In this document: positions 1-64,000 of the stretch, in pieces
Layout: each line of letters starts with the position of its first letter
Numbering within the stretch: the first letter of the stretch is position 1
Assembly: GCA_003149935.1 (NCBI GenBank)
Contig: QAMH01000010.1
Coordinates: 14,827-78,826 of the forward strand
Source of the DNA: Coriobacteriia bacterium
GTDB taxonomy: Bacteria > Actinomycetota > Coriobacteriia > Coriobacteriales > QAMH01
Reading direction: 5' to 3'
DNA: 64,000 bases
Notes under the pieces: model-generated
What the model was told of the DNA's origin: nothing
The model's database searches: none
The model's input: only the letters and a program-made list of their open reading frames with translations
Program-made: the position numbers and the translations under genes

Positions 1-438
1 GCCAAAGAAGTATGCCGTGTAGTCCCGTTCCCATGCGGGAAGCTCGGTGCCGCGCTCATCGAGGATCATGAGGTTGTACTCGTAGATGATATTGGTCGCA
101 ACGCGCAAAAAGGTATCATCGACTCCGCGCATAGGGCCCACGAGCCGTATGTAGAAGTCCTTTTCGGCAAGCACCGACTGGTAGAGCTTCACGTTGAACA
201 TGACCGCATTCTCGACCGCGTAATCACGCGGGAGAAGCTCGCGCAGCTGCGACTGCGTCATCACCACGTCGCGTTTGAATATATGCGCGACCAAAGCTTC
301 CTTGTCGGTGAAGTGCACGTAGAAGGTCTTGCGTGCGATTCCCGCATCCTCGCAAATCGCCGACACCGTGATCTTCTGATAGGACATCCTGGTAAGCAGC
401 GATCTGAAGCTTTTCTCGATCCTCTCCTCGACGTTCAT
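1..438 (-). CDS. TetR/AcrR-family transcriptional regulator (C-terminus cut by window edge)
   Basis: Not in ORF track because it runs off the edge. Minus-strand translation from ATG 438-436 reads MNVEERIEKSFRSLLTRMSYQKITVSAICEDAGIARKTFYVHFTDKEALVAHIF..., a typical TetR N-terminal HTH. Confidence 0.8.
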   Translation of the reverse strand, partial: MNVEERIEKSFRSLLTRMSYQKITVSAICEDAGIARKTFYVHFTDKEALVAHIFKRDVVMTQSQLRELLPRDYAVENAVMFNVKLYQSVLAEKDFYIRLVGPMRGVDDTFLRVATNIIYEYNLMILDERGTELPAWERDYTAYFFG

Positions 439-575
439 GGCAAACCCCCATCCCCCCAACATGATGCGTATCATTATGGGGGACGGGGGCTCGCCAAAGG
501 CGCTTGATTCCAACTGCGCCATATGTTCGTCCATATCGAGGTTACAAAACCTTCAAACTGTAACCCTTCTAAGCG

Positions 576-1445
576 TTAGACCGTCGCACCGCCACCATTG
601 AAGATGGTCTGACCAGCAATGTACGTACAGGCATCCGAACACAGAAACGCAACCGTGCTCGCGACTTCCTCGGGAATGGAGACGCGCTTCAAGATGGTGT
701 CCTGCACGGTACCCACCATCGAGGCGCGTATGCCCAGATTCTCCTCGGTGGGGTTTTCGAACATGGCGCGCAGCGTCTTCTTGAACATGACGCCTGCCGC
801 AACCCCGTTGACGATGATGCCGTATTGCGCGAGTTCCCCGGCAAGCGAGCGGGTAAGGCCGTTGACGGCCGACTTGGAAGCGCCATACACGGACAGGTTC
901 ACATTGTCGGAACGCTGTGAGGCTTCCGAGGAGATGTTGATGATCTTTCCCCCACCCTGGGGAATCATGTAATCGCAGATATGACGGCAGGTGTTGATGA
1001 CGGAAACGTACGGGCCCTCGACACTCAGCTTGATCTGCTCTTCGGTAAAGTCCTTGAACGGACCGCCTGCGTTGAAGTTGGCGCTGTTCACGAGCACATC
1101 GATGCGTCCCACTTCGTCATGGATTGCTTTGAAGCACGCACCGACCTCGTCGTACTTGGTCAAATCGCAGGTAAACACCCAGGTCTTCACGCCCCAGCGC
1201 TTGGCGACCTTTTCGGCGGTGTCACGCGTGTTCTCCTCGCGACGACCTACGCAGATGACGTTGGCGCCCAGGCTGGCAACGCGATTGCATATCGCCTGAC
1301 CCAAGCATGGACCACCTGCACCTGTAACGAGGATGTTGCGTCCCGTGAGATCCATGAGCTCAATCATGGACTTGTCGATGATTTCGGTCGGTACCTTGTC
1401 CCAGCCCATCTCCTCCAAACCGTATTGCTCGACGTCTTTTACCAT
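576..1445 (-). CDS. Short-chain dehydrogenase/reductase (SDR) family oxidoreductase
   Basis: 289 aa. Rossmann motif VTGAGGPCLGQAI and catalytic YGASKSAV (YxxxK). NSAN motif present. Confidence 0.9.
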   Translation of the reverse strand: MVKDVEQYGLEEMGWDKVPTEIIDKSMIELMDLTGRNILVTGAGGPCLGQAICNRVASLGANVICVGRREENTRDTAEKVAKRWGVKTWVFTCDLTKYDEVGACFKAIHDEVGRIDVLVNSANFNAGGPFKDFTEEQIKLSVEGPYVSVINTCRHICDYMIPQGGGKIINISSEASQRSDNVNLSVYGASKSAVNGLTRSLAGELAQYGIIVNGVAAGVMFKKTLRAMFENPTEENLGIRASMVGTVQDTILKRVSIPEEVASTVAFLCSDACTYIAGQTIFNGGGATV

Positions 1446-1714
1446 AACGTCCCCCTTTCACCTGGGTTGTCAGTGGCTCCATGCTTGCCGAGCACGCTCA
1501 AACGGACAACTGGCAGTACGATGCAGCTGTCTGCGGGTGGGGAAGCGGCGCGCGCAGACGTTACGCCACGGGTGACAGATGCATGCAAATGACGATATCT
1601 GGCAATACGTCGCGCCGTCCTGAGCGAGCGCAAGCGAGTCGAAGGACGACGAGGGCTTACCTCAAACGCGTGAACAGGGCTACGTCCCCCTGTTCACGCG
1701 GCACTCCTGTCCTT

Positions 1715-1794
1715 TCGGGATTCGCCATTATTTGGTTGATGCCGATATCGGGATTCGCCATAATAGGGCCAATACCGATATCGGGATTCGCCAT
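1715..1794. repeat. 33-bp tandem repeat, about 2.4 copies, core TCGGGATTCGCCAT
   Basis: TCGGGATTCGCCAT occurs at 1715-1728, 1748-1761 and 1781-1794, exactly 33 bp apart. Copies 2 and 3 share the longer CCGATATCGGGATTCGCCAT. The last copy abuts the GGAGG RBS of the next gene. Confidence 0.9.
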
Positions 1795-1805
1795 TGGAGG
1801 CAAAG

Positions 1806-3164
1806 ATGCATCGTAACGCCATGGCTAGACTTATCGCATGGAAAGATGACCTTCGCAGAAAGCCGCTCATCATCAACGGGGCAAGGCAGGTAGGGAAGAC
1901 TTGGCTTGCGTTGGAATTCGGGAAGACTCATTTTGAGCAAGTCGCCCATGTAGTCTTTCTGGACAACGAGGAGATGCAGCGCGCTTTTGAAAGAAGCCTT
2001 GACCCAGATCGGTTGCTCACTATCATCGGTGCCGCGACAGGCACGAACCCACAATCGGGAGACGTCCTCGTCTTTCTGGATGAAATCCAAGAATGCCCCC
2101 GGGCGCTGACATCCCTCAAGCGCTTCTGCGAGGAAAGACCCGAGATTCCCGTTATCGCTGCGGGCTCCCTCCTTGGACTTGCCCTCAATCGTGCAACGGA
2201 CACAGCTCCCAATGGAGCCTCCTGGCCTGTAGGCAAAGTAAACTACCTTGACTTGCATCCAATGGCATTCGACGAGTACCTCGAAGCTCTGGGACAGGGG
2301 CAGTTCGCGGACATCCTCAGGTCAGGCGATATGGAGATGGCAGACGCCTTTCACGAGCGTCTCGAAGAACATCTGAAGACATACATGTACGTGGGGGGAA
2401 TGCCCGAGGCTGTTACGGAGTACGTGGAAAGCGGAGATTTCGAACGCGTGCGTCAAGTGCAGACAGAGCTCATCAACGGATACGAACGCGACTTTGCAAA
2501 GCACGTGCCCAACCCAACCACGACCGAGCGAATCAGGCAAACGTGGAAATCAGTCCCCAGACAACTTGCCCGTGAAAGCGACATGAAGCGCTTTACCTAT
2601 GCAGCGATAGAGGAGCATGCGCGCGGCCGTGACTATCGTGATGCAGTAGCATGGCTCATCGACGCCGGACTCGTGACGAAAGTCGAGCGCATATCGAAAC
2701 CGGGAATACCCTTGGCAGGATATGCGGACAGCTCCTATTTCAAGCTCTACCTTCTCGACATCGGATTGCTGGGTGCAATGACCTCGCTTGACGCGAGCTC
2801 CATCATCATGGGGAACAAGCTATTCACAGAGTACAAGGGTGCTTACGCAGAGCAGTACGTCTGCCAACAGCTCGTGTCAACCAATTCGTGTGTCCCCTAT
2901 TATTGGTCGGCAGATGGGAAGAACAAAAAGGGCGAAGTAGACTTCGTCGTGCAGAATGGTGCTTCGGTTTTGCCAGTCGAAGTCAAGGCCGAGGAAAACG
3001 TCAGGGGCTCAAGCATCGCCAACTTCGCAAAACGCTATGACATACAGAAATCCGTACGCTTCTCTGCTAAACCTTATAAAGACCAGGGCTGGCTTGTCAA
3101 CGTCCCCTTGAACATGGCGGAATTTCTGTTCAAGGTGCCCGCCTTGCGTGATGGTGCCATGTAA
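1806..3164 (+). CDS. AAA-family ATPase of the AAA_14/DUF4143 type
   Basis: Track ORF starts at TTG 1794. ATG 1806 sits 5 nt after GGAGG. Walker A GARQVGKTW, Walker B LVFLDEIQ. The C-terminal part is typical of DUF4143 proteins (recognition from memory). Confidence 0.8.
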   Translation: MHRNAMARLIAWKDDLRRKPLIINGARQVGKTWLALEFGKTHFEQVAHVVFLDNEEMQRAFERSLDPDRLLTIIGAATGTNPQSGDVLVFLDEIQECPRALTSLKRFCEERPEIPVIAAGSLLGLALNRATDTAPNGASWPVGKVNYLDLHPMAFDEYLEALGQGQFADILRSGDMEMADAFHERLEEHLKTYMYVGGMPEAVTEYVESGDFERVRQVQTELINGYERDFAKHVPNPTTTERIRQTWKSVPRQLARESDMKRFTYAAIEEHARGRDYRDAVAWLIDAGLVTKVERISKPGIPLAGYADSSYFKLYLLDIGLLGAMTSLDASSIIMGNKLFTEYKGAYAEQYVCQQLVSTNSCVPYYWSADGKNKKGEVDFVVQNGASVLPVEVKAEENVRGSSIANFAKRYDIQKSVRFSAKPYKDQGWLVNVPLNMAEFLFKVPALRDGAM

Positions 3165-3196
3165 AAGCCATGCCACTCCTGGGACATATGCTATAT

Positions 3197-3210
3197 AGAA
3201 CACATGTTCG
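3197..3210. promoter_or_regulatory. LexA (Cheo/SOS) box-like palindrome AGAACACATGTTCG overlapping the putative -35 of the sngABC-like operon
   Basis: GAAC-N4-GTTC perfect dyad. One mismatch to the Gram-positive consensus CGAAC-N4-GTTCG. TATACT (-10-like) lies at 3219-3224 and the operon start at 3271. Confidence 0.3.
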
Positions 3211-3270
3211 CTTTCGTGTATACTCGTATGCCTGACCTTGATGGCTCACGGCAGGCGGAAAGGAGACAGC

Positions 3271-5010
3271 ATGGCGCAACGCTCGGCACGGCAGATGAGC
3301 GTCGACGAGCTGCGCACGCAGATCTCCCAGCGCCTGCGCTCCAATGCCGCCTTTAGCAAAACCGTCTACCAAGACCAGCCCATCATCATGACGGGTAGCC
3401 AGCTCAAGAGCTTCGTGCCGGATGCCATCCGCGAGGCCCGCCAGCTCGCGAAGCAGGGTTACGCACGTAATCTCAGCGTCGTCGACGTCTTTTACGAGCA
3501 AGCGCGGCTCCTTGCCGGTTACGAGGACGACTTCGAATTCATCGGCACGTTTTCGCATTACTACCCCAGCTACGAGGACATGAGCAACGAGCAGCTACGC
3601 GGCTATTTTGCGTGGCGCACCAAGGTACGTCACGGCAACATCGAGCAAGGCTCGCTCTCCTTTGCCTACGTCTACCTCTACGAGCTTATCAACCTCATCG
3701 GCGTCTCAAGCGCGCAGGACGCCTATGACACGCTGCTCGCCTTCGGCACGGCGTACCGCCGCTTCGACACGCGCTTCGGCCAGCTCTTCGATACCTGGCT
3801 CGATGATTTCGTCATCTACTACGGCCTGGATGCAGGCTTGCTGCGCACGCGCTCGTTCGCCAAGCGCGATGCCGCCTTCGACGTGCTGCTGCACCATGAG
3901 ATGCATGCGGAAGGCGAGCTCTTCGATGCGCTTGTCACACTCAGTGGCTATGCGATCATGGACTCCCCCTTCTTCGTCGAGCACGAAGCCGAGCTGCGCC
4001 ACCTCGTTGCGCATGCCTACCGAGCTGCCGCCCAGCATCACGCCAAGCTCAAGACCACGCTACCCGCCAAGCTTGCCGGACGCCTCAAGAACGAACGCCT
4101 CTGGCTGTTCGAACGGGCCGTCTTCGCCAACCCACTCAACATTACAAGCGCCGAGTACCAGATCAGTCCCCACGACACCGTCTATTGTCGGGGCGCAGCC
4201 TGGTTCCGCACGCGCTACGAGAATCTCGAATATCCAATCCCCTGGGTCACCCAGCTGCTCGAGACTTGCGAGTGCATTCTGCGCGATGTCTACGCATACC
4301 CCAACACGCTCGAGCGCAAGCTCACAACCAAGTACCTGCTCAAGGCCGTCGAGACGCGGGCAAGTGAGCTCGCCGAGGAGACACGCCTGCGCGAGGAACG
4401 GGCCGTGCATATCGATTTTTCGCAGCTCGACCACATCCGCAAAGCAGCGAATGAGACCTGCGAGAAGCTCATCGTGGAGGAAGGGGAAGGGATTTCTCCA
4501 CTCCGCGGCCTTGCGGCCGCTCCGGTCGAAATGACAATAGGGAACGGCGTCCCTGCTGTCATTTCGAGCGTGCGAAGCGAGTCGAGAAATCCTTCCGCCC
4601 CTGCTGCCATTTCGAGCGAAGCGAACGAAGTGAGCGCAGTCGAGAAATCTCGACCCTTACGTTCTGCCTGCTGTGGCGAGGGAGATTTCTCCACTCCGGC
4701 GCTTCGCGCCTCCGGTCGAAATGACAACGGGAGCAGCCCATCCGCCCTCGGTCGAAATGACAGGGGGGACGGCCCATCCGCACCCTCGCTTTCCCCCAAA
4801 GAAATCGAACTTGTCGCATGCCTGCTCTCCGGCGGCTCGGTGCGCGAGTTCGAGCGCGCGCATGCCTGCATGGCATCCGTGCTCGTCGACTCCATCAACG
4901 ACAAGCTCTACGACGAGTTCGCCGATATCTGCATAGACGCCACCGGCGACGAGCCCGCCATCATCGAAGACTACGCCCCCGAGCTGCGCACGCTGCTCGG
5001 CCTGTCCTGA
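3271..5010 (+). CDS. sngA: TerB-N/TerB-C domain protein, Shango SngA-like
   Basis: Track ORF starts at TTG 3238. ATG 3271 follows AAGGAG by 6 nt. The N-terminal block MSNEQLRGYFAWRTKVRHGNIEQGSLSFAYVYLYELINLIG matches the TerB-N pattern. The C-terminal blocks IDFSQLDHIRKAANETCEKL and LVDSINDKLYDEFADICIDATGDEP match TerB-C style segments (memory). Confidence 0.7.
   Translation: MAQRSARQMSVDELRTQISQRLRSNAAFSKTVYQDQPIIMTGSQLKSFVPDAIREARQLAKQGYARNLSVVDVFYEQARLLAGYEDDFEFIGTFSHYYPSYEDMSNEQLRGYFAWRTKVRHGNIEQGSLSFAYVYLYELINLIGVSSAQDAYDTLLAFGTAYRRFDTRFGQLFDTWLDDFVIYYGLDAGLLRTRSFAKRDAAFDVLLHHEMHAEGELFDALVTLSGYAIMDSPFFVEHEAELRHLVAHAYRAAAQHHAKLKTTLPAKLAGRLKNERLWLFERAVFANPLNITSAEYQISPHDTVYCRGAAWFRTRYENLEYPIPWVTQLLETCECILRDVYAYPNTLERKLTTKYLLKAVETRASELAEETRLREERAVHIDFSQLDHIRKAANETCEKLIVEEGEGISPLRGLAAAPVEMTIGNGVPAVISSVRSESRNPSAPAAISSEANEVSAVEKSRPLRSACCGEGDFSTPALRASGRNDNGSSPSALGRNDRGDGPSAPSLSPKEIELVACLLSGGSVREFERAHACMASVLVDSINDKLYDEFADICIDATGDEPAIIEDYAPELRTLLGLS
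4489..4762. repeat. Cluster of 5 F1-family short repeats (TGTCATTTCGAGCG...GTCGAGAAATC and its inverse GAGATTTCTCC...GGTCGAAATGACA) lying in frame inside sngA-like CDS
   Basis: Units at 4489-4536 (inverse), 4557-4592, 4605-4652 (forward), 4681-4726 and 4745-4762 (inverse). The same family forms the intergenic array at 25612-25896. Confidence 0.85.
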
Positions 5011-5020
5011 AGGAGCTGTC

Positions 5021-6367
5021 ATGGCCACCAAGATCCCCAAACGCATCGCATCGACCGTGCTCAACTCCCTTAAGGGCGGCGTCGTGCCACGTGTCGGCCT
5101 GCCCTACGTCGCGGTCGGTCGTGAGGCGGAGATCGATGCGCTGCTCCACGACGTCGACATCATCGCCGACGGCGGGGCAACCTTCCGCTTCATCGTCGGC
5201 AAATACGGAAGCGGCAAGAGCTTCCTGCTGCAAACCATCCGCAACTATGCGATGGATCGTAACTTCGTCGTCGTCGATGCCGACCTCTCCCCCGAGCGCC
5301 GTCTCCAGGGCAGCCACGGCCAGGGCCTTGCCACCTACAAGGAGCTCATCCGCAACATGTCGACCAAGACACGCCCCGAAGGTGGCGCGCTCACGCTCAT
5401 CCTCGATCGTTGGATTTCGAGCGTGCAGCAAGACGTGCTTGCCGAAGGGCTCGAGCCCGGTACGGAAGCTTTCGCGCAGCGTGTCGAGATGCGCATCCAC
5501 GAAGTGGTGAGCACGCTCTCGGAGCTCGTGCACGGCTTTGACTTCGCGCAGCTGCTCGTCATGTACTACCGCGCCTACGTCAACGATGACGAGGACACCA
5601 AAGCCAAGGTCATCAAATGGTTCAGGGGCGAATACGCCAACAAGACCGAGGCCAAGACCGAGCTCGGCATCCGCATCGTCATCTCCGACGACGATTGGTA
5701 CGAGTACATCAAGCTTTTCGCATCCTTCCTCGTGCAAGCGGGCTACGCCGGGTTGCTCGTGCTCATCGACGAGCTCGTGAACATCTACAAGGTGCCCAAC
5801 TCCATCACGCGCCAGTACAACTACGAGAAGATCCTCACGATGTACAACGATACGCTGCAGGGTAAGGCGCAGCATCTGGGCATCATCATGGGTGGCACGC
5901 CCCAGTGCGTCGAGGACAAGCGCCGTGGCGTCTACTCGTACGAGGCACTGCGCAGCCGTCTGGCCGAAGGGCGCTTCGCCAGCCAGCAATACAAGGACAT
6001 GCTCGCCCCCATCATCCGTCTCGTGCCACTCACGCACGAGGAGCTCTTCGTACTCGCCGAGAAGCTCACCGCCATCCACGCGCAGCTCTTCGATTACGAG
6101 CCACGCCTGACCGACGATCAGCTCGTCCAGTTCATCAAGACGGAGTTCGAGCGTGTGGGAGCAACCACGCACATCACGCCCCGCGAGGTCATCCGCGATT
6201 TCATCGAGCTGCTCGACATCATGTACCAGAATCCCGACGCGCAGATGGACGAGCTGCTGGCAAGCGAAGCATTCACCAGCGCCATTGCGCCCGATGCTTC
6301 GAGTAACGTGAGCGTGGCTGCCGAGACAAGCGACCGGCAAGAGAACTTCTTCGAGTTCACGCTCTAG
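5021..6367 (+). CDS. sngB: P-loop ATPase of the DUF2791 (BrxC/BrxD-like) family, Shango SngB-like
   Basis: 448 aa. Walker A GKYGSGKSF, Walker B LLVLIDELV. Starts 10 nt after the sngA-like stop. Confidence 0.75.
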   Translation: MATKIPKRIASTVLNSLKGGVVPRVGLPYVAVGREAEIDALLHDVDIIADGGATFRFIVGKYGSGKSFLLQTIRNYAMDRNFVVVDADLSPERRLQGSHGQGLATYKELIRNMSTKTRPEGGALTLILDRWISSVQQDVLAEGLEPGTEAFAQRVEMRIHEVVSTLSELVHGFDFAQLLVMYYRAYVNDDEDTKAKVIKWFRGEYANKTEAKTELGIRIVISDDDWYEYIKLFASFLVQAGYAGLLVLIDELVNIYKVPNSITRQYNYEKILTMYNDTLQGKAQHLGIIMGGTPQCVEDKRRGVYSYEALRSRLAEGRFASQQYKDMLAPIIRLVPLTHEELFVLAEKLTAIHAQLFDYEPRLTDDQLVQFIKTEFERVGATTHITPREVIRDFIELLDIMYQNPDAQMDELLASEAFTSAIAPDASSNVSVAAETSDRQENFFEFTL

Positions 6368-6370
6368 GCG

Positions 6371-8695
6371 GTGATCATGGACGTCTTTGCCTCATATGCG
6401 CCCTTCATCCAGGACTTCATCTACCGTAACGGCTGGGAAAGCCTGCGTTCGGTGCAAGTCGCCGCCGCCGATGCCATCTTCAATTCCGAGGACAACGTCT
6501 TGCTGGCCGCATCCACGGCCTCCGGCAAGACCGAGGCTGCGTTCTTCCCCATACTCTCCCAGCTTGATGAGGACCCCTCCTCGAGCGTCGGCGTGCTCTA
6601 CATCGCACCGCTCAAGGCGCTCATCAACGACCAGTTCGGCCGTCTCACCGAGCTCTGCGAGGAGGCCGAGATTCCCGTCTGGCGTTGGCACGGCGACGTC
6701 GCGCAATCACGCAAGAGCAAGCTGCTCAAGCACCCGAGCGGCATCTTGCAGATCACGCCGGAATCCCTCGAAGCGCTGCTCCTGCACAAGCATTCCCACA
6801 TCCCCGCGCTCTTCGGCGACCTGCGCTTCATCGTCATCGACGAGATTCACTCCCTCATGCGCGCCGACCGCGGTGGTCAATGTCTCTGCCTCATCGAACG
6901 CCTCTCGCGTCTCGCATCATGCAGCCCGCGACGCATCGGGTTGTCGGCAACCATCGGCGACCTCGAGCTGGCCGGACGCTTCCTTGGCGCCGGCTCGGGT
7001 CGCGACACCATCATCCCCCGCATCGAGGACACGCAGCAGCGCTGGCGCCTGTCCATGTCTCACTTCTTCGTGGGAGAGGGCGCCGAGGAAATGGGTGAGA
7101 CACATTGGACAGGTACATCTGTCTCATTGGCAGAATCCAATGAGACAGATGTACCTGTCCAATGTGTCTCACCCTCCCCGCCCGAACCCGCCACCGATGC
7201 CGCTCCCGCAGGCGCGGACCTCGGCCTCGGCTACATCTTCGAGCATACGCGTGGCAAGAAGTGCCTCGTCTTCTGCAACTCGCGCGAGGAGGCCGAAGGC
7301 GTCACCACCACGCTACGTCGCTATTGCGAGGCCAACAACGAGCCCGACCGTTTCCTCATCCATCACGGCAACCTCTCGTCGGCCGTGCGCGAGAGCGCGG
7401 AAGACGTCATGCGCGACGAGGAGCTCGACCAGACGACCGTCACCACGGCCACCCTCGAACTCGGCATCGACATCGGTCGCCTCGAGCGCGCCTTCCAGAT
7501 CGATGCCCCCTTCACGGTGAGCGCGTTCTTGCAGCGCATGGGGCGTACGGGACGGCGAGGCTCGCCCCCGGAGATGTGGTTCGTCATGCGCGAGGACCGC
7601 GCCGAGCCGCGCACCACCCTGGGCGCGACCATCCCCTGGAAGCTCCTGCAGGGCATCGCACTCGTACAACTCTACCTCGAGGATCGCTGGGTCGAGCCAC
7701 CGCGACTCGACCGCCTGCCCTACAGCCTGCTCTACCACCAGACCATGGCAACCCTTGCCAGCGGGGGCGAGATGACGCCGGCCGAGCTCGCAGCCCGCGT
7801 CCTTACCCTCGGGTACTTTCATCGCGTGAGCAGCGAGGACTTCCGCGTCCTGCTACACCACCTCATCGACATCGACCACATCCAGCTCACCGAGGAGGGC
7901 GGTCTCATCGTCGGCATCGCAGGCGAGCGCGTCATCAACAGCTACCGCTTCTACGGCGTCTTCCAGGAAAACGAGGAGTACACCGTTCGCAACGAGTCCC
8001 AGGAGCTCGGCACCATCGTGCTGCCACCGCCCGTGGGCGAAAAGCTCGCCATAGCCGGTGCCACCTGGCTCGTCGAGGAGGTCGACCACAAGCGCCACCT
8101 CGTCTACGCCACGCAAGTAAAGGGCCAAGTGCCGGCCTACTTTGGCGACTGCCCCGGCGACATCAACACGGTCGTACTCGAGCGCATGCTGCGCGTGCTC
8201 ATGGAAGATGCGGATTATCCCTACCTCATGGACAACGCGCGCGGCAGGCTCGCCCAGGCCCGCTCGACCGCACGCAACGCCCATCTCGACCACATCCCGC
8301 TCGTTCGTCTGGGTGGCAACACCTGGGGGCTCTTCCCCTGGCTTGGCAGCTACGCCTTCCTCGCACTCGAGCGTTTCCTCAAGATCAAGTGCGCCGACCA
8401 GCTCCAACTCAAGGGTCTGGACTCGTCGCGTCCCTATTTCATGGAGTTTCGCATGAAGGGCGACGAGCAGCTCTTCTACGATGTGCTCGCGGAGCAGGCA
8501 ACCACACCGTTCGATCCCCTTGACCTCGTCTATCCCGACGAAATCCCCATCTGGGAGAAATACGACGAATACGTGCCCATCGAGCTCATCCGCAAGGGCT
8601 TCGCCGAGAGTGTCCTCGACATCGACGGCATGCTCAAGCGCGTGCGCCAGTGGTGCGGCCTGCCAGACGAGAAGCCGCTGCAGCTCCCGGGCTAG
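6371..8695 (+). CDS. sngC: Superfamily-2 DEAD/DEAH-box (Lhr-like) helicase, Shango SngC-like
   Basis: 774 aa. Motif I ASTASGKTEAAF, Ia YIAPLKALINDQ, II VIDEIHS, III SATIG, VI QRMGRTGRRG. GTG 6371 or ATG 6377 is the start, 3 nt after the sngB-like stop. Confidence 0.85.
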   Translation: MIMDVFASYAPFIQDFIYRNGWESLRSVQVAAADAIFNSEDNVLLAASTASGKTEAAFFPILSQLDEDPSSSVGVLYIAPLKALINDQFGRLTELCEEAEIPVWRWHGDVAQSRKSKLLKHPSGILQITPESLEALLLHKHSHIPALFGDLRFIVIDEIHSLMRADRGGQCLCLIERLSRLASCSPRRIGLSATIGDLELAGRFLGAGSGRDTIIPRIEDTQQRWRLSMSHFFVGEGAEEMGETHWTGTSVSLAESNETDVPVQCVSPSPPEPATDAAPAGADLGLGYIFEHTRGKKCLVFCNSREEAEGVTTTLRRYCEANNEPDRFLIHHGNLSSAVRESAEDVMRDEELDQTTVTTATLELGIDIGRLERAFQIDAPFTVSAFLQRMGRTGRRGSPPEMWFVMREDRAEPRTTLGATIPWKLLQGIALVQLYLEDRWVEPPRLDRLPYSLLYHQTMATLASGGEMTPAELAARVLTLGYFHRVSSEDFRVLLHHLIDIDHIQLTEEGGLIVGIAGERVINSYRFYGVFQENEEYTVRNESQELGTIVLPPPVGEKLAIAGATWLVEEVDHKRHLVYATQVKGQVPAYFGDCPGDINTVVLERMLRVLMEDADYPYLMDNARGRLAQARSTARNAHLDHIPLVRLGGNTWGLFPWLGSYAFLALERFLKIKCADQLQLKGLDSSRPYFMEFRMKGDEQLFYDVLAEQATTPFDPLDLVYPDEIPIWEKYDEYVPIELIRKGFAESVLDIDGMLKRVRQWCGLPDEKPLQLPG
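7093..7174. repeat. Perfect 38-bp-stem inverted repeat (6-nt loop) inside sngC-like CDS, TGAGACA/TGTCTCA family
   Basis: 7093-7130 is the exact reverse complement of 7137-7174 (checked base by base). Translated in frame as ...GETHWTGTSVSLAESNETDVPVQCVSP... between helicase motif III and the second RecA-like domain. Confidence 0.95.
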
Positions 8696-8768
8696 ACGCA
8701 GAGCTCAGTAATTGGAACCACATGGAATTTCGGTGACATGCGTGCTTTCAACAGCTGATGCCTAATCT

Positions 8769-8815
8769 TGCAAAAATCGCCTAAAAATGCAAAAATCGCC
8801 TAAAAATGCAAAAGC
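8769..8815. repeat. 19-bp tandem duplication TGCAAAAATCGCCTAAAAA x2 plus partial third copy
   Basis: 8769-8787 equals 8788-8806, and 8807-8813 restarts the unit. Each junction creates an ATG (8787 and 8806), and these are in different frames. Confidence 0.9.
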
Positions 8816-9933
8816 CAATCTTATCCGAAAGGCCTTATATGGTGCCGAATCCTTTCACTCCCACATTTGGACGAATTCCGCTCTTGATGACGGGAAGAGA
8901 TGCCATCATAGAAGAGATGGAGCAGGCTTTCGATATTGGTTCGGGCGACCCCAATTTATCGACAATCTACACTGGCGCCCGTGGCACGGGAAAAACCGCG
9001 CTCTTGCTCTATCTATCGCGTATCGCATCGGCCCATGGTTGGATAGCCGTTAATGTCACGGCCATTCCCGGGATGCTCGAAGATATTCTTGAGCAGACCA
9101 AGCAGGGAGCCGCGCAGTTCCTCGAAGCCTCTGACAATCCAAGATTGAGGAGTCTCACCATTGGCCAATTTCTTGGTTTGGAATGGGACAACCCGACGCA
9201 GGAGCGTGGCAACTGGCGTACGCAGATGGGAAAGATCATTGCCTCGTTAAACGATCAGGAGATCGGGCTGCTGATCACCGTAGATGAAGTTAATCCCAAG
9301 CTCGATGAAATGGTTCATCTTGCAACCACATACCAGCACTTTGTGGGAGAAGAGCGACAGGTGGGCCTGCTACTTGCCGGTCTTCCAGGCAATGTCAATT
9401 CGCTTTTGCGAAACGAGTCCGTTTCGTTTTTACGCAGAGCAAACCAACACAAGCTGGTGCGCATATCCGATGAAGACATTGCCGAGGGCATCAGAACCAC
9501 TATCGAGGAAGGTGGCCGTTCTATTTCACTTGAGGCCCTCTCATCAGCAGCTAAAGCTAGCGAGGGCTTTCCTTACCTCATGCAACTTGTAGGCTACCAA
9601 AGCTGGGCCAGAAACCCCGATAGCGAGACGGTCTCCGAAGAAGATGTTCACTGGGGCATAGCACGTGCCAGAGCAAGCTTCTCCGAACGAGTGCTCGACG
9701 CAACGTATTATGACCTCTCGGATGGGGACATTCGCTTTCTTCGGGCAATGCTTGCCGATACGAGGGAAAGTCGCTTATCGGATATCGCCTCGAGAATGGG
9801 AGAGGCCAGCAACTACACAAGCACGTACAAGCGTCGCTTGATAGAGCAGGGAGTCATAGGCGAGCGAGGGTCGTCCTACGTTTCTTTTGAGCTTCCCGGA
9901 TTCCGCGAGTACCTCGAAGACAGATTCAAATAA
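8806..9933 (+). CDS. ORC/Cdc6-like (AAA_16/Arch_ATPase-type) ATP-binding protein with probable C-terminal wHTH
   Basis: 375 aa. Walker A GARGTGKTALL, Walker B LLITVDEV. The N-terminal NPFTPTFG motif is common in this family. The true start may be ATG 8839 (MVPNPF...). Hand-counted lines are about 47-50% GC. Confidence 0.7.
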   Translation: MQKPILSERPYMVPNPFTPTFGRIPLLMTGRDAIIEEMEQAFDIGSGDPNLSTIYTGARGTGKTALLLYLSRIASAHGWIAVNVTAIPGMLEDILEQTKQGAAQFLEASDNPRLRSLTIGQFLGLEWDNPTQERGNWRTQMGKIIASLNDQEIGLLITVDEVNPKLDEMVHLATTYQHFVGEERQVGLLLAGLPGNVNSLLRNESVSFLRRANQHKLVRISDEDIAEGIRTTIEEGGRSISLEALSSAAKASEGFPYLMQLVGYQSWARNPDSETVSEEDVHWGIARARASFSERVLDATYYDLSDGDIRFLRAMLADTRESRLSDIASRMGEASNYTSTYKRRLIEQGVIGERGSSYVSFELPGFREYLEDRFK

Positions 9934-9976
9934 CCCGATTGACGTCACTCGGATCCGGCATCTCAAAGCGCAACTG

Positions 9977-10369
9977 CTACTCTCCCACCACCTGCACGTA
10001 CACCTTGCGATGCCGCGGGCCGTCGAACTCGCAGAAGTAGATGCCCTGCCAAGTCCCAAGCGCCATGGCGCCGCCCGTCACGGGAATGGTCTCCGACGCG
10101 CCGATGGCGCTGCTCTTGAGGTGTGCGGCGCTATTGCCCTCGGCATGCCTGAAATCACGCCGGTCGGGAAAGATGTCCGCCAGCGCGAGCTTGAGGTCGC
10201 GCACGACGTCGGGGTCCGCGTTCTCGTTGATGGTGATCGCGGCGGTGGTGTGCGGGCAATAGACCACGCATAGCCCTTCCTCGATGCCGCTTTCCCGCAC
10301 GATTTGCCTTATTCGCGCCGTGATTTCGACAAACCCGTAGACCGGCGTCTCCAGTTCGAATCGCTCCAT
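9977..10369 (-). CDS. yjbQ: YjbQ/UPF0047 family protein (secondary thiamine-phosphate synthase type)
   Basis: 130 aa. CPHTTAAITINENADPDV and GTWQGIYFCEFDGPRHRKV are family signatures as I remember them. Confidence 0.8.
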   Translation of the reverse strand: MERFELETPVYGFVEITARIRQIVRESGIEEGLCVVYCPHTTAAITINENADPDVVRDLKLALADIFPDRRDFRHAEGNSAAHLKSSAIGASETIPVTGGAMALGTWQGIYFCEFDGPRHRKVYVQVVGE

Positions 10370-10383
10370 GTCTGCCTCCCGTT

Positions 10384-10420
10384 AAAATGAGACAATATCT
10401 CTGAGCAATTGTCTCATTTT
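10384..10420. repeat. Single unit of TGAGACA palindromic repeat family (13-bp stem, 11-nt loop)
   Basis: AAAATGAGACAAT (10384-10396) pairs with ATTGTCTCATTTT (10408-10420). The loop sequence resembles the other family members. Confidence 0.85.
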
Positions 10421-10434
10421 CGACGGCGAGGAGC

Positions 10435-11253
10435 ATGACCATGAAGACGACGATACTCGTGGACAATGACGCGCAAAAAGGGCTCGGCTGCGAATGGGGG
10501 TTCTCCGCGCTCATCGAGACCGACGACGCTACCATCCTGCTCGATTCGGGCGCATCGGGGCTCTTCGCGCAAAACGCGCAGGCCCTCGGCATCGACCTGT
10601 CAGATGTCGACTATTGCGTGCTCTCCCACGCCCATTACGACCATGCCGACGGTTTCGGGGACTTCTTCGCAATCAACGACCATGCGCCGCTGCTCATCCA
10701 GGATGCCTGCGAGGAGGTATGCTGGAGCGATGCCAAAGGCGACATGAAGTACATCGGCATCCAGAGGGGGCTTCTCGAGCAGCAGGCATCACGTATCGAG
10801 CGCGTCGACGATGCCCTGCAATTCGCGTCCGGCGCATGGCTCCTGGGCCACAGCACAAAGGGGCTCGACAAGATCGGCGAGCGCGAGCACCTCTACCTGA
10901 AGACCGATGACGGGCTCGTCGGCGACGGATTCGACCACGAGCAGAGCCTCATCATCGAGACGCCCGCGGGACTCGTCATCTTCAACAGCTGCTCCCACGG
11001 AGGCATCGAGACCATCATCAACGAGGCGCGTGCTGCGTTTCCCGGCAAGCCCATCCGCACGCTCGTCGGCGGATTGCACCTGTTCCTGCGCGAAGATGAC
11101 GAAGTACACGCCCTTGCGCAAACCATCCGCGAGCTTGGCATCGACAAGATCTACACCGGCCATTGCACGGGAGAGCATGCGCTCGAAATCCTGCAGGAGG
11201 AGCTCCCCGACATCGTCGAGGCAACCTACGCAGGCCAGATTTTCGAGCTGTAG
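10435..11253 (+). CDS. MBL-fold metallo-hydrolase
   Basis: 272 aa. HxHxDH motif SHAHYDHADG, and a later CSHGG. Confidence 0.85.
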   Translation: MTMKTTILVDNDAQKGLGCEWGFSALIETDDATILLDSGASGLFAQNAQALGIDLSDVDYCVLSHAHYDHADGFGDFFAINDHAPLLIQDACEEVCWSDAKGDMKYIGIQRGLLEQQASRIERVDDALQFASGAWLLGHSTKGLDKIGEREHLYLKTDDGLVGDGFDHEQSLIIETPAGLVIFNSCSHGGIETIINEARAAFPGKPIRTLVGGLHLFLREDDEVHALAQTIRELGIDKIYTGHCTGEHALEILQEELPDIVEATYAGQIFEL

Positions 11254-11276
11254 GAGGCATCTTCGCACGGCGTTTT

Positions 11277-11344
11277 CGTGACAAGGGGGACGGGGGTTCT
11301 GTCACATCCATGGATGTGACAGAACCCCCGTCCCCCTTGTCACG
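11277..11344. terminator. 68-bp perfect palindrome (34-bp arms, no loop) between convergent genes; probable bidirectional terminator
   Basis: 11277-11310 is the reverse complement of 11311-11344 (CGTGACAAGGGGGACGGGGGTTCTGTCACATCCA | TGGATGTGACAGAACCCCCGTCCCCCTTGTCACG). Confidence 0.7.
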
Positions 11345-11357
11345 CCCCCGTATCCCC

Positions 11358-11459
11358 TCACTTCGAAGGCCCGCAAAACAGAATCGCGAGCATCATGATG
11401 ATGATGACGAACCACGCCATCGCGCTGGAACCTGCGAGTAATGCCGACAAGACGCCCAT
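11358..11459 (-). CDS. Small hydrophobic membrane peptide, 33 aa (below track cutoff)
   Basis: MGVLSALLAGSSAMAWFVIIIMMLAILFCGPSK. AAGGAG lies 7 nt upstream of the ATG. The ORF is directly downstream of the APC permease gene on the same strand. Confidence 0.35.
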   Translation of the reverse strand: MGVLSALLAGSSAMAWFVIIIMMLAILFCGPSK

Positions 11460-11531
11460 GATGTTTCTCCTTCGTTTGAACTGAACGACAAACCGAGAGT
11501 ACCAAGCGCCTGTGACACGTTTTCCACCTGC

Positions 11532-12953
11532 TCACTCCATGGTAATCTCGCGGTGCAGAGCGCGTGTCATGACCAGGTAGTACACGATGCCGATGGCTAT
11601 CCACACGACGCCGATGATCTTGGCGGGCACATCAAGTGAGAGCAGCAACGCAAAGACCACAATCATGCCCAAGATGGGGCAGACCAGAAAACGTCCGGGA
11701 TTGCCGTGATCCTTCTTCTTGAACCAGAACCATACGACCACGCAGAGGTTAAGGAGGAAGTACGTGGAAAGCGCACCGAAGTTCACGACCTTGCCCAATC
11801 CCTCCATACCGATGAACAGGAAGGGCGCGAGCAGGACAAGCGAGAGGACCGACACGAAGCACGTGGCGACGATGGGCACCTGGCGCTTCTCGTCGATCTT
11901 GGCTAGGACGCCGGGAAGCGACCCACTCTTGCCCATGACGTAGAGGATGCGTGACACCGACACCGTCGCGACCAAGCCGGTGAAGACGCCCTGGGCCAAG
12001 GCCACGGACACGGCGCAGACGACGCCAAACCACTTGCCACCCACGAGCTCGGCGATATGGTAGAAGCCGTTGTTCTCGTCGTTCTTGCAAATCTGGCCCG
12101 ACGGATCGACGCAGGTGGCGATGAAGCACGTCAGGACGAAGATGGCCACGAGGATGATGACCATGATCATCATCGCGCGCGACGGCCCGTGGCGCTCGTC
12201 CTTCGCCTCGTCGGTGAGCGTCGCCACGCACCCGAAGCCCACGAACGAGAACACCGCCAACGAGGCGGCGCCCATGACGCCGGATACCGAAAAGGTATTG
12301 GGATTGAACAGGGCGGTCAGCGAGAAGCCGCTCGTCTCGGGGTGCCCGATGATGTAGACCACGCCGAACACGATGAACATGCCGAGCACGATGAACTCGA
12401 GGATGAGCGCGATGCGGTTGACGAACATCGTCGTGCTCATGCCGCGTGACGCGACGACGAAGACGAAGACGAGGAAGATGAGGCACCAGCCCCAGACCGG
12501 AATCTGCGGCACGTAGGTGCTCAGCGCCTCGGCACCCATGATGAAGACCATGTCGGGCGACGTGAGATACTGCAGCAACATGAGCCAGCCGGCCACGAAT
12601 CCGAGGCCCTTGCCGATGCTCTTGGACGTGTAGGTATAGATGGAGCCCGACGACGGGAAGGTTCCGATCATCACGCCAAAAGACAGCACGGAAAAGAACA
12701 TGCCGATGAAGGCGACGAAATACGCGAGTGCCGGCATACCGCCCGATGCGTTGGACACGCCGCCGAAGAGGCTGAACGTGGCGATGGGCACCATGAAGAT
12801 GAGGCCGTAGACCACCATGTCGAACACGCCGACTGTCCTCTTGAAGCCGGCATCCCCCTGTGACGAAGACGCGTCCGCAGCCTGTGTCGCAGCTGGCGAG
12901 TCACCTTGCACCGAAGCATCCGTCTTCGGAGCTGCATCCTTGGCATCAGTCAT
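11532..12953 (-). CDS. APC-superfamily amino acid/polyamine permease
   Basis: 473 aa, about 12 hydrophobic segments. The N-terminal FDMVVYGLIFMVPIA block is typical of APC permeases. Confidence 0.85.
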   Translation of the reverse strand: MTDAKDAAPKTDASVQGDSPAATQAADASSSQGDAGFKRTVGVFDMVVYGLIFMVPIATFSLFGGVSNASGGMPALAYFVAFIGMFFSVLSFGVMIGTFPSSGSIYTYTSKSIGKGLGFVAGWLMLLQYLTSPDMVFIMGAEALSTYVPQIPVWGWCLIFLVFVFVVASRGMSTTMFVNRIALILEFIVLGMFIVFGVVYIIGHPETSGFSLTALFNPNTFSVSGVMGAASLAVFSFVGFGCVATLTDEAKDERHGPSRAMMIMVIILVAIFVLTCFIATCVDPSGQICKNDENNGFYHIAELVGGKWFGVVCAVSVALAQGVFTGLVATVSVSRILYVMGKSGSLPGVLAKIDEKRQVPIVATCFVSVLSLVLLAPFLFIGMEGLGKVVNFGALSTYFLLNLCVVVWFWFKKKDHGNPGRFLVCPILGMIVVFALLLSLDVPAKIIGVVWIAIGIVYYLVMTRALHREITME

Positions 12954-12965
12954 GATGACCCCCTC

Positions 12966-14456
12966 CTATCCTCTCCCGGTTTTCTCGCTCGTCGCGCTGT
13001 CCGCAACAGCCGTCTTCCCCTTCTGACGGCGTACGAGACGCGTGTAGACGACGGTGAGAATGACCGCCACTATCAATATGCCAATGGCAATGAGCAGAGT
13101 ATGCGAAAAGCCAAACGCGTAGGCATCGGCCTTGCTCATTCCCCCCGCCATCAAATGGGTGATATCGCCGGACATGATGCCGACGAAGAGAGCCGACGAG
13201 ACTGAGCTGCCGATCTGCACGATCGTCGAGTGGATGGACGAGCCATACGAGGAGATGGCGCGGGGAAGCACGTTGAGGTCGACGGTCTTTACCGCCGGGA
13301 AGAAAATGCCGATGCCCGCATAGGCTATGGCAGCGCAGGCAAGCAAGACGATGACGAGGAGCTGCGCGGAGGCGAAGTACATGCCGATGTAGCCGATGAG
13401 CACGATCGCAAACCCCACCGGCACGAGCGGCCACACGCCGTGCTTCGCAAGCAGATGGCCGCTGGGAAAGCAGCAGGCCGCATAGCACAAGATGGGCACG
13501 ATGCACATGCAACCGGCTATGAACGGCGAGTACGATGCCGCACCCTCGAGATACAGGGGAACGAGCAAGCTCATGTACACCGATGCCATGAACGCAAGCG
13601 TGACGAGCGTCTCGCCGACGGTGAACACCGGATTGCGCAGCGGCGTCAGATTGAGCAGGGGCTCGTCGATGTGCAGCTGACGATACACGAAGATGGCGAG
13701 TATCGCGATGCCGGCGAGCATGATGACGAGTGGCGGAAAGACCTCATGTGAGATCTCGTTAAGGCCGTAGAGGAAGCAGGCCAGGCCGACAAAGCTCAGC
13801 GCAACGCTCGGGATGTCGATATGGGCTTTTCTGCGCATATACAGATTGTGGATAGCCGGCCTGCCCGCAATGATGAGGACAAGGGCAATCACCGCGGGAA
13901 TGAGGAAGAGCGGGCGAAGGCCGACGCAGGTGATGATAAGACCTGAAACGGGCGGGGCAAACGCCAGTGCGACGCCAATGACACCGCTGTTCACGGCGAG
14001 CAAAGTCGCCGCCTTGCCCTTTGGCGCGATGGTGAGCAGTGCCTCGTTGATAAGCGGAAAGCACAGCCCCGTGCAAACGGCCTGGAGGGCACGGGCGACG
14101 ATCATGACCGGATAGTTCCAGGCAAAGAAGCCGAGCAACGATCCCACGAACGAGAAGACGAAGCCTATGGTCATGAGCTTGTGAAGGCCTATGCGCTCGA
14201 GCAGCTTCGCCGCCATGGTGATGGTCGTCGCGGTGACGATCGTGAAGGCGAGCACCATCCAGTTGGCTTGGGAAAGCGTGATGTGAAAGTCGGTTGCGAC
14301 ATAATCGAGCGCAACGTTCATAAGCGATTGCGTGAACGATGCGAGGAGATTGCTCACGAGCAGGACGACGATCATCGCCGTCCGCGCCGCGCCCACCGGC
14401 GGGCTTGGTATGCTCGCATCAGCCGCCATTTTGGCCCCACATTCGATAGTGTACAT
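12966..14456 (-). CDS. MFS transporter, DHA2 (EmrB/QacA-like, 14-TMS) type
   Basis: 496 aa, multi-spanning. LLASFTQSLMNVAL near the N-terminus is typical of DHA2. The start may be the internal M (MAADAS...). Confidence 0.8.
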   Translation of the reverse strand: MYTIECGAKMAADASIPSPPVGAARTAMIVVLLVSNLLASFTQSLMNVALDYVATDFHITLSQANWMVLAFTIVTATTITMAAKLLERIGLHKLMTIGFVFSFVGSLLGFFAWNYPVMIVARALQAVCTGLCFPLINEALLTIAPKGKAATLLAVNSGVIGVALAFAPPVSGLIITCVGLRPLFLIPAVIALVLIIAGRPAIHNLYMRRKAHIDIPSVALSFVGLACFLYGLNEISHEVFPPLVIMLAGIAILAIFVYRQLHIDEPLLNLTPLRNPVFTVGETLVTLAFMASVYMSLLVPLYLEGAASYSPFIAGCMCIVPILCYAACCFPSGHLLAKHGVWPLVPVGFAIVLIGYIGMYFASAQLLVIVLLACAAIAYAGIGIFFPAVKTVDLNVLPRAISSYGSSIHSTIVQIGSSVSSALFVGIMSGDITHLMAGGMSKADAYAFGFSHTLLIAIGILIVAVILTVVYTRLVRRQKGKTAVADSATSEKTGRG

Positions 14457-14578
14457 TCATCGTTTGTCAAGAGCATTGTACTACCGAATAGGCGAAATGC
14501 GCTATTTATTATTCGAGTGGCAATAGTGGTGCTAAGCAGTTGGTCTGTCCAGCAGCATCGAGATCCGGAAGGCCTCTT

Positions 14579-15835
14579 TTACCGCATCTTGCAAAGTGCC
14601 GTACATAGCGTACCGACAAGGCCGATGATCATGACGACACTGCCAGCAAGAAGCGTGTTCTCGAACGAGGGGCCCAGCAAGCCCTGGACGAGGAACGTAC
14701 CCAGGAACTGTCCAATCCCCTGGACGCAGATAAGAACGCCCATGCCGATAGTCGCAAGCTCCGGTCTACTGATCACCTTCATGAAGGCGGTTATCATGAG
14801 GCCGGTGGTGCCCATTCCGATCACACCCATAACCACTGCTCCCACCCACATCACGGCACTTTCGAAGTTGTAGAGAACGAAGGTGCACGGCCCCAGGAAG
14901 AACAGGCAGAAGACGAGCAGCCATTTGGTCTTGCCGGTCTTGTCGGATAGCATTCCGAAGAAAGGAGAAGAGGCAACCGAGATTATCATCGGCAGCGTGC
15001 TTACGAAACCCGACAGGCTTACATCCATGCCGCGCATCTGCAAAATCGAGGGAACCAGGCTCAGGACCGCAAGCAAGCATATGTTAAACGCGATGAACCC
15101 GCAGAAAAAGAGTAGGACGTCCTTCGTCAGAAGCTCGCGATACGAGGGCTTCGCTCCTATATGCGAGGCGGCTGCCTTGCCAGGTGTGACGTCCGATTGC
15201 GCCACCCCCGAAGCCCCTTCGGAGGCATTGACTGCGTCCTCGGGCGCCACAGGCGAGCCCTTCTTGAAAGGATCTCTTACGCAAATACACATGATGACAG
15301 TCGCAATCACGACCAGCGCACCGTAAAAGAGCCAAAGCGAGGTGAGCCCCGCAAACGCGAAGACCAATGGCGTCAGAAACGCGGCGATGGCGGAACCCAA
15401 AGACCCCCACATACCCCAGATGCCCATGGAAGTGCCGATACGCCCTGGTGCGACGCTTTCTTGTATGACCAGCGGGCCGCACGTGGTCACCGCCGTAAGT
15501 GCTATGCCCTCTATGCCACGTGACACGAGCAAGACGATGCCATTGGGCGCGAATGCCCCCATGACAGAGCCGAGAACGATGAGGCACGTCGCGAACACGA
15601 TGATTCTCTTCGGGCTCATGCGAACCGACAACTCACCTATGGCGATTGCCGTCACGGCCATCATGAGCGTGAAGATGGACATGAGCCACGAACCGCCACT
15701 TGCCGACATGGCATACTGCTCCATGATGGCGATCATGATCGTGGGAACCTTGTATTGGACCATTGCCATGGTCACCCCAACGGCCAATACCGAAAGGCTC
15801 ACGACAAGATAGTTCTGGTACTTCGGCTGAATCAC
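14579..15835 (-). CDS. MFS transporter
   Basis: 418 aa, two six-helix halves separated by a hydrophilic loop (KKGSPVAPEDAVNASEG...). Confidence 0.8.
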   Translation of the reverse strand: MIQPKYQNYLVVSLSVLAVGVTMAMVQYKVPTIMIAIMEQYAMSASGGSWLMSIFTLMMAVTAIAIGELSVRMSPKRIIVFATCLIVLGSVMGAFAPNGIVLLVSRGIEGIALTAVTTCGPLVIQESVAPGRIGTSMGIWGMWGSLGSAIAAFLTPLVFAFAGLTSLWLFYGALVVIATVIMCICVRDPFKKGSPVAPEDAVNASEGASGVAQSDVTPGKAAASHIGAKPSYRELLTKDVLLFFCGFIAFNICLLAVLSLVPSILQMRGMDVSLSGFVSTLPMIISVASSPFFGMLSDKTGKTKWLLVFCLFFLGPCTFVLYNFESAVMWVGAVVMGVIGMGTTGLMITAFMKVISRPELATIGMGVLICVQGIGQFLGTFLVQGLLGPSFENTLLAGSVVMIIGLVGTLCTALCKMR

Positions 15836-16054
15836 GAGGCGTCCCCACTTCCTCCACGTTTACATGGTTTTCCGGCGTCACCGGACATGAGAAAGTCTAG
15901 GGAGGGCGTCAATCACGAGCATGACCCCCTGGGCACGGTTTTGGGGATGAGAGGTGAGGGTTATGTCACGACGCTTGAATGACATACGAGCGTCACCAGG
16001 ATGCATCGTGAACGGGTTTCGAGCGGCATTCGAGCGGCAATTATCTCGTCGCCT

Positions 16055-16086
16055 GATAAAAAGGCCAGCGAGAAAACCCGCTGACC
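16055..16086 (-). terminator. Rho-independent terminator after tRNA-Pro
   Basis: Arms 16063-16070 / 16079-16086 (8 bp, one mismatch), followed on the minus strand by TTTTTATC. Confidence 0.5.
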
Positions 16087-16097
16087 TTGCCTTTTAC

Positions 16098-16174
<77 letters not shown>

Positions 16175-16306
16175 ATATGCTGCGTGCCCCGCACGCGAGT
16201 TGCTATGTTACCACAACGACGGACACATAAAACACCTTACTTTTCAAACAGAAGACAACTTGCCTGACACCAAGGACACCTTGCCCTCATTTCCCTATCC
16301 CGAAGC

Positions 16307-17590
16307 CTACGAATCGCTTATCGCAAGACCACAGCTGCGACTTCTCTTGAGATCGGCAATGATCTCATCGGCGCGCACGACAAAACGCGAGGCGACCTGC
16401 ACCGCCTGCGGACCGCATATCTCGATGACGAGCTGCGCATTGTTCCAGCAGTCGCAGAGTTCGCCGAGCATGTCCTGCACCGCCTTGGCCCGTGTATTGG
16501 TATCCTCAGCCGTATCGGGCAAAAGCTCTGCAAACTCACGTGTCACGTAGCGCAGCGCCTTGGCCAGCTTGCGCACGTCATGAACAGCCTCTTGGTCGTC
16601 ATAGCCAACGTGCGCCATCTGCAACTCGTAATCGGTACGCATCTGCGAAACGCGCCTGACGAGCTCCTGCGCATCGAGGCCGGACTGCCTGACGCAACGA
16701 CGCCAGGGCATGTCCTTGATGCGCCCGACCACGCGCGTAATTGCCTTTTGCGTAGACTCGGCAGCAAAGCGCTCGATGAATCCCGTACGAAGCTGCGTGC
16801 AAGCATCGGCCACGATACGTGCCTCGACCGTCTGCGAATCGAGCGCCTCGCAGAGCATGTCTAACTCGCGCAGACGCGAGGTCGGATCTTGTAGCTTCTT
16901 GATATCGCGCATGGTCTTCTTGAGCGCAGAACCCTTGCAATACGGCGCGAGGAAGCCCAGCAGCGAGCGCGCAATTCTCAACGAGATGCGATACTGATGC
17001 AGCGATTCGGGATCATCGGGATTCTCGAGTAGCATGACGCTACAGCGCGCGATGCGTGCGGCGGCATCGGAAAGGGCGTCCTCCACATCGACGATGCTCT
17101 GCCATAGCACGACACGCGGCCCCTGCACGAACCATTCGAGCCACGAGCCAACGCTTGCCGGATCATCCGTCGCCGCAAAACCGAACGACGCCATGGCACC
17201 AGTTCCCATGCCCTGCGGAGCCCCACTCAAGCGTGCGTAGAGCTCGTCCATGAAGGGATTATGTCCGACGGCGATAACGGTGCCCTGCTCTTCGACGAGC
17301 TCGGTCATGAAAGCATCGACGCTGTTGGCGTAAAGCGAATCCCGCACCTCGATGCCATCGACGCCGAGCGCATGCGCAACGACCTCGGCGGTTTGCATGG
17401 CACGCAGCGCCGGGCTGCTCCAGACCTTGACCTCGGCGACATCCTCGTCAGCCAGAAGCTGGAGCGAGATGGGAAACCGCGCCTCGATGCTATATCGACC
17501 GGCACGCGTGAGCTGACGGTCCTTGTCGATGAGCTCGGGGTTGCGCGCCTGGGTCTTAGCGTGCCTGACAAGAACCAATCTGGAAACCAT
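16307..17590 (-). CDS. SixA-type histidine phosphatase fused to CHAD domain
   Basis: The real start is taken at MVSRLVLVRHAKT (RHA/G phosphatase motif) after GGAGGG. The track's 92-aa R/H-rich N-extension overlaps the upstream gene. The C-terminal helical region with HDVRKLAKALRYVTREF fits CHAD. Confidence 0.7.
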   Translation of the reverse strand: MVSRLVLVRHAKTQARNPELIDKDRQLTRAGRYSIEARFPISLQLLADEDVAEVKVWSSPALRAMQTAEVVAHALGVDGIEVRDSLYANSVDAFMTELVEEQGTVIAVGHNPFMDELYARLSGAPQGMGTGAMASFGFAATDDPASVGSWLEWFVQGPRVVLWQSIVDVEDALSDAAARIARCSVMLLENPDDPESLHQYRISLRIARSLLGFLAPYCKGSALKKTMRDIKKLQDPTSRLRELDMLCEALDSQTVEARIVADACTQLRTGFIERFAAESTQKAITRVVGRIKDMPWRRCVRQSGLDAQELVRRVSQMRTDYELQMAHVGYDDQEAVHDVRKLAKALRYVTREFAELLPDTAEDTNTRAKAVQDMLGELCDCWNNAQLVIEICGPQAVQVASRFVVRADEIIADLKRSRSCGLAISDS

Positions 17591-17607
17591 GGGAACCCTC
17601 CTCGCGG

Positions 17608-18009
17608 CTATAGAGCCTCTGGATCTTCGCGTTTCAAGATGAAGTGATAGATGATGAGCACGATGCCCTCGATGGCCGCGGCGATAAGCGCGATGATGAT
17701 GACGATGTGCGCGTACAGGTAGATGCGCGCAAGGGCAGAGCCCGTGATGACAAGGATTGCCCCAATGACGACGGCAAGCGGAATATAGGTCTTGCCCTTG
17801 CCGGGGTCGCAGGAGACGGCATAGCCTGCCAGCGCGAAAACGACGGCCGAAAGTCCGGAGAACCACGTAATCGACGCAATGACCGTACCGATCTCCTGCA
17901 CCTGCATGAGAAGGCTAAATCCACACGCCGACCCACCGACGCCCGCGACGATCACCGAGATGATACGCGTCAGAATCTGTCGAGCCGAAAGTCGATACTC
18001 ATTACTCAT
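17608..18009 (-). CDS. Hypothetical integral membrane protein (4 predicted TM helices)
   Basis: 133 aa, four hydrophobic stretches. No recognisable motif. Confidence 0.55.
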   Translation of the reverse strand: MSNEYRLSARQILTRIISVIVAGVGGSACGFSLLMQVQEIGTVIASITWFSGLSAVVFALAGYAVSCDPGKGKTYIPLAVVIGAILVITGSALARIYLYAHIVIIIALIAAAIEGIVLIIYHFILKREDPEAL

Positions 18010-18027
18010 GCGGCATATGGTACCAGC

Positions 18028-19257
18028 TTACAGCGTGAACTGCATGCCGTCTTCGGCCACAATAACACGACCATCGAACTGCGCGGCATATGCGTAGATC
18101 TCGTCGATCTCGTTCACACCCGGATCGCACATGTGCGGCGCAAGATGCGTGAGATATATGTGTCCGGCATCGAGAATGTCGATGCCCTCGTGCACCGTCT
18201 GACGTACGTCATGATGCGAGCGTGCGGTCCCGTGATTCTCCCAGAACGTCGAATCCATGACGAGGTTGTCGACACCCTTGAGCATCTCGATGACCTCGGG
18301 CTTGAGATCGCTCGTATCGGGCGCGTAGAACGTACGACGTCCCTCGGGCGTGGTGATGAGGTAACCGAAGGTACCCGGCGCGTGCTTGAGCGGCAGCGCC
18401 TGAATCGCGAGGCCGTCCACCTCGCGTACGTCGTACGGGTTCATCACGTCGAGCGCAAAGCAATCGTCCATGTAGGAGTATTCCTTGAGCGCTTCGGCTA
18501 TGGCGTGCTCGCTTCCGTGAAACGGCATCGTGCCCATGAGGTACAGGCGGATGAAGTACTCGAACTCGCCCAGACCGCCCATGTGGTCGTAGTGGGCGTG
18601 GGTGAGGAAGAAGTCGTCGATGACATCGATGCCCTCGCGATTGAGCTGATGGCGGATGTCAGGTGACGCGTCGATAATGGTCGTCCCATGACCGCGCAGG
18701 GCAACGCCCGTGCAACCGCGACGCTTCGTCGGGTCCTTGCGTGCCGCCTCGCACGCAGGGCAATGGCAAAAGAAAGCCGGCACACCGCAGCCCGAGCTCG
18801 TCCCAAGGAAAGTGAAGGTCCGCTCGATGGGAAGGGAGCGGAAGGGCAGCGGGCCGCATGCGGCCTTGTCGGGACAGGCTTCGCACTCGGCACGATACTC
18901 GGGCGCGATGGCATCCCAGCCACAGCGCTCAAAGCCGCAGGACAGGTAGAAGGGCTCGATCTCACCGCGTGCCACGAGACGCAGGTCCGGATGAAGTCGC
19001 AACGCATCCTTGAGCAACGCACGACCCACGCCCTTGCCCTGGACGACGTCGAAGACGACGATGGGGCGCACGTTCCACGAACCGTCGCTGCCCTGCTCCA
19101 GGCGGCAGGCACCGTACATCGTGTTGTCTGGTGTCACGGCGACGCGTATTCCCTCGGGACTCGTGAGGTCGCTGAAGCCCTCGACCGAAAACAGGTACCG
19201 GATGAGATCCATGTCCGCCTCGACGCAATCGCGGATGTGGTATTCGGGTGCGATCAT
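18028..19257 (-). CDS. GNAT acetyltransferase fused to PhnP/PqqB-like MBL-fold hydrolase
   Basis: Start taken at MIAPEY (ATG 19257), which overlaps the upstream stop as ATGA. GNAT motif VVQGKGVGRALL. The MBL part has FLGTSSGCGVPAFFCHCPAC and THAHYDHMGG. Confidence 0.7.
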   Translation of the reverse strand: MIAPEYHIRDCVEADMDLIRYLFSVEGFSDLTSPEGIRVAVTPDNTMYGACRLEQGSDGSWNVRPIVVFDVVQGKGVGRALLKDALRLHPDLRLVARGEIEPFYLSCGFERCGWDAIAPEYRAECEACPDKAACGPLPFRSLPIERTFTFLGTSSGCGVPAFFCHCPACEAARKDPTKRRGCTGVALRGHGTTIIDASPDIRHQLNREGIDVIDDFFLTHAHYDHMGGLGEFEYFIRLYLMGTMPFHGSEHAIAEALKEYSYMDDCFALDVMNPYDVREVDGLAIQALPLKHAPGTFGYLITTPEGRRTFYAPDTSDLKPEVIEMLKGVDNLVMDSTFWENHGTARSHHDVRQTVHEGIDILDAGHIYLTHLAPHMCDPGVNEIDEIYAYAAQFDGRVIVAEDGMQFTL

Positions 19258-19805
19258 GCGTTGAATCCTTTCTCGAAGCGCCCGAAACGCCCGCGCTGCC
19301 CCATGAGCAGCGCCGGACACGGCTCGAGCTTGCCGTTGCCGTCGAGTTCGCCGCGCGTCTCGGCAACGAGCGTCCTACCGACGAAGAGCTCGTGATCCCC
19401 ATGCACGCGCGATTCCACCAGCTGGCACTCGATCCACGAGATGGCCTGCTCGATACGGGCGGCGTCAACATGAGCAGCCGGACACGCCGTGAGTCCCGCT
19501 TCGGCGAAGCGATCCTCGACGCCGTGCTTCCTACCGCACGCCATCGCGATGCGCGCGGCATCCTCGTCAGCACCGAGCACGTTCACGACGAAGCATCCCG
19601 ACTCGCGCATGGCGCACGCGGTCTGCCCGCCGGGGCGAATGGCGACGGCGATGAGGCTCGGCTCGTGCGAAATGGGCATGACCCATGCGATGGTCGCGAC
19701 CTTGTCCATGCCCGTGACATCACGAGCCGTGACGAGTGTCACGGTCGTGGGAACGAGCAGCGTGGCGATCTCGTTGCCGGTCAACTTGCTGAACGACTCC
19801 GTCAT
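19254..19805 (-). CDS. Flavin reductase-like (FMN-binding split-barrel) protein
   Basis: 183 aa. VTLVTA....DKVATIAWVMPISHEPSLIAVAIRP is typical of the flavin reductase family. Confidence 0.8.
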   Translation of the reverse strand: MTESFSKLTGNEIATLLVPTTVTLVTARDVTGMDKVATIAWVMPISHEPSLIAVAIRPGGQTACAMRESGCFVVNVLGADEDAARIAMACGRKHGVEDRFAEAGLTACPAAHVDAARIEQAISWIECQLVESRVHGDHELFVGRTLVAETRGELDGNGKLEPCPALLMGQRGRFGRFEKGFNA

Positions 19806-19817
19806 TACAATCTCCTC

Positions 19818-19890
19818 GATGAGACAGTTGCTCAGGGACGTTGTCTCATTTCTTCATAATGAGACAACGTCCCTGAGCAACTGTCTCATT
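19818..19890. repeat. Double (head-to-head) unit of TGAGACA palindromic repeat family; 32-bp perfect stem, 7-nt loop
   Basis: 19819-19850 is the exact reverse complement of 19858-19889 (checked base by base). Each half is itself a 9-bp-stem hairpin, AATGAGACA-N15-TGTCTCATT. Confidence 0.95.
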
Positions 19891-19906
19891 TTCCCGGTCA
19901 TCGCAC

Positions 19907-20887
19907 CTACATGATGGGCGGCACGTAGATCTTCATGCGCGACTGCGGAATGGCGCGCTTGGCAAGCTCCTGGCAACCCTCGACGATGGTGTCGAGGCGA
20001 TTTGCCGGCACACCCATGTACATCATGTCCTCGCCAATGTCGCTTGACGCGCGGCCGCCATAGCAGCCAAACGAGATGTTCGGCTCGTCGTTCATGAGCG
20101 GCAGCAGCGTCGCCTCCACGCATTGCGCGTTGAAACCCGACGCGTGGAAATCGTGGCGGTGTCCATCGAAGTACGACATGCTCATCGACAGCCACATCAT
20201 CTGCTCGGGCGTACCCGTGAAGACGATGACCTCGGGATGGCGCGTGCATGCGCCGAGTGGCTGCACGAGGGTGGCGCGCTTGGAGTTGGGCGGTAACGTG
20301 GGGCGCTCGGCCACCATCTTGGCCGCGGCCTCGGCATCCACGACCTTGTGGAAGAGCACGTAGATCTCGCCGGTGGCGAGCTTGTCGGGCACGCCGGTCA
20401 TGCCGAAGATCGAGGTGCCGTCGGGACAGGCGTGGCAATGGGGCGGCATGAGTATCGATGCGCCGCGGCGCGCCGCGTTCATGCTCTGGCAGTAGCGCAG
20501 CTTCTCGGTGGGCATGGGAACATCGGGCAGTGGCTCGTCGATGTCGATGAGCCCGACGGCCACCGGATGCCAGCGCAGGTCGAGCGCTTCCATGATGGCC
20601 TTCTCCGCCTCGGCGTAATGCTGCTGCTCCTCGGCGGAAATGGGCTCGGCGCGCTCCTCGCCGGCATACGGATCGAAGGCTGCGGCGCCGGGCAGCGACT
20701 TGATCACGATGGCGCGTTGCGGGCATTGCCCCGAGCAGGTCGTGCAGCCGACGCACGCCTCCATATCGACAGCCCTCGGCATGCCGTTATCGTCCACCTC
20801 GAGGCAGTACTGCGGGCAAAACGCCACGCATAGGCCGCAGGCAACGCAGCGATCCGCATCGTGTATGAACTCGTAGTCAGCGCTCAT
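19907..20887 (-). CDS. 4Fe-4S dicluster ferredoxin domain fused to DUF169 domain
   Basis: 326 aa. CVACGLCVAFCP and CVGCTTCSGQCP. The remainder (HPVAVGLI, YCQSMNAARRG, PEVIVFTGTPEQMMWL, SFGCYGGR) fits DUF169 as I recall it. Confidence 0.7.
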   Translation of the reverse strand: MSADYEFIHDADRCVACGLCVAFCPQYCLEVDDNGMPRAVDMEACVGCTTCSGQCPQRAIVIKSLPGAAAFDPYAGEERAEPISAEEQQHYAEAEKAIMEALDLRWHPVAVGLIDIDEPLPDVPMPTEKLRYCQSMNAARRGASILMPPHCHACPDGTSIFGMTGVPDKLATGEIYVLFHKVVDAEAAAKMVAERPTLPPNSKRATLVQPLGACTRHPEVIVFTGTPEQMMWLSMSMSYFDGHRHDFHASGFNAQCVEATLLPLMNDEPNISFGCYGGRASSDIGEDMMYMGVPANRLDTIVEGCQELAKRAIPQSRMKIYVPPIM

Positions 20888-20905
20888 GGACTGCTCCTTG
20901 TCGCA

Positions 20906-22213
20906 TTAGGCAGTGGGGCCGGTTCCCCACATCTCGTAGATACGCTCACCGGCAGAATTCGTCATCTGGTAGCTGCAAAACGGAATCACGCGCCCGTCCT
21001 TCATCGCCACCGTCATCGAGCATTCCGCCATGCGTTCGGTCGTGGTCGTCATCGCGTCCATGTAGTTCATGATAATGACGCTGATGCCGCGATAGAGGTT
21101 GACGCCCTTCTTGTAGAGGATGTCGGGCAATACCGAGCCCTGCGGGGACGTCGGGTCGTAGTACTGCATGTACTCCTCGCTCGACAGGCCGCGCGTGGCC
21201 GGGATATAGCTGCCGTTTTCGTCCGGCATGAGGAAGGTGCCCGTATCGCACAGCGGGTGCGAGCACCCGAGCGGCATGATGTCTGCGACCTTGATGCGTC
21301 CGCCTGTCTGCTCCTCGAGCGCGTAGATGGTGTCACCGGCCGTGTACGGTGCGTACTCGCTCGGCTCGAAACGTCCCGAAGTGAACGCGGGTTGCAGCGC
21401 CACGCCGATCACCACGTCGGAGTTCTCCCACGCAAAGTCGATGACCTCGCCAACGCGGTCGTCGTTGACGCCCTTGACGATCGTCATGCACAGAACGACC
21501 TGAATGCCCACCTCGCGGCAGTTCTCGATGCAGGCCATCTTATCGGCGAGCATCGCGGCCTTGCCGCATATGGCCTCGTAGGGCTCCTCGTCAATGCCGT
21601 CGAAGGAGAGGTAGATACCCGTGATGCCCGCGTCGACGAGCTTCTGCAGATAATCCTTGGAGCGGCCGATGACGATGCCGTTCGTGTTGATTTCGATGCC
21701 GGTGAAGCCGTGACGGCGTGCGCACATGACGATCTCGGGCAGGTCACTGCGCACCGTCGGCTCTCCGCCGGTGATTTGCAGGCCCGTCTCGGGGCCGACC
21801 TTCTCGGCAAGCGTCGTGATGAGCCCCTCGATCTCGTCGTAGGTGATACCGTCACTCGGGAAATCCGCGCTCATGAAGCACACGGGGCACTTCGCGTTGC
21901 AGCGGCGCGTGACTTCGATTTCCACCAGCGTGCCACGGCGCAGATGGCGCTTGCACAGGCCACAGCTCATGCAGCAGTCGCCCTCGATGGGATACTCGCG
22001 CCACTTTGGCGCCGTCGGCGTGACGCGCATCGAGCGCAGCCACTCGTAATGCTCCGCATTGGGCCACACGTACGTGATGGTCTCGCCATGCTCGGGACAG
22101 GTGCGCGTCATCCAGACCTTGCCGTCGCTGTCCGCGTAGATTTCGGCCTTCAGCTGCTCGAGGCAGTGCGGGCACAGCGCATGCGCCGTATGGAGAGTTC
22201 GATTCTCAGTCAT
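20906..22213 (-). CDS. Radical SAM protein with N-terminal zinc-ribbon
   Basis: 435 aa. CPHC...CPEHG ribbon, then EVTRRCNAKCPVCF (CX3CX2C) and GGEPT. Confidence 0.85.
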   Translation of the reverse strand: MTENRTLHTAHALCPHCLEQLKAEIYADSDGKVWMTRTCPEHGETITYVWPNAEHYEWLRSMRVTPTAPKWREYPIEGDCCMSCGLCKRHLRRGTLVEIEVTRRCNAKCPVCFMSADFPSDGITYDEIEGLITTLAEKVGPETGLQITGGEPTVRSDLPEIVMCARRHGFTGIEINTNGIVIGRSKDYLQKLVDAGITGIYLSFDGIDEEPYEAICGKAAMLADKMACIENCREVGIQVVLCMTIVKGVNDDRVGEVIDFAWENSDVVIGVALQPAFTSGRFEPSEYAPYTAGDTIYALEEQTGGRIKVADIMPLGCSHPLCDTGTFLMPDENGSYIPATRGLSSEEYMQYYDPTSPQGSVLPDILYKKGVNLYRGISVIIMNYMDAMTTTTERMAECSMTVAMKDGRVIPFCSYQMTNSAGERIYEMWGTGPTA

Positions 22214-22245
22214 GAAGGTCCTTTTCCATCCTTTTCACCTACGGA

Positions 22246-22399
22246 GGTAGCTCTTTCTCAAACAATAGCGAAGCAGAAAACGCTTTTCGTGAGGTGCCCT
22301 TGCGAGGACTGTCTGAGCAGGCGCTTTTTGCCTGCGAGTTCCGCAGCAGCCGAACGAAAAGCGTTTTCGGTTGCGGAGCGTGTTTGAGAAAGAGCTACC
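22246..22399. repeat. 154-nt nested inverted-repeat element between DUF2064 stop and radical SAM start
   Basis: Outer arms 22246-22264 / 22381-22399 (19 bp perfect). Inner arms 22276-22290 / 22354-22368 (15 bp). Central hairpin 22317-22335 (GCAGGC-GCTTTTT-GCCTGC). Confidence 0.9.
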
Positions 22400-23318
22400 G
22401 GAGTATCCCTTCGGTCTCCTCCGGCTCGTGTGCGGGCGCGTCGGCGCCATCCTCCACATCATCCAGATACTGGCGCGGATCATGGTTCTCGTTAGGTGCG
22501 GCATGCGGTTTGAGACCGAGGAAGTCAGCCCACTGCAAGACGCGCTTGGGCACGTAGATGCCGGTCTGGTACTCCGATGCCGTACGCAGGGCACGCGCGC
22601 AAGACAGACAGTGCGCGAGGTCCTCGACCTCGTCGACGTCGGCAACAGGCGCAAGATAGGCGTTGGGAATGCCTTCCTCGACGAGCTTCTCGACGTAGCC
22701 ATCAAGCGCGGGGCGTCCGGTCATGTTGTAGTAGATGCCCTGGTGGTTGATGGGCGTGTCGAAGTTGAATCCCACGAGCGAGGTGCCGCATTCCTGGCAC
22801 GGCGCCTGCACGAAGCCCGGCGTCCCGAGCACCTCGGCAAAGTAGATGAGCCACTGGAAAGCCTGGGTCACGTGCGCACGCGGCAACGTGGGAATGTCAG
22901 CGCCAATGGAGACGATGGCCTCATAGCCCTGGTCGAAGATCTCCTTGAACGCCATGTCGAAGTGATCGTCGAAAGTCGCGCCACGGTCGTACATGTAGTG
23001 AATCTCACGCGGCCACTGCCCGATTTCCTCGATCGTCTCCTTCATGAGGGCGACGTTCTTCTCGGGCGTCGTCGAGATGAAGAGATCGTAGCTACGCTCG
23101 GGAGCACTCGGATCAGCCTCGCGCTCTTCGCGATTCAGCGCCTCGAGGTCATCCATGCACCACATGGCAAGTTCGGTCACATCCCACAGGCTGCGCTTGA
23201 AGAACTGGGCGGCCTGCTCCTGGGTAAAGCCGCCACCACGCTCTACGGTGAGACGCGTTTTGACCAGACCGGGAATCGGCGGCTTGGAGAAGATGAGAAT
23301 CGCGTACTTCTTCTGCAT
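22395..23318 (-). CDS. DUF2064 (TIGR04282-like, nucleotidyl/glycosyl-transferase fold) protein
   Basis: 307 aa. The N-terminus AILIFSKPPIPGLVKTRL is the hallmark of DUF2064 proteins (memory). Confidence 0.7.
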   Translation of the reverse strand: MQKKYAILIFSKPPIPGLVKTRLTVERGGGFTQEQAAQFFKRSLWDVTELAMWCMDDLEALNREEREADPSAPERSYDLFISTTPEKNVALMKETIEEIGQWPREIHYMYDRGATFDDHFDMAFKEIFDQGYEAIVSIGADIPTLPRAHVTQAFQWLIYFAEVLGTPGFVQAPCQECGTSLVGFNFDTPINHQGIYYNMTGRPALDGYVEKLVEEGIPNAYLAPVADVDEVEDLAHCLSCARALRTASEYQTGIYVPKRVLQWADFLGLKPHAAPNENHDPRQYLDDVEDGADAPAHEPEETEGILR

Positions 23319-23323
23319 GGGTG

Positions 23324-25543
23324 CTACTCCTTCTTTCTAATGCGGCAGGGAATGCCGTTGTAAATCCACGTCCCGATAAGCGGCTCGCGCGCGCCCTCGA
23401 CGGTACCGCGCGTGAGCAGATTGATGTTTGACTCGAAGCATTTCCCGAAGTCGGGGTCGTCTTCGACTGCCTCAGGGTACCACCATCCGTATTCGGCTGA
23501 TGCGACATCGTCAAGTATATTCGTGATATGCACATATTGGAGTACCTCAACGTCCGGCGTATCCTGACGCGAGATGAGGCACGCATCGCCTTCGGCAAGG
23601 CCCAGACGCTCAGCCGTTGCCTGCGAAAGCTCGACAGTCGGCTTGGGATGGCGAGCGCGCATCGATGGAATCTCGAAGTACGAGGAGGCCCAATAGGGCT
23701 GCTTGCGCGCGCCGGTGATGAGCGTGACGCAATCGGGATCGTGGCATACATCCGCATGCACGCCGGGCACCGGCGTGAAGCGAGCTACTACATCCGCCCC
23801 CCGTCGCTGTAAGAACGGGATGGCGAGCTCCACTTTGCCGCTTTCGGTCGCGAACCCGCGTGGCTCGCCCGTTGTCTCGTCAATCTCGAGGTGCTTGAAG
23901 TAATGTGCTCCCCCACCACACAAGCCCGTAATGGTGAAATCCTCCCAGCTCATGCCCGTCGGCGCGATCGTACGCGCGAGCTCTTCGGTCAGGTCTCGCG
24001 CCGGCCACAGCGCCTCATCACAGCCCATGCGCAAGGCGAGGTCGCGCAGGATTGCGTAGTCCTCGCGGCGCTCGAACTGCGGCTCGACCGCCGCCGGACC
24101 GCCGTAACAGAAGTCGGAGACACCACCCATCGCCTGGAAGCACGGGTGCTCGACGGCAGCGGCAGCGGGAAGAACGTAGTCAGCCATGAGGGCCGTGGGC
24201 GTCATGACGAACTCGAGCACGACGATGAGATCCATCGCCTCGAACGCTTCCATGACAAGCCGCGTGTCGGCATAGGTGACAAGCGGGTTTGCTCCGTCGA
24301 CGATGAGCGCACTCACGCGATAGGGCTTATCGGTGATAGCCGCCTCCCATACGCGTTGCGGTAGCGCGGAGGTGAGGTAGCGCATCGGCAGATGACGCCC
24401 AAGCTTGCCCGTGCGCGCGTCGGCGAGCTCCCAGCCGGCGTAGCTCTGTATGCCGCAATCGGGTTCATTCAGCCCATGCGCGCGTGCCTCGGCAGACAGC
24501 AACGCGCTGTCCTCGAGCTCGAGCTCGCTCATGAAGCTCGGTGCCTCGTTGAGGACGTTGCCGCCCGGCACGTCGACATTGCCCGTGATGGCACGCAGCG
24601 CTGCGATGACACGATGCAACGGCGCGGTATTGGGACCAATCTGGTCGACGCCGCGTCCCGAGAGCAGGCCTGCCGGCTTGCTCGTCGCGTACATGCGAGC
24701 TGCCGCACGTATATCCTCGGCACTCACCTGCGTGATGGCAGCTGCCTCGTCTATCGTGCGCTCGAACGCAGCGGTCTTGAACTCGTCGAAACCAGAGCAC
24801 CATTGTTCGACAAACTCGTGATCATAGAGGTCCTCCTCGATGATGACACGGGCAAACGCGTAGGCGAGGACGAGATCGGTACCCGGGAAGGGAGCGAGCC
24901 ACAGTGTCGCCTTGGCCGCCGTCATGGAAAGCCGCGTATCGATGATGATGAGCTTGCCATCGTTGCGGACGTAATCGGCGATGTTGCGCCAGAAGAGCGA
25001 ATTGTCCGACTCGGCCGGATTGGTGCCCCAGAGCATGAGGCATTCCGTGAGGTCGGGTCTGAAGTCGCACTCGACCGACCAACCGTAGGTCATCGTATCC
25101 ATCCAGATACGGGGGTTCCAGCAAATGGGGCCGATGCCCATGTTGTTGGGGCTGTCGATGAAACTCATGAAGCGATGAAGTGGCCAGTAGACCGCATGCG
25201 GCCCCCCGATGGCGCTCGCCACCGTCCACGGCCCGTGGGCGTCGATGAGCAAGCGCAGGCGCGTCGCGATATCGTCAAGCGCCTCGTCCCAGCTCACGCG
25301 AATAAACCCACCGCCGCCACGTGGCCCTATGCGTTTCAGGGGATAGTTGACGCGGGTGCTTTCGTCGTAGAGCTTCTCGAGGTTGAGCGGCCAGCGGCAG
25401 CAGCGTGCCGCCACACTCGTGTCATACGGATAGCGCGTGGGATCCGGCGTGAAATCGACAACACGCCCGTCCTCGAGCGTTGCATCGAAGGCGCACAGGT
25501 ATCCGCAGTAATGGCAATTGGTTTTGCGTATCTCAGTAGTCAT
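23324..25543 (-). CDS. Molybdopterin (bis-MGD) oxidoreductase, cytoplasmic type
   Basis: 739 aa. N-terminal Fe-S motif CHYCGYLC...C, no signal peptide. Conserved blocks YPLKRIG..G..F.RVSWDEALD and the C-terminal MGD-binding domain. Confidence 0.9.
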   Translation of the reverse strand: MTTEIRKTNCHYCGYLCAFDATLEDGRVVDFTPDPTRYPYDTSVAARCCRWPLNLEKLYDESTRVNYPLKRIGPRGGGGFIRVSWDEALDDIATRLRLLIDAHGPWTVASAIGGPHAVYWPLHRFMSFIDSPNNMGIGPICWNPRIWMDTMTYGWSVECDFRPDLTECLMLWGTNPAESDNSLFWRNIADYVRNDGKLIIIDTRLSMTAAKATLWLAPFPGTDLVLAYAFARVIIEEDLYDHEFVEQWCSGFDEFKTAAFERTIDEAAAITQVSAEDIRAAARMYATSKPAGLLSGRGVDQIGPNTAPLHRVIAALRAITGNVDVPGGNVLNEAPSFMSELELEDSALLSAEARAHGLNEPDCGIQSYAGWELADARTGKLGRHLPMRYLTSALPQRVWEAAITDKPYRVSALIVDGANPLVTYADTRLVMEAFEAMDLIVVLEFVMTPTALMADYVLPAAAAVEHPCFQAMGGVSDFCYGGPAAVEPQFERREDYAILRDLALRMGCDEALWPARDLTEELARTIAPTGMSWEDFTITGLCGGGAHYFKHLEIDETTGEPRGFATESGKVELAIPFLQRRGADVVARFTPVPGVHADVCHDPDCVTLITGARKQPYWASSYFEIPSMRARHPKPTVELSQATAERLGLAEGDACLISRQDTPDVEVLQYVHITNILDDVASAEYGWWYPEAVEDDPDFGKCFESNINLLTRGTVEGAREPLIGTWIYNGIPCRIRKKE

Positions 25544-25611
25544 AGCTCATGATTGTACTGCATGCACCGAACAAACACGGGGACTCTCCGGTTACAACAC
25601 GGAGACGGAGC

Positions 25612-25896
25612 GCCCCCCCCCTTGTCATTTCGAGCGGAGCGGACGGGGCCGCGCCCCCCTGTCATTTCGAGCGAGGCGAACGGGGCCGCGCCCCCCCCTG
25701 TCATTTCGAGCGGAGCGAACGAAGTGAGCGGAGTCGAGAAATCTCGGTCTTTCGCTTAATAGACAGCAGCGGTGGAGATTTCTCCACTCCGGCGCTACGC
25801 GCCTTCGGTCGAAATGACAAGAGACAAACCTTACGGCCCCTTCGGTCGGAATGACAAGGGGTAGGCCTTACGGCCCCTTCGGTCGGAATGACAAAA
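25612..25896. repeat. F1-family repeat array: three direct units then three inverted units (large imperfect palindrome)
   Basis: TGTCATTTCGAGCG starts at 25623, 25660 and 25699 (37/39-bp spacing). Inverse units end in TCGAAATGACA at 25818 and TCGGAATGACA at 25856 and 25893. Confidence 0.9.
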
Positions 25897-25898
25897 GG

Positions 25899-27053
25899 CT
25901 AGTCGACGAGCGTAAGCTCCTCGTTCTCCGAAAGCTCCGCGTACGCCGGGTCGGCGAAAAGTGCATCGACGCTCGCGTATACCTCGCCCCAATCGACGGG
26001 GCAATCGAAGATTTGCTCAAGGTAATGCTGCACGGGCGTGCTTCCCACACCGCGTTGCAACGAGTTGACACATGAGAAGCAGGTCGAAAGCACGCGGTCA
26101 GCATCCACTCCGTCAATCTCGGCCAAACGCAGGTTGCGGCGATACGCGCAGTAATCGGGAGCGCACACGCTCACCATGCCACCCCCACCGCAGCACAGGC
26201 AATCGCGTTTCTCGTGCGGCATGCTCTTGAATGTCGCGTTCTCAAACAGGCTGCGTGCCGCACTGCCAAAGAAACCGGCAGAACGGTCGTAACACGCGTC
26301 GTGAAAGGTGATGGTCTCGGTGCTCTGCGATATCATGCCGCGCTCGACGAGCAGATCGGGCAGCCGCACGATCTCGATTTCCATTCCCTCGATAAGCTGT
26401 GGCAGCAGATGAGCGCAGTGCGGACAGGTGACGACCAGGCGCTTGATTTCCTTCTCGCGCAGAAAAGCCTGCACGCGCTCACGATAGGCATCGTACTCGT
26501 CATAGAAACCGACATCGTAGAAGGTCGCACCGCAGCAAATTGTCAGGGTATAGGCGGCGATGTCCTCGTCGCGCAGCCACTGCGAGACCTTGGCGGTAAG
26601 TTCCGGAGCATACGCATACAACGCACAGCCCGGGAAGAAGGCGGTGTGATTAGCGTCTTCACCCAGGTTAGCCTCGCCTTGGATATAGGTGACGTTGGTG
26701 ATGTCGCCGGCATCACGTGCGCGCAGCGCCGAGAACACGTTGTACTTGAGATCTGTCCTGAATTTGCGATACAGGGGCCTCAGCTCGGGCTTCTGCTTAA
26801 GTAGTAGCGCCCTGAGCGGCTTGGTGGCGCGTGAGGCGACCAGGTCGACCGGACAATTAATCGTGCACCGATTGCATAGCGCGCACGTGAAGGGCGCGTA
26901 ATCCCAGGTTTCCTCGCCGTTGAGGATGGACTCGCACAGCTCGCCGAGATTAGGCTCGCCATTCGAGAAGTTGCCGCAATCGGTCCGGGCACAGAGGCCG
27001 CAGCGAATGCAACTGTCAGAAAAATCCTGCACGTCTTCCAGCGGGTGATGCAT
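25899..27053 (-). CDS. HdrD/GlpC-like Fe-S protein (4Fe-4S dicluster plus CCG cysteine-rich domains)
   Basis: Start taken at MHHPLEDV (ATG 27053) after GGAAGGA. CIRCGLCARTDC, CALCNRCTINCP, and a later CLCCGGGG. Confidence 0.8.
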   Translation of the reverse strand: MHHPLEDVQDFSDSCIRCGLCARTDCGNFSNGEPNLGELCESILNGEETWDYAPFTCALCNRCTINCPVDLVASRATKPLRALLLKQKPELRPLYRKFRTDLKYNVFSALRARDAGDITNVTYIQGEANLGEDANHTAFFPGCALYAYAPELTAKVSQWLRDEDIAAYTLTICCGATFYDVGFYDEYDAYRERVQAFLREKEIKRLVVTCPHCAHLLPQLIEGMEIEIVRLPDLLVERGMISQSTETITFHDACYDRSAGFFGSAARSLFENATFKSMPHEKRDCLCCGGGGMVSVCAPDYCAYRRNLRLAEIDGVDADRVLSTCFSCVNSLQRGVGSTPVQHYLEQIFDCPVDWGEVYASVDALFADPAYAELSENEELTLVD

Positions 27054-27171
27054 CTCGAGTCCTTCCTCGCAGCGTGTTTGTGCCCGATTATACGCCAATG
27101 TGCCAAGAGGCCTGACCCCCTGACACATTCACGCTTGCAAACGAGCAGGTAGCCGTCAACTTCCCCACCAC

Positions 27172-27211
27172 GTCAAACAAAGACCCCCGCCTCTTGGAGG
27201 AGACGGGGGTC
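27172..27211 (-). terminator. Rho-independent terminator ending the Mo-enzyme/4Fe-4S/NrfD operon
   Basis: Arms 27182-27189 / 27204-27211 (GACCCCCG/CGGGGGTC), followed on the minus strand by TTTGTTTG. Confidence 0.6.
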
Positions 27212-27251
27212 GTTCGCATTACTCGCTCGTAGCGAACTGCAAAAGCAGCTC

Positions 27252-28343
27252 CTACTGGGCGCCAGTCATGGCCGGGTTGGGGCCAGAGGTCTGGTAAACC
27301 TCATCGGGACCGTCGGCAGGTGCCTCATCGGCAACCTCACCAGCAGGCGTAACCCACGTCCAGTACTCCTTGCCAGCCTCCCAGTAATCCATGAAGTCCT
27401 GGTGGCTCTGCGGCAGACGCGTGTAGTACTTGAGCTCTGCGGGGGTGACGCGACGCTGATAGCTCCAGATAATCATGAAGCGGAGCAGGCAGCCACCCAT
27501 GAGGGCGATGATCTGCGAAGCGTAGCCGCCCACGCTCGTGATGTTGAGCACGAACGGAATGACCAGACCGCAGCAAACCATGAGGCCCCAGAAGTAACCG
27601 GCCCACTCGCCACGGACCCAGCGCTCCGCATGGGACTTGGCGGTCTCGTTGGAAGCGCAGAACTGCAGCATCACGTACAGGAGCAGCACGACGAGCTCGA
27701 GTGCGATGAGAATCGCGTCGGCAACGTGCAGGATGTGACGCAGCTCCTCGGTGAGCAGCGCGGCAAGCGGCGTGGACAGGTTGACCTGCAGCCACTCGGC
27801 CGGGAAGGGCCACACGCCGATGCACATGGAGAGCAGGGCCGCACCCGTGGAGCAACCGGACACCATGAAGAGCACGGGCAGAACCGGCGTGTTCCAGAAC
27901 GGACGGGACTTCATGCTGGAGAGCAGAACGCCCGTGTAGATCGTGACGCAGAGGCCGAAGATGCCGGCGATGCCGAGCAGAACCTGAGCGCAGCCTTCAT
28001 ACGGAATGAAGGGCAGGAACGTGAACCAGGAGAGCTCCCAGAAGATGAAGAGCACGCCTGCGATCATCGAAATGGAGAGGAACACGGCACCCCACTTGAT
28101 GACCGAGGTCCTCGTCACGAAGGCACGGTAGAAAATCCACGGCTGACCGAGCTCGAACACGAGCAGGCCAGTGCCGATGCCCAGGATGAGGAACGCGATG
28201 AAGACGCCCCAGACCAGAGCACCACTGGTAAGAGCAGACGGCGCGATGAGCAATCCGACAACGGCGGCGGTCGCCATCATGCCGCCACCAAGGCCGCCCA
28301 AGAAGAGGTAGAGGGCGATAGGCCAAATCCAGAACTGTTTCAC
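27252..28343 (-). CDS. NrfD/PsrC-family polytopic membrane anchor subunit
   Basis: 363 aa. WIWPIALYLFLGGLGGG and SRPFWNTPVLPVLF are NrfD-family signatures. 4-nt overlap with the upstream gene. Confidence 0.85.
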   Translation of the reverse strand: MKQFWIWPIALYLFLGGLGGGMMATAAVVGLLIAPSALTSGALVWGVFIAFLILGIGTGLLVFELGQPWIFYRAFVTRTSVIKWGAVFLSISMIAGVLFIFWELSWFTFLPFIPYEGCAQVLLGIAGIFGLCVTIYTGVLLSSMKSRPFWNTPVLPVLFMVSGCSTGAALLSMCIGVWPFPAEWLQVNLSTPLAALLTEELRHILHVADAILIALELVVLLLYVMLQFCASNETAKSHAERWVRGEWAGYFWGLMVCCGLVIPFVLNITSVGGYASQIIALMGGCLLRFMIIWSYQRRVTPAELKYYTRLPQSHQDFMDYWEAGKEYWTWVTPAGEVADEAPADGPDEVYQTSGPNPAMTGAQ

Positions 28344-28903
28344 TGTACCGTACCTCCTAAATCGGGGATGTAGTAGATCATGGGCTCGGTACCAACCTCG
28401 GGATAGACCTGCTCGGTGTAATACGAGTTCACGAGCTTCGAGACCTCGCTGTTGGGGTCATCGAGATCGCCGAACGTGCGGGCCTTCTGATGACAGGTCA
28501 TGACGCAGAAGGGCTGCTCGCCCTCGCGGACACGATCCTTGCAGAAGGTGCACTTGCGGATGTAGCCCTCGTGCTCGTTCATATCGCGAGCGCCGTAGGG
28601 GCACGCATTCGCGCAGACCTTGCATCCCATGCACTGGGAAGGCTCAACCCACACGATACCGTCATCGTCCTGGCGGGACGCGCCGGTCGGGCAGGCGGGC
28701 ACGCAAGCGGGCTTGTCGCAGTGCATGCAGATGAGCGGCGTGAAGGTCATGTGGACATGAGGCCACACGCCCTCTGCTCCGTTGGAAACAACGGGGTTGT
28801 AGATGATGTCAATGGGCAGCTCGTTCCAGGTGCGGCATGCGATGGTGCATGACGAGCAACCAATGCAACGACGCTGGTCCATAACCATTGCGTAACGGGT
28901 CAT
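28340..28903 (-). CDS. 4Fe-4S ferredoxin-type electron-transfer subunit (DmsB/PsrB-like)
   Basis: Start taken at MTRYAMVMDQRRC (ATG 28903) after AGAGGAGG. Four Cys groups: CIGCSSCTIAC, CMHCDKPACVPACP, CMGCKVCANACP, CTFC. Confidence 0.9.
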   Translation of the reverse strand: MTRYAMVMDQRRCIGCSSCTIACRTWNELPIDIIYNPVVSNGAEGVWPHVHMTFTPLICMHCDKPACVPACPTGASRQDDDGIVWVEPSQCMGCKVCANACPYGARDMNEHEGYIRKCTFCKDRVREGEQPFCVMTCHQKARTFGDLDDPNSEVSKLVNSYYTEQVYPEVGTEPMIYYIPDLGGTVQ

Positions 28904-28919
28904 TCCAGTCCTCCTCTCT

Positions 28920-31835
28920 TTACTGGTTCGCTTGGACGCTGGCGTCCTTGATGTTATAGGGCGCTTCGACAGGCTGCATCGAGAAGTCGTACCAGTCGTT
29001 CTTCTCCTCGTCGACCAGGTAGTTACCGCCCTCATGCTGCACGAAGCGATAACCGGTACCCGGCTGATAGTGGAAGGAGCTCGTCGGGTCGATCAGCCAG
29101 CCACTGCCCGTGTCATAGTAACGGCCCTTGTCGTCCTCGGCCTTGAGCGTGACGGGGTTCCACGTCGTGCCGGCGGGCAGCTCGAAATCGGCCTGCGGGC
29201 CCTCGCAGGGCTGCATGGAGAAGTCGTAGAACTGGCCCGTGCTCTCGTCGAGCAGGAAGTCGCCATTGTAGGAGATGTACTTGTAACCCGTGCCCATCTG
29301 GTAGAAGGTGCCCGTCGCATCGTCGACCATCCAGCCAGAGGCCTGATCGTAGCGGCGGCCATTCTCGTCATAGCAGGCACGCTTGCGGTAATCCCAGGTG
29401 AGACCCTCGGGAACCTCGAAGTCGGGCTGCGCGAAGACGGGCTCGGCAAACTCGAGTGCCATCTTCTGGGTGCTCGGCATGGCGTGCACGCCCGGGCCCT
29501 CGGAAGCGAAAGCGGAACCGGGGATGGAGAACTGGCAGTCGCGCTCCGTGTACTCGTAGTCGATGTCGGTGCACTTGTAGACCTTGCACATGAGGCCACG
29601 GTTGGCCCAGCAGCCGGTCAGCGGATCGCAGTGCTCGTCATCGACGGACGTGAGCACGTTGGTGTTGGACTCGAGGCAACCAAAGGGCTCGGGGCCTTCG
29701 GGGCTACGCTCGGGGAACCACCAGCCGCGCTGCGTGTAGATCGCACGCGGATCGATGCCCGGCTCGACGTTGGCGCGCATCTTGATGCGGCCACGACGGG
29801 TCTCGATCCAGCACCAGTCGCCCATCTCGATGCCCAGCGTGAGGGCGAGGTCGGGATGGATGGTGAAGTACGGATCGGGCTTGATGTAACGGATGATCGG
29901 GTTGTTGAAGTGCTCCGAGTGGTGGAACGGCATGAAGCCGCCGCCCGTCGTAAGAACGATGGGATACTCGGCTGCAACCTCGGGATCGTCGATCTCGTTC
30001 TCGGCCGGACCGATGTACTTCGGGAACGCCGGCAGACCGAACTCCTCGAAGACCGAGCACTTGAGCTCGACCTTGCCCGAAGCGGTGCAGAACTGGCCCT
30101 TCTGCAGGTACTTCTGGTACTGCAGCGGCGGATAGTACATGCGGAAGCGGGCGACGAAGTCGTTGTAGTCCGTGATGGGGAGACCAAGCGGCGAGAGAAC
30201 GTGGAAGTATGCGTCCTCAAGCTCCGGCCAGGGCCAGTCCTCTTCGGTCTGACCGCAGGCAAGGCCCAGGTCCCTCCAGATGTTGTAGTCGGTCTTGCGC
30301 TCGTACATCGGCCAGATGGCACGCTCGGAGCAGACGATGGAGTCGGTGACGCCGTAGTTGGTGTGAACCATCGGGCGCTCCATGGCACCTGCGACCGGCA
30401 GTACGAAGTCGGCCATGAGGGCCGTCGGGGTCATGAAGTACTCGAGGACGACCAGGAACTCGACCTGCTTGCAAGCCTCGAAGGTCATCTTGGCGTCGCC
30501 ATAGGACGACAGCGGATTGGAGCCACTGACGAACAGCGCGCGGACCTGATAGGGATCGCCCGTGAGGATGGCCTTGAAAACGGACGGGCCATGAGCCTCG
30601 CACATCCACTCGGCGGTAAAGGCCTTGCCCCACTTGTCCTTGGAGATCTGGGAAAGACGCTCGTAGCCGGGCCAGGAGGTCATCTTGTACTTGTCGGCAC
30701 CGATCTGCTTGGCGCGCATCTCGACGGGCAGGCGGTCATTGGCCTCGAGCTCCTCGTCGGTGACATATGCCGCAGGACCGGGCATGCCGTCGCCACCGGG
30801 GCAATCGAGGTTGCCGCAGATGGCGCGCAGGATCGAGCGGGCGTGCATGCCAGCACCGGCCGTGCGGCCGAGCTGATCCCAGGTGCAGCCCCACTGGATG
30901 TTGCCGGGACGGTTGGTCGCGTACATGCGAGCAGCCTGGCGGATGAGCTCAGGATCGAGCCAGGTGAGGGGCGCGGCCCACTCGGGGGTGTACGGCTCGA
31001 TGTAGTCGCGAAGCTCGTCGAAGCCCTCGCACCACTGATCGACGAAGTCCATGTCATAGATGAACTCGTTCATGATGACGTTGATCATCGCCATGGACAG
31101 GGCCGTGTCAGAACCCGGGCGCAGCGGCAGCCAGAGGTCTGCGTGGGCCGCGGTCTCGGAGTAACGCGGATCGACGACGATGAGCTTCATGCCGGTGGCC
31201 TTCTGCAGGTCGGTGTAACCATGCATGCCGGGCATGGAAGATGCGCCGGGGTTGAAGCCCCACAGGATGACGCACTTGGACGCGCCCAGGTCGGTCTCAA
31301 ACGGAGACCAGCCGTTGATGGCGGTCTCGACCATGAAGGTCGGGATCCAGCACAGCAGGGCGTTGTGGAAGCCGTTGGGCGTTCCGAACATGTTGAGGAA
31401 GCGACGCCTTGCCCAGTCGTCGGTACGCAGGGTACCGGCCGCAGCGGCGACTGCCTCTGCGCCAGACTCCTCCTTGATCTGGTTGAGCTTTGCGGCGATC
31501 TCGGTCAGGGCCTGATCCCAGGAGACGCGCTCCCACTTGTTCTCGCCCTTCTCGCCTGCGCGCTTCATCGGGTAGTTGATGCGCGACGGATTATCCACGA
31601 ACGTATAGGCCTGGTTGCCACGCGTGCACAGGCCACCAGCGTTGGTGGGATGATCCGGATCGCCTTCGGCGTAGATGAGCTTACCGTCCTTGACGTAAGC
31701 CAGAACACCGCAGTTCTGATGGCAGAAATAGCAGCATGACTTCTTGACCTCCACGCCTTCTGCGTGGATTTCATCCAACCATTTCGTCGATGAATAGTCT
31801 CTCACTCTGCCTCCTCCTTCATTCTCTCTTGCCAC
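28920..31835 (-). CDS. Molybdopterin (bis-MGD) oxidoreductase catalytic subunit with about 215-aa C-terminal extension, no Tat signal
   Basis: 971 aa. Fe-S motif CCYFCHQNC...C, and YPMKRAGEKGENKWERVSWDQAL. The start may be GTG 31805, just after GAAGGAGGAGG. The C-terminus holds two ~72-aa aromatic repeats. Confidence 0.9.
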   Translation of the reverse strand: MARENEGGGRVRDYSSTKWLDEIHAEGVEVKKSCCYFCHQNCGVLAYVKDGKLIYAEGDPDHPTNAGGLCTRGNQAYTFVDNPSRINYPMKRAGEKGENKWERVSWDQALTEIAAKLNQIKEESGAEAVAAAAGTLRTDDWARRRFLNMFGTPNGFHNALLCWIPTFMVETAINGWSPFETDLGASKCVILWGFNPGASSMPGMHGYTDLQKATGMKLIVVDPRYSETAAHADLWLPLRPGSDTALSMAMINVIMNEFIYDMDFVDQWCEGFDELRDYIEPYTPEWAAPLTWLDPELIRQAARMYATNRPGNIQWGCTWDQLGRTAGAGMHARSILRAICGNLDCPGGDGMPGPAAYVTDEELEANDRLPVEMRAKQIGADKYKMTSWPGYERLSQISKDKWGKAFTAEWMCEAHGPSVFKAILTGDPYQVRALFVSGSNPLSSYGDAKMTFEACKQVEFLVVLEYFMTPTALMADFVLPVAGAMERPMVHTNYGVTDSIVCSERAIWPMYERKTDYNIWRDLGLACGQTEEDWPWPELEDAYFHVLSPLGLPITDYNDFVARFRMYYPPLQYQKYLQKGQFCTASGKVELKCSVFEEFGLPAFPKYIGPAENEIDDPEVAAEYPIVLTTGGGFMPFHHSEHFNNPIIRYIKPDPYFTIHPDLALTLGIEMGDWCWIETRRGRIKMRANVEPGIDPRAIYTQRGWWFPERSPEGPEPFGCLESNTNVLTSVDDEHCDPLTGCWANRGLMCKVYKCTDIDYEYTERDCQFSIPGSAFASEGPGVHAMPSTQKMALEFAEPVFAQPDFEVPEGLTWDYRKRACYDENGRRYDQASGWMVDDATGTFYQMGTGYKYISYNGDFLLDESTGQFYDFSMQPCEGPQADFELPAGTTWNPVTLKAEDDKGRYYDTGSGWLIDPTSSFHYQPGTGYRFVQHEGGNYLVDEEKNDWYDFSMQPVEAPYNIKDASVQANQ

Positions 31836-32027
31836 ATGTTTGCATTACCTGCTTTCCGCAGACCATGCAGTCATGCGGAACACCTCCTACGAAGACGTCG
31901 CCATCTTCGCGTGTTGACGTTATCTACCTGCACCGCCTGTGACCGCAATGACAAGCGGACATGGCGATGCCGACGTCTAACGTCTAACTTCCGTATTAAA
32001 TCACGGGATGGAGGTTATGTGAAGCTA

Positions 32028-32083
32028 TGAAAAGGGGGATTTCGCCTGCGAGCGCAATCTGCACCGCTTTCGGCGAAATCCCC
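32028..32083 (-). terminator. Hairpin terminator downstream of mrp-like gene
   Basis: GGGGATTTCGCC (32035-32046) pairs with GGCGAAATCCCC (32072-32083), 25-nt loop. The minus strand continues CTTTTC. Confidence 0.45.
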
Positions 32084-32130
32084 ATCATGTTCGTGCGCTA
32101 GCAAGCGCTTTTCACACAAGGAGTCAAGTA

Positions 32131-32955
32131 CTAGATTGACTCAATCTTGTTGACGATCGGGTCAAGCCAGTCGCCCTTGATGTCCTCGACATTGCCCGAG
32201 TCGACCTCAGCCGAAATCTTCGGATCCATTGGCACGCAGGCCCAGGCATCGATGCCCTTGCTCTTGGCGATGGCCTCGACCTCGGACTTGCCAAAGATCT
32301 CGTGACGCGAGCCACAGTCAGGGCACTCGTAATACGACATGTTCTCGACCAGGCCCAGCACCGGCACGTTCATGTGCTCGGTCATGCGGATGGCCTTCTC
32401 GACGATCATGTTAACGAGCACCTGCGGCGCGGTGGCAATGACAACGCCCTTGAGCGGGAACTGCTGGAAGACCGTCATGGGGATGTCACCCGTTCCCGGA
32501 GGCATGTCGACGATGAGGTAGTCGAGCTCGCCCCAGTTGATGTCGCTGTAGAACTGCGTGAGGATGCCGTTGAGGACAGGACCGCGCCAGAGGAACGGCG
32601 TCGCCTCGTCGGCGGTAAGCATGTTAGTTGACACGACCTTGATACCCGTCTTGGTCTCGGCCGGCCTCAGCATGCCATCCTCGTCGACGGCGGGAGGCTC
32701 ATGAATACCAAAGGAACGCGGGATGGACGGGCCCGTGATATCTCCATCGAGAATGCCGACCTCGTGGCCACGACGACGTAGCTCGCAGGCGAGCATCGCA
32801 GCCGTAAGCGATTTGCCGACACCGCCTTTGCCGCTTGCGACGGCGATGACGTTTTTGATCTTCGTACCCTCATGAAGTTGCAGCGTCTGCGGAGCGGTGC
32901 GATCGGCACACCCGCTATCGCCACATGCGGAGCAATTGGAATTGCATTCAGCCAT
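32131..32955 (-). CDS. Mrp/NBP35/ApbC-family Fe-S cluster carrier ATPase
   Basis: 274 aa. Deviant Walker A SGKGGVGKS, DMPPGTGD, and CPDCG. Confidence 0.9.
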   Translation of the reverse strand: MAECNSNCSACGDSGCADRTAPQTLQLHEGTKIKNVIAVASGKGGVGKSLTAAMLACELRRRGHEVGILDGDITGPSIPRSFGIHEPPAVDEDGMLRPAETKTGIKVVSTNMLTADEATPFLWRGPVLNGILTQFYSDINWGELDYLIVDMPPGTGDIPMTVFQQFPLKGVVIATAPQVLVNMIVEKAIRMTEHMNVPVLGLVENMSYYECPDCGSRHEIFGKSEVEAIAKSKGIDAWACVPMDPKISAEVDSGNVEDIKGDWLDPIVNKIESI

Positions 32956-33079
32956 GTTGAATCTCCCTAAGCCGTCCTGACATCCCAGGACCTCTCTCTT
33001 AAAAGCCGTGCTTCATGGTAATGCATGCCCCAAGCGCACACCAGTTACGAAACGGCAACCAAGCACTTTGCCAGCACAC

Positions 33080-33111
33080 GAAAAAAGGAGGCCAAGACAT
33101 ATGTCCCGGCC
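33080..33111 (-). terminator. Rho-independent terminator after tRNA-Val
   Basis: 33090-33111 forms a 9-bp stem (two G-U pairs) with an ATAT loop. The minus strand continues TCCTTTTTT. Confidence 0.6.
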
Positions 33112-33125
33112 CCCTTGCATGTACC

Positions 33126-33200
33126 TGGTGGGCGTTACTGGGATCGAACCAGTGGCCTTTTCCGTGTCAGGGAAACGCGCTCCCGCTGCGCCAAACGCCC
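33126..33200 (-). tRNA. tRNA-Val (anticodon GAC)
   Basis: Manual cloverleaf: GGGCGTT acceptor, anticodon arm TTTCC-CTGACAC-GGAAA, T arm ACTGG-TTCGATC-CCAGT, CCA encoded. Confidence 0.9.
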
Positions 33201-33302
33201 GTGGCAAAGTAGTCTAACAGAATGACGCTTCATCGCAAGCACGTATTTTTACAAGTTTCTCTTGCGCTTTGCCAAAAACTTCCCTAGAATACCGCTCTGC
33301 GC

Positions 33303-33378
33303 GCGGAAGTGGCTCAGTTGGTAGAGCACAACCTTGCCAAGGTTGGGGTCGCGGGTTCGAGCCCCGTCTTCCGCTCCA
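33303..33378 (+). tRNA. tRNA-Gly (anticodon GCC)
   Basis: GCGGAAG acceptor, anticodon arm CAACC-TTGCCAA-GGTTG, T arm GCGGG-TTCGAGC-CCCGT, CCA encoded. Confidence 0.9.
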
Positions 33379-33387
33379 TGCTAAGTC

Positions 33388-33415
33388 AAGAGCCGGCTTC
33401 CCAGTCGGCTCTTTT
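33388..33415 (+). terminator. Hairpin plus T-run between tRNA-Gly and tRNA-Cys
   Basis: AAGAGCCG (33388-33395) pairs with CGGCTCTT (33406-33413), followed by TT. Confidence 0.45.
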
Positions 33416-33433
33416 ACTCAAAGCACGTGGCAT

Positions 33434-33507
33434 GGCGACGTGGCCAAGCGGTAAGGCAGAGGCCTGCAAAGCCTTTATCACCGGTTCGATTCCGGTCGTC
33501 GCCTCCA
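33434..33507 (+). tRNA. tRNA-Cys (anticodon GCA)
   Basis: GGCGACG acceptor, anticodon arm GAGGC-CTGCAAA-GCCTT, T arm ACCGG-TTCGATT-CCGGT, CCA encoded. Confidence 0.9.
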
Positions 33508-33518
33508 GCAAACGAAAA

Positions 33519-33549
33519 GGGCCGGGTAACCCCGGCCCTTGTTTTTTTT
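33519..33549 (+). terminator. Rho-independent terminator after tRNA-Cys
   Basis: GGGCCGGG-TAAC-CCCGGCCC followed by TTGTTTTTTTT. Confidence 0.7.
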
Positions 33550-33624
33550 GGTGGCCCCACCAGGATTCGAACCTGGAACCTGTCGATTATGAGTCGATCG
33601 CGCTAACCATTGCGCCATGGGGCC
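33549..33624 (-). tRNA. tRNA with CAT anticodon (elongator Met or lysidine-modified Ile2)
   Basis: GGCCCCA acceptor, anticodon arm ATCGA-CTCATAA-TCGAC, T arm CCAGG-TTCGAAT-CCTGG, CCA encoded. The GGCCCC/GGGGCC acceptor stem resembles E. coli ileX (memory). Confidence 0.85.
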
Positions 33625-33652
33625 AAACGACGGCCATTATACACGAGGGCCG

Positions 33653-35110
<1,458 letters not shown>

Positions 35111-35124
35111 GTCAATCCCCTTTT

Positions 35125-36984
35125 CTAATCCTTCATATCGTCAGGCGCGTTGTTTCGCAGTCTGACGAGTTCCTTTTGCATCGACACGGTCCGCTCGAAG
35201 AGCTTGTCGAGTTCCTCGGGTGAAAGCCCACTTTCCGAACGCATGCGTGCCTTCGCATCTCGAATGCTTCGCTCAAGGTCACGCTCGCGTAGCGTGCGAA
35301 CCATGAGGCGCGCTTGAAACAGCTTCTCTGTGCTGTCCTCCGTTTCGATCATCGCCTGGGCGAGCAGGGTCGAAGCATCGGGACACGCCCTCTGGACTGA
35401 CGCGAGCGCCTGCGCGGCAGATGCATCATGGTCAAGCGCGATGAGAGCATCGGCCATGCTCTCTGCGGCCTGATCCATCCACCTGATGCGCATCAGGTCC
35501 TTCCCAATGTGATCGAGAAGATGAGCGTCTGTCACAACGAGCGCGATGAGCCCATACTCCATACGAGCGGATTGTTGGTCCGCCTCGATGATCTGCTCGG
35601 CTACCGGGTTAACCGCATTCGGTTGGGGCTCTGAGACGGCCTGATCGTTTTGATGGCGGGCAGCCATAGGGGCCTTGGTCTCCTTGAGAGCCTTGAATAC
35701 GGCAGTATACTCCACATTCAAACGGTCGGCGATGATATTGACATAATCCGTTGCCGAAACGGAGTCCTTGATGGGATACAGAATCTGCAGTGCCTCCGTC
35801 ATGGCACGCGCCTTGTTTTCCGGACGACGCAAGTCGTAGCGCTCGATGCAGCGATTGATCGAAAAGGCGAGCAGCGGCTCGGCAGCGGCGATGATGGCAC
35901 GCATCGCATCCGCATCATGCGCACCGAGGAACTCCGCCGGGTCGTTGCCATCGGGAAGCACCACGACGCGCAGGTCGATCGGATCACGACGGCTCTCGAC
36001 CGCCGATTGCCAGTCGATGAACTCGCTCGCGCGATCCGCCGCCTTCTGGCCCGCGGCATCACCGTCGAAGAGATAGACGATACGCGAGGCGAAGCGGCTG
36101 ATGAGCTTGACATGCTGGGCCGTGAGCGCCGTGCCGAGCGTGGCGACGGCGTTCTTGATGCCAGCCCGGTGCATGGCGATGACATCGGTATAGCCTTCCA
36201 CGACGATGGCCTCGCCGCTGTTGACGATGGCATTCTTCGCAACGTCGATACCGAACATGTTCGATGACTTGTGAAAGATGGGCGTCTCCGAAGTGTTGAG
36301 GTACTTGGGTTCGCCTTGCCCCATGATGCGGCCGCCAAACGCTATGCTGCGCCCCTGCAAATCGTGCACGGGAAACATCACGCGCTCGAAGAAGCGGTCG
36401 ATGAGATATCCGCCCTTGTTCACGAAGGCGAGGTTCGCACCGACGAGCTCGTCACGGGTAAATCCCCGTGACTGGAGATGTGCGACGAGCTTGCCGTGGC
36501 CGGGGGCATAGCCAAGCTTCCACTCCCGCGCGCACTCCGAGCCAAAGCCACGCTCGTGCAAATAGGCGCGGGCCTGCGTGGGGCCAGCATCGCGCGAGCG
36601 CATGAGCTCCATGTGATAGAAGTTCTCGGCCTCGGCGCAGGCCTGCATCATGCGGTCCTTGAGGCTGCGGGGAACGCCGCTCCCGCCCACCTCGGTGATC
36701 TCGATGTTGGCGCGATCGGCCAGCGCGCGCACGGCCTCGGGAAACTCGAGATGCTCGCTTTCCATGAGATAGCCGAAGACATCGCCGCTCTTGCCGCACC
36801 CGAAACAGTGCCAGTTCTGCAAGTCGGGATCTATCTTGAACGAGGGGGTCTTCTCGTCATGGAACGGACAGCATCCCCAGAACAGACGGCCCTTCTGATT
36901 GAGCACGACGCGCTCGTTCACGAGGGAGACCAAATCGGTCGCCTCGCGCACGCGGCGGATGTCGTCATCGGAGATGCGCGCCAT
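35125..36984 (-). CDS. dnaG: DNA primase
   Basis: 619 aa. Zinc finger [12 protein letters not shown]...CFGCG, and Toprim [10 protein letters not shown]. Confidence 0.95.
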
Positions 36985-36986
36985 GG

Positions 36987-38012
36987 CTACTTGCCTCCCA
37001 GGTGCTCACGCACCCATTCGATGTTGCCCATCACCGTCTCAATGAGCTCATCCTTCGTCTCGAACACGCGCGGTCCACGCAGCCACTCTTCGAACTCGAT
37101 GCGAATGTCCTTGCCGTAAAGATCGCCGTCAAAGTCGAGCAAATGTGCCTCGACCGGAGCCGTCGCCTCGGCAAAGCTCCTGGCAACGCCCACGTTGACG
37201 GCAGCCGCGTAGCGTGCGCCATCGACAATGCCGTACGCACCGTAGACGCCTTCGCGCGGCAACATGGTCTCGCAATTCGAAAGGTCGAGATTGGCCGTCG
37301 CAAAGCCGAAGCCGTCACCTGCGCCACGACCATGCACGATGGTGCCGACGATGCTGTGCGGCCTGCCGGCAAGCAAGCGCTTTGCCTGCGTAACCGCGCC
37401 CTCGCGCAATTCCGCGCGTATGCGTGTCGACGAGATGACCTCGCCATTCTCCTCGATGAGCTCGCAGGAGACGGGTTCGCATCCGTGGTCGAGCGCCCAA
37501 CGCCCCAGATCCTCGACCGTGCCGCTGGCATGGGCGCCAAAGTGAAAATCCAAGCCGGTGAAAATAGCACGTGGATTCGTGACGCTACCCAGGAAGTCGA
37601 GAAACTCCGCGGGCGGCATCGAGAACAGCTCCGAGCTCGTGACGAGGTTCAGCACCCCGCCTTCGGCCTGCTCGGCAACCATCGCAAGGCGCTCGTCGTT
37701 CGAGAGCAGCTTGCCGAAGGTGGGATCATCGGCACGGAATATCTCATCGGGATCGCGGTCGAAGGTCACGGCGACGAGGGGCAGGCCAAGCTCGCGAGCC
37801 CTTTCGCGCGCTTGCGCGAAAATCGCCCGGTGACCGATGTGCATGCCATCGAAAACGCCAATGACGAGAACAGTCCCATTGTTATCTCGACCGAGCGGAG
37901 AGATCTCGCCCGCACGAAACGCCGCTGGATCGCACCGTGTGATTGTCCCCGCCTTAGCCAACGCCGATGACACCCCCGGGAATGACCGTCGCGGGGCGAC
38001 ATGCCCCGGCAA
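36987..38012 (-). CDS. ribF: Bifunctional riboflavin kinase / FAD synthetase
   Basis: IGVFDGMHIGH nucleotidyltransferase motif and a C-terminal riboflavin kinase domain (GFATANL). Start uncertain: the track start overlaps truB by 59 nt, and GTG 37973 or a nearby TTG are alternatives. Confidence 0.85.
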   Translation of the reverse strand: MPGHVAPRRSFPGVSSALAKAGTITRCDPAAFRAGEISPLGRDNNGTVLVIGVFDGMHIGHRAIFAQARERARELGLPLVAVTFDRDPDEIFRADDPTFGKLLSNDERLAMVAEQAEGGVLNLVTSSELFSMPPAEFLDFLGSVTNPRAIFTGLDFHFGAHASGTVEDLGRWALDHGCEPVSCELIEENGEVISSTRIRAELREGAVTQAKRLLAGRPHSIVGTIVHGRGAGDGFGFATANLDLSNCETMLPREGVYGAYGIVDGARYAAAVNVGVARSFAEATAPVEAHLLDFDGDLYGKDIRIEFEEWLRGPRVFETKDELIETVMGNIEWVREHLGGK

Positions 38013-38925
38013 CGAAGTTGTAGACGGCGAGCAGCTTGTTGTCGCGAATGCACGAAATCATGCCCTCGTCTGCGGAGATATCGGTAAGTTCGCGACCGTT
38101 TGCCACACATTGCGCCTGTTGCTCGCCGAGCTCGATGACGGGAAATCCCAAGAGCCGAGCCGGGTCGCACCACGGCAGCACGCCGCCTGCCTCGGCACGG
38201 TTCGCGAGCTCGTCGATGGAGCAGGCCTCGTCAATGCCCATCGTGGCAACCGACGTACGGCGAAGCGAGCCCAAATGGGCGCCGCATCCGAGATAGGCAC
38301 CGATATCACGCGCGAGGGCACGGATGTACGTACCCTTGCTCACGTCGAAATGGACGTCCCAGAAGGGCAGCACGCGCACCGACGTGCTGCCATCGGCGCA
38401 GATGAGCTTCGCCTCGCACACGCCCGCGCCCACAAGCTGCGCCCCGTACACAGTGACGTGGCGCGCCTCAAGCTCGAGGCACGTGCCCTCACGCGCCGCC
38501 TTGTAGGCGACGACGCCGTTCTTCTTGATGGCAGAATACGCAGGCGGAAGCTGCTCGAGCTCGCCCGTGAACTCGTCGAGGATGGCCTGGGCATCCACTG
38601 ACCGCATGATATCCGCAAGCTCCCCGTCAGACGCGCTCGCGAGCGTGCGTCCCTGGGCATCATCCGTATCGGTGGCGGCGCCAAAGACGATGCGGGCATC
38701 GTAGCCTTTGTCGTGTCCGGTGAGGTACTCGGACAGGCGCGTGGCTGCGCCCACTCCCACGAGCATGAGACCCGTCGCGGCCGGATCGAGCGTGCCGGCA
38801 TGCCCCACGCGCCGCTCACCCGTAATCTGGCGTACGCGATTGACCACATCGTGCGATGTCATCCCATAGGGCTTGTCGAGCGCGAGCACGCCGCACAGTC
38901 CGCTGGCACCACGCCTGCGGCTCAT
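37954..38925 (-). CDS. truB: tRNA pseudouridine(55) synthase
   Basis: 323 aa. Catalytic block VGHAGTLDPAATGLM. Confidence 0.9.
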   Translation of the reverse strand: MSRRRGASGLCGVLALDKPYGMTSHDVVNRVRQITGERRVGHAGTLDPAATGLMLVGVGAATRLSEYLTGHDKGYDARIVFGAATDTDDAQGRTLASASDGELADIMRSVDAQAILDEFTGELEQLPPAYSAIKKNGVVAYKAAREGTCLELEARHVTVYGAQLVGAGVCEAKLICADGSTSVRVLPFWDVHFDVSKGTYIRALARDIGAYLGCGAHLGSLRRTSVATMGIDEACSIDELANRAEAGGVLPWCDPARLLGFPVIELGEQQAQCVANGRELTDISADEGMISCIRDNKLLAVYNFVAGACRPATVIPGGVIGVG

Positions 38926-39971
38926 AGCATGTCCTCGCGAATCCTCGTGAATGCCGTCGTGGCGGTTACCTCGGCATCCGTCGTCATCGAGGCCTTCGGT
39001 TGTTCGGCAAAGGACTCCGCAACGAGGCCCTCGACGATGGCACGCGCTTCGGGCAGCTTGCCGTGAATGGTGAAGCCGGCTGCCGCTTTGTGACCGCCAC
39101 CGTTCATCTGGGCGGCGATGGCAGCGACATCGCGATCGGTCTTGGAGCGAATCGAGCCGCGCACGACGGGACCCTGCTCACGCAGCATGACGGCGATCTC
39201 GACGCCATCGAGCTGGCGTATCGCGTCGATGAGCGAATCGCCGTCCTCCTTGCTCGCGCCAAGCTCCTCGAAGTCGGCCTCGCAAGCCCACGACAGGGCG
39301 AGCTTGCCGTCGAAGAGCAACTCGAGACGACGCACGACGAGCGCCTCGAGCTGCAAGGCTGCCCAACTGCGACGCTGGTAGACGTAGCGTGCGACTTCGG
39401 AGGGAAGCGCGCCGGCCGCCGCCATGTCGGCCGCCGCCATGAGCGCACGCGAGTCGGCATTCTGAAACTGGAACCTGCCCGTGTCGGTCACGAGCGCGGT
39501 ATAGCAACAGGTCGCGATATCCGCCGTCATCTCGGCGCCGGCCTGTTCGAGGAAATCCCAGACGAGCATGCCCGCAGCCGCAGCCGTGCTGTCGACATAG
39601 CCGACATCGGCAAAGGATGCATCGCCCTGGTGATGGTCGATGACAAGCGTCTTCTTCGCGCGCTTGAAGACGTGCTCGCCATCACCGGCACGCGCGGCGC
39701 TCGGCACGTCAACGAGAATGAAGACGTCCGGGCGCGCATGATACTCGCAAGCGGGCATGAAGTCCCCGTAGCTTGCGAGAAAGTCGTAGAGCTTGGGCTG
39801 CTCGCGCGTCGCGAGCAGCGGCGTCACCTCGTAACCGAGACTGCGCAGGCCCAGCGTGAGGGCAAGCGCGCTGCCGAGGCAATCGCCATCCGGGTTGACA
39901 TGGCCGCAGACGGCGACGCTTCGCGCCCCGTCAAGCAGCTCAATGCCATTCGTGTAATCGAGCTTCGCCAT
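38922..39971 (-). CDS. DHH/DHHA1 phosphoesterase (NrnA-like oligoribonuclease/pAp phosphatase)
   Basis: 349 aa. GHVNPDGDCLGS, VIDHHQG, and GGGHKAAAGF. Confidence 0.8.
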   Translation of the reverse strand: MAKLDYTNGIELLDGARSVAVCGHVNPDGDCLGSALALTLGLRSLGYEVTPLLATREQPKLYDFLASYGDFMPACEYHARPDVFILVDVPSAARAGDGEHVFKRAKKTLVIDHHQGDASFADVGYVDSTAAAAGMLVWDFLEQAGAEMTADIATCCYTALVTDTGRFQFQNADSRALMAAADMAAAGALPSEVARYVYQRRSWAALQLEALVVRRLELLFDGKLALSWACEADFEELGASKEDGDSLIDAIRQLDGVEIAVMLREQGPVVRGSIRSKTDRDVAAIAAQMNGGGHKAAAGFTIHGKLPEARAIVEGLVAESFAEQPKASMTTDAEVTATTAFTRIREDML

Positions 39972-40022
39972 TGATCGTCCTTTTGGTCCTGGTACGTGAT
40001 CGCAAACGATGATTGCGCTGCG

Positions 40023-40358
40023 CTAGCCCTCGTCGGAAAACAGCGACGCGATGCGCTCGGCAGCGTCGACCGACGGGTCGATGAAGAAGCGCAACTCGGG
40101 CGTGACGCGCCAACCGAGGCTCTTGCCGACAAGCGAGCGTATGCGGCCCTTGGCGGCTTCGAGCCCCTCCATGACCTCGTCATAGCGGCTCGCATCGGCG
40201 CTCACGTAGACGTTGGCGACTTCGCGGTCCTTGGAGACCTCGACGTCGGTGACCGTCACGAGCTCGAGACGCGGGTCGGCGATCTGGAACAGCAGCACGT
40301 TGGCGATCTTCTCGCGCAGTTCCTCGTTGACACGACGCGATGTGGGTGTCTGTTTCAT
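40023..40358 (-). CDS. rbfA: Ribosome-binding factor A
   Basis: 111 aa. RVNEELREKIANVL...DPRL..VTVTDVEVSKD pattern. Position between infB and nrnA/truB. Confidence 0.9.
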   Translation of the reverse strand: MKQTPTSRRVNEELREKIANVLLFQIADPRLELVTVTDVEVSKDREVANVYVSADASRYDEVMEGLEAAKGRIRSLVGKSLGWRVTPELRFFIDPSVDAAERIASLFSDEG

Positions 40359-40360
40359 GT

Positions 40361-42913
40361 CTATTCCTTACGGGCGACCTGCTCGATGCGATAGCCCTCG
40401 ATGACGTCGCCTTCCTTGATGTCCTGGAAGTCCTCGATGCCGATGCCGCACTCCGTGCCCGAACGCACCGATGACACGTCATCACGATAGTGGCGCATGG
40501 ACATGATGGAGCCGTCGTGAACGATGACGCCGTCACGCACGATGCGCACGTGGTCGGTGTTGGCGATTTCGCCTTCGGTGACGATGCAGCCGGCGATGAC
40601 GCCGACCTTGGGCATCTTGAAGGTCTCGCGCACGGTGGCGGAACCGGTATCGACCTCGACCTCCTCGGGAGCGAGCAAGCCGACGCGTGCGGCGTTGATG
40701 TCCTCGATAGCCTGGTAGATGACGCGGTACAGGCGGATGTCGACCTTCTCGCGCTCGGCAGCCTGACGCACGCCGGCCTGCGGACGCACGCCGAAGCCGA
40801 TGATGATGGCATCGGATGCCGCGGCAAAGTTGACGTCCGTCTCGGTAACGCCACCGACGGCGGCGCGGATGACGTTGATGCGCACCTCGGACTGATCCAT
40901 CTTCTCGAGCGCACCGCGCAGAGCCTCGATGGAACCCTGGGTGTCGGCCTTGACGATGAGGTTGAGCTCGGCATGCTTGTTGGCCTCGATGCGGGCGAAG
41001 AGGTCATCGAGGTTCATGTGACGCGGAGCCTCCTGCGCGGCCAGGCGCTGCTTGAGCTCGCGCTCGGCAGCCAGGCTACGGGCCTCGGACTCGTTTTCGA
41101 AGACGGCGAACTCGTCACCGGCGCTCGGGACCGAGGACAGGCCCAGGATCTCGACCGGATCGGCGGGCTTGGCCTCCTTGACCGAATTGCCCTTCGGGTC
41201 GATGAGCGCACGCACGTGACCGAAGCACACGCCTGCGACGAGAGCGTCGCCCACGCGCAGCGTACCACGCTGCACGATGACGGTCGCCACCGGACCGCGG
41301 CCCTTGTCGAGGTTGGCCTCAATGACGAAGCCGCTCGCGGTCGTATCGGGGTTGGCCTTGAGCTCGAGTACTTCGGCCTGGAGGATGATCGTCTCGAGCA
41401 GCTCGTCGATGTTGAGGTTCTGGCGAGCCGAGACCTCGACGAACATGTTGTTGCCGCCCCACTCCTCGGGCACGACGCCACGCTCGGCGAGTTCGCTCTT
41501 CACGCGATCGGGATTGGCGCCCGGCTTATCGATCTTGTTAATGGCCACGACGATGGGGACATCGGCTGCCTTGGCGTGATCGATGGCCTCGATGGTCTGC
41601 GGCATGACGCCGTCATCGGCAGCGACGACCAGGACGATGATATCGGTGACCTGCGCACCACGCGCGCGCATGGCGGTAAACGCCTCGTGGCCCGGGGTGT
41701 CGATGAAGGTGATCTGATTGCCGTTGATCCAGACCACGGATGCGCCGATGGCCTGCGTGATGCCACCGGCCTCGGCCTGCTGCACGCCCGAATGACGAAT
41801 GGCATCGAGCAGCGAGGTCTTGCCGTGGTCGACGTGACCCATGACGGTAACGACGGGCGGACGCGGCTTGAGGTCCTTCTCGTCATCGTAGAAGGTGAAC
41901 GACATCTCCTCCTCCGGCGAGATAATCTTGACCTCGCGGCCAATGTCGCCAGCGATGAGCTCGACCAAGTCGTCGCTCATCGACTGGGTGAGGGTCAGCG
42001 GCGTGCCGAGCAGGAAGAGCCTCTTGACGACCTCGTTGCCGGGCACCTCGAGCGCATCGGCGAGCTCGCCCACCGTGATGCCGCTCGTGACCTGGACGAC
42101 GCCCACGGGCACACCCGTGATTTCTGCCTTGCGCTGCGCCTCTTCCTCGGCCTTCTTGGCAGCTTCGGCGGCTCGGCGCTCCTTGCGCTTCTTGCGACGG
42201 CCAGTCGATTGCTTCTCGACCTCGGCAACGGCGGCACGCGCCTCCTCGAGAACCTTGTCGCGCTGCAGCTGCTCGACGGCCTGCGCCATCTGGCGGTAAC
42301 GGTCGTCCTCGGACTCCGAGTCGACCTCCACCTGCTGGCGAGCCTTCTTTTTCTTCTTGGCGCCCTTCTCGCGATAGGGCGAATCGGCCTGCGCGGGCTC
42401 GGCGCTCGCCTGCGCGGCAGCAGCGGCGCGAGCCTCGTCCGCCTCTTTCTTCTCCTGCGTCAGACGGTTGCTCTCGGCAGCGATCTGCGAGAGAAGCCCA
42501 TCGAAGACCGAGGGCTTGGAAGGCTTGGGTTCCTCGACGACCTCCTCGACCTCCTGCTGGCTGGCGGCCTTGGCCTCCGCCTCGGCAGCCTCGCGCCTCT
42601 TCTGCTCCTTCTGACGACGCTTGATCTCGGCCTGGGCAGCTTGCTTGTGCTCCTCCTCGAGGCGCTTGCGCTCCTCTTCCTCGGCACTTACCTGCTCCTC
42701 GGCAGCGGCGTCCTTCCCTTTGTCCTCCTGGGCCTCCTCGGTGCGCTTTTGCAACTCTGGCCCAAGCTCCTTGCGAATCTTGTCGACATAGGCATCGACA
42801 AGCGTGGACGCATGATTCTTGACGGGGATCTTCATCTCCTTGAGTCTCTCGACGAGCTCCTTGGAGGTCATCCCGAACTCTTTGGCGAGCTCATGTACAC
42901 GCATTCCTGCCAT
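40361..42913 (-). CDS. infB: Translation initiation factor IF-2
   Basis: G domain [24 protein letters not shown] 42913 ([14 protein letters not shown]) follows AGGTGA by 8 nt. The track uses GTG 42925. Confidence 0.95.
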
Positions 42914-42921
42914 ATTCCCTA

Positions 42922-43221
42922 TCACCTATCCCCTGCTGATGCCGCACTCGAGGTGCGCATGTATGCGTCAAAATCGGCCCTCAGCCGTTCGTAATCGTCG
43001 TTTCCCACCTTGGTGCGCAGACGACCGCCCAAAAGGCGCTTCTCGCATGCCTTGGCAAAGCACGCCTCGTCCGCGCAGACATAGGCCCCACGTCCCGCCA
43101 TCTTGCCGCTCGCATCGAGGGCAACCACCCCGTCTGCGCCGCACACGAAACGCACGAGCGTGCGTTTGTCAGAACTCGCGCGGCATGCGATGCAGGTGCG
43201 TATGGGAACCTTCTTCGTCAT
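42922..43221 (-). CDS. ylxR: YlxR/RnpM (DUF448) RNA-binding protein
   Basis: Start at [14 protein letters not shown] (ATG 43221, overlapping the nusA stop as TAATG). Classic position between nusA and infB. Confidence 0.8.
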   Translation of the reverse strand: MTKKVPIRTCIACRASSDKRTLVRFVCGADGVVALDASGKMAGRGAYVCADEACFAKACEKRLLGGRLRTKVGNDDYERLRADFDAYMRTSSAASAGDR

Positions 43222-44492
43222 TAGATGAGGGACTCCTCTTCCTCGTCCTCGACGGGCTCGGATCCCTGGCCATCGGCATGGATGCCGCAGAAGTGCGAGC
43301 CGGGACGGGCATGGTTGCGGCAACGGACGCCCTCGGGGCTCACATACTCGCAGCGCTGGTCCACCGGCTCCTCGACCACGTCGTCTTCCTCGTCGATGAG
43401 GGAGGTCATGGACACGAGCGACCCGCCATCGGCGGCAACGAGGCTCGCCGACTTGATGTCGATGTGCCAGCCGGTGAGGCGCGCCGCAAGGCGCGCGTTC
43501 TGGCCTTCTTTACCGATGGCGAGCGAAAGCTGGTCATCGGGCACGACGACGGTTGCGTAATGGGTGTCCTCGTTGATAAGCACGCTGGAGACCTTGGCCG
43601 GCGAGAGCGCGTTGGCCACGAAGGTCACCGGATCCTCGCTCCACTGGATGACGTCGATGCGCTCGCCGCGCAGCTCGCCGACCACCATGCGGATGCGCGA
43701 GCCCTTGGGGCCGACGCATGCGCCTACCGGATCGAGGTTGGACTCGCGGGAATGCACGGCGATCTTGGAGCGGGCGCCGGCCTCGCGCGCGACGGACTTG
43801 ACCTCGACGACGCCATCGTAGATCTCGGGCACCTCGAGCTCGAGCAAGCGACGGATGAGATCGGGATGCGTGCGGCTCACGATGATGCTCGGACGGTTGC
43901 CACCATCGCGCGTGCGCGTGGCCCCCTGTGCCTGCTGGCTTGGGTCGCGTACGTCGATGATGAGCGCTTTGATGCGCTGATTGTGCTGGTAATACTCGTT
44001 GGAAGGGCGCTCGTTGCGCTCGTTCTCGTTGCGACGCCTGTCGAAGTGCGGCAGCTCGGCCTCGACGCCATCGCGGATCTTGATGATGGTGAAGTCCGGC
44101 GTGGTCTGCAGCACGGTACCGGTGATGAGCTCACCCTTGCGGTCGGCGAACTCCTTGTAGATGCTCGCACGGGCGGCATCGCGGACGATCTCGTTGATGA
44201 CGCGCTTGGCGTTTTGCGCGGCGATGCGCGATACGTTTTCGGGCGTCACGTCACGCGGCTCGTAGTCCTCGTACTCGCCCGTCTCGGGATCCTCCTCGCC
44301 GATGCCAACCATCTCGTAGACGAAAATGCGGCCGCTCTCGCGGTCGATGGTGACCTGCGCATCCCAATCAAGGTCGAGAATGCCCTTATAGCTGCGCGCA
44401 AGATCCTGCTCGAGGCGCTCGAGCACGGCGAGCTGATCGATACCACGCTCGGCGGCGAGATCGGAAAGTGCGCTGATGAGTTCTGATGACAT
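43221..44492 (-). CDS. nusA: Transcription termination/antitermination factor NusA
   Basis: 423 aa. S1 and KH blocks ([32 protein letters not shown]). Confidence 0.95.
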
Positions 44493-44505
44493 GATTCCTC
44501 CCTAT

Positions 44506-45021
44506 TTAGTTGTCCTGATCAAGCGTCGCGTCTTCGTCATCGAAGTTGCGACCGCCAAAATCGATTTGGCCAATGATGTGCGCCTTCTTGATGCGATCAA
44601 AGGCAAGGCGCTCCATCGTGCCATCTTCCATTTCAAGCACGAGCTCATCACCTTCGAGCCCGTGCGAGATTCCCGTGAACTTGCTGCGTGCGGCCCCTGG
44701 CTTGAGATAGACCACCGTGGTCTCTCCCGCAAAGCGATCGAAGTCATCGCGCTTGCGCAGGGGACGGTCGATGCCCGGTGACGAGACCTCGAGGTCGTAT
44801 GATTCCATGAAGGGGTCGGCTTCCTCAATGGCCGCATCCACCCACTCTTGGGCATCGACGAGCTCGTCGAGTGTGATGCCACCAGCCGGAGTGTCGAGAA
44901 ACACGCGCAGAACGGGACGCTTGCGCGTACCGGCAACCTCGACCGTCACGAGGTCGAGACCGTGCTTGCTTGCAAGCGGCTCGAGTACCTCGATGAGCTT
45001 GTCTTCCCTATTCACCTGCAC
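44506..45021 (-). CDS. rimP: Ribosome maturation factor RimP
   Basis: 171 aa. Position upstream of nusA. SSPGIDRPL motif. GTG start, either 45021 or 45015. Confidence 0.85.
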   Translation of the reverse strand: MQVNREDKLIEVLEPLASKHGLDLVTVEVAGTRKRPVLRVFLDTPAGGITLDELVDAQEWVDAAIEEADPFMESYDLEVSSPGIDRPLRKRDDFDRFAGETTVVYLKPGAARSKFTGISHGLEGDELVLEMEDGTMERLAFDRIKKAHIIGQIDFGGRNFDDEDATLDQDN

Positions 45022-45498
45022 GTCTCCTTACAAACAAAGAAAGCGGGGCAAATCCCACTTTCTCCTTCACTCTTCTAGCTCTAACGGCGGCGTAGAAAGC
45101 CATACCGTGGCTGCAAGCAGCCTCGAAGCACACCGAATGGACGCTTCGACAAGCCATCCTATTGTACTCGGATTCATGCACAAGTCAATGAGACAAAAAC
45201 CCGCCAGGGCGCTTTTGCCTCGTCGTGTCACAGGGGTCAGACCCCGTGACACATTGGCGGCATTGCGACAAGGATGACGAGTGCGCGACCGCTTCCGGAC
45301 GCTCCGTGCCAAGAAACCCCGCCGCGTGACCGCCAAAAGAGGCGTTTCTTCCCGTTTTGCCAAGCCAGGCGGTCACTGACCGTGAACTTTGGCATCCGGC
45401 GGTCAACAGCCCAACATCCTTGGCAACGCGTCTCCGAAAATGGTCATGCGCCCGCCATCCTTGGCAAGCGTCGCGCACCTGTCGACAGACAAATCCCG

Positions 45499-48018
45499 TT
45501 AATTCGCAACCACGTTGACGACGGTCGGGGCGACGATGGTCTTGCGCACGGTGAGCCCCTCGATGCGATCGGCCACAGCTTCGAGAGCCGCCGCGACGAT
45601 CTCGTCCTCGCTGGCATCGGCCGCCGTCGTTATGTGGCCGCGTACCTTGCCGCCGATCATGACGGCGCGCTCGACCTCGTCAGCCTTGGTGGCCTCCTCA
45701 TCGAAGCTCGGCCAGCTGGCAGCATAGGCACTGCCCTCGTTACCGAGTGCCTCGGTCCACAGCTCGTCTGCCCAGTGCGGGGCATAGGGAGCGAGCAGCA
45801 GCACGAGCGTTGTGGCGACCGCACGGCACAGCTCCTTGTCGCGTGCGTCCTCCACCGTGGCGTTGAGATAATCGGCCGTCGTGTTGGAGAGCTCCATGAT
45901 GGCCGCGAGTGCCGTGTTGAAGTTGAAGCGCTCGATGTCGGCGCCCACTTTCTTGATGGTCGCATGCATCTGACGGTTGAGCTCCTTGGCGAGTTGCCCG
46001 TCATCGGTCGGACCAGTGGCATCGGCCAGCGACCACACCTGCCCCCACGCGCGCTTCAAGAAGCGCGCCATGGCCGCACAGCTCTTGTCGTCCCACTGCA
46101 GGTCCTTGTCGGGTGGCGCCATGAACAGGATGCACGCGCGGGCGGCATCGACGCCGTACTCGTCGATGAGCGACTCGGGCGACACGACGTTGCCCTTGGA
46201 CTTGGACATCGTCTCGCCCTTGGAGTCCTTGACCATGCCCTGGCACAGCAGGTTCGTGAATGGCTCGTCGAAATCGAGCATGCCGGCATCACGCGCGACC
46301 TTGGTCCAGAAGCGCGAGTACAGCAGGTGCAAGATGGCATGCTCGATGCCACCGATGTACTGATCGACGGGCATGAAGCGATCGGCCTTGTCCTTGGCAA
46401 AGGGCAGGCTCTTGTTGTGCGGGTCGGTATAGCGCAGGTAGTACCACGAGCTGCACGTGAAGGTGTCCATGGTGTCGGTCTCGCGATGCGCGGGCTTGCC
46501 ACACACGGGACAAATGCACTCGTAGAACTCCTTGGAGTCCTTGAGCGTCTGGCCGGCGGCGATGTCGATGTCCATGGGGAGAATGACCGGCAGGTCCTGT
46601 TCGGGAACGGGCACCAGGCCGCACTCGTCGCAGTAGATCATCGGGATGGGATTTCCCCAATAGCGCTGACGGCTGATGAGCCAGTCGCGAAGGCGGAAGT
46701 TCACGACCCCCTGGCCCAGGTCGCGCTCGGCGAGCCAGTCGATGACCGCCTGCATGCCCTCGGAGTCGTGTCCGCCGGGCATGCCGGTGAACTGCCCGGA
46801 CTGCACCATGATGCCGTCGCCGGCATAGGCCTCGTCCCAATCCACGTCGGTCACCTCGAGGTCGCGCACGTCGGCAAGTTCGGTGGCAAGCGGGCTGTCC
46901 GCAGGCACGACGACCGGCGGGATGGGCAGGCCGTACTTGCGCGCAAACTCGAAGTCGCGCTGGTCGCCACAGGGCACGGCCATGACGGCGCCCGTGCCGT
47001 AGTCGGTCAGCACGTAGTCGGAAACCCAGACCGGCACCTTGGCACCGTTGACGGGGTTGATGACATAGCGGCCCGTGAACGCGCCGTGCTTCTCGCGGTC
47101 GCCCATCGTACGCTCGACGGCCGTGGCGGCGGCCGCAACCTTCTGCACCTCGCGCACCTCGGCCTCGTACTCGGTGCCCGCGATCAGGCGCTCGACGAGC
47201 TTGTGCTCGGGCGCGAGCATGAAGAAGGTGCAGCCGAAGAGCGTGTCGGGACGCGTCGTGAACACGGTGATGGTCTCGTCGGTGGGCTCGCCCGTCTCAT
47301 CGCAGAGCGTGAACTTCACCTCAGCACCCTCGCTGCGGCCAATCCAGTTGGCCTGCATCTGCTTGACGCGCTCGGGCCAGCCAGGCAGCTTGTCGAGATC
47401 ATCAAGCAGCTCTTGAGCGTAATCGGTGATCTTGAGATACCACTGGTCGAGCTCGCGGCGCTCGACGGTGGAGTGACAGCGCCAGCACGTGCCCTGCTCG
47501 ACTTGCTCGTTGGCGAGCACCGTCTTGCAGTCCGGACACCAGTTGACGGGATTCGACTTGCGATACGCCAGGCCCTTCTCGTACATTTTGAGGAAGAACC
47601 ACTGACCCCAGCGGTAGTAGTCCTCCTTGCACGTGATGACCGTGCGGTCCCAATCGTAGGAAAGGCCCATGCGCTTGAAGCTCGCCATCTGGGTGTCGAT
47701 GTTCTCGAAAGTCCAGGTGGCCGGATGGCTGTGATGCTTGATGGCGGCGTTTTCGGCCGGCAGGCCAAAGGCATCCCATCCGATGGGATGCAGCACGTCG
47801 TAGCCATTCATGTGCAGGTAGCGCGCGTAGACGTCGCCGATGGTGTAGTTGCGCACGTGACCCATGTGGATGTCACCGCTCGGATACGGGAACATCTCGA
47901 GCACGTACTTCGCAGGGCGCTCGGATGCCTCGTCAAGCTTGAATAGCTCATGCTCCGCCCAGTACTGCTGCCATTTGGGTTCGATGGAATGCGGATCATA
48001 CGCCTCGTGCATGGCCAA
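45499..48018 (-). CDS. leuS: Leucine--tRNA ligase
   Basis: 839 aa. HIGH-type [11 protein letters not shown] and KMSKS-type MSKSKGN. Confidence 0.95.
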
Positions 48019-48105
48019 CCTCCGATGTGCCGTCAGATACGTGCGTCAGATAAAACAGTGACACATCATACCGCAGCGTCACGACGATAACGCGCTCAAA
48101 CGCCG

Positions 48106-48687
48106 CTAAAACGCGATGAGACCCAGATGTTCGAGGAGTATCTTGAGACCGATGGCGATGAGCACGATACCGCCCGCGATCTGCGACGGCTTCTCGAAGC
48201 GCACCCCAAAGCGGTTGCCCACGACAACGCCGACAAGCGAGAGGACGAAGGTCGTGCAGCCGATGATCAGCGCAGCCGCCACGATGTCGATCTGCAGAAA
48301 CGAGAAGCTGATACCGACGGCCAACGCGTCGATGCTCGTGGCGATGGCGAGCATGAAGAGTTCGCGCAAGTCGAGCTTCTGCGTGGACGTTTCGCCGTCC
48401 TCTTCCGCATCTTCGTCATGGAAGGCATCCCACAACATCTTTCCGCCGACGAGCGCGAGCAACGCAAAGGCGATCCAATGGTCGACCGCCGTGACGTAGA
48501 CCGCGAACGCGCTTCCCACCAACCAGCCGATGACCGGCATGAGGCCCTGGAAGACGCCGAAGAACAGCGCGATGACGAGCGCATGGGCGTAGTTGACGCG
48601 ATGCATGCCCAGGCCCTTGCAGACGGACACCGCAAACGCATCCATCGACAGGCCAACGCCAATGAGGAATATCTCGACGAATCCCAC
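48106..48687 (-). CDS. mntP: Manganese efflux pump MntP family
   Basis: 193 aa. Two DUF204 halves (SMDAFAVS ; SIDALAVG). Confidence 0.85.
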   Translation of the reverse strand: MGFVEIFLIGVGLSMDAFAVSVCKGLGMHRVNYAHALVIALFFGVFQGLMPVIGWLVGSAFAVYVTAVDHWIAFALLALVGGKMLWDAFHDEDAEEDGETSTQKLDLRELFMLAIATSIDALAVGISFSFLQIDIVAAALIIGCTTFVLSLVGVVVGNRFGVRFEKPSQIAGGIVLIAIGLKILLEHLGLIAF

Positions 48688-48696
48688 GAAAAAGCC

Positions 48697-49509
48697 CTAG
48701 GCCACGGCATCCGGTTCGGTCGGTTGGCCTTCGGCTCGGTTCACGTCCATGAGCTCCCTTTGGAGCTGCTGCATCGTGGGCGGTACCCAGGTGATAGCGT
48801 CCGCGCCGGCATCGATCGTGCTCCTGATGGAGGCGGCGTCCTTGCCGCCACTCGCGATGATGGGAATCTCCGGGAAGCGCTCGCGCACCTTCTCGACGAC
48901 CATCGGCGTGTCCTTGCCGGCGGCAACGTTGACCACCTTGGCGCCGGCCATGATCTTGGTGGCGATGAGCTCGTCGAAAGTCACAACCGTGAGGACGACG
49001 GGGATATCGATGCTCGAGGAAATCTGATGTACGTCCTCGATGCTCGTGGGCGAATTAACGACGACGCCGTAGGCACCCTGCATCTCGGACTGAACCGCCA
49101 TCGCCTTCGAGCGCGTGCCCGTGGTGGTCGTGCCGGCGACACCCGTGAAGACCGGGCGACCCGAAGCGGTCACGAGTCCCTGCGTGATGATGGGCTGGCA
49201 GGTGAAGGGGTACACGGCGAGCACGGCGTCGGCATCGCAGTTGCAGATGATGGCCAGGTCCGTGGAGAAGACGAGCGACTTGATGCGACGGCCGAAGAAC
49301 GAGATGCCCGGACAGGCGTCGATCTGCCGGGGAACGTGCAGCGCGGCAGGCGCGTGACGGTACACACCGTCGATAGCCTTGGGGTCACAGCGCGTGACGA
49401 TGGTATCGAGGTGCATGACGTCTGCCGGCGCGGAGGAAGAGCTCCCGTCATTGCGGGAGCGCATGCCCTTGAGGGCGCGAATCTTGTGAAGTGGCGATTT
49501 GCTCTTCAT
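48697..49509 (-). CDS. Conserved hypothetical protein, probably a TIM-barrel (NanE/ThiE-like C-terminus)
   Basis: Start taken at MKSKSPLHK (ATG 49509). IIASGGKDAASIRSTIDAGADAITW resembles phosphate-binding barrel ends. The function is not recognised. Confidence 0.55.
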   Translation of the reverse strand: MKSKSPLHKIRALKGMRSRNDGSSSSAPADVMHLDTIVTRCDPKAIDGVYRHAPAALHVPRQIDACPGISFFGRRIKSLVFSTDLAIICNCDADAVLAVYPFTCQPIITQGLVTASGRPVFTGVAGTTTTGTRSKAMAVQSEMQGAYGVVVNSPTSIEDVHQISSSIDIPVVLTVVTFDELIATKIMAGAKVVNVAAGKDTPMVVEKVRERFPEIPIIASGGKDAASIRSTIDAGADAITWVPPTMQQLQRELMDVNRAEGQPTEPDAVA

Positions 49510-49632
49510 CGTCAGTCCTAACTCGAGGCGCCCTACAGGCCCCATCTCCAAAGGGGAGACAATGATAGCAATTCGCCTCGTTCCCGCGATGCTCGTCGCC
49601 GAAATTTAAGGAGATTCTAAGCGGGACAAGAA

Positions 49633-49665
49633 AATGAGACAGTTACTCAGAGACGCTGTCTCACT
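49633..49665. repeat. Single unit of TGAGACA palindromic repeat family
   Basis: AATGAGACA-GTTACTCAGAGACGC-TGTCTCACT. Lies in a divergent promoter region. Confidence 0.8.
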
Positions 49666-49722
49666 GGAATCCATGAGGCTATACTTCAGTCGATATCCAA
49701 ACTTCGCTCAAGGAGGCACGTC

Positions 49723-50091
49723 ATGGAACAGGCCACGTTCGATTACGTCGCACCGCGCGTCGACATTCTCTCGACATCACAGGCCAGTACGCAGGTGACC
49801 AAGGACGCAGCGCTCGCATGGAAGGAAGCCGTCGCTGCCGACAACAGCGATGCAGCCGTCGAGCAGGCAACCGAGCAGCTGCTCGACATCCTCGAGGGAC
49901 GCCCCACCACCATCGACGGCGTCATCGCCTTTGCTCAAGGCCCCGCCAAGGAGATGTTCGGCGAAGAGGCAGCCGCCCAGATTTTGGCGAAGCAGGAACA
50001 ACGCAAGGCCGACGGCGCAAAGTGGTGCGACTGCGACGCCTGCACCGCCGCCACCGAGATCCTCGCCCAATTCAGCCGCGTAGAGCTGTAA
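49723..50091 (+). CDS. Hypothetical protein with C-terminal CDCDAC motif
   Basis: 122 aa, AAGGAGG 7 nt upstream. Acidic/alanine-rich, no family recognised with confidence. Confidence 0.5.
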   Translation: MEQATFDYVAPRVDILSTSQASTQVTKDAALAWKEAVAADNSDAAVEQATEQLLDILEGRPTTIDGVIAFAQGPAKEMFGEEAAAQILAKQEQRKADGAKWCDCDACTAATEILAQFSRVEL

Positions 50092-50103
50092 AGGAAAAGC
50101 TCT

Positions 50104-50688
50104 CTATACCCCCGGGTTCGTGAGGCGCAGGATGCTGCGCCCAAACTCGTAGCCGTACGGCGGCTCGGCCACCCAATCGGCCCTGAAGTCGCGCGTCGTA
50201 GTCGAGATGCTTTCCCCGCGGTTCACCGTCAGGTACTCGTCACTCCATATGTCGCGGTCGAAGGCGAGCAGCCCACCGTCCTCGCTCTCGATGATCACCG
50301 CCTGCACGCATTTGAAGTCGATGAGTCGCCGCGATCCCTTGACGAGCAACGCCGTATCCACCACCACGAGTATGTCGGCCACCTGAAAGCCGCACTCCAC
50401 GCGCGTCACGTGCTTGCCCGGCGGCGTCCACAGCTCCCCCTTCGCCGGCTCGGCACGCAGAATCGTGACCTCCTCCTCGATGAAGTCCGGCCCCAACGCA
50501 AGTGTCTCGTGCTCGTTCACGAGGTCGATCGCAAAGCCGTCGAAGACGAGCCGCGCGGTCTTGTATATGTGGTCGCTCTCGCCGTCGAGGCAATAGCCCT
50601 CGTATGCGACGAGCTCGCGCCCGATGCACGAGCGCAGAAGCGCCAGCGCTGTATCGTCAAACTGACGGCTAATTTCTATCAGGCTCAT
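50104..50688 (-). CDS. Hypothetical protein
   Basis: Start taken at MSLIEISRQF (ATG 50688). The longer track start would overlap the divergent aminopeptidase gene. Confidence 0.5.
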   Translation of the reverse strand: MSLIEISRQFDDTALALLRSCIGRELVAYEGYCLDGESDHIYKTARLVFDGFAIDLVNEHETLALGPDFIEEEVTILRAEPAKGELWTPPGKHVTRVECGFQVADILVVVDTALLVKGSRRLIDFKCVQAVIIESEDGGLLAFDRDIWSDEYLTVNRGESISTTTRDFRADWVAEPPYGYEFGRSILRLTNPGV

Positions 50689-50770
50689 GACAATCGCCTT
50701 CCCACTCGCGCACTCGTAGTATATTGACGCACTAAGCATACTGCATCGACCACCATATAGGAGGGTGTTC

Positions 50771-52195
50771 ATGGAACGCGAGAACGCATGGAAGAGCTAT
50801 AGCGACAAGGATCTCGATGAGCTCGAGAAACTCAGCAACGATTACATCGAGTTCATCTCGGAGAACAAGACCGAGCGCGAATGCGTGAGCGCCTCGATCG
50901 CTCTGGCCGAAAAGGCCGGGTACAAGTCGCTCGCCAAGGCCATCAAGAAGCAGCGCAAGCTCAAGGCCGGCGACAAGGTCTACGCCCAGACCCACGGCAA
51001 GGCCCTCATCTTGGCGGTGCTCGGTACCGACCCGCTCGAAGACGGCTTCAACATCTTGGGCGCCCACATCGACTCGCCTCGCCTCGACGCCAAGCAAAAC
51101 CCGCTCTACGAGAACACGGACATCGCGCTGCTCGACACGCACTATTACGGCGGCATCAAGAAGTACCAGTGGGTCACGCTCCCGCTGGCTATCCACGGCG
51201 TCATCGCCCTCAAGGCGGGCAAGTCCATCGAGGTCCGCGTCGGCGAAGACCCATCCGACCCCGTGTTCTGCATCTCGGACCTCCTCCCCCATCTGGGGCA
51301 AAAGCAGATGGAGAAGAATGCCAAGGAGGTCATCGATGCTGAAGACCTCGATGTGATCGTGGGCAGCAGGCCGCTTCTCTTCGAGAAGGACAAGCTCAAC
51401 GACGACTCTCCCGCATGGGAGAAGGTCGCCGAGAAGGAGCCGGTCAAGGCATCCGTGCTCAAGTACCTTGCCGAGTACTACGGCATCGAGGAGGAGGATT
51501 TCCTCTCCGCCGAGCTCGAAATCGTTCCAGCCGGTCGTGCCCGCGAGATGGGCTTCGACCGCTCCATGGTCATCGGTTACGGCCAGGACGACCGCGTCTG
51601 CGCCTACACGTCGCTCGTCGCCCAGCTCGCCATCGAAAATCCCAAGCGCACCGCCGTCACCGTGCTGGTCGACAAGGAGGAGATCGGTAGCGTGGGCGCT
51701 ACGGGCATGGAGTCACTGTTCTTCGAGAACACCATCGCCGAGATCATGGAGCTCGCCGGCGAAGGCGGCCAGCTCAAGCTACGCCGCGCGCTCGGTGCGT
51801 GCAAGATGCTGTCCTCCGACGTCTCCGCCGCACTCGACCCCTGCTACGCGAGCGTCTTCGAGCCCAAGAACGCCGCCTACATGGGTCGCGGCCTCGTCTT
51901 CAACAAGTACACGGGCGCACGCGGCAAGAGCGGCAGCAACGACACGTCGGCGGAGTTCGTCGCCGAGGTGCGCCGCGTCATGGACGGTGCGGGCGTCGCG
52001 TTTCAGACCGCCGAGCTCGGTCGCGTCGACATCGGCGGTGGCGGTACGATCGCCTACATCCCGGCCAAGTACGACATGGACGTCATCGACAGTGGCGTGG
52101 CCGTGCTCTCGATGCACGCACCCTGGGAGATCACGAGCAAGGCCGACATCTACGAGGCCCGCAAGGGTTACGAGGCGTTCCTGAAGAACGCATAG
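50771..52195 (+). CDS. M18-family aminopeptidase
   Basis: ATG 50771 follows GGAGGG. GAHIDSPRLD and DKEEIGSVGATG metal-ligand blocks. Confidence 0.85.
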   Translation: MERENAWKSYSDKDLDELEKLSNDYIEFISENKTERECVSASIALAEKAGYKSLAKAIKKQRKLKAGDKVYAQTHGKALILAVLGTDPLEDGFNILGAHIDSPRLDAKQNPLYENTDIALLDTHYYGGIKKYQWVTLPLAIHGVIALKAGKSIEVRVGEDPSDPVFCISDLLPHLGQKQMEKNAKEVIDAEDLDVIVGSRPLLFEKDKLNDDSPAWEKVAEKEPVKASVLKYLAEYYGIEEEDFLSAELEIVPAGRAREMGFDRSMVIGYGQDDRVCAYTSLVAQLAIENPKRTAVTVLVDKEEIGSVGATGMESLFFENTIAEIMELAGEGGQLKLRRALGACKMLSSDVSAALDPCYASVFEPKNAAYMGRGLVFNKYTGARGKSGSNDTSAEFVAEVRRVMDGAGVAFQTAELGRVDIGGGGTIAYIPAKYDMDVIDSGVAVLSMHAPWEITSKADIYEARKGYEAFLKNA

Positions 52196-52200
52196 GTGAC
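52081..52200. repeat. Left 120-bp direct repeat (aminopeptidase 3' end; putative attL)
   Basis: 115/120 identical to 61141-61260 by manual alignment. Confidence 0.95.
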
Positions 52201-52217
52201 ATTTAGCTGATAGCCTT

Positions 52218-52250
52218 AAACGGGCGGTCGCACTTTGCGGCCGCCCGTTT
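52218..52250 (+). terminator. 14-bp-stem hairpin after the intact aminopeptidase gene
   Basis: AAACGGGCGGTCGC-ACTTT-GCGGCCGCCCGTTT (one G-U pair). Confidence 0.5.
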
Positions 52251-52521
52251 CGATTGACCAACGTCACTTCATTCCATTGGGATGCATGAAACTGACGATT
52301 ATGTGAGACCGCGGCAAGACCCGTGTAAGAAAATTTCGATTATGTGTGACTAATCGCAAAGCAACTTTCACACAATCGAGAAAACCCTACAATCACGGCT
52401 GGCCAACTTCACAAAATCGTAAATTTCCCGCACCCCCGTACCGCCGGCTACACATAATCGAAATTTCTTTGCATGCGAGCCCTATCACATGCGCACCATC
52501 GCAAATCGAAAGCCGCGCTTC

Positions 52522-53790
52522 TTACTGCTTATCAAAACTGATAAGGCGGCGAGGTATCGCAAAGGCGATGATGCCAGCAGCTAGATACACGATGCCCGTA
52601 ATTGCGAACAGAGCATAGTTGTTGGAGCCTGCACCAAGGGCGATGAGAACCGGTATGAGCCACGCTCCAAGGTTCTGCAACGTCGCTTGCAGACCGCCTG
52701 CAACACCCATTATCTCCGGCTCGCGGATAATCTCCTTCAACATGCCCAGAAGCGCCTTGCCAAGCGGATTCACAACGCCATTGAAAAAACCAGTTATGCC
52801 CAACAGCAAAACGACAAGCTCGCCATTGGGCATGAACCATCCGAACACGCATATCAGGAAGATACATAGGCATCCGCTCAAAATGCACGCCTGCGTTCTC
52901 TTCATGCCAATCTTTTCGAGAACGAACGGAAACAGGATGCTCACAGCCATCATTCCAAAGCTGTTGAGCGTAACCATGTTATTTGCAAAGATCTCCGTTA
53001 CCCCTTTCGAGGCTACGACAGCAGCCGTCAGACTCGACGCGAAGGTCGTGCCAGCTCCCATGGGCAAGGCAATGACCAGTGAGGCGATCCAAACCCAGGG
53101 TCGCTTGAAAACAGCGAGATACTCGGAAATGCCAATATGGCTGCCAGCTGACTCTGCCGCCTTCTGCGGCGTCTTTCCCAGAAGCATGAAGCACAGGACA
53201 CCAACTGTGGATACGACGCTCGTGGCGGTGAGGACGGCCATCGTCGATTCAAAAAGGGCGGGAAACTGCACGCCCAGTGTAATGCCCACCGGCGCTCCTG
53301 CGACGTAAAACCCCATCGCCAAGGCAATGCGATTCTTGAACCATAAGCTTAGGTACTTGAGCGAATTCGCATTGAGCCCGGCAAGGCCAAATCCTATGAC
53401 GAAAGTCGCAAGATAATATAGCCAGAACTGGCCTGTGGGATAGAATGCGACACGCATCCACACACCAGCCAACGATATAAGAGCGCCAATCTTCATGGCA
53501 GTCGAGACTTGTATCTTGTCTCCAAGAACACCAAACGGAATGGCAAACACGGCTCCGGTGAGAAAAGAAGCGGACGCGAGCACGCCAACATCGGCTGGAT
53601 TGATTCCGTAATCGCTTACCAAACGCGCGCCAACGCCGCCGGTAACGCCCACTGCACACTCGAGCGCGACGTGGCACAAAAAGATTCCTGCAAGGGCAAT
53701 CCACTTCTTGGCCCCGTAAGGGTCAAGAATACGCTGATCCGCGAGGGGCTTTGACGCGCAAGCCCCTCGCTGCTCTTCATTTAACGACAT
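52522..53790 (-). CDS. MFS transporter
   Basis: Start taken at MSLNEEQRG (ATG 53790) after GGGAG. Multi-spanning. Confidence 0.8.
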   Translation of the reverse strand: MSLNEEQRGACASKPLADQRILDPYGAKKWIALAGIFLCHVALECAVGVTGGVGARLVSDYGINPADVGVLASASFLTGAVFAIPFGVLGDKIQVSTAMKIGALISLAGVWMRVAFYPTGQFWLYYLATFVIGFGLAGLNANSLKYLSLWFKNRIALAMGFYVAGAPVGITLGVQFPALFESTMAVLTATSVVSTVGVLCFMLLGKTPQKAAESAGSHIGISEYLAVFKRPWVWIASLVIALPMGAGTTFASSLTAAVVASKGVTEIFANNMVTLNSFGMMAVSILFPFVLEKIGMKRTQACILSGCLCIFLICVFGWFMPNGELVVLLLGITGFFNGVVNPLGKALLGMLKEIIREPEIMGVAGGLQATLQNLGAWLIPVLIALGAGSNNYALFAITGIVYLAAGIIAFAIPRRLISFDKQ

Positions 53791-53926
53791 GGTCCATCTC
53801 CCTGCACTACCAGCTGTTGATGCGTTTATGAAACACATCGGCTGAAATAAGCGAATAATCCCTCATAGTGCATTTCTCCAAATCTCTCCTGGTCACCCAC
53901 AAGACGAAAGACCAGGTCGTCTTTTG

Positions 53927-54085
53927 CTATTCACCGGAGGGAGGCTTGGGAATGAAGATGTCGCGTTTTTTCGCATCATTGGCGACATGATTGTCTGCCA
54001 TGCCCATGCGCTCGTAGGAGGTAAGCTCCCTCTCCTCCTGAGCCTCCTCGACACGCTTTTCGTCAGCTGCACTTTCATCTGCCAT
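53927..54085 (-). CDS. Small acidic hypothetical protein, 52 aa (below track cutoff)
   Basis: MADESAADEKRVEEAQEERELTSYERMGMADNHVANDAKKRDIFIPKPPSGE. AGGAG lies 9 nt upstream. Preferred over the overlapping R-rich 61-aa track ORF. Confidence 0.35.
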   Translation of the reverse strand: MADESAADEKRVEEAQEERELTSYERMGMADNHVANDAKKRDIFIPKPPSGE

Positions 54086-54254
54086 GATGGTCTCTCCTTT
54101 TCTTTAGATCGTCAGCAATATCGCAAGACCTGGAACTCACCTAACGATGCGTTCCGTAGTCGCAAGTTGCCAACATGAACGAATGGGGGGGGTGCCCAGC
54201 CGGTTGGGGGCAAAACTCAGGGAAATAGCCGGCTGGGCAAACGGATGGACGGTA

Positions 54255-55511
54255 CTACTTGCCTTCCAGGTCCGGACGCACCGGAAGCACCTTCTTCTTG
54301 ACGTAGAGAGTGAGCATAACCGTAAGCACGAGGCTGACGATTGCAAGCCCGACGATGAGCGGCAGGCACGCGGCCCACACACCACCAGCGCCATCGATGA
54401 GGGCACTGGGCAGCGTCACTCCGAGAGCGCCACCGATGTTAGCGCCAATCATCATGATGCCCATAGCCATCGAGAGCGTCTTGGGATTCTTCAGGATATC
54501 GGGCACCCAAGCAAACGCCACCGGCATGTTGATCGTGGAAACGAACGAGTACCAGATGATGAAGATTGCCATGATGGCAGCCGGGACACTGAATACGACG
54601 AGGAACGTCACGATACTCACGGCGCATATCGCCAACATCAGCCAACCGCGCTTGGTCGGCTTGACGATATTGATGATGATGCCAATGAGCACACTGCCGA
54701 CAATGCCGCCAAGAGATCCCAGAGAAACCAGATTATTCGCATCTGCAGGATCCAGACCAGCGCCCATGGGGCTCGACAGGTAAGCCGGATACAGGCCAGT
54801 GTAAACAGAACATCCAAACGCCAGACCACAGCAGATGAGGGTGAGCAGCCAAGGGCCTGGCTCCTTCAAACCATCGACGATCGAAGCCTTCTCCTCTGGC
54901 TCATCGGTGCCATCGGCATCGGCAGCTTGCTGACCCGGATTCTTAATGAACAAAATGAACAACACGAGGGCGATGATCTGGCAAACGCCAACAACAATCC
55001 ACTCGCCCTGCCAGCCGAATGCAGGGACGACGCCATTAGCGATCTGAGCGACCAGAAGCTGCGCGACAGGAACCCAAATAACCCAGATACCATTGGGCAA
55101 GCCTCGTTGTTCAGGAGCGAAGCTTGCCGAGATAATCGCGACGCTTACCATGGTCAGACAGCCATAGGAAACAGCGTCGAGCACGCGGCTTGCGATAAGC
55201 AATTCGATACTCGGAGCAACGGCGCCCAAAAGGCATTCCAGAATGCCGCAGACGATGACAATGATGCCAAATGTCTTGACGCCAACCTTCTGCATGATGC
55301 CACCGGCGGGAAGCGCGGTAACCAGACAACTGATACCGACAATGGACATCATCCAGCTGACCGTAGTCATGTCAGTCCCATAGAAGTTCATGATGTTGGG
55401 CATGTTGACAGGGACCTTGAACATGCCCATTGCAATAGTGATGCCCGCGAAAAAGACGATTGCAAACTGCAACCACGCCTTTGCCGGACTCATGGTTTGC
55501 TTGTTATCCAT
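54255..55511 (-). CDS. MFS transporter
   Basis: 418 aa. AAGGAG 6 nt upstream. Starts 9 nt after the stop of the ferredoxin-subunit gene. Confidence 0.85.
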   Translation of the reverse strand: MDNKQTMSPAKAWLQFAIVFFAGITIAMGMFKVPVNMPNIMNFYGTDMTTVSWMMSIVGISCLVTALPAGGIMQKVGVKTFGIIVIVCGILECLLGAVAPSIELLIASRVLDAVSYGCLTMVSVAIISASFAPEQRGLPNGIWVIWVPVAQLLVAQIANGVVPAFGWQGEWIVVGVCQIIALVLFILFIKNPGQQAADADGTDEPEEKASIVDGLKEPGPWLLTLICCGLAFGCSVYTGLYPAYLSSPMGAGLDPADANNLVSLGSLGGIVGSVLIGIIINIVKPTKRGWLMLAICAVSIVTFLVVFSVPAAIMAIFIIWYSFVSTINMPVAFAWVPDILKNPKTLSMAMGIMMIGANIGGALGVTLPSALIDGAGGVWAACLPLIVGLAIVSLVLTVMLTLYVKKKVLPVRPDLEGK

Positions 55512-55520
55512 CGTAGCTCC

Positions 55521-56327
55521 TTATTCCTTTTCCAGTGGAAAGTCACCTATGTTGAGGCTTTCTTGCAACGTGATGGGCTTGTTCTTCACACCTTTGAAAC
55601 CTGGAGCTTCAATGTTCAAAACATACTCACCAAGATTCAGGTGCTTGAACCAAAAGTCACCAAACCCATCCGTCTCGGTCTCGAGAGTCTCGCCACTGGG
55701 GCAGCGCAAAGTCACCTTCGCACCCTCAATGATGAGATCGGCTTCTGGATCCCATACTTCACCGGAAATAAAGAAGCCGAATGGGTTGAGATAATGCACG
55801 CGCGAACCCGAATCAGCGATATTGAACGCGCCGGTATCTTGCGCAATCTCGTCAGCAAACTCCTCTTCATCACCGAAACGTAGGGCACCCGTTGCGCAGG
55901 CATCAACACAGTGAGGGAGCTCTCCTTCATCGACAAGGTGAGCGCAACCGGTGCATTTTTGAGCAAGGCTCAAATCTTCGTTCCAATACACCGCACCATA
56001 CGAGCAAAGATGCACCAGGTCTTTCCTACCCACGGCCTTCTCAGGATCGATGATAACCAGGCCATCCTCGCGACGATACACGGCTTCGGGTGCAGCCTCG
56101 ATCAAAGGGCAATACTCACAGTGACGGCACAGCATCGGACGATACTCAATGCGAACTTTAGGGACTTGGCCATGAGTGCGCTCGTACATCTTGAGCCAGA
56201 ATTGTCCCGTATTTGGCTCTGGCTTCGAGTAGGGCGGCCATGCATTGCCAACGTTCTCATCCTTGCATGCAAGCTGACAGGCGTAACAGCCGTTGCACTT
56301 GTTAAGATCAACGACGAAAGTCTTCAT
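55521..56327 (-). CDS. 4Fe-4S subunit with C-terminal beta-sandwich tail, pyrogallol transhydroxylase small-subunit (BthL)-like
   Basis: 268 aa. CNGCYACQLACKDEN, CRHCEYCP, REDGLVIIDPEKAVGRKDLVHLCSYGAVYWNEDLSLAQKCTGCAHLVDE. Tail GAKVTLRCPSGETLETETDGFGDFWFKHLNLGEYVLNI. Confidence 0.8.
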   Translation of the reverse strand: MKTFVVDLNKCNGCYACQLACKDENVGNAWPPYSKPEPNTGQFWLKMYERTHGQVPKVRIEYRPMLCRHCEYCPLIEAAPEAVYRREDGLVIIDPEKAVGRKDLVHLCSYGAVYWNEDLSLAQKCTGCAHLVDEGELPHCVDACATGALRFGDEEEFADEIAQDTGAFNIADSGSRVHYLNPFGFFISGEVWDPEADLIIEGAKVTLRCPSGETLETETDGFGDFWFKHLNLGEYVLNIEAPGFKGVKNKPITLQESLNIGDFPLEKE

Positions 56328-56329
56328 CC

Positions 56330-58915
56330 TTATGCCTCCTCTTTAATCCAGCTGGTGATGTCAACGCCCTCGGCAGGGTCATAAGGACGATTGAACGCCT
56401 CGGGGTATTCCTCTGCGAGTCTGAAAACGTCGACTTTCTCGATACCAACGAGGAAGCCACTGGTGACTTCACCCGCAGCGTTCTTGGATGTAATCTTCGA
56501 AGGAGCGATAAGATTATTGGCACCTCCACGATCGGAAACACCTGGCTCGATGGGATCGAGACGAGCGCCATGATCCTGATAAACGGTATTGGTGCGAATG
56601 CGCTCGGTCACAATAGCACCGCCCAAGACCCAACCGCGCTGGTTGTAAATCTTCACGATGTCGCCACTGATGATTCCAAGGGGAGCCGCATCTTTCGGAT
56701 TGATCCAGACGGGCTCGTACATGTAGCCATCAGGTCCCTTTACCTTGCAGGTCGGGATTTCACGGATCCAAGGAATATCATCCATGTTCGCATGAACGCG
56801 CCAACGAGGATGATTCGACACCATCAAGAAGGGATACTCTTGCGCGCGGTCGCACAGGAGGCTCTCCTGATGGCGGGTGCCATACTGGATGGAATGCGGA
56901 ACCGGCCTGCGCTCCTTGTCATCAGGGAAGTGCTCCGCGAGACCCGTTGCGTAGAATTCGATTTTGCCTGTTGGAGTCTGCAGAGGAAACGCCTCGGGGT
57001 CATTGCAGAAATTCTCCCAACCGCGGGGCAGGTCTTCCCAGTCCTCCATCGTGGGGGCAACGTAATAGCCCTTCTCCAAGAACTCATCGAACGTCATCTT
57101 GTCGGGAGCGCCTTGCTGAGCGCAATCAAAGCCAACCTTGACCCACTCCCTGACGTCCTTGCCCTCGGTGTACTCCTCGTAGAGGCCGAGCTTCTTGGCA
57201 ACTTCGCCAACGGCTTCATAGTCACTCATCGATTCTCCGAGCGACTCAACTGCCTGCGCCTCATAGAAGATGCTGCCAAACTGGCCGCCACCATTATCCT
57301 GTCCGACATCCTCTTCCTCGAACTTGGTGTTAATGGGAAGCAGGATATCCGCGAAGAGGCAGTCGTTCTCCATCCAGGGGTGTTGAGCAACGACGCATTC
57401 GATTCTCTCATCGCGAAGCGCGTCCTCCATGGTGTTGCCACCGTTCCAGCATGTCGTCCAACACGGAGTGTCCGTCCAAATCATGTGAATCGGCTCAGCT
57501 CCCGGAATGGGGTACTGATACTGCTGGAACTGGTTTTCACGTGGCCAGGAGCACACGGTGTAGCCCATCCAAGTCAAGGGATTCTCGGCCGTATAATCGC
57601 CAAGGAGCGCCTTGGCAACCAGAGTCTTGGGAATGGAAGACTTGGTTTCCTGGAAGTCCCAGCCATGGTAGGCCGCACCAACAATCATGTTGCTCGAATA
57701 GCAGGGAGCCGGTTGCTGAGACGGCAGGCCGTACATGTACCACTCGATGAACTTGACAATGTTACGACCGGGCTTGCCAAGACCCATCATGGTCATGAGC
57801 GCGGCTTCGAAACGCGCAGGCTCATGAGAGTAGGTGGAGCGAATAAACGATCCGCCATTGCCATGGCCGATGCTCGTGGCCCGCTTTGCCCATTGATGGG
57901 CAAGCGCTTTGATTTGGCGGGAGGGAACACCGCAGATAGGAGAAGCCCATTCAGGCGTCTTGGGCTGCCCATCTTCCTTGCCGAGAATATAGTACTCGAA
58001 CCAATCATAGCCCACGGAATGCGTATCGATATACTCCTGGTCAACGAGACCCTCCGTCATCCAGACATAGGCAACAGCCGCCTGCAACGCAGAGTCCGTA
58101 TTGGGAAGAACAGGAATCCATTTGTCAGCATGCACCGCTGCGCCGTAGTTGAGATCAGGGCAGATATAGACTTGCTGAACACCGATCTCGGTAAGCCAGA
58201 AGCAATAGGCGCTGGGAAGCTGCCCCTGCCAACCCCAGGTCGTCGTCTCCATATCGCAGCCCCACAGAAGCAGCATGTCGGAGTTCTCGGCGATGTCCAG
58301 AAGAAGGTTGCCGATCTCGAACTGACCCAACGGGTCTTCGCCCCACATGTGCTTTGCTCCCCAGTACCAACCTTCCCAGGAGTCTGGCTGGCGAGCCTGA
58401 TAGGTCCAATCGTCGCCGATAAGGTTCATGAGGCGTGTCGGGCATCCATGCGACGCGTGGATAACCTTCGTCTCGCCATGTCCATCGGCCTGTACAAACA
58501 CCGACGACAAACCGTAGGTGTCTTTGACGCGCATAACCTCATCGGCGACGATCTGAGTTGCCTCATCCCAGGAGATACGCTCGAACTTGCTTTTTCCTCG
58601 ATTCTGGGGATTCCTTTCTCCCTTGGGATCCCAATCAACGCGCTTCATTGGATAGAGGATGCGATTCTTCGAATACACACGATTCTTGTATGCGTATGCA
58701 TATGGCGGAAGCATGGTCTTGAGACCGGAATGAAACTCGCTTCCTCTTGCTTTGATGGTCCACGGCTTGAGATGCTCCACGGAGTACTCTTTGTCGTAGC
58801 GCAGCGGGCGTGTGCGAATAATTTTGTCATCCTGCACATCGACCTCGGCAACATTCGCACCGATGCCGAACGAGTTCAGACCCGTTGCCTTGATAACTGT
58901 TTTCTTGTCAGCCAC
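56330..58915 (-). CDS. bis-MGD molybdoenzyme, pyrogallol-phloroglucinol transhydroxylase large-subunit (AthL)-like
   Basis: 861 aa. No N-terminal Cys cluster and no signal peptide. Blocks YPMKRVDWDPKGERNPQNRG, ERISWDEA, DSWEGWYWGAKHMWG, GESMSDYEAVGEVAKKLG. Confidence 0.8.
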   Translation of the reverse strand: MADKKTVIKATGLNSFGIGANVAEVDVQDDKIIRTRPLRYDKEYSVEHLKPWTIKARGSEFHSGLKTMLPPYAYAYKNRVYSKNRILYPMKRVDWDPKGERNPQNRGKSKFERISWDEATQIVADEVMRVKDTYGLSSVFVQADGHGETKVIHASHGCPTRLMNLIGDDWTYQARQPDSWEGWYWGAKHMWGEDPLGQFEIGNLLLDIAENSDMLLLWGCDMETTTWGWQGQLPSAYCFWLTEIGVQQVYICPDLNYGAAVHADKWIPVLPNTDSALQAAVAYVWMTEGLVDQEYIDTHSVGYDWFEYYILGKEDGQPKTPEWASPICGVPSRQIKALAHQWAKRATSIGHGNGGSFIRSTYSHEPARFEAALMTMMGLGKPGRNIVKFIEWYMYGLPSQQPAPCYSSNMIVGAAYHGWDFQETKSSIPKTLVAKALLGDYTAENPLTWMGYTVCSWPRENQFQQYQYPIPGAEPIHMIWTDTPCWTTCWNGGNTMEDALRDERIECVVAQHPWMENDCLFADILLPINTKFEEEDVGQDNGGGQFGSIFYEAQAVESLGESMSDYEAVGEVAKKLGLYEEYTEGKDVREWVKVGFDCAQQGAPDKMTFDEFLEKGYYVAPTMEDWEDLPRGWENFCNDPEAFPLQTPTGKIEFYATGLAEHFPDDKERRPVPHSIQYGTRHQESLLCDRAQEYPFLMVSNHPRWRVHANMDDIPWIREIPTCKVKGPDGYMYEPVWINPKDAAPLGIISGDIVKIYNQRGWVLGGAIVTERIRTNTVYQDHGARLDPIEPGVSDRGGANNLIAPSKITSKNAAGEVTSGFLVGIEKVDVFRLAEEYPEAFNRPYDPAEGVDITSWIKEEA

Positions 58916-59056
58916 GAAATCCTACCTCCTTCAAAAAGACGCTCTCTCTTTTCTCAGAATTCTCGATACGTTTTGCGCGCGATGAACGTTGAGAATTCCC
59001 TCCGAACGTATTATTGGAAGGGGCTTGGCTGCTTGAACAGTCACTATGATTTCATA

Positions 59057-59077
59057 ATGCATATGTCAAAAATGCAT
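59057..59077. promoter_or_regulatory. Candidate LysR-type operator ATGCAT-N9-ATGCAT (contains TGCA-N11-TGCA)
   Basis: Lies in the divergent region between the Mo-enzyme operon (start 58915) and lysR (start 59177). Confidence 0.35.
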
Positions 59078-59176
59078 ACCTGCAGTTAGACGTGCATCAC
59101 GCTAAAAACGAGAACACGGCGTTGCATGTTGCAGAGGGATTTCAGGACTAGAATAGAATCGAGGGGAGGCACAGAT

Positions 59177-60052
59177 ATGCAAATTGAGTTCATTCGTGAG
59201 TTTCTCACTGTTGCGGATTGCAAAAGCATCTCTGAAGCAGCCCAGAATCTCTTCCTGACGCAGCCAGTTCTAAGCAGACATATCAAGGCGATCGAAACGG
59301 AACTTGGAACCGATTTGTTTGCCCGATCTTCAAGGGGACTCGAGCTCACCGATCTGGGCGAGGAAGTATATAACTCATTCACCAATATCTTGCGTTCATA
59401 TGACAGCCTTGTCGACCGAATAAGCGCCGTAAAGAAATTCAATACTCATTCGATTCATTTTGGCATACTGGCCATGACAGCCGATCGTTATGCCATTCCG
59501 TTGGCAAAACAATTCCGTGAAGAAAATCCTGATGTCAGGTTTACATTCATTACCCTCAAGCCCAATGACATCATCGATGGCCTGGTTGCAGGCAGACTCG
59601 ACGTAGGTTTCGTGGGAACCAACAAGTTCCAGGATAAGGGGCAGCTCACATATGTGAAAGTTGGAAAAGAGCATCTCAATCTCGCAGTACCCCTCACCAA
59701 CAAGACGGCAAAGATGGACTTCATAACCGCTGAAGATATCGGCGACAGGCCTCTCGTATGTTTAAAAATGAATGACACGACACGAGTGCTCAACAACGCG
59801 TTATTTAATGCCGGTTTTCAACCAAGAAAGATATTGTCTGTCGACGAGCTCGAAATTGTAGCCACAACAGTTCTTGAAAATAATGGGTATTTTGCAATAC
59901 CCGACTACATGCGTCCGCTTTTTAAAATGAACCCGTCGCTTCGCGTACTCAGAATTGAGCCCCCTCTACAATTCAATGCATACTTCGCATACAAGACCTC
60001 GACAGTCAACGCAACCACCAAACGCTTCATAGAGAGCGTCGAGAAACCCTGA
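59177..60052 (+). CDS. LysR-family transcriptional regulator
   Basis: ATG 59177 follows GGAGG by 8 nt. HTH SISEAAQNLFLTQPVLSRHIKAIE. Confidence 0.9.
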   Translation: MQIEFIREFLTVADCKSISEAAQNLFLTQPVLSRHIKAIETELGTDLFARSSRGLELTDLGEEVYNSFTNILRSYDSLVDRISAVKKFNTHSIHFGILAMTADRYAIPLAKQFREENPDVRFTFITLKPNDIIDGLVAGRLDVGFVGTNKFQDKGQLTYVKVGKEHLNLAVPLTNKTAKMDFITAEDIGDRPLVCLKMNDTTRVLNNALFNAGFQPRKILSVDELEIVATTVLENNGYFAIPDYMRPLFKMNPSLRVLRIEPPLQFNAYFAYKTSTVNATTKRFIESVEKP

Positions 60053-60065
60053 GCAGTTAGTATCC

Positions 60066-61019
60066 CTATTGCAAACCAAGCTCACGAAGCCTCTCGATAA
60101 CACGCTGCATCCCGTCCTCGACCTCAGGGATGCCCTCTCCTTGATTCAAAAGATATGCATGGTGCAATCCCTCACCCACAATGAACTCGACATCCCCACC
60201 TGAGCACGAAATAGCCCTGACGAATTCGCGGATACCTGGATAAAGCTCTTCAAGCGTGCCACATAGCACCAACATGGGAGCCAAACCCTTCTTTGGCCCA
60301 TAAAACGGATCGGGCGGAAAAGCGTCAGGAGCGTTTTCGGTTCCTTCCACGAGCAACCGCGCTATCTCTCTGCTCCCATACCAATCGAGCAGAGGATCAT
60401 CCACTTTATAGCCTTCGCGATCCGCAACAACTCCCATCAAGTCTACAAACGGGGAATATGGAATCAGAAGATCGGGCTGCGCGAGATCCCTCTCTGCGCA
60501 TATTTGCGAAATAGCAATAGCCAGCGCCCCTCCGGCGGAGTCCCCCATAAGGGCAATCCTTTTGTCCGGATACCTATTTCTAATCGTTTCGTATGCCTCA
60601 AGACATGAAGAAAGAATCTCCTTGATTGAAGCTGAAGGGAGCAGAGGGTACATGGGCAGTGATACACCACATCTTAGCTCTCGCACCAAACGAGCGGACA
60701 AAAAGTAGTGTGGGGGCACGGCCGGAAACACATATCCTCCGCCATGGATATAAATGACGTGGACATTGCTGACACCTCTCGAATCATCTGCCTCTTTTGG
60801 AAGCAAGGTCACGAGCTCTGCAGTGTCCGTAATCTGCGAAATTTCAATCCTTGCATCTCTTAAGACAGAGACAGGAATCTCAAGCATCTTTTTATCGGAC
60901 TGTTGGGCAATGCGGCTTCCGTCGATTATCTGAGCAAACAATTGCGGGTTGCGAAAGCCTTCAACCATATTTGCCGCACGCATCGCATCGATGCATTCTT
61001 GCGCTTGCCTGCTCAACAT
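60066..61019 (-). CDS. Alpha/beta hydrolase, hormone-sensitive-lipase (family IV) type esterase
   Basis: 317 aa. Oxyanion HGGGY, nucleophile elbow GDSAGG. Confidence 0.85.
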   Translation of the reverse strand: MLSRQAQECIDAMRAANMVEGFRNPQLFAQIIDGSRIAQQSDKKMLEIPVSVLRDARIEISQITDTAELVTLLPKEADDSRGVSNVHVIYIHGGGYVFPAVPPHYFLSARLVRELRCGVSLPMYPLLPSASIKEILSSCLEAYETIRNRYPDKRIALMGDSAGGALAIAISQICAERDLAQPDLLIPYSPFVDLMGVVADREGYKVDDPLLDWYGSREIARLLVEGTENAPDAFPPDPFYGPKKGLAPMLVLCGTLEELYPGIREFVRAISCSGGDVEFIVGEGLHHAYLLNQGEGIPEVEDGMQRVIERLRELGLQ

Positions 61020-61140
61020 AAAGCATGCCTCCTTCGGATAATGTATGCTCTTCTAGAATTAATTATTAGTGCGCGAGGCGCTGGTGCATAGGCGCTTTTT
61101 TTCATAGAGCCTATGTAATAACTGCATAGCTAGCATATAA

Positions 61141-61255
61141 CGTCATCGACAGTGGCGTGGCCGTGCTCTCAATGCACGCTCCCTGGGAGATCACGAGCAA
61201 GGCCGACATCTACGAGGCCCGCAAGGGCTACGAGGCGTTCCTCAAGAACGCGTAG
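61141..61255 (+). pseudogene. Orphan 3' fragment (last 37 codons plus stop) of the M18 aminopeptidase gene; right direct repeat extends to 61260
   Basis: Reads VIDSGVAVLSMHAPWEITSKADIYEARKGYEAFLKNA*, identical in protein to the end of the intact gene. There is no upstream coding continuity. Confidence 0.9.
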
Positions 61256-61269
61256 GTGACTGACACTCG

Positions 61270-61302
61270 AATGAGACAGTTGCTCTGAGCAACTGTCTCA
61301 TT
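61270..61302. repeat. Collapsed TGAGACA-family palindrome (16-bp arms), probable bidirectional terminator
   Basis: AATGAGACAGTTGCTC-T-GAGCAACTGTCTCATT. It equals the outer arms of the 19818-19890 element with the centre missing, and overlaps the PIN gene stop codon. Confidence 0.85.
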
Positions 61303-61762
61303 AGACATCCAGGAGTGCGGCCATCAGCTCCTTATCCTCATGATCGACCGTGAGGAGGAACTCCTTGGCCGTGACGCTCTTCACCTTGCTGCCCACAAAG
61401 GCGTCCTCATCACGTGTGATAATGAAATCAGCCCCGTTCAGCTCTGCGCACGCACGGACGAGCCCGTCTTCGAAGTCGGGCTCGTTGCTCCGAAGGGAGC
61501 GGTCGCATTCCTCTGCGGAAACGGGAGCAACCGCCACGAGGCCCAGAAGGTTCTCGAGCGCCTCGCGCGCAATCGCCTCGCTGTAAGCCCGACACAAGAT
61601 GTAGTAGGCGTCGTTGAAGGAAGTCGCTGCCGCAAATCCGTAATCTCCACTACCGTTGCACCACCTCAGCAACGCAAGCGCTTCGTCATGCTGAGGACGA
61701 TTGGGAATAACACTATCCAGGAGAATATTGGTGTCGAGCAAGATCCTATACATCGCGCTCAC
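61301..61762 (-). CDS. PIN-domain toxin (VapC-like)
   Basis: MYRILLDTNILLD... and the C-terminal ITRDEDAF acidic residues. The start may be ATG 61753. Confidence 0.8.
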   Translation of the reverse strand: MSAMYRILLDTNILLDSVIPNRPQHDEALALLRWCNGSGDYGFAAATSFNDAYYILCRAYSEAIAREALENLLGLVAVAPVSAEECDRSLRSNEPDFEDGLVRACAELNGADFIITRDEDAFVGSKVKSVTAKEFLLTVDHEDKELMAALLDV

Positions 61763-62039
61763 CCAGAAGGTCTTTCATCTGCGCATCTGACATACCTGCA
61801 AACGCCTCGGGCGCTGGCGGAAGCGTCTCCACGAACTCGACGAAGCGAGAGAACTGGGCGCTTGGAACCGGCTTGCTGGCAGGCGCGGTCAGAGCCTCGG
61901 GCAACTCCCCCGTCTGGGCGATCGAGAACCACGTGGCCTTGATCACATCGGCCACTGTAAGGCCCGATGCGCGTATGACGCGATCTGCGCGCTCCTTTAT
62001 GGCTTGGTCAATTCGGCCCGAGACAACAGCAGTTTGCAT
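61746..62039 (-). CDS. RelB/DinJ-type (RHH) antitoxin
   Basis: Start at MQTAVVSGRIDQAIKERADRVIRASGLTVADVIK (ATG 62039 after GGAGGG). Overlaps the PIN gene start. Confidence 0.65.
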   Translation of the reverse strand: MQTAVVSGRIDQAIKERADRVIRASGLTVADVIKATWFSIAQTGELPEALTAPASKPVPSAQFSRFVEFVETLPPAPEAFAGMSDAQMKDLLGERDV

Positions 62040-62056
62040 AACGCCCTCCATCTTGA

Positions 62057-62071
62057 TGTATACAGTATACA
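62057..62071. promoter_or_regulatory. 15-bp palindrome TGTATAC-A-GTATACA upstream of antitoxin gene (candidate autoregulatory operator)
   Basis: 7-bp perfect inverted repeat, 18 nt upstream of the antitoxin ATG. Confidence 0.35.
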
Positions 62072-62138
62072 CCGACAAGGAGGAGCTATTCCAACGAGGC
62101 GTCATCAAAAACGCATAGGAGTTATTGTTTGAACCTGT

Positions 62139-62170
62139 AGTCGCTAGGCGCGGGGTCGCGCCTAGCGACT
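62139..62170 (-). terminator. 13-bp-stem hairpin just downstream of purL
   Basis: AGTCGCTAGGCGC-GGGGTC-GCGCCTAGCGACT. No clear T-run. Confidence 0.45.
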
Positions 62171-62174
62171 CACC

Positions 62175-64000
62175 TTACTCCGTGAAGTACCCCACGCCGC
62201 CTTCAATGAGCGGCTGGTAGCTCAGGTCCGGGATGTTCTGGTACACGCCCGCGCTCCAACGCTCGGTGTGCCCCATCTTGCCGAGCACGCGCCCGTCCGG
62301 ACTCGTGATGCCCTCGATGGCGAGCACCGAGCCATTGGGGTTCACGTCGAGGTCCATGCTCGGCATGCCATCCAGACCCACGTACTGCGTCGCGATCTGC
62401 CCGCTCTCGATAAGCTGCTCGAGCGTGTCATCGTTGGCGACAAAGCGTCCCTCGCCATGGCTGATGGCGACGGTATGGATGTCGCCCACCTCACAGCGCG
62501 AGAGCCACGGCGACAGGTTGGACGCCACGCGCGTGCGCACGATGCGGCTCTGGTGCCTGCCAATCGTGTTGAAGGTGAGCGTCGGACAGCCTGCATCGGT
62601 CGTGACGATATCGCCATAGGGCACCAATCCGAGCTTGACGAGCGCCTGGAAACCGTTGCAAATACCCAGCATGAGGCCATCACGATCGTTGAGCAGACGG
62701 CGCACCGCCTCCGTCACGTTGGGGTTGCGGAAGAACGCCGTGATGAACTTGGCGCTGCCATCGGGCTCGTCGCCACCGGAAAAGCCGCCGGGAATCATGA
62801 TGATCTGGCTGTTGTCGATTTTCTCGACAAAGGCACGCGTACTCTCTGCAACCGCATCCGGCGTCAGGTTGTTGATGATGAAGGTCTCGGGCAGGGCGCC
62901 GGCGCGCTCGAAGGCGAGCGCCGTGTCGTACTCGCAATTGTTGCCTGGAAAGACCGGAATGATGACGCGCGGCTTGGCAAGATTGCCGCAATACGTGAGC
63001 GGCACATGGCTCGCATCGCTGATCATGTCGACCCCGCCGCCATCCTCACGATACGGGAAGACGTCCTCGAGCTCGCTCTCCCATGCCTCCTGCAGCACGG
63101 CAAGACGCACGGTCTGCCCACCGGCAATGATCGCGTATTCCTCGATGGTCTCGCCCAGGTCAACCACGTGCATGTTCTCCGTCGATTCCGGAAGCTCCGC
63201 TCCGGGTGCCATCTCGACGGCGAAAGATCCGTACGCGTTGACGAACAGTGTGTCGAGATCGACCTCGTCGTTGATGCGCAGACCGATGCCGTTACCCAGG
63301 CACATCTTGAAGAGCAGCTCGGCATCTCCGCCGAAGCCCGGCGTGCCCACGGCGAGCACCTGACCGTCCTTGATAAGACGCTCGACCGTGTCGAGGCATT
63401 CGAGCAGACCGTCCTTCTCGGGCATGAGCCCATCGGCTTCGTAGAACGGATGGATGCACAGCACCATGTGCCCAGCGCCCTTGAACTCGGGGCTCATCGC
63501 ATGGTCGACCGTACCGACGGCCGTCGCGAAGCTCACGAGCGTGGGTGGAACATCGAGGTCCTCGAAGCTGCCCGACATGGAGTCCTTGCCACCAATGGAG
63601 CCCACGCCCAAATCGACCTGGGCCATGAGCGCGCCAAGCAGCGACGCGGCGGGCTTGCCCCAGCGCTCGGGGACGTCACGCAGCGAGCCAAAGTACTCCT
63701 GGAAGGTCAGATACGCGTCCTTGCGAGCAAAGCCCGCGGCCACGAGCTTTGCCACGCTCTCGACAACCGCGAGATACGCGCCCTTGAACTGATTGGCCGA
63801 CGATAGATACGGATTGAATCCCCAGGCCATGCCGCTCGTCGTGGTGGTTTCGCCCTCGACGGGAAGCTTGGCGATCATTGCCATGGGAGTGGTGAGCTGC
63901 CGTGCGCCGCCAAAGGGCATGAGCACCGTATTGGCGCCGATGGTGGAGTCGAACATCTCGACGAGGCCCTTGTTCGAGGCGACGTTGAGATCGGTAACGA
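62175..64000 (-). CDS. purL: Phosphoribosylformylglycinamidine synthase, single-chain type (C-terminal part; N-terminus beyond window)
   Basis: C-terminal glutamine amidotransferase with GICNGFQAL and HGEGRF. The reading frame stays open to the window edge. Confidence 0.9.
   Translation of the reverse strand, partial: VTDLNVASNKGLVEMFDSTIGANTVLMPFGGARQLTTPMAMIAKLPVEGETTTTSGMAWGFNPYLSSANQFKGAYLAVVESVAKLVAAGFARKDAYLTFQEYFGSLRDVPERWGKPAASLLGALMAQVDLGVGSIGGKDSMSGSFEDLDVPPTLVSFATAVGTVDHAMSPEFKGAGHMVLCIHPFYEADGLMPEKDGLLECLDTVERLIKDGQVLAVGTPGFGGDAELLFKMCLGNGIGLRINDEVDLDTLFVNAYGSFAVEMAPGAELPESTENMHVVDLGETIEEYAIIAGGQTVRLAVLQEAWESELEDVFPYREDGGGVDMISDASHVPLTYCGNLAKPRVIIPVFPGNNCEYDTALAFERAGALPETFIINNLTPDAVAESTRAFVEKIDNSQIIMIPGGFSGGDEPDGSAKFITAFFRNPNVTEAVRRLLNDRDGLMLGICNGFQALVKLGLVPYGDIVTTDAGCPTLTFNTIGRHQSRIVRTRVASNLSPWLSRCEVGDIHTVAISHGEGRFVANDDTLEQLIESGQIATQYVGLDGMPSMDLDVNPNGSVLAIEGITSPDGRVLGKMGHTERWSAGVYQNIPDLSYQPLIEGGVGYFTE

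Follow-up and report, generated by a model that had tools for sequence, protein, structure and literature searches.

In a gut member of the Coriobacteriia, an island sits in the 3' end of the gene for an M18-family aminopeptidase. It is bounded by two copies of that gene end, attL and attR, and has very probably entered through attP x attB exchange and spread horizontally. The features that define the insertion in the window, by which we mean the whole analyzed stretch of 64,000 nucleotides, are as follows.

50771 to 52195, plus strand: target gene, M18-family aminopeptidase, 474 aa (Pfam Peptidase_M18, E value 3e-80)
52080 to 52200, plus strand: attL, the left repeat copy, with the last 37 codons and stop of the aminopeptidase, plus GTGAC
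52121 to 52167, no strand: interval containing the crossover in this strain, from the allele pattern; 47 nt identical in both copies
52218 to 52250, plus strand: element-supplied hairpin past the replaced gene end (inverted repeat, 15-nt arms, 93% complementary)
52283 to 52474, no strand: five-copy motif array (TTTCGATTATGTGTGA) in the non-coding left arm, from repeat and motif searches
61020 to 61139, no strand: right arm of the island, non-coding, with the hydrolase promoter region and a small T-run hairpin
61140 to 61260, plus strand: attR, the orphan right repeat copy
61267 to 61305, no strand: TGAGACA palindrome, chromosomal, outside the island

A preliminary description had reported a direct repeat of 120 bp (52081-52200 and 61141-61260), which is real, but MAFFT and a repeat finder place its left edge one base further out, giving 121 nt (52080-52200 and 61140-61260). 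The two copies are identical at 116 of 121 positions (BLAST E value of about 1e-51) and differ only at 52111, 52120, 52168, 52183, and 52192. Alignment and translation confirm that all five differences fall on third codon positions of the aminopeptidase frame and are silent, both copies encoding the same 37 residues and stop (VIDSGVAVLSMHAPWEITSKADIYEARKGYEAFLKNA); by our own arithmetic, five random changes would all hit third positions with a probability of (1/3)^5, about 0.004. Homology is lost sharply at both edges, as the same description had it, and the pair is the sole long-range direct repeat of more than 55 nt in the window. The attR copy has no start codon and is preceded by an in-frame stop at 61127-61129.

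Foreign DNA between direct repeats could also result from a transposase target-site duplication, a dispersed repeat, or an assembly artefact, readings to which we give almost no credence. The copies differ at five sites, with alleles foreign to the host site, which means that the second copy was brought in, and neither a transposase nor terminal inverted repeats accompany them. The dispersed repeat, named beforehand as a possible refutation, is contradicted in the window as well as in the metagenome contigs searched, where the 32-nt core of the repeat is confined to the aminopeptidase locus. The repeat-island-repeat structure is present in at least six independent assemblies, which rejects an artefact.

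The base composition between the repeats, which had been described as poorer in GC from counts of single lines, deviates over the whole island. The 8,939 bp between the copies (52201-61139) have a GC content of 0.523 versus 0.608 in the rest of the window, where every 8.9-kb window reaches at least 0.580. GC3 differs from the flanks as well, being 0.51 to 0.68 in the island genes and 0.70 to 0.88 in most open reading frames (ORFs) outside; the PIN/RelB genes (0.68 to 0.69) and four further outside ORFs have lower values (1794-3164, 0.63; 8806-9933, 0.57; 16307-17866, 0.67; 33309-33656, 0.63). The locus thus shows deviant composition, presence/absence polymorphism, and a discrete insertion point, which are the general marks of a genomic island.

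L001, the close relative from the species collection, is itself an island carrier, so empty sites had to come from metagenome assemblies. Four independent assemblies of the same species (L083, L086, L109, and L116) have a single 121-nt copy each, with the TGAGACA palindrome and then PIN/RelB coming immediately after the aminopeptidase stop, which bears out the proposal that an element integrated into the gene's 3' end. At the five variable positions these sites (attB) read G, A, C, C, G, whereas attL reads G, A, T, G, A and attR reads A, T, C, C, G, and the single copy equals the left part of attL joined to the right part of attR. This pattern indicates a reciprocal attP x attB exchange within 52121-52167. 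Both copies are hybrids: attL has host alleles at 52111 and 52120 and element alleles at 52168, 52183, and 52192, and attR is of element type at 61171 and 61180 and of host type to the right of the crossover. The five mismatches thus already separated the copy on the element from the gene of the host before insertion, and did not accumulate in an orphan copy afterwards. A replacement gene end was supplied by the element only to the right of the crossover, namely T, G, and A at 52168, 52183, and 52192, GTGAC, and the hairpin, while the left part of attL carries host alleles.

The aminopeptidase stays intact despite the island, and public assemblies call the 474-aa gene. In related genera it abuts purL, and this adjacency is the ancestral arrangement. 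L086 and L119 have mosaic aminopeptidase alleles, and the locus is visibly recombinogenic. The two repeat copies are followed by different hairpins, as first described. At empty sites the TGAGACA palindrome is a terminator-like hairpin common to the aminopeptidase and PIN genes, and further copies lie in the window at 10387, 19819, 19859, and about 49635. The element-supplied hairpin at 52218-52250, which has no T-tract after it, is a likely terminator for the aminopeptidase gene.

Comparison of island-bearing strains separates the history of the island from that of its surroundings. The island is 99.0 to 99.8% identical between strains whose flanks differ by 3 to 8%. Relative to the window, L093 diverges by 7.6% in the aminopeptidase, 0.23% in the island, and 2.9% in the right flank; the corresponding values are 6.2%, 0.16 to 0.34%, and 4.6% for the L115/L112 contig and 7.5%, 1.0%, and about 4% for L001, and in each of these comparisons the divergence step lies within about 35 nt of the repeats. 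A near-identical island between diverged flanks, with the step at the repeats, indicates that it moved horizontally as a discrete unit. Its presence does not track the flank phylogeny: the flanks of island-bearing L115 are 99% identical to those of L083 and L116, which are empty. In L122 and L123, where the site holds the island plus an IS3-family insertion, the left end of the island matches the window at 170 of 170 positions beside an aminopeptidase allele that is only 85% identical, and L119 and L121 are their isogenic empty counterparts.

These data bear on the alternative of an immobile relic, which would have entered once with its own integrase, lost that integrase by deletion, and then been inherited vertically, empty sites arising only from deletion between the repeats. 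The absent integrase and the reciprocal allele pattern fit deletion as well as insertion, but we consider this history very improbable. The island divergence of 0.16 to 1.0% is 4- to 40-fold below the 3 to 8% of the flanks with the step at the repeats, island-bearing strains form no clade by their flanking genes, and the island also occurs beside the 85%-identical allele. Nor can selection on proteins explain the low divergence, since the non-coding arms are 99 to 100% identical, the right arm (61020-61139) among island variants.

The island genes are listed below.

52522 to 53790, minus strand: MFS transporter, 422 aa, last island gene in integrated order (Pfam MFS_1; called gene)
53927 to 54085, minus strand: conserved 52-aa ORF, function unassigned (called gene)
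54255 to 55511, minus strand: MFS transporter, 418 aa (Pfam MFS_1, E value 6e-41)
55521 to 56327, minus strand: Fe-S beta subunit with a CarboxypepD_reg domain at the C-terminus (Pfam Fer4_11, CarboxypepD_reg)
56330 to 58915, minus strand: molybdopterin large subunit, pyrogallol hydroxytransferase-like, 861 aa (Pfam AhtL-like_1st, Molybdopterin, Molydop_binding)
59177 to 60052, plus strand: LysR-family regulator, 291 aa, divergent from the Mo-enzyme operon (Pfam HTH_1, LysR_substrate; called gene)
60066 to 61019, minus strand: alpha/beta hydrolase, 317 aa, first island gene in integrated order (Pfam Abhydrolase_3)

Pfam searches of all island ORFs and of 50 window ORFs give no integrase or transposase domain, in agreement with the original remark that no integrase, transposase, or recombinase lies between the repeats or nearby, and precomputed Pfam matches show no recombinase in the next 10 kb to the right. 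The island domains are confined to MFS, Fe-S, Mo-enzyme, LysR, and hydrolase families, the genes next to the att sites being an MFS transporter and the hydrolase, and the island shows no remnants of genes for integration or conjugation. Among about 50 contigs, a limited sampling of three lineages, the site occurs either vacant, with this island, or with the island and the IS3-family insertion of L122 and L123, and neither an integrase-bearing occupant nor a tandem array is seen.

Insertion by attP x attB exchange and horizontal spread are very probable in themselves; the full reading that we tentatively favor, at somewhat short of an even chance, is a cargo-only island that resembles a cis-mobilizable element (CIME) and depends on a site-specific recombinase supplied in trans. 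The 8.94-kb island (52201-61139), lying within the last 37 codons of the aminopeptidase, carries a gene-end copy (attP), followed by a hairpin of its own, that has recombined reciprocally with the chromosomal gene end (attB), rebuilding the aminopeptidase with its protein unchanged and pushing the original end 9 kb downstream. The island would pass through a circular form, and a site-specific recombinase, probably of the tyrosine type and with its gene elsewhere, would cut and rejoin the att sites. The helper would be an integrative, conjugative, or phage element that may also supply cell-to-cell transfer, and the array at 52283-52474 may provide an arm-type or transfer site. The array consists of a 17- to 24-nt unit in two direct and three inverted copies with a spacing of about 41 nt, and is seen in island-bearing loci only. 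With up to three mismatches its motif has three matches against 0.33 expected and none elsewhere in the window; it gives no Rfam hit and no plasmid or phage match, and it is a candidate for recombinase arm sites or an oriT.

Several observations sit poorly with a site-specific recombinase. No helper is found at the site in about 50 contigs, and with no decayed mobility genes there is no visible descent from an ICE or IME. The homology extends at least 41 nt to the left of the crossover interval, which neither a site-specific enzyme nor repair of the gene would need. The haplotypes vary among strains, no circle junction occurs in the retrieved contigs, and the array is without a known counterpart. 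In attL/attR order, the repeat haplotypes are GATGA/ATCCG in the window, GACCG/GTCCA in L001, and GTCCA/GTCCG in L093, and one strain has a private allele, 52118A, in both copies. The differing haplotypes and the shared private allele indicate that homologous exchange acts on the repeats, one fixed crossover not being demonstrable.

A close rival, which we regard as quite possible, dispenses with a dedicated recombinase and makes the 121-nt gene-end copy the only targeting device. General homologous recombination of the host (RecA-type) would loop the island out between the direct repeats, and one crossover of the Campbell type would insert the circle at an unoccupied gene end. New cells would be reached through a conjugative co-integrate, transduction, transformation, or some other general route. 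This would account for the lack of a recombinase in the island, in the window, and at the site in any lineage, for the long homology on both sides of the crossover interval, for the gene conversion visible as 52118A in attL and attR, and for mosaics that differ by strain, such as the element allele A at 52192, which L001 has in attR and not in attL. An attP that swaps sequence with its hosts would be expected to carry sister-lineage alleles, and the element alleles T, T, and G at 52120, 52168, and 52183 are natural gene alleles of a sister lineage (L110, L111, and L118). Apart from a 561-bp att region, made up of 61020-61139, the repeat, and 52201-52521, the island is just a metabolic cluster, free of decayed mobility genes, at a locus whose mosaic alleles in L086 and L119 mark it as recombinogenic. 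Against this, it is not evident how a 9-kb circle that does not replicate would get into another cell, a linear fragment would bring flanking DNA with it and none is co-transferred on either side in three lineages, and 116 to 121 nt at 96 to 99% identity recombine inefficiently. The array gets no role, and the first capture of the gene end needs an extra step of aberrant excision.

The favored reading, with a helper in trans, has a precedent in the CIMEs of streptococci, which have lost integration and transfer genes, keep attL and attR, and are mobilizable following accretion with an ICE or IME; the same work describes att-flanked elements without integrase that are moved by helpers (PMC5704250). 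Like these, the island has attL and attR derived from the 3' end of a protein-coding gene, with an exchange that may be site-specific or homologous, contains no integration or transfer genes in any ORF by Pfam, and is polymorphic in the population, where it is evidently still spreading. It differs from CIMEs in that no cognate ICE or IME, tandem accretion, or decay remnant was found at the site in the limited sampling of about 50 contigs, in an att identity of 121 nt instead of a few tens, and in its host, a gut member of the Coriobacteriia and not a Firmicute. Prophage e14, like phage 21, sits in the Escherichia coli icd gene; it provides the 3' end of icd on one side, has the orphan fragment icdC on the other, and on excision recombines the two, leaving mostly silent changes (PMC13626634, which cites Hill et al. 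1989). As with e14 and phage 21, our island replaces the last few dozen codons with nearly all differences synonymous, leaves the target gene functional, and has the orphan original end at its far side; unlike those phage-derived elements, which have their own integrase next to att, it has no recombinase or phage gene, and its exchange point lies in mid-homology and not at the edge.

Long att identity is also found in the actinomycete integrative elements SLP1 (about 112 bp) and pSAM2 (58 bp), which target tRNA genes and carry int, xis, replication, and transfer genes. The island shares with them an Actinomycetota host and an identity block of about 100 bp restoring the 3' end of the target gene, but its target codes for protein and it has none of those genes.

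The cargo probably forms a substrate-inducible system converting trihydroxybenzene or gallate-type polyphenols. The top solved-structure match of the large Mo subunit, over its full length, is the large subunit of the Pelobacter acidigallici pyrogallol-phloroglucinol transhydroxylase (PDB ID 4V4C; E value 4.5e-128), and the small subunit has the same layout of an Fe-S and a CarboxypepD_reg-type domain. The predicted enzyme carries the domain set of the transhydroxylase family, with a large bis-MGD subunit that begins with an AhtL-like domain (PF21423, PF00384, and PF01568) and an Fe-S beta subunit that ends in a beta-sandwich domain (Fer4_11 and CarboxypepD_reg), and falls within a clade set apart from the gut catechol dehydroxylases (PMC7028382). 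In contrast to the Pelobacter enzyme, this one is accompanied by linked genes for a hydrolase, two MFS transporters, and a LysR regulator. All seven island genes are found in L106, which belongs to another genus, in a static cluster of which the island is a circular permutation; the 422-aa MFS transporter is 75% identical to its counterpart there (MFS419) and the 52-aa ORF 90%.

A block of about 9 kb, probably for polyphenol metabolism, has spread between diverged strains without encoding its own mover. It is conceivable, if on balance unlikely, that it is a recombinase-free mobile cassette, a metabolic gene cluster whose address label is a captured stretch of about 120 nt from the end of a conserved housekeeping gene. 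Such a cassette would excise, insert, and hop between strains and species having the conserved gene end purely via host homologous recombination. It would be nature's equivalent of suicide-vector (Campbell) integration in the laboratory, and would represent a route of island mobility that is invisible to integrase-based surveys.

The island is bounded by a direct repeat of 121 nt (52080-52200 and 61140-61260; 116 of 121 positions identical, BLAST E value ~1e-51), the sole long-range direct repeat of more than 55 nt within the window. The preliminary description had placed it at 52081-52200 and 61141-61260; its length of 120 nt is one too short, whereas its five mismatches, at 52111, 52120, 52168, 52183, and 52192, are correct. 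As it had also claimed, all five are silent third-codon differences, both copies giving the same 37 residues plus stop in the aminopeptidase frame, and the homology ends abruptly on both sides of the repeat. The lower GC content, first seen in hand counts, holds when computed over the whole region, with 52.3% between the repeat copies against 60.8% in the rest of the window, where no other 8.9-kb stretch falls below 58.0%. Codon usage likewise differs, with a GC3 of 0.51 to 0.68 for the island genes and of 0.70 to 0.88 for most ORFs outside, the exceptions being the PIN/RelB pair (0.68 to 0.69) and the ORFs at 1794-3164, 8806-9933, 16307-17866, and 33309-33656 (0.57 to 0.67). In metagenome contigs an invariant 32-nt core of the repeat is found at this locus only, which argues against a dispersed repeat, and the core yields no match in viral contigs. 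The segment 62102-62126 was considered as a third, decayed copy, but matches the repeat at only 19 of 25 positions, probably by chance. The features of the region are as follows.

50771-52195: M18 aminopeptidase gene, intact, left flank (profile domain match)
52201-61139: island
52218-52250: hairpin at the start of the island, after the left repeat copy
52283-52474: array of five copies, 17 to 24 nt each, of the motif TTTCGATTATGTGTGA, in a non-coding arm and nowhere else in the window
After the arm, in order: MFS transporter, 52-aa ORF, second MFS transporter, Fe-S beta subunit with a CarboxypepD_reg domain, 861-aa molybdopterin subunit, divergent LysR regulator, Abhydrolase_3 hydrolase
Right of the orphan repeat copy: TGAGACA palindrome, PIN/RelB toxin-antitoxin pair, purL

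Among solved structures, the molybdopterin subunit matches pyrogallol hydroxytransferase best (4V4C, E value 4.5e-128). One island copy (L113, OHWK01001684.1) lacks 72 nt in frame in the gene for this large subunit (window 56802-56872). The genome is rich in the molybdopterin oxidoreductase family, and the window core holds two more such loci (23324-25543 and 27252-31835), one of which also encodes Fe-S and NrfD subunits. A reading of the motif array as a MITE is unsupported, since no copy lies beyond the island, either in the window or in 118 compared loci. Neither the island nor its att arm matches a plasmid or phage beyond short Mo-enzyme similarities in proteobacterial replicons, and no Rfam family is found in the 50- to 64-kb part of the window.

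The palindrome behind the right repeat copy is, as noted earlier, a recurring sequence; it is dispersed in the chromosome, the window having at least five copies and related strains having others. Members of this TGAGACA...TGTCTCA family are found where convergent or adjacent genes end (10387-10417, 19819-19889, ~49635-49663, and 61271-61301). The PIN/RelB pair (61301-62105) is absent in related genera, and of two contigs with the same aminopeptidase protein one has it (L119) and the other does not (L121). A paralogous pair of 80% identity occupies a second site in the island-bearing contig L115 (8312-9083), between homologues of the window genes 49723-50091 and 50104-50772, and L001 carries ~1 kb extra at this second site; the toxin-antitoxin module itself seems to be mobile. 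A 37-nt unit (GTCATTTCGAGCG... and its complement) forms arrays at 4516-4778 and 25611-25909, two loci separated by 21 kb, each containing both orientations; one array is located within the TerB-domain gene region, the other between genes. The region 1794-9933 holds a defence-like group (DUF4143 ATPase, TerB_N/TerB_C protein, BrxC/BrxD-family ATPase, DEAD-box helicase, and AAA_16 protein), two genes of which have a low GC3 of 0.57 to 0.63. None of the five tRNA genes of the window (Pro, Val, Gly, Cys, and Met, at 16098-16174 and 33126-33624) adjoins any island or repeat.

Empty sites were reached via the exact PIN protein (L083 and L086) or by scanning metagenome contigs with the invariant 32-nt core. 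L083 and L086 have a single 121-nt segment, and in both the palindrome and PIN come within 45 nt of the aminopeptidase stop; L109 and L116 are single-copy sites with the same junction as the window, the palindrome directly following the stop. The unoccupied arrangement of stop, palindrome, and PIN/RelB, which the preliminary description had proposed to look for, is thus found in these four contigs. Four further single-copy empty sites (L110, L111, L114, and L118), from lineages of greater divergence, differ in sequence just past the stop. In more distant relatives (L005, P0138 lineage) the aminopeptidase gene directly abuts purL, which is the ancestral state. Scanning the species collection with the aminopeptidase returned one close relative, L001, with the island and no empty site.

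The alleles at the five variable sites are G,A,C,C,G in the empty loci, against G,A,T,G,A in the left copy of the window and A,T,C,C,G in its right copy; an empty site thus begins like the left copy and ends like the right one. Such a pattern would be expected from a reciprocal recombination between the chromosomal gene end (attB) and an element-borne copy (attP) with the alleles A,T,T,G,A. In the window strain the putative exchange lies inside the 47 identical bases 52121-52167, and the orphan right copy is also a hybrid. The earlier proposal that the element supplied a replacement 3' end is thereby narrowed to the distal part of the gene end, GTGAC, and the hairpin, the rest of the left copy being host sequence. 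A transposon-style duplication or an artefact has a negligible probability, since the second copy carries foreign alleles and at least six independent assemblies show the same structure. Contigs ending inside the repeats (e.g., L094, 9,039 bp) were considered as circle junctions, but merely break at the shared 47-nt stretch.

The host is an uncultured human-gut Coriobacteriia bacterium; the window is 100% identical to a 358-kb ENA metagenome scaffold, and its core genes are ~93 to 97% identical to those of the MAG MGYG-HGUT-02074 (L001). Divergence from the window was measured in three lineages that carry the island.

Divergence from the window (aminopeptidase gene; island; right flank)
L093: 7.6%; 0.23%; 2.9%
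L115/L112: 6.2%; 0.16-0.34%; 4.6%
L001: 7.5%; 1.0%; about 4%

In all three lineages the step in divergence is found on either side of the island, no more than about 35 nt from a repeat, and the non-coding island arms are 99 to 100% identical. The presence of the island is decoupled from the flank phylogeny: the flanks of L115, which carries it, are 99% identical to those of the empty L083 and L116. Furthermore, in L122 and L123 the aminopeptidase gene is just 85% identical to that of the window and the left end of the island is identical at 170 of 170 positions, whereas L119 and L121, with the same aminopeptidase protein, are empty. Judged from these alignments, vertical inheritance cannot produce such a pattern, nor can transfer by flank recombination explain it, because a co-transferred flank is not seen. 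An immobile relic, a remnant that stays in place, is contradicted by the divergence step and is very improbable. As a unit bounded by att sites, the island has repeatedly and recently inserted into this one gene end. Look-ups of the island proteins returned the same site in the same species only.

The near-identity of the last 116 nt in the 85%-identical lineage was considered as a scar of the element; the high-identity tract reaches ~480 nt upstream of the stop, and so reflects ordinary allelic recombination. The aminopeptidase alleles of L086 (693-2025) and L119 (3276-4700) are mosaics, 50 to 85% identical to the window over the first two-thirds and equal to the common allele (L083) from ~51724 to the stop, which indicates frequent allelic recombination at this locus. 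L122 (2084-3396) and L123 (2063-3363), from two samples of the 85%-identical lineage, carry an IS3-family element (HTH_Tnp_1 and rve) in the island hairpin, at window ~52237.

Outside the species, the Mo subunit has its closest homologue (92% amino acid identity) in another Coriobacteriia bacterium (L105/L106), in a cluster that holds all seven island genes, adjoins proS-rpsP-rimM-trmD, and has no flanking repeats. The order in L106 is MFS-hydrolase-LysR-Mo-beta-MFS-52aa and that of the island hydrolase-LysR-Mo-beta-MFS-52aa-MFS. Joining the island ends via the repeat restores the L106 order, the 561-bp att region occupying the place of a 55-nt spacer. This permutation fits a putative circular intermediate.

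As the preliminary description had observed, no recombinase gene lies between the repeats or nearby: Pfam searches find no integrase, resolvase, or transposase in the island, in the 50 ORFs spanning the window, or in the next 10 kb rightward. Across three lineages and about 50 contigs, the site is either empty or occupied by this island, never by an integrase-bearing element or a tandem array, and no integrase was found downstream of the aminopeptidase in five other Coriobacteriia loci (L002, L003, L004, L005, and L008). In a Lachnospiraceae MAG from another phylum (RGIG9247; L015, 10004-20434), downstream of an M18 aminopeptidase gene come a 283-aa ORF without a Pfam match, two orphan copies of the aminopeptidase 3' end (12288-12383 and 12518-12910), and, after these, a type I restriction-modification system. 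The arrangement resembles nested insertions at a single gene end and likewise has no integrase.

We tentatively favour, at somewhat below even chances, an element resembling a cis-mobilizable element (CIME) that would be moved in trans by a site-specific recombinase, an enzyme whose action we infer. The anatomy is the classical one of integrative elements that occupy gene ends, such as e14 in icd; helpers are known to mobilize att-flanked elements that lack an integrase, and a helper would also account for transfer between cells; and the motif array beside the core resembles protein-binding sites and has no other obvious role. A close rival, although on balance unlikely, is a homology-addressed island with no dedicated recombinase, integrated in Campbell fashion by host homologous recombination. 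In its favour, no helper was found at any of the loci searched, and the island contains no decayed mobility genes; at least 41 nt of homology lie left of the exchange point, where they are useless for gene repair; gene conversion between the repeat copies is evident from the private allele 52118A in both copies of one strain; and the repeat mosaics vary from strain to strain. Such a mechanism would, however, have to account for how a non-replicating circle reaches another cell without dragging its flanks along.

The island works like the insertions of e14 and phage 21, but their defining self-encoded integrase is absent. Two of the four hallmarks of a CIME, att sites and a lack of mobility genes, are seen, and one, visible descent from an ICE or IME, is not; the fourth would be a cognate helper. 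Based on these comparisons, the island belongs with the integrase-less, att-flanked genomic islands and is not a new category; its host is a gut Coriobacteriia bacterium and its cargo a probable polyphenol-metabolism cluster.

A probable polyphenol-metabolising trait, consisting of a pyrogallol-transhydroxylase-like Mo enzyme with transporters, hydrolase, and regulator, is swapped as a compact unit with precise boundaries between diverged lineages of an uncultured Coriobacteriia bacterium of the human gut, so strain-level presence or absence of such traits may not track taxonomy. With att sites, empty sites, near-identical copies in several backgrounds, and a static homologous cluster available for comparison, the island is a clean natural case for how recombinase-less islands move. 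If the helper-free, homology-driven reading is true, catalogues of mobile elements that depend on integrases would miss a class of islands.

Follow-up and report, generated by a model that had tools for sequence, protein, structure and literature searches.

A genomic island of a human-gut Coriobacteriia bacterium encodes a predicted cytoplasmic molybdoenzyme pair distantly related to pyrogallol-phloroglucinol transhydroxylase

Resorcinol hydroxylase (RhLS) of Azoarcus anaerobius and 3,5-dihydroxybenzoate hydroxylase (DbhLS) of Thauera aromatica AR-1 are single-substrate hydroxylases of meta-dihydroxy aromatics, one of which is a carboxylate. The catechol dehydroxylases of gut Coriobacteriia (Dadh, Hcdh, Cldh, Cadh and Eadh) typically have a membrane anchor as well as a Tat signal, and membrane LuxR-type regulators control them. 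They are Mo-bis-MGD enzymes that take ring hydroxyls off dietary polyphenols, with MFS transporters and dedicated regulators encoded nearby (PMC7028382; bioRxiv 2025.01.17.632430), and they form a distinct clade nearest acetylene hydratase, away from transhydroxylase (PMC7028382). RhLS and DbhLS belong to the RhL/PgtL family, whose members are Ser-ligated MopB enzymes paired with a small Fe-S subunit (PMC10100899); the solved structure compared here is that of the Pelobacter acidigallici transhydroxylase, AthL/BthL or PgtL (PDB 4v4c).

In a 64-kb stretch of DNA, here called the window, an uncultured human-gut Coriobacteriia bacterium carries an island of ~9 kb with a molybdoenzyme pair, a LysR regulator, two MFS transporters and an esterase. 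These are the six genes that the initial annotation had located there, and all six are intact ORFs (window 52.5-61.0 kb). The features are as follows.

50771-52195, + strand: M18 aminopeptidase gene, the host gene at the left junction
52080..52200: left direct repeat copy, 121 nt (repeat search family D1, empty-site alignment, BLASTN)
52201..61139: island body (composition profile, related contigs, ORF list)
52522..53790, - strand: second MFS transporter, 422 aa (438 aa from the first ATG, 53838; Pfam MFS_1 2e-25)
53927..54085, - strand: 52-aa ORF of uncertain status between both MFS genes (gene call in L001/L008)
54255-55511, - strand: first MFS transporter (MFS1), 418 aa (Pfam MFS_1 6e-41)
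55521-56327, - strand: small Fe-S subunit, 268 aa (PDB 4v4c_B, Pfam, Cys columns)
56330-58915, - strand: large molybdopterin subunit, 861 aa (PDB, Pfam, active-site columns, model)
58916..59176: divergent intergenic control region (sequence, orthologue comparison)
59177..60052, + strand: LysR regulator, 291 aa as called, the ORF extending to 59126 (Pfam HTH_1, LysR_substrate)
60066..61019, - strand: HSL-family carboxylesterase (Pfam Abhydrolase_3 3e-26; HGGG and GDSAG motifs)
61140..61260: right direct repeat copy, 121 nt (repeat search, BLASTN, three-way alignment)

The island is a true insert with defined borders and a low GC (0.48-0.55, flanks about 0.61). Its two repeat copies are 96% identical and give a repeat-to-repeat period of 9,060 bp. 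In the left copy the M18 aminopeptidase gene comes to its true 3' end, stop codon included, and this copy marks the left junction; the right copy is an orphan 3' fragment of the same gene, followed by a native terminator hairpin and then by PIN/RelB toxin-antitoxin genes. In the related contigs L009, L010, L012, L013 and L015 the site is empty, the M18 peptidase gene being followed by 35 bp and then by PIN-RelB-PurL, and it is a sister lineage that carries this empty site. The junctions follow from a three-way alignment that includes the empty site of L009 and from a BLASTN comparison of the window with L009/L011. The ORF list of the island contains neither an integrase nor a transposase gene, and the 52-aa ORF had no Pfam match.

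The large subunit is a predicted bis-MGD molybdoenzyme of the RhL/PgtL (AthL-like) family with the Pfam domains Molybdopterin, Molydop_binding and AhtL-like_1st. Its best match among solved structures is 4v4c_A, the pyrogallol hydroxytransferase large subunit AthL (E 4.5e-128), followed by TorA/MtsZ (7l5i, E 1e-67). Foldseek with an AlphaFold model (pLDDT 75.6, falling below 50 exactly at the active site, residues 177-199 and 353-361) likewise gave 4v4c_A as best match (TM 0.82). The ORF begins at the first start codon after a stop and is therefore the longest possible; a GGAGG ribosome-binding site lies 8 nt upstream of its start, and its stop codon lies 2 nt ahead of the small-subunit start. 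There is no Cys before residue 158, the FS0 Cys motif is absent, and neither a twin-arginine motif nor a signal peptide was found in the large subunit, in agreement with the initial annotation.

For the small subunit the best PDB match is 4v4c_B (BthL; E 4.3e-49, next match 1e-25), to which it is 37% identical. Pfam assigns Fer4_11 and CarboxypepD_reg, the latter being the C-terminal beta-sandwich tail. Comparison of Cys columns in 65 homologues points to three [4Fe-4S] sites formed by 12 Cys, as against 16 cluster Cys in other members of the clade; the motif for the fourth cluster is gone exactly as in BthL, and in the second group the third Cys is shifted (CxxCxxC, Cys73). The ferredoxin Cys groups and beta-sandwich tail reported from the sequence alone are thus real, and so is the likeness of the pair to AthL/BthL, its closest relative in the PDB by sequence and fold. 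A BthL-type partner accompanies the large subunit in 65 of 83 related loci, and the enzyme is predicted to be a cytoplasmic heterodimer.

The likeness to AthL is real but distant, and the window enzyme is not a transhydroxylase orthologue. All sequence blocks previously quoted as shared with AthL (YPMKR..DP.GERNPQ.RG, ERISWDEA, DSWEGW.WG..HMWG and GESMSDYE) aligned with it with good identity, as did REDG.V.IDPEKA...AQKCT.CAHL.D with BthL, but the large subunit falls into a different clade. It is 35% identical to AthL, the best 120 relatives of AthL and the best 120 of the window protein share no sequence, and a neighbour-joining tree of 69 representatives separates both clades; about 25 full-length clusters (50% identity) are nearer to the window protein than AthL is. 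While 95 positions are invariant in both clades, 41 discriminate between them. The window subfamily is found in Eggerthellaceae, Peptococcaceae, Dehalococcoidia and other hosts, its sister 50%-identity clusters bear twin-arginine signals, and we know of no experimentally characterised member.

At the active site the Mo-ligand Ser179, whose presence had been proposed as a check, is kept together with Asp178 and His146, a trio conserved across the window clade, and the family-specific motif PDSWEGWxWG is present. In contrast, His145, Trp147, Tyr152, Arg153, Phe468, Tyr404 and Tyr560, each found in at least 117 of 120 AthL-clade sequences (a set reaching down to 61% identity), do not persist: the first five are replaced or deleted throughout the window clade, and the loops 404-415 and 560-568, which carry Tyr404 and Tyr560, occur in the AthL clade only, being absent from 119 of 119 window-clade sequences. 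The window enzyme lacks the loops and residues that form the second-substrate (tetrahydroxybenzene) site of transhydroxylase. Its clade has instead new invariant residues on the active-site loop (Lys150, His153 and Arg175) and a conserved aromatic segment of its own, IEWY (390-393), at the place of the Tyr404 loop. The window protein retains every clade-invariant residue and has a C-terminal extension (830-848).

MFS1 starts 9 nt downstream of the small subunit, a distance so short that both are probably co-translated. It weakly matches anion:cation symporter-type families (D-galactonate, lactate, MhpT, PcaK), all NCBIfam matches being far under cut-off. The LysR gene, which reached no NCBIfam equivalog, is divergent from the enzyme operon. 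The intergenic region between them holds a palindrome, ATGCAT-N9-ATGCAT (59057-59077), a candidate LysR site without a conserved counterpart in the intergenic regions of orthologous loci, and no strong sigma-70 consensus was found in 58916..59176. The esterase, a cytoplasmic protein with the metagenomic esterases EstD11 and E40 as best PDB matches, is convergent with LysR and lies within the island, outside the operon. The start of the 422-aa second MFS was taken from the gene call on an identical metagenome scaffold (L001/L008). A separate acetylene-hydratase-like enzyme is encoded elsewhere in the window.

The six genes had been described as a single packaged module, and this holds for four of them. 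LysR, both subunits and MFS1 recur together at differing genomic sites in Raoultibacter, Gordonibacter and two Eggerthellaceae/Coriobacteriales MAGs; the enzyme orthologues sharing the module are 78-83% identical, and in L003, L004, L016 and L017 MFS1 orthologues (52-70% identity) and an adjoining LysR (35-40%) were found. The esterase, however, is absent from all 83 related loci. The second MFS gave one weak match among them (25% identity, L083; thresholds E<=1e-10 and 50% coverage) and has no orthologue in the orthologous modules; the Raoultibacter and Gordonibacter loci have a second MFS of their own, but not an orthologous one. In our best explanation the esterase and this transporter are passengers of the island specific to the lineage, and they may act on the enzyme's compound or on a different one. 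Genes found repeatedly next to clade members encode small ferredoxins (12 loci), CCG/HdrD-like proteins (9 loci) and DUF169-Fer4. Relatives are also repeatedly adjoined by MFS or DASS anion transporters, and a Desulfitobacterium homologue lies between DASS (sulfate/dicarboxylate-type) transporters.

Our best explanation, taken as a whole and held tentatively, is that the locus is a horizontally acquired, LysR-controlled operon of large subunit, small subunit and MFS1 for a cytoplasmic Mo-bis-MGD heterodimer of an uncharacterised RhL/PgtL subfamily. Its function could well be, with a little less than even confidence, to hydroxylate or dehydroxylate, in the cytoplasm, a phenolic compound that is imported and probably anionic. 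The conserved MFS would import this organic compound, LysR would sense it in the cytoplasm, and a ring hydroxyl would bind Mo as pyrogallol does in transhydroxylase. Uptake into the cytoplasm is suggested by the lack of a signal peptide, the 9-nt distance between MFS1 and the small subunit and the transporters near relatives, and a phenolic substrate by the known family members, whose substrates are phenols and include a carboxylated one, 3,5-dihydroxybenzoate. Rather than a redox-neutral exchange of hydroxyls between two phenols, we favour a redox half-reaction on a single substrate, in which a ring hydroxyl is removed reductively or a hydroxyl derived from water is added. Our reasons are the loss of the second-substrate loops and residues, the retained Fe-S chain, and the extra ferredoxins or CCG/HdrD-like proteins beside many relatives, or their Tat signals. 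A soluble carrier would exchange electrons with the enzyme by way of the small subunit, which is plausible given the 12 retained cluster Cys, the redox-protein neighbours and the twin-arginine sister clusters. The Fe-S clusters of transhydroxylase are retained with, to our knowledge, no catalytic role, which makes their presence in the window enzyme a weak argument for redox chemistry.

A redox-neutral transhydroxylase with a remodelled second-substrate site and another phenol donor/acceptor pair, e.g. carboxylated or larger polyphenol units, is unlikely but compatible with the loss of the transhydroxylase residues, IEWY replacing the Tyr404 loop. The catalytic core is conserved, the invariant Lys150, His153, Arg175 and Glu391-Trp392 could build a new pocket, and the ORF list of the island holds no gene for an electron-transfer partner; yet both loops closing the cosubstrate site are deleted outright rather than substituted, and relatives are often near ferredoxin/CCG-type proteins or Tat-exported like respiratory enzymes. 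It is very unlikely that the pair is a true pyrogallol-phloroglucinol transhydroxylase whose product enters a phloroglucinol pathway with its genes at another place in the genome. AthL/BthL is its closest solved and characterised relative, with the same subunit architecture, three-cluster beta subunit with beta-sandwich, cytoplasmic location and Ser/Asp/His core, but the low identity, the separate clade with its nearer clusters and the seven replaced or deleted residues argue against it, and a redox-neutral isomerisation would bring no evident gain to asaccharolytic Coriobacteriia unless downstream genes exist. Moreover, neither a gallate decarboxylase nor any other trihydroxybenzene-pathway gene was found in the island or the 64-kb window, unlike at the P. 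acidigallici-like locus, and nothing links the locus to the gallate esters or pyrogallol for which it had initially been proposed.

Outside phenol chemistry, a Ser-ligated oxygen-atom-transfer reductase of the S-/N-oxide type, or for another small anion, is quite unlikely. BisC/TorA/DorA/MtsZ are the second-best matches (NCBIfam bisC_fam 342 bits; 7l5i 1e-67, TM 0.76), the Desulfitobacterium homologue is flanked by DASS transporters, and many sources name homologues 'trimethylamine-N-oxide reductase'; these names, however, are automatic, all such NCBIfam models stay far below their cut-offs (342 vs 1017 bits), and those enzymes are monomers with GDYS in place of PDSWEGW and no Fe-S partner, whereas the obligate BthL-type pairing is kept in most loci. 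Finally, it is hardly credible that the island genes are decaying, functionless cargo. Although the island retains no mobility gene and neither its esterase nor its second MFS is conserved elsewhere, the six ORFs are intact, all clade-invariant residues are kept, operon spacing is tight, the ribosome-binding site is strong, and identical proteins occur on many independent metagenome contigs (65 for a large-subunit variant, 112 for the small subunit).

Among the described systems the window enzyme stands as follows. With AthL/BthL it shares the Ser ligand of Mo-bis-MGD (Ser175 in AthL, Ser179 in the window), the adjacent Asp, the His144-equivalent, PDSWEGWxWG, the AthL-type N-terminal domain, the absence of both FS0 cluster and signal peptide, and, in the small subunit, three [4Fe-4S] sites, the same-place loss of the fourth cluster and the C-terminal beta-sandwich. 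It differs in lacking the Tyr404 and Tyr560 loops, in the replacement of Arg153, Tyr152, Trp147, His145 and Phe468, and in having the Lys150, His153 and Arg175 invariants and the 830-848 extension. In a P. acidigallici-like genome gallate decarboxylase genes lie 8-10 kb from AthL, whereas none are near the window enzyme, and the AthL host is a trihydroxybenzene fermenter, the window host a gut Coriobacteriia bacterium. RhLS and DbhLS, likened here by family description rather than sequence, perform the type of chemistry favoured for the window enzyme, but are oxidative enzymes of nitrate-respiring Betaproteobacteria. BisC/TorA/DorA/MtsZ, the second-best match by sequence and fold, share with it the Ser-ligated branch of the DMSO reductase superfamily, but they are monomers that lack a BthL-type partner and have GDYS as active-site motif. 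Compared with the catechol dehydroxylases of Coriobacteriia, which are Mo-bis-MGD enzymes of the same bacterial class, the window enzyme is predicted to be cytoplasmic, AthL-like and LysR-linked.

Six intact genes occupy 52.5-61.0 kb of the window, five of them on the minus strand and the LysR gene on the plus strand (ORF listing).

Genes of the island, with Pfam domains in brackets
52522-53790 (ORF extends to 53838), minus strand: second MFS transporter (MFS_1)
54255-55511, minus strand: first MFS transporter, MFS1 (MFS_1)
55521-56327, minus strand: Fe-S small subunit, S, 268 aa (Fer4_11 and a CarboxypepD_reg beta-sandwich)
56330-58915, minus strand: molybdopterin large subunit, L, 861 aa (AhtL-like_1st, PF21423; Molybdopterin, PF00384; Molydop_binding, PF01568)
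59177-60052 (ORF start 59126), plus strand: LysR regulator (HTH_1 and LysR_substrate)
60066-61019, minus strand: HSL-type esterase (Abhydrolase_3)

The stop codon of L and the start of S are separated by 2 nt and 9 nt lie between the end of S and MFS1, so that L-S-MFS1 looks like a single operon in which a transport gene is co-transcribed with the enzyme. The gene for LysR, a dedicated cytoplasmic regulator, diverges from this operon across a 261-bp spacer; a promoter scan of the spacer gave a result no better than with shuffled sequence. An ATGCAT-N9-ATGCAT palindrome was considered as LysR operator and rejected as it is not kept in orthologous loci. The esterase gene is convergent with LysR and thus forms a separate transcription unit. 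No NCBIfam model reached its cut-off for any of the six island proteins. MFS1 showed weak matches to the galactonate, lactate, MhpT and PcaK families, and the top match of LysR (59126-60052) was 'selenium metabolism-associated LysR' (129 bits, cut-off 250). The window further encodes a TrsS-like radical SAM (seleno)protein homologue and a CCG protein with a match to 'diclust_near_Sec', a conjunction with the selenium-type LysR match that is probably coincidental.

The initial annotation had described the region as an island, and it is an inserted genomic island. The GC content is 0.48-0.55 across 52-61 kb and ~0.61 on either side (composition profile), a 121-nt direct repeat with 96% identity between its copies lies at 52080-52200 and 61140-61260, and the site is empty in five contigs of a sister lineage whose flanking DNA is 91-93% identical to the window. 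In these contigs the M18 aminopeptidase gene is followed by 35 bp and then by a PIN/RelB pair and purL, and the corresponding points of the window are separated by 9,060 bp. The direct repeat comprises the last 116 nt of the M18 peptidase gene and the stop codon, its right copy being an orphan gene fragment that is followed by the native terminator hairpin. As no integrase, transposase or other recombinase gene is present inside the island we infer the insertion mechanism from this footprint, which is as expected if a circular molecule had integrated through recombination in the 3' end of the peptidase gene. An inverted repeat (52324-52347 / 52450-52473; 24-nt arms, 88% complementary, 102 nt apart) sits inside the left end, between the direct repeat and the stop codon of the second MFS gene, and may represent a terminator or what is left of a small mobile element.

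A 358-kb scaffold from a human-gut metagenome is colinear with the window. The database entries of the proteins read "MAG: Coriobacteriia bacterium", with PWL77482.1 annotated only as "dehydrogenase". Directly outside the right junction a PIN-domain toxin and a RelB-type antitoxin (61301-62108) are found in both island-bearing and island-free relatives. Two sister-lineage contigs (L011 and L014, both 1-4920) carry a different AthL-like module between leuS and rimP, where the window has no insert; the module consists of a LysR of 314 aa, a large subunit of 900 aa (57% identical to that of the window) and a small subunit of 267 aa. Within the same 20-kb neighbourhood, related genomes thus differ in which paralogue they carry and at which site. 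The 83% homologues (P0003 to P0007) had been considered as this second module of the sister strains, which direct comparison identified as the 57% paralogue instead. The five sister-lineage contigs with the empty island site (L009, L010, L012, L013 and L015) contain at 3360-8971, corresponding to ~49.7-50.1 kb of the window, an insert between a 282-aa and a 211-aa gene that is not in the window and encodes an AAA_14/DUF4143 ATPase, a 536-aa protein, an AMP-binding enzyme and an HTH protein. Genes appear to be gained and lost frequently around the M18 peptidase gene, and the enzyme locus is strain- or lineage-variable, mobile and regulated.

Among all PDB sequences the best match of the large subunit is 4v4c_A (E 4.5e-128, 432 bits, residues 24-829), the large subunit AthL of the Pelobacter acidigallici pyrogallol-phloroglucinol transhydroxylase (TH), followed by the S-oxide reductase MtsZ (7l5i, 1e-67; deposited as trimethylamine-N-oxide reductase). 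An AlphaFold model based on 21 homologues (pLDDT 75.6, pTM 0.80), which is unreliable around the active site, has 4v4c_A as best fold match (TM 0.82), with DMSO/TMAO reductases at 0.74-0.76. All sequence blocks that the initial annotation had quoted as common to both large subunits are present and aligned in the window and TH subunits (PDB alignments), and the Mo-ligand Ser, a position singled out for inspection, is in place: Ser179, in the motif PDSWEGW, aligns with the AthL ligand Ser175 and is invariant in 239 sequences. The reported lack of an N-terminal Fe-S Cys motif and a signal peptide also holds, as the translation has its first Cys at position 158 and no twin-arginine motif. The ORF, preceded by a GGAGG ribosome-binding site, allows no upstream extension, and together these features indicate that the enzyme is cytoplasmic and devoid of an FS0 cluster.

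The small subunit, described initially as a ferredoxin-type partner with a C-terminal beta-sandwich tail, indeed combines Fer4_11 with CarboxypepD_reg and has 4v4c_B, the TH small subunit BthL, as best PDB match (E 4.3e-49; next match 1e-25), with which the sequence block quoted for it in the initial annotation aligns. Its twelve Cys follow the BthL pattern, corresponding to three [4Fe-4S] sites, and the fourth site lacks its CxxCxxC at the position where BthL lacks it too (DPEKAVGRKDLVHLC). The ligand Cys73 is shifted, a variant that recurs in three other loci; the small subunits of other clade members have the full 16-Cys, four-cluster form. The Fe-S chain is intact, and of 83 related loci 65 have a BthL-type small subunit next to the large one, many of the remaining loci being cut contigs. 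With its domains, its Ser ligand, the absence of FS0 and the BthL-type partner the enzyme is, judged from sequence and modelled fold, a member of the RhL/PgtL (AthL-like) family, which is recognised within the literature on the DMSO-reductase superfamily (PMC10100899).

AthL residues 17-868 and BthL residues 6-268 were rebuilt from printed alignments, all block lengths reproducing the PDB numbering. BLASTP identity is 35% to AthL and 37% to BthL. The best 120 relatives of the window large subunit among 5.8 billion proteins are 57-100% identical to it and include Raoultibacter timonensis (79%) and Gordonibacter (78%) and, at 58-66%, Desulfitobacterium, Dehalobacter, Sporomusa, Candidatus Formimonas, Syntrophomonas, Moorellaceae and Coriobacteriia MAGs. 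The best 120 relatives of AthL in the same search are all at least 61% identical to AthL, and the two lists do not overlap. In a joint alignment of these sequences, 241 in all, 95 columns reach at least 95% conservation in each of the two groups, among them His144, Asp174, Ser175, Trp176, Glu177 and Arg359 (AthL numbering; His146, Asp178 and Ser179 of the window protein correspond to His144, Asp174 and Ser175), and 41 columns are fixed differently between the AthL clade and the window clade.

Several of the residues that vary little or not at all in the AthL clade (conserved in at least 117 of 120 sequences) are replaced in the window protein: His145 by Gly, Trp147 by Thr, Tyr152 by Ala (Ala or Gly clade-wide), Arg153 by Ser (Pro, Ser, Ala or Cys clade-wide) and Phe468 by Val (aliphatic clade-wide). 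The 12-residue loop 404-415 with Tyr404 and the loop 560-568 with Tyr560 are deleted in all 119 window-clade sequences. Conversely, Lys150, His153 and Arg175 are invariant in the window clade on the same active-site loop, and this clade also has a conserved IEWY segment and a C-terminal extension. His144, Asp174 and Tyr404 were reportedly proposed as catalytic residues from the TH crystal structure by Messerschmidt et al. in 2004, and Tyr404 is said to position the tetrahydroxybenzene cosubstrate; of this trio the window protein keeps His and Asp and has lost Tyr404. The numbers used for ten AthL active-site residues all coincide with the expected residue in the PDB sequence (10/10), and nine of these positions are invariant or nearly so by the same threshold, with Trp354 present in 108 of 120 sequences. 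Strict conservation of the replaced or deleted residues down to 61% identity implies that they are functionally constrained within the AthL clade, independently of the roles proposed from the structure.

By these alignments the window enzyme is not a member of the AthL clade or an orthologue of TH, and it is placed in an AthL-like subfamily with a remodelled active site that retains the catalytic core and lacks the second-substrate site of the transhydroxylase. The label "pyrogallol hydroxytransferase" should consequently not be transferred to this subfamily. The original description of a transhydroxylase-like pair is therefore only partly sustained: TH is the closest PDB relative and motifs and core are shared, whereas identities are low, the clade is separate and TH pocket residues are lost. 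In a P. acidigallici-like genome (L096) UbiD/LpdD/flavoprotein gallate decarboxylase genes are located 8-10 kb from the AthL/BthL pair, whereas no homologues of them are found within the 64-kb window.

A HMMER scan of 1.84 billion cluster representatives yielded 603 (50%-identity clusters) at E<=1e-30, and ~25 full-length clusters of this kind outscore AthL as matches to the window protein. In a neighbour-joining tree of 69 representatives the AthL-signature sequences form one clade and the window protein belongs to another, so that the suggested phylogenetic comparison separated the two proteins while their quoted blocks aligned. Ten cluster representatives looked up for named relatives of RhL/DbhL type were only archaeal or MAG proteins. 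Several sister clusters of the window clade start with twin-arginine signals (SRRDFLK) and thus look like exported, respiratory-type enzymes; none of these signals occurs in the window's own subclade. Scanning one genome per GTDB species gave at least 594 loci with the family motif, the closest 80 of which belong to Eggerthellaceae (Ellagibacter, Gordonibacter, Raoultibacter, Adlercreutzia), Peptococcaceae, Syntrophomonadaceae, Dehalococcoidia, Anaerolineales and Thermoleophilia. Gut Eggerthellaceae, Desulfitobacterium and Dehalococcoidia often have several family paralogues per genome.

LysR, L, S and an MFS1 orthologue (52-70%) recur together in Raoultibacter, Gordonibacter and two MAGs with 83% orthologues, and as they do so at unrelated chromosomal sites the four-gene unit constitutes the mobile core. 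The second MFS transporter has no orthologue at these loci and the esterase is beside none of the 83 related enzyme loci, so that of the packaged module envisaged at the outset the four-gene unit stands and these two genes drop out. A role of the esterase as tannase or lactonase partner was rejected, since it belongs to the generic HSL family, has no specific relative (the closest solved ones are generic metagenomic HSL esterases; PDB search) and lies beside no homologue of the enzyme pair. Neighbours in the wider clade are MFS transporters (19 loci), membrane-spanning LuxR-type regulators (16), DASS anion transporters (14), small ferredoxins (12), LysR regulators (11) and CCG/HdrD-like Fe-S proteins (9). 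These LuxR-type regulators are of the kind that controls catechol dehydroxylases in Eggerthellaceae. The Desulfitobacterium hafniense pair is flanked by two DASS transporters, two CCG proteins, a DUF169-ferredoxin fusion and a sigma-54 activator.

Elsewhere in the window a second molybdoenzyme of 739 aa (23324-25543, minus strand) has acetylene hydratase as best solved relative (2e7z, E 2.5e-73), the protein that a published phylogeny puts nearest the gut catechol dehydroxylases. It lies within a cluster at 18028-27128.

Neighbours of the 739-aa enzyme
18028-19320, minus strand: metallo-beta-lactamase-fold protein
19907-20887, minus strand: DUF169-ferredoxin fusion
20906-22213, minus strand: TrsS-like radical SAM protein (333 bits, below the cut-off of 490)
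22395-23318, minus strand: DUF2064 protein
25899-27128, minus strand: CCG-domain Fe-S protein

The same CCG / DUF169-Fer4 / metallo-beta-lactamase trio adjoins the Desulfitobacterium AthL-like pair (L006). A PsrABC-type respiratory molybdoenzyme (27252-31835, minus strand) consists of a 971-aa catalytic subunit with an Fe4S4 (FS0) domain and C-terminal OCRE-like repeats, a Fer4_11 subunit and an NrfD anchor, bringing the window to three different molybdopterin enzymes. A defence-like cluster (3238-9933, plus strand) comprises a TerB_N/TerB_C protein of 590 aa, a BrxC/BrxD-family ATPase (Pfam E 2.6e-174), a DEAD/ResIII helicase of 774 aa and an AAA_16 ATPase. Four tRNA genes (Val-GAC, Gly-GCC, Cys-GCA, Met-CAT) are located at 33126-33624 on both strands and a fifth, Pro-GGG, at 16098-16174.

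As to function, we tentatively favour, at a little short of even confidence, a redox reaction on a single, probably phenolic substrate, i.e. a reductive dehydroxylation or a hydroxylation with electrons passing via the small subunit. The loss of the cosubstrate loops together with the frequency of redox partners in the clade argues for this reading. The conserved MFS transporter would import an organic, probably anionic, phenolic compound, as suggested by its weak family matches, the DASS transporters beside relatives and the new basic residues on the active-site loop; LysR would sense the compound and induce the operon, the substrate would bind to Mo through a ring hydroxyl, and electrons would pass through the small subunit in the dehydroxylation or hydroxylation. 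Points against the redox reading are that the island contains no gene for a redox partner and that TH itself retains apparently idle Fe-S clusters. A redox-neutral transhydroxylase acting on other substrates is rather unlikely. That the enzyme is a true pyrogallol-phloroglucinol transhydroxylase, despite TH being its closest solved relative, is still harder to credit in view of 35% identity, the separate clade, the deleted Tyr404 and Tyr560 loops and the other replaced pocket residues.

A non-phenolic oxygen-atom-transfer reductase is improbable, as the scores against bisC_fam (342 bits, cut-off 1017) and TorA (285, cut-off 909) are far below threshold; the BisC/TorA S/N-oxide reductases are monomeric with a GDYS motif, whereas the window enzyme has PDSWEGW and an Fe-S partner. 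Decaying cargo without function is hardly conceivable. More specifically, the enzyme might be a cytoplasmic, ferredoxin-coupled reductive dehydroxylase that takes the central hydroxyl off pyrogallol-type (3,4,5-trihydroxyphenyl) acids, a proposal that we regard as a long shot. Candidate acids may be gallate and the trihydroxyphenyl-acetate or -valerate from myricetin and epigallocatechin breakdown, and the reaction may be only the reductive half of TH (tetrahydroxybenzene to phloroglucinol), with the cosubstrate site lost. To our knowledge no enzyme has been assigned to gut 'para-dehydroxylation of pyrogallol units'. If this proposal were true, it would supply such an enzyme and reveal a large AthL-like radiation missed by signal-peptide-filtered surveys. 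The cultured strains Raoultibacter timonensis and Gordonibacter carry 78-79% orthologues, which makes the function of the enzyme directly testable.

The RhL/PgtL family is large yet scarcely characterised; we know of only three characterised members, one transhydroxylase and two hydroxylases (RhLS of Azoarcus anaerobius for resorcinol, DbhLS of Thauera aromatica AR-1 for 3,5-dihydroxybenzoate). Our literature search for a characterisation of the window subfamily found only genome-annotation mentions and work on unrelated enzymes, the catechol dehydroxylases and those of xanthine-oxidase type. Genome papers label the Desulfitobacterium and Dehalococcoidia homologues pyrogallol hydroxytransferases by annotation, without assays, and take the label as a sign of aromatic catabolism. 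Signal peptides served as the selection criterion in a survey of gut respiratory reductases, so that cytoplasmic enzymes like that of the window would be excluded. A urolithin/ellagic acid cluster was considered and rejected, since such clusters use catechol dehydroxylases, an amidohydrolase-type decarboxylase and LuxR regulators, and the urolithin enzymes belong to the catechol-dehydroxylase clade or the xanthine-oxidase family (bioRxiv 2025.01.17.632430). The Coriobacteriia catechol dehydroxylases form a clade nearest acetylene hydratase and apart from the transhydroxylase group (PMC7028382). They typically have FS0, a Tat signal and a membrane-anchor context. The window enzyme, in contrast, matches acetylene hydratase at only 1.5e-12 and AthL at 4.5e-128 (PDB search), has neither FS0 nor a twin-arginine motif, and there is no NrfD-type anchor in the island. 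It is a candidate cytoplasmic polyphenol-transforming enzyme of the gut and differs from the catechol dehydroxylases examined to date, which are periplasmic.
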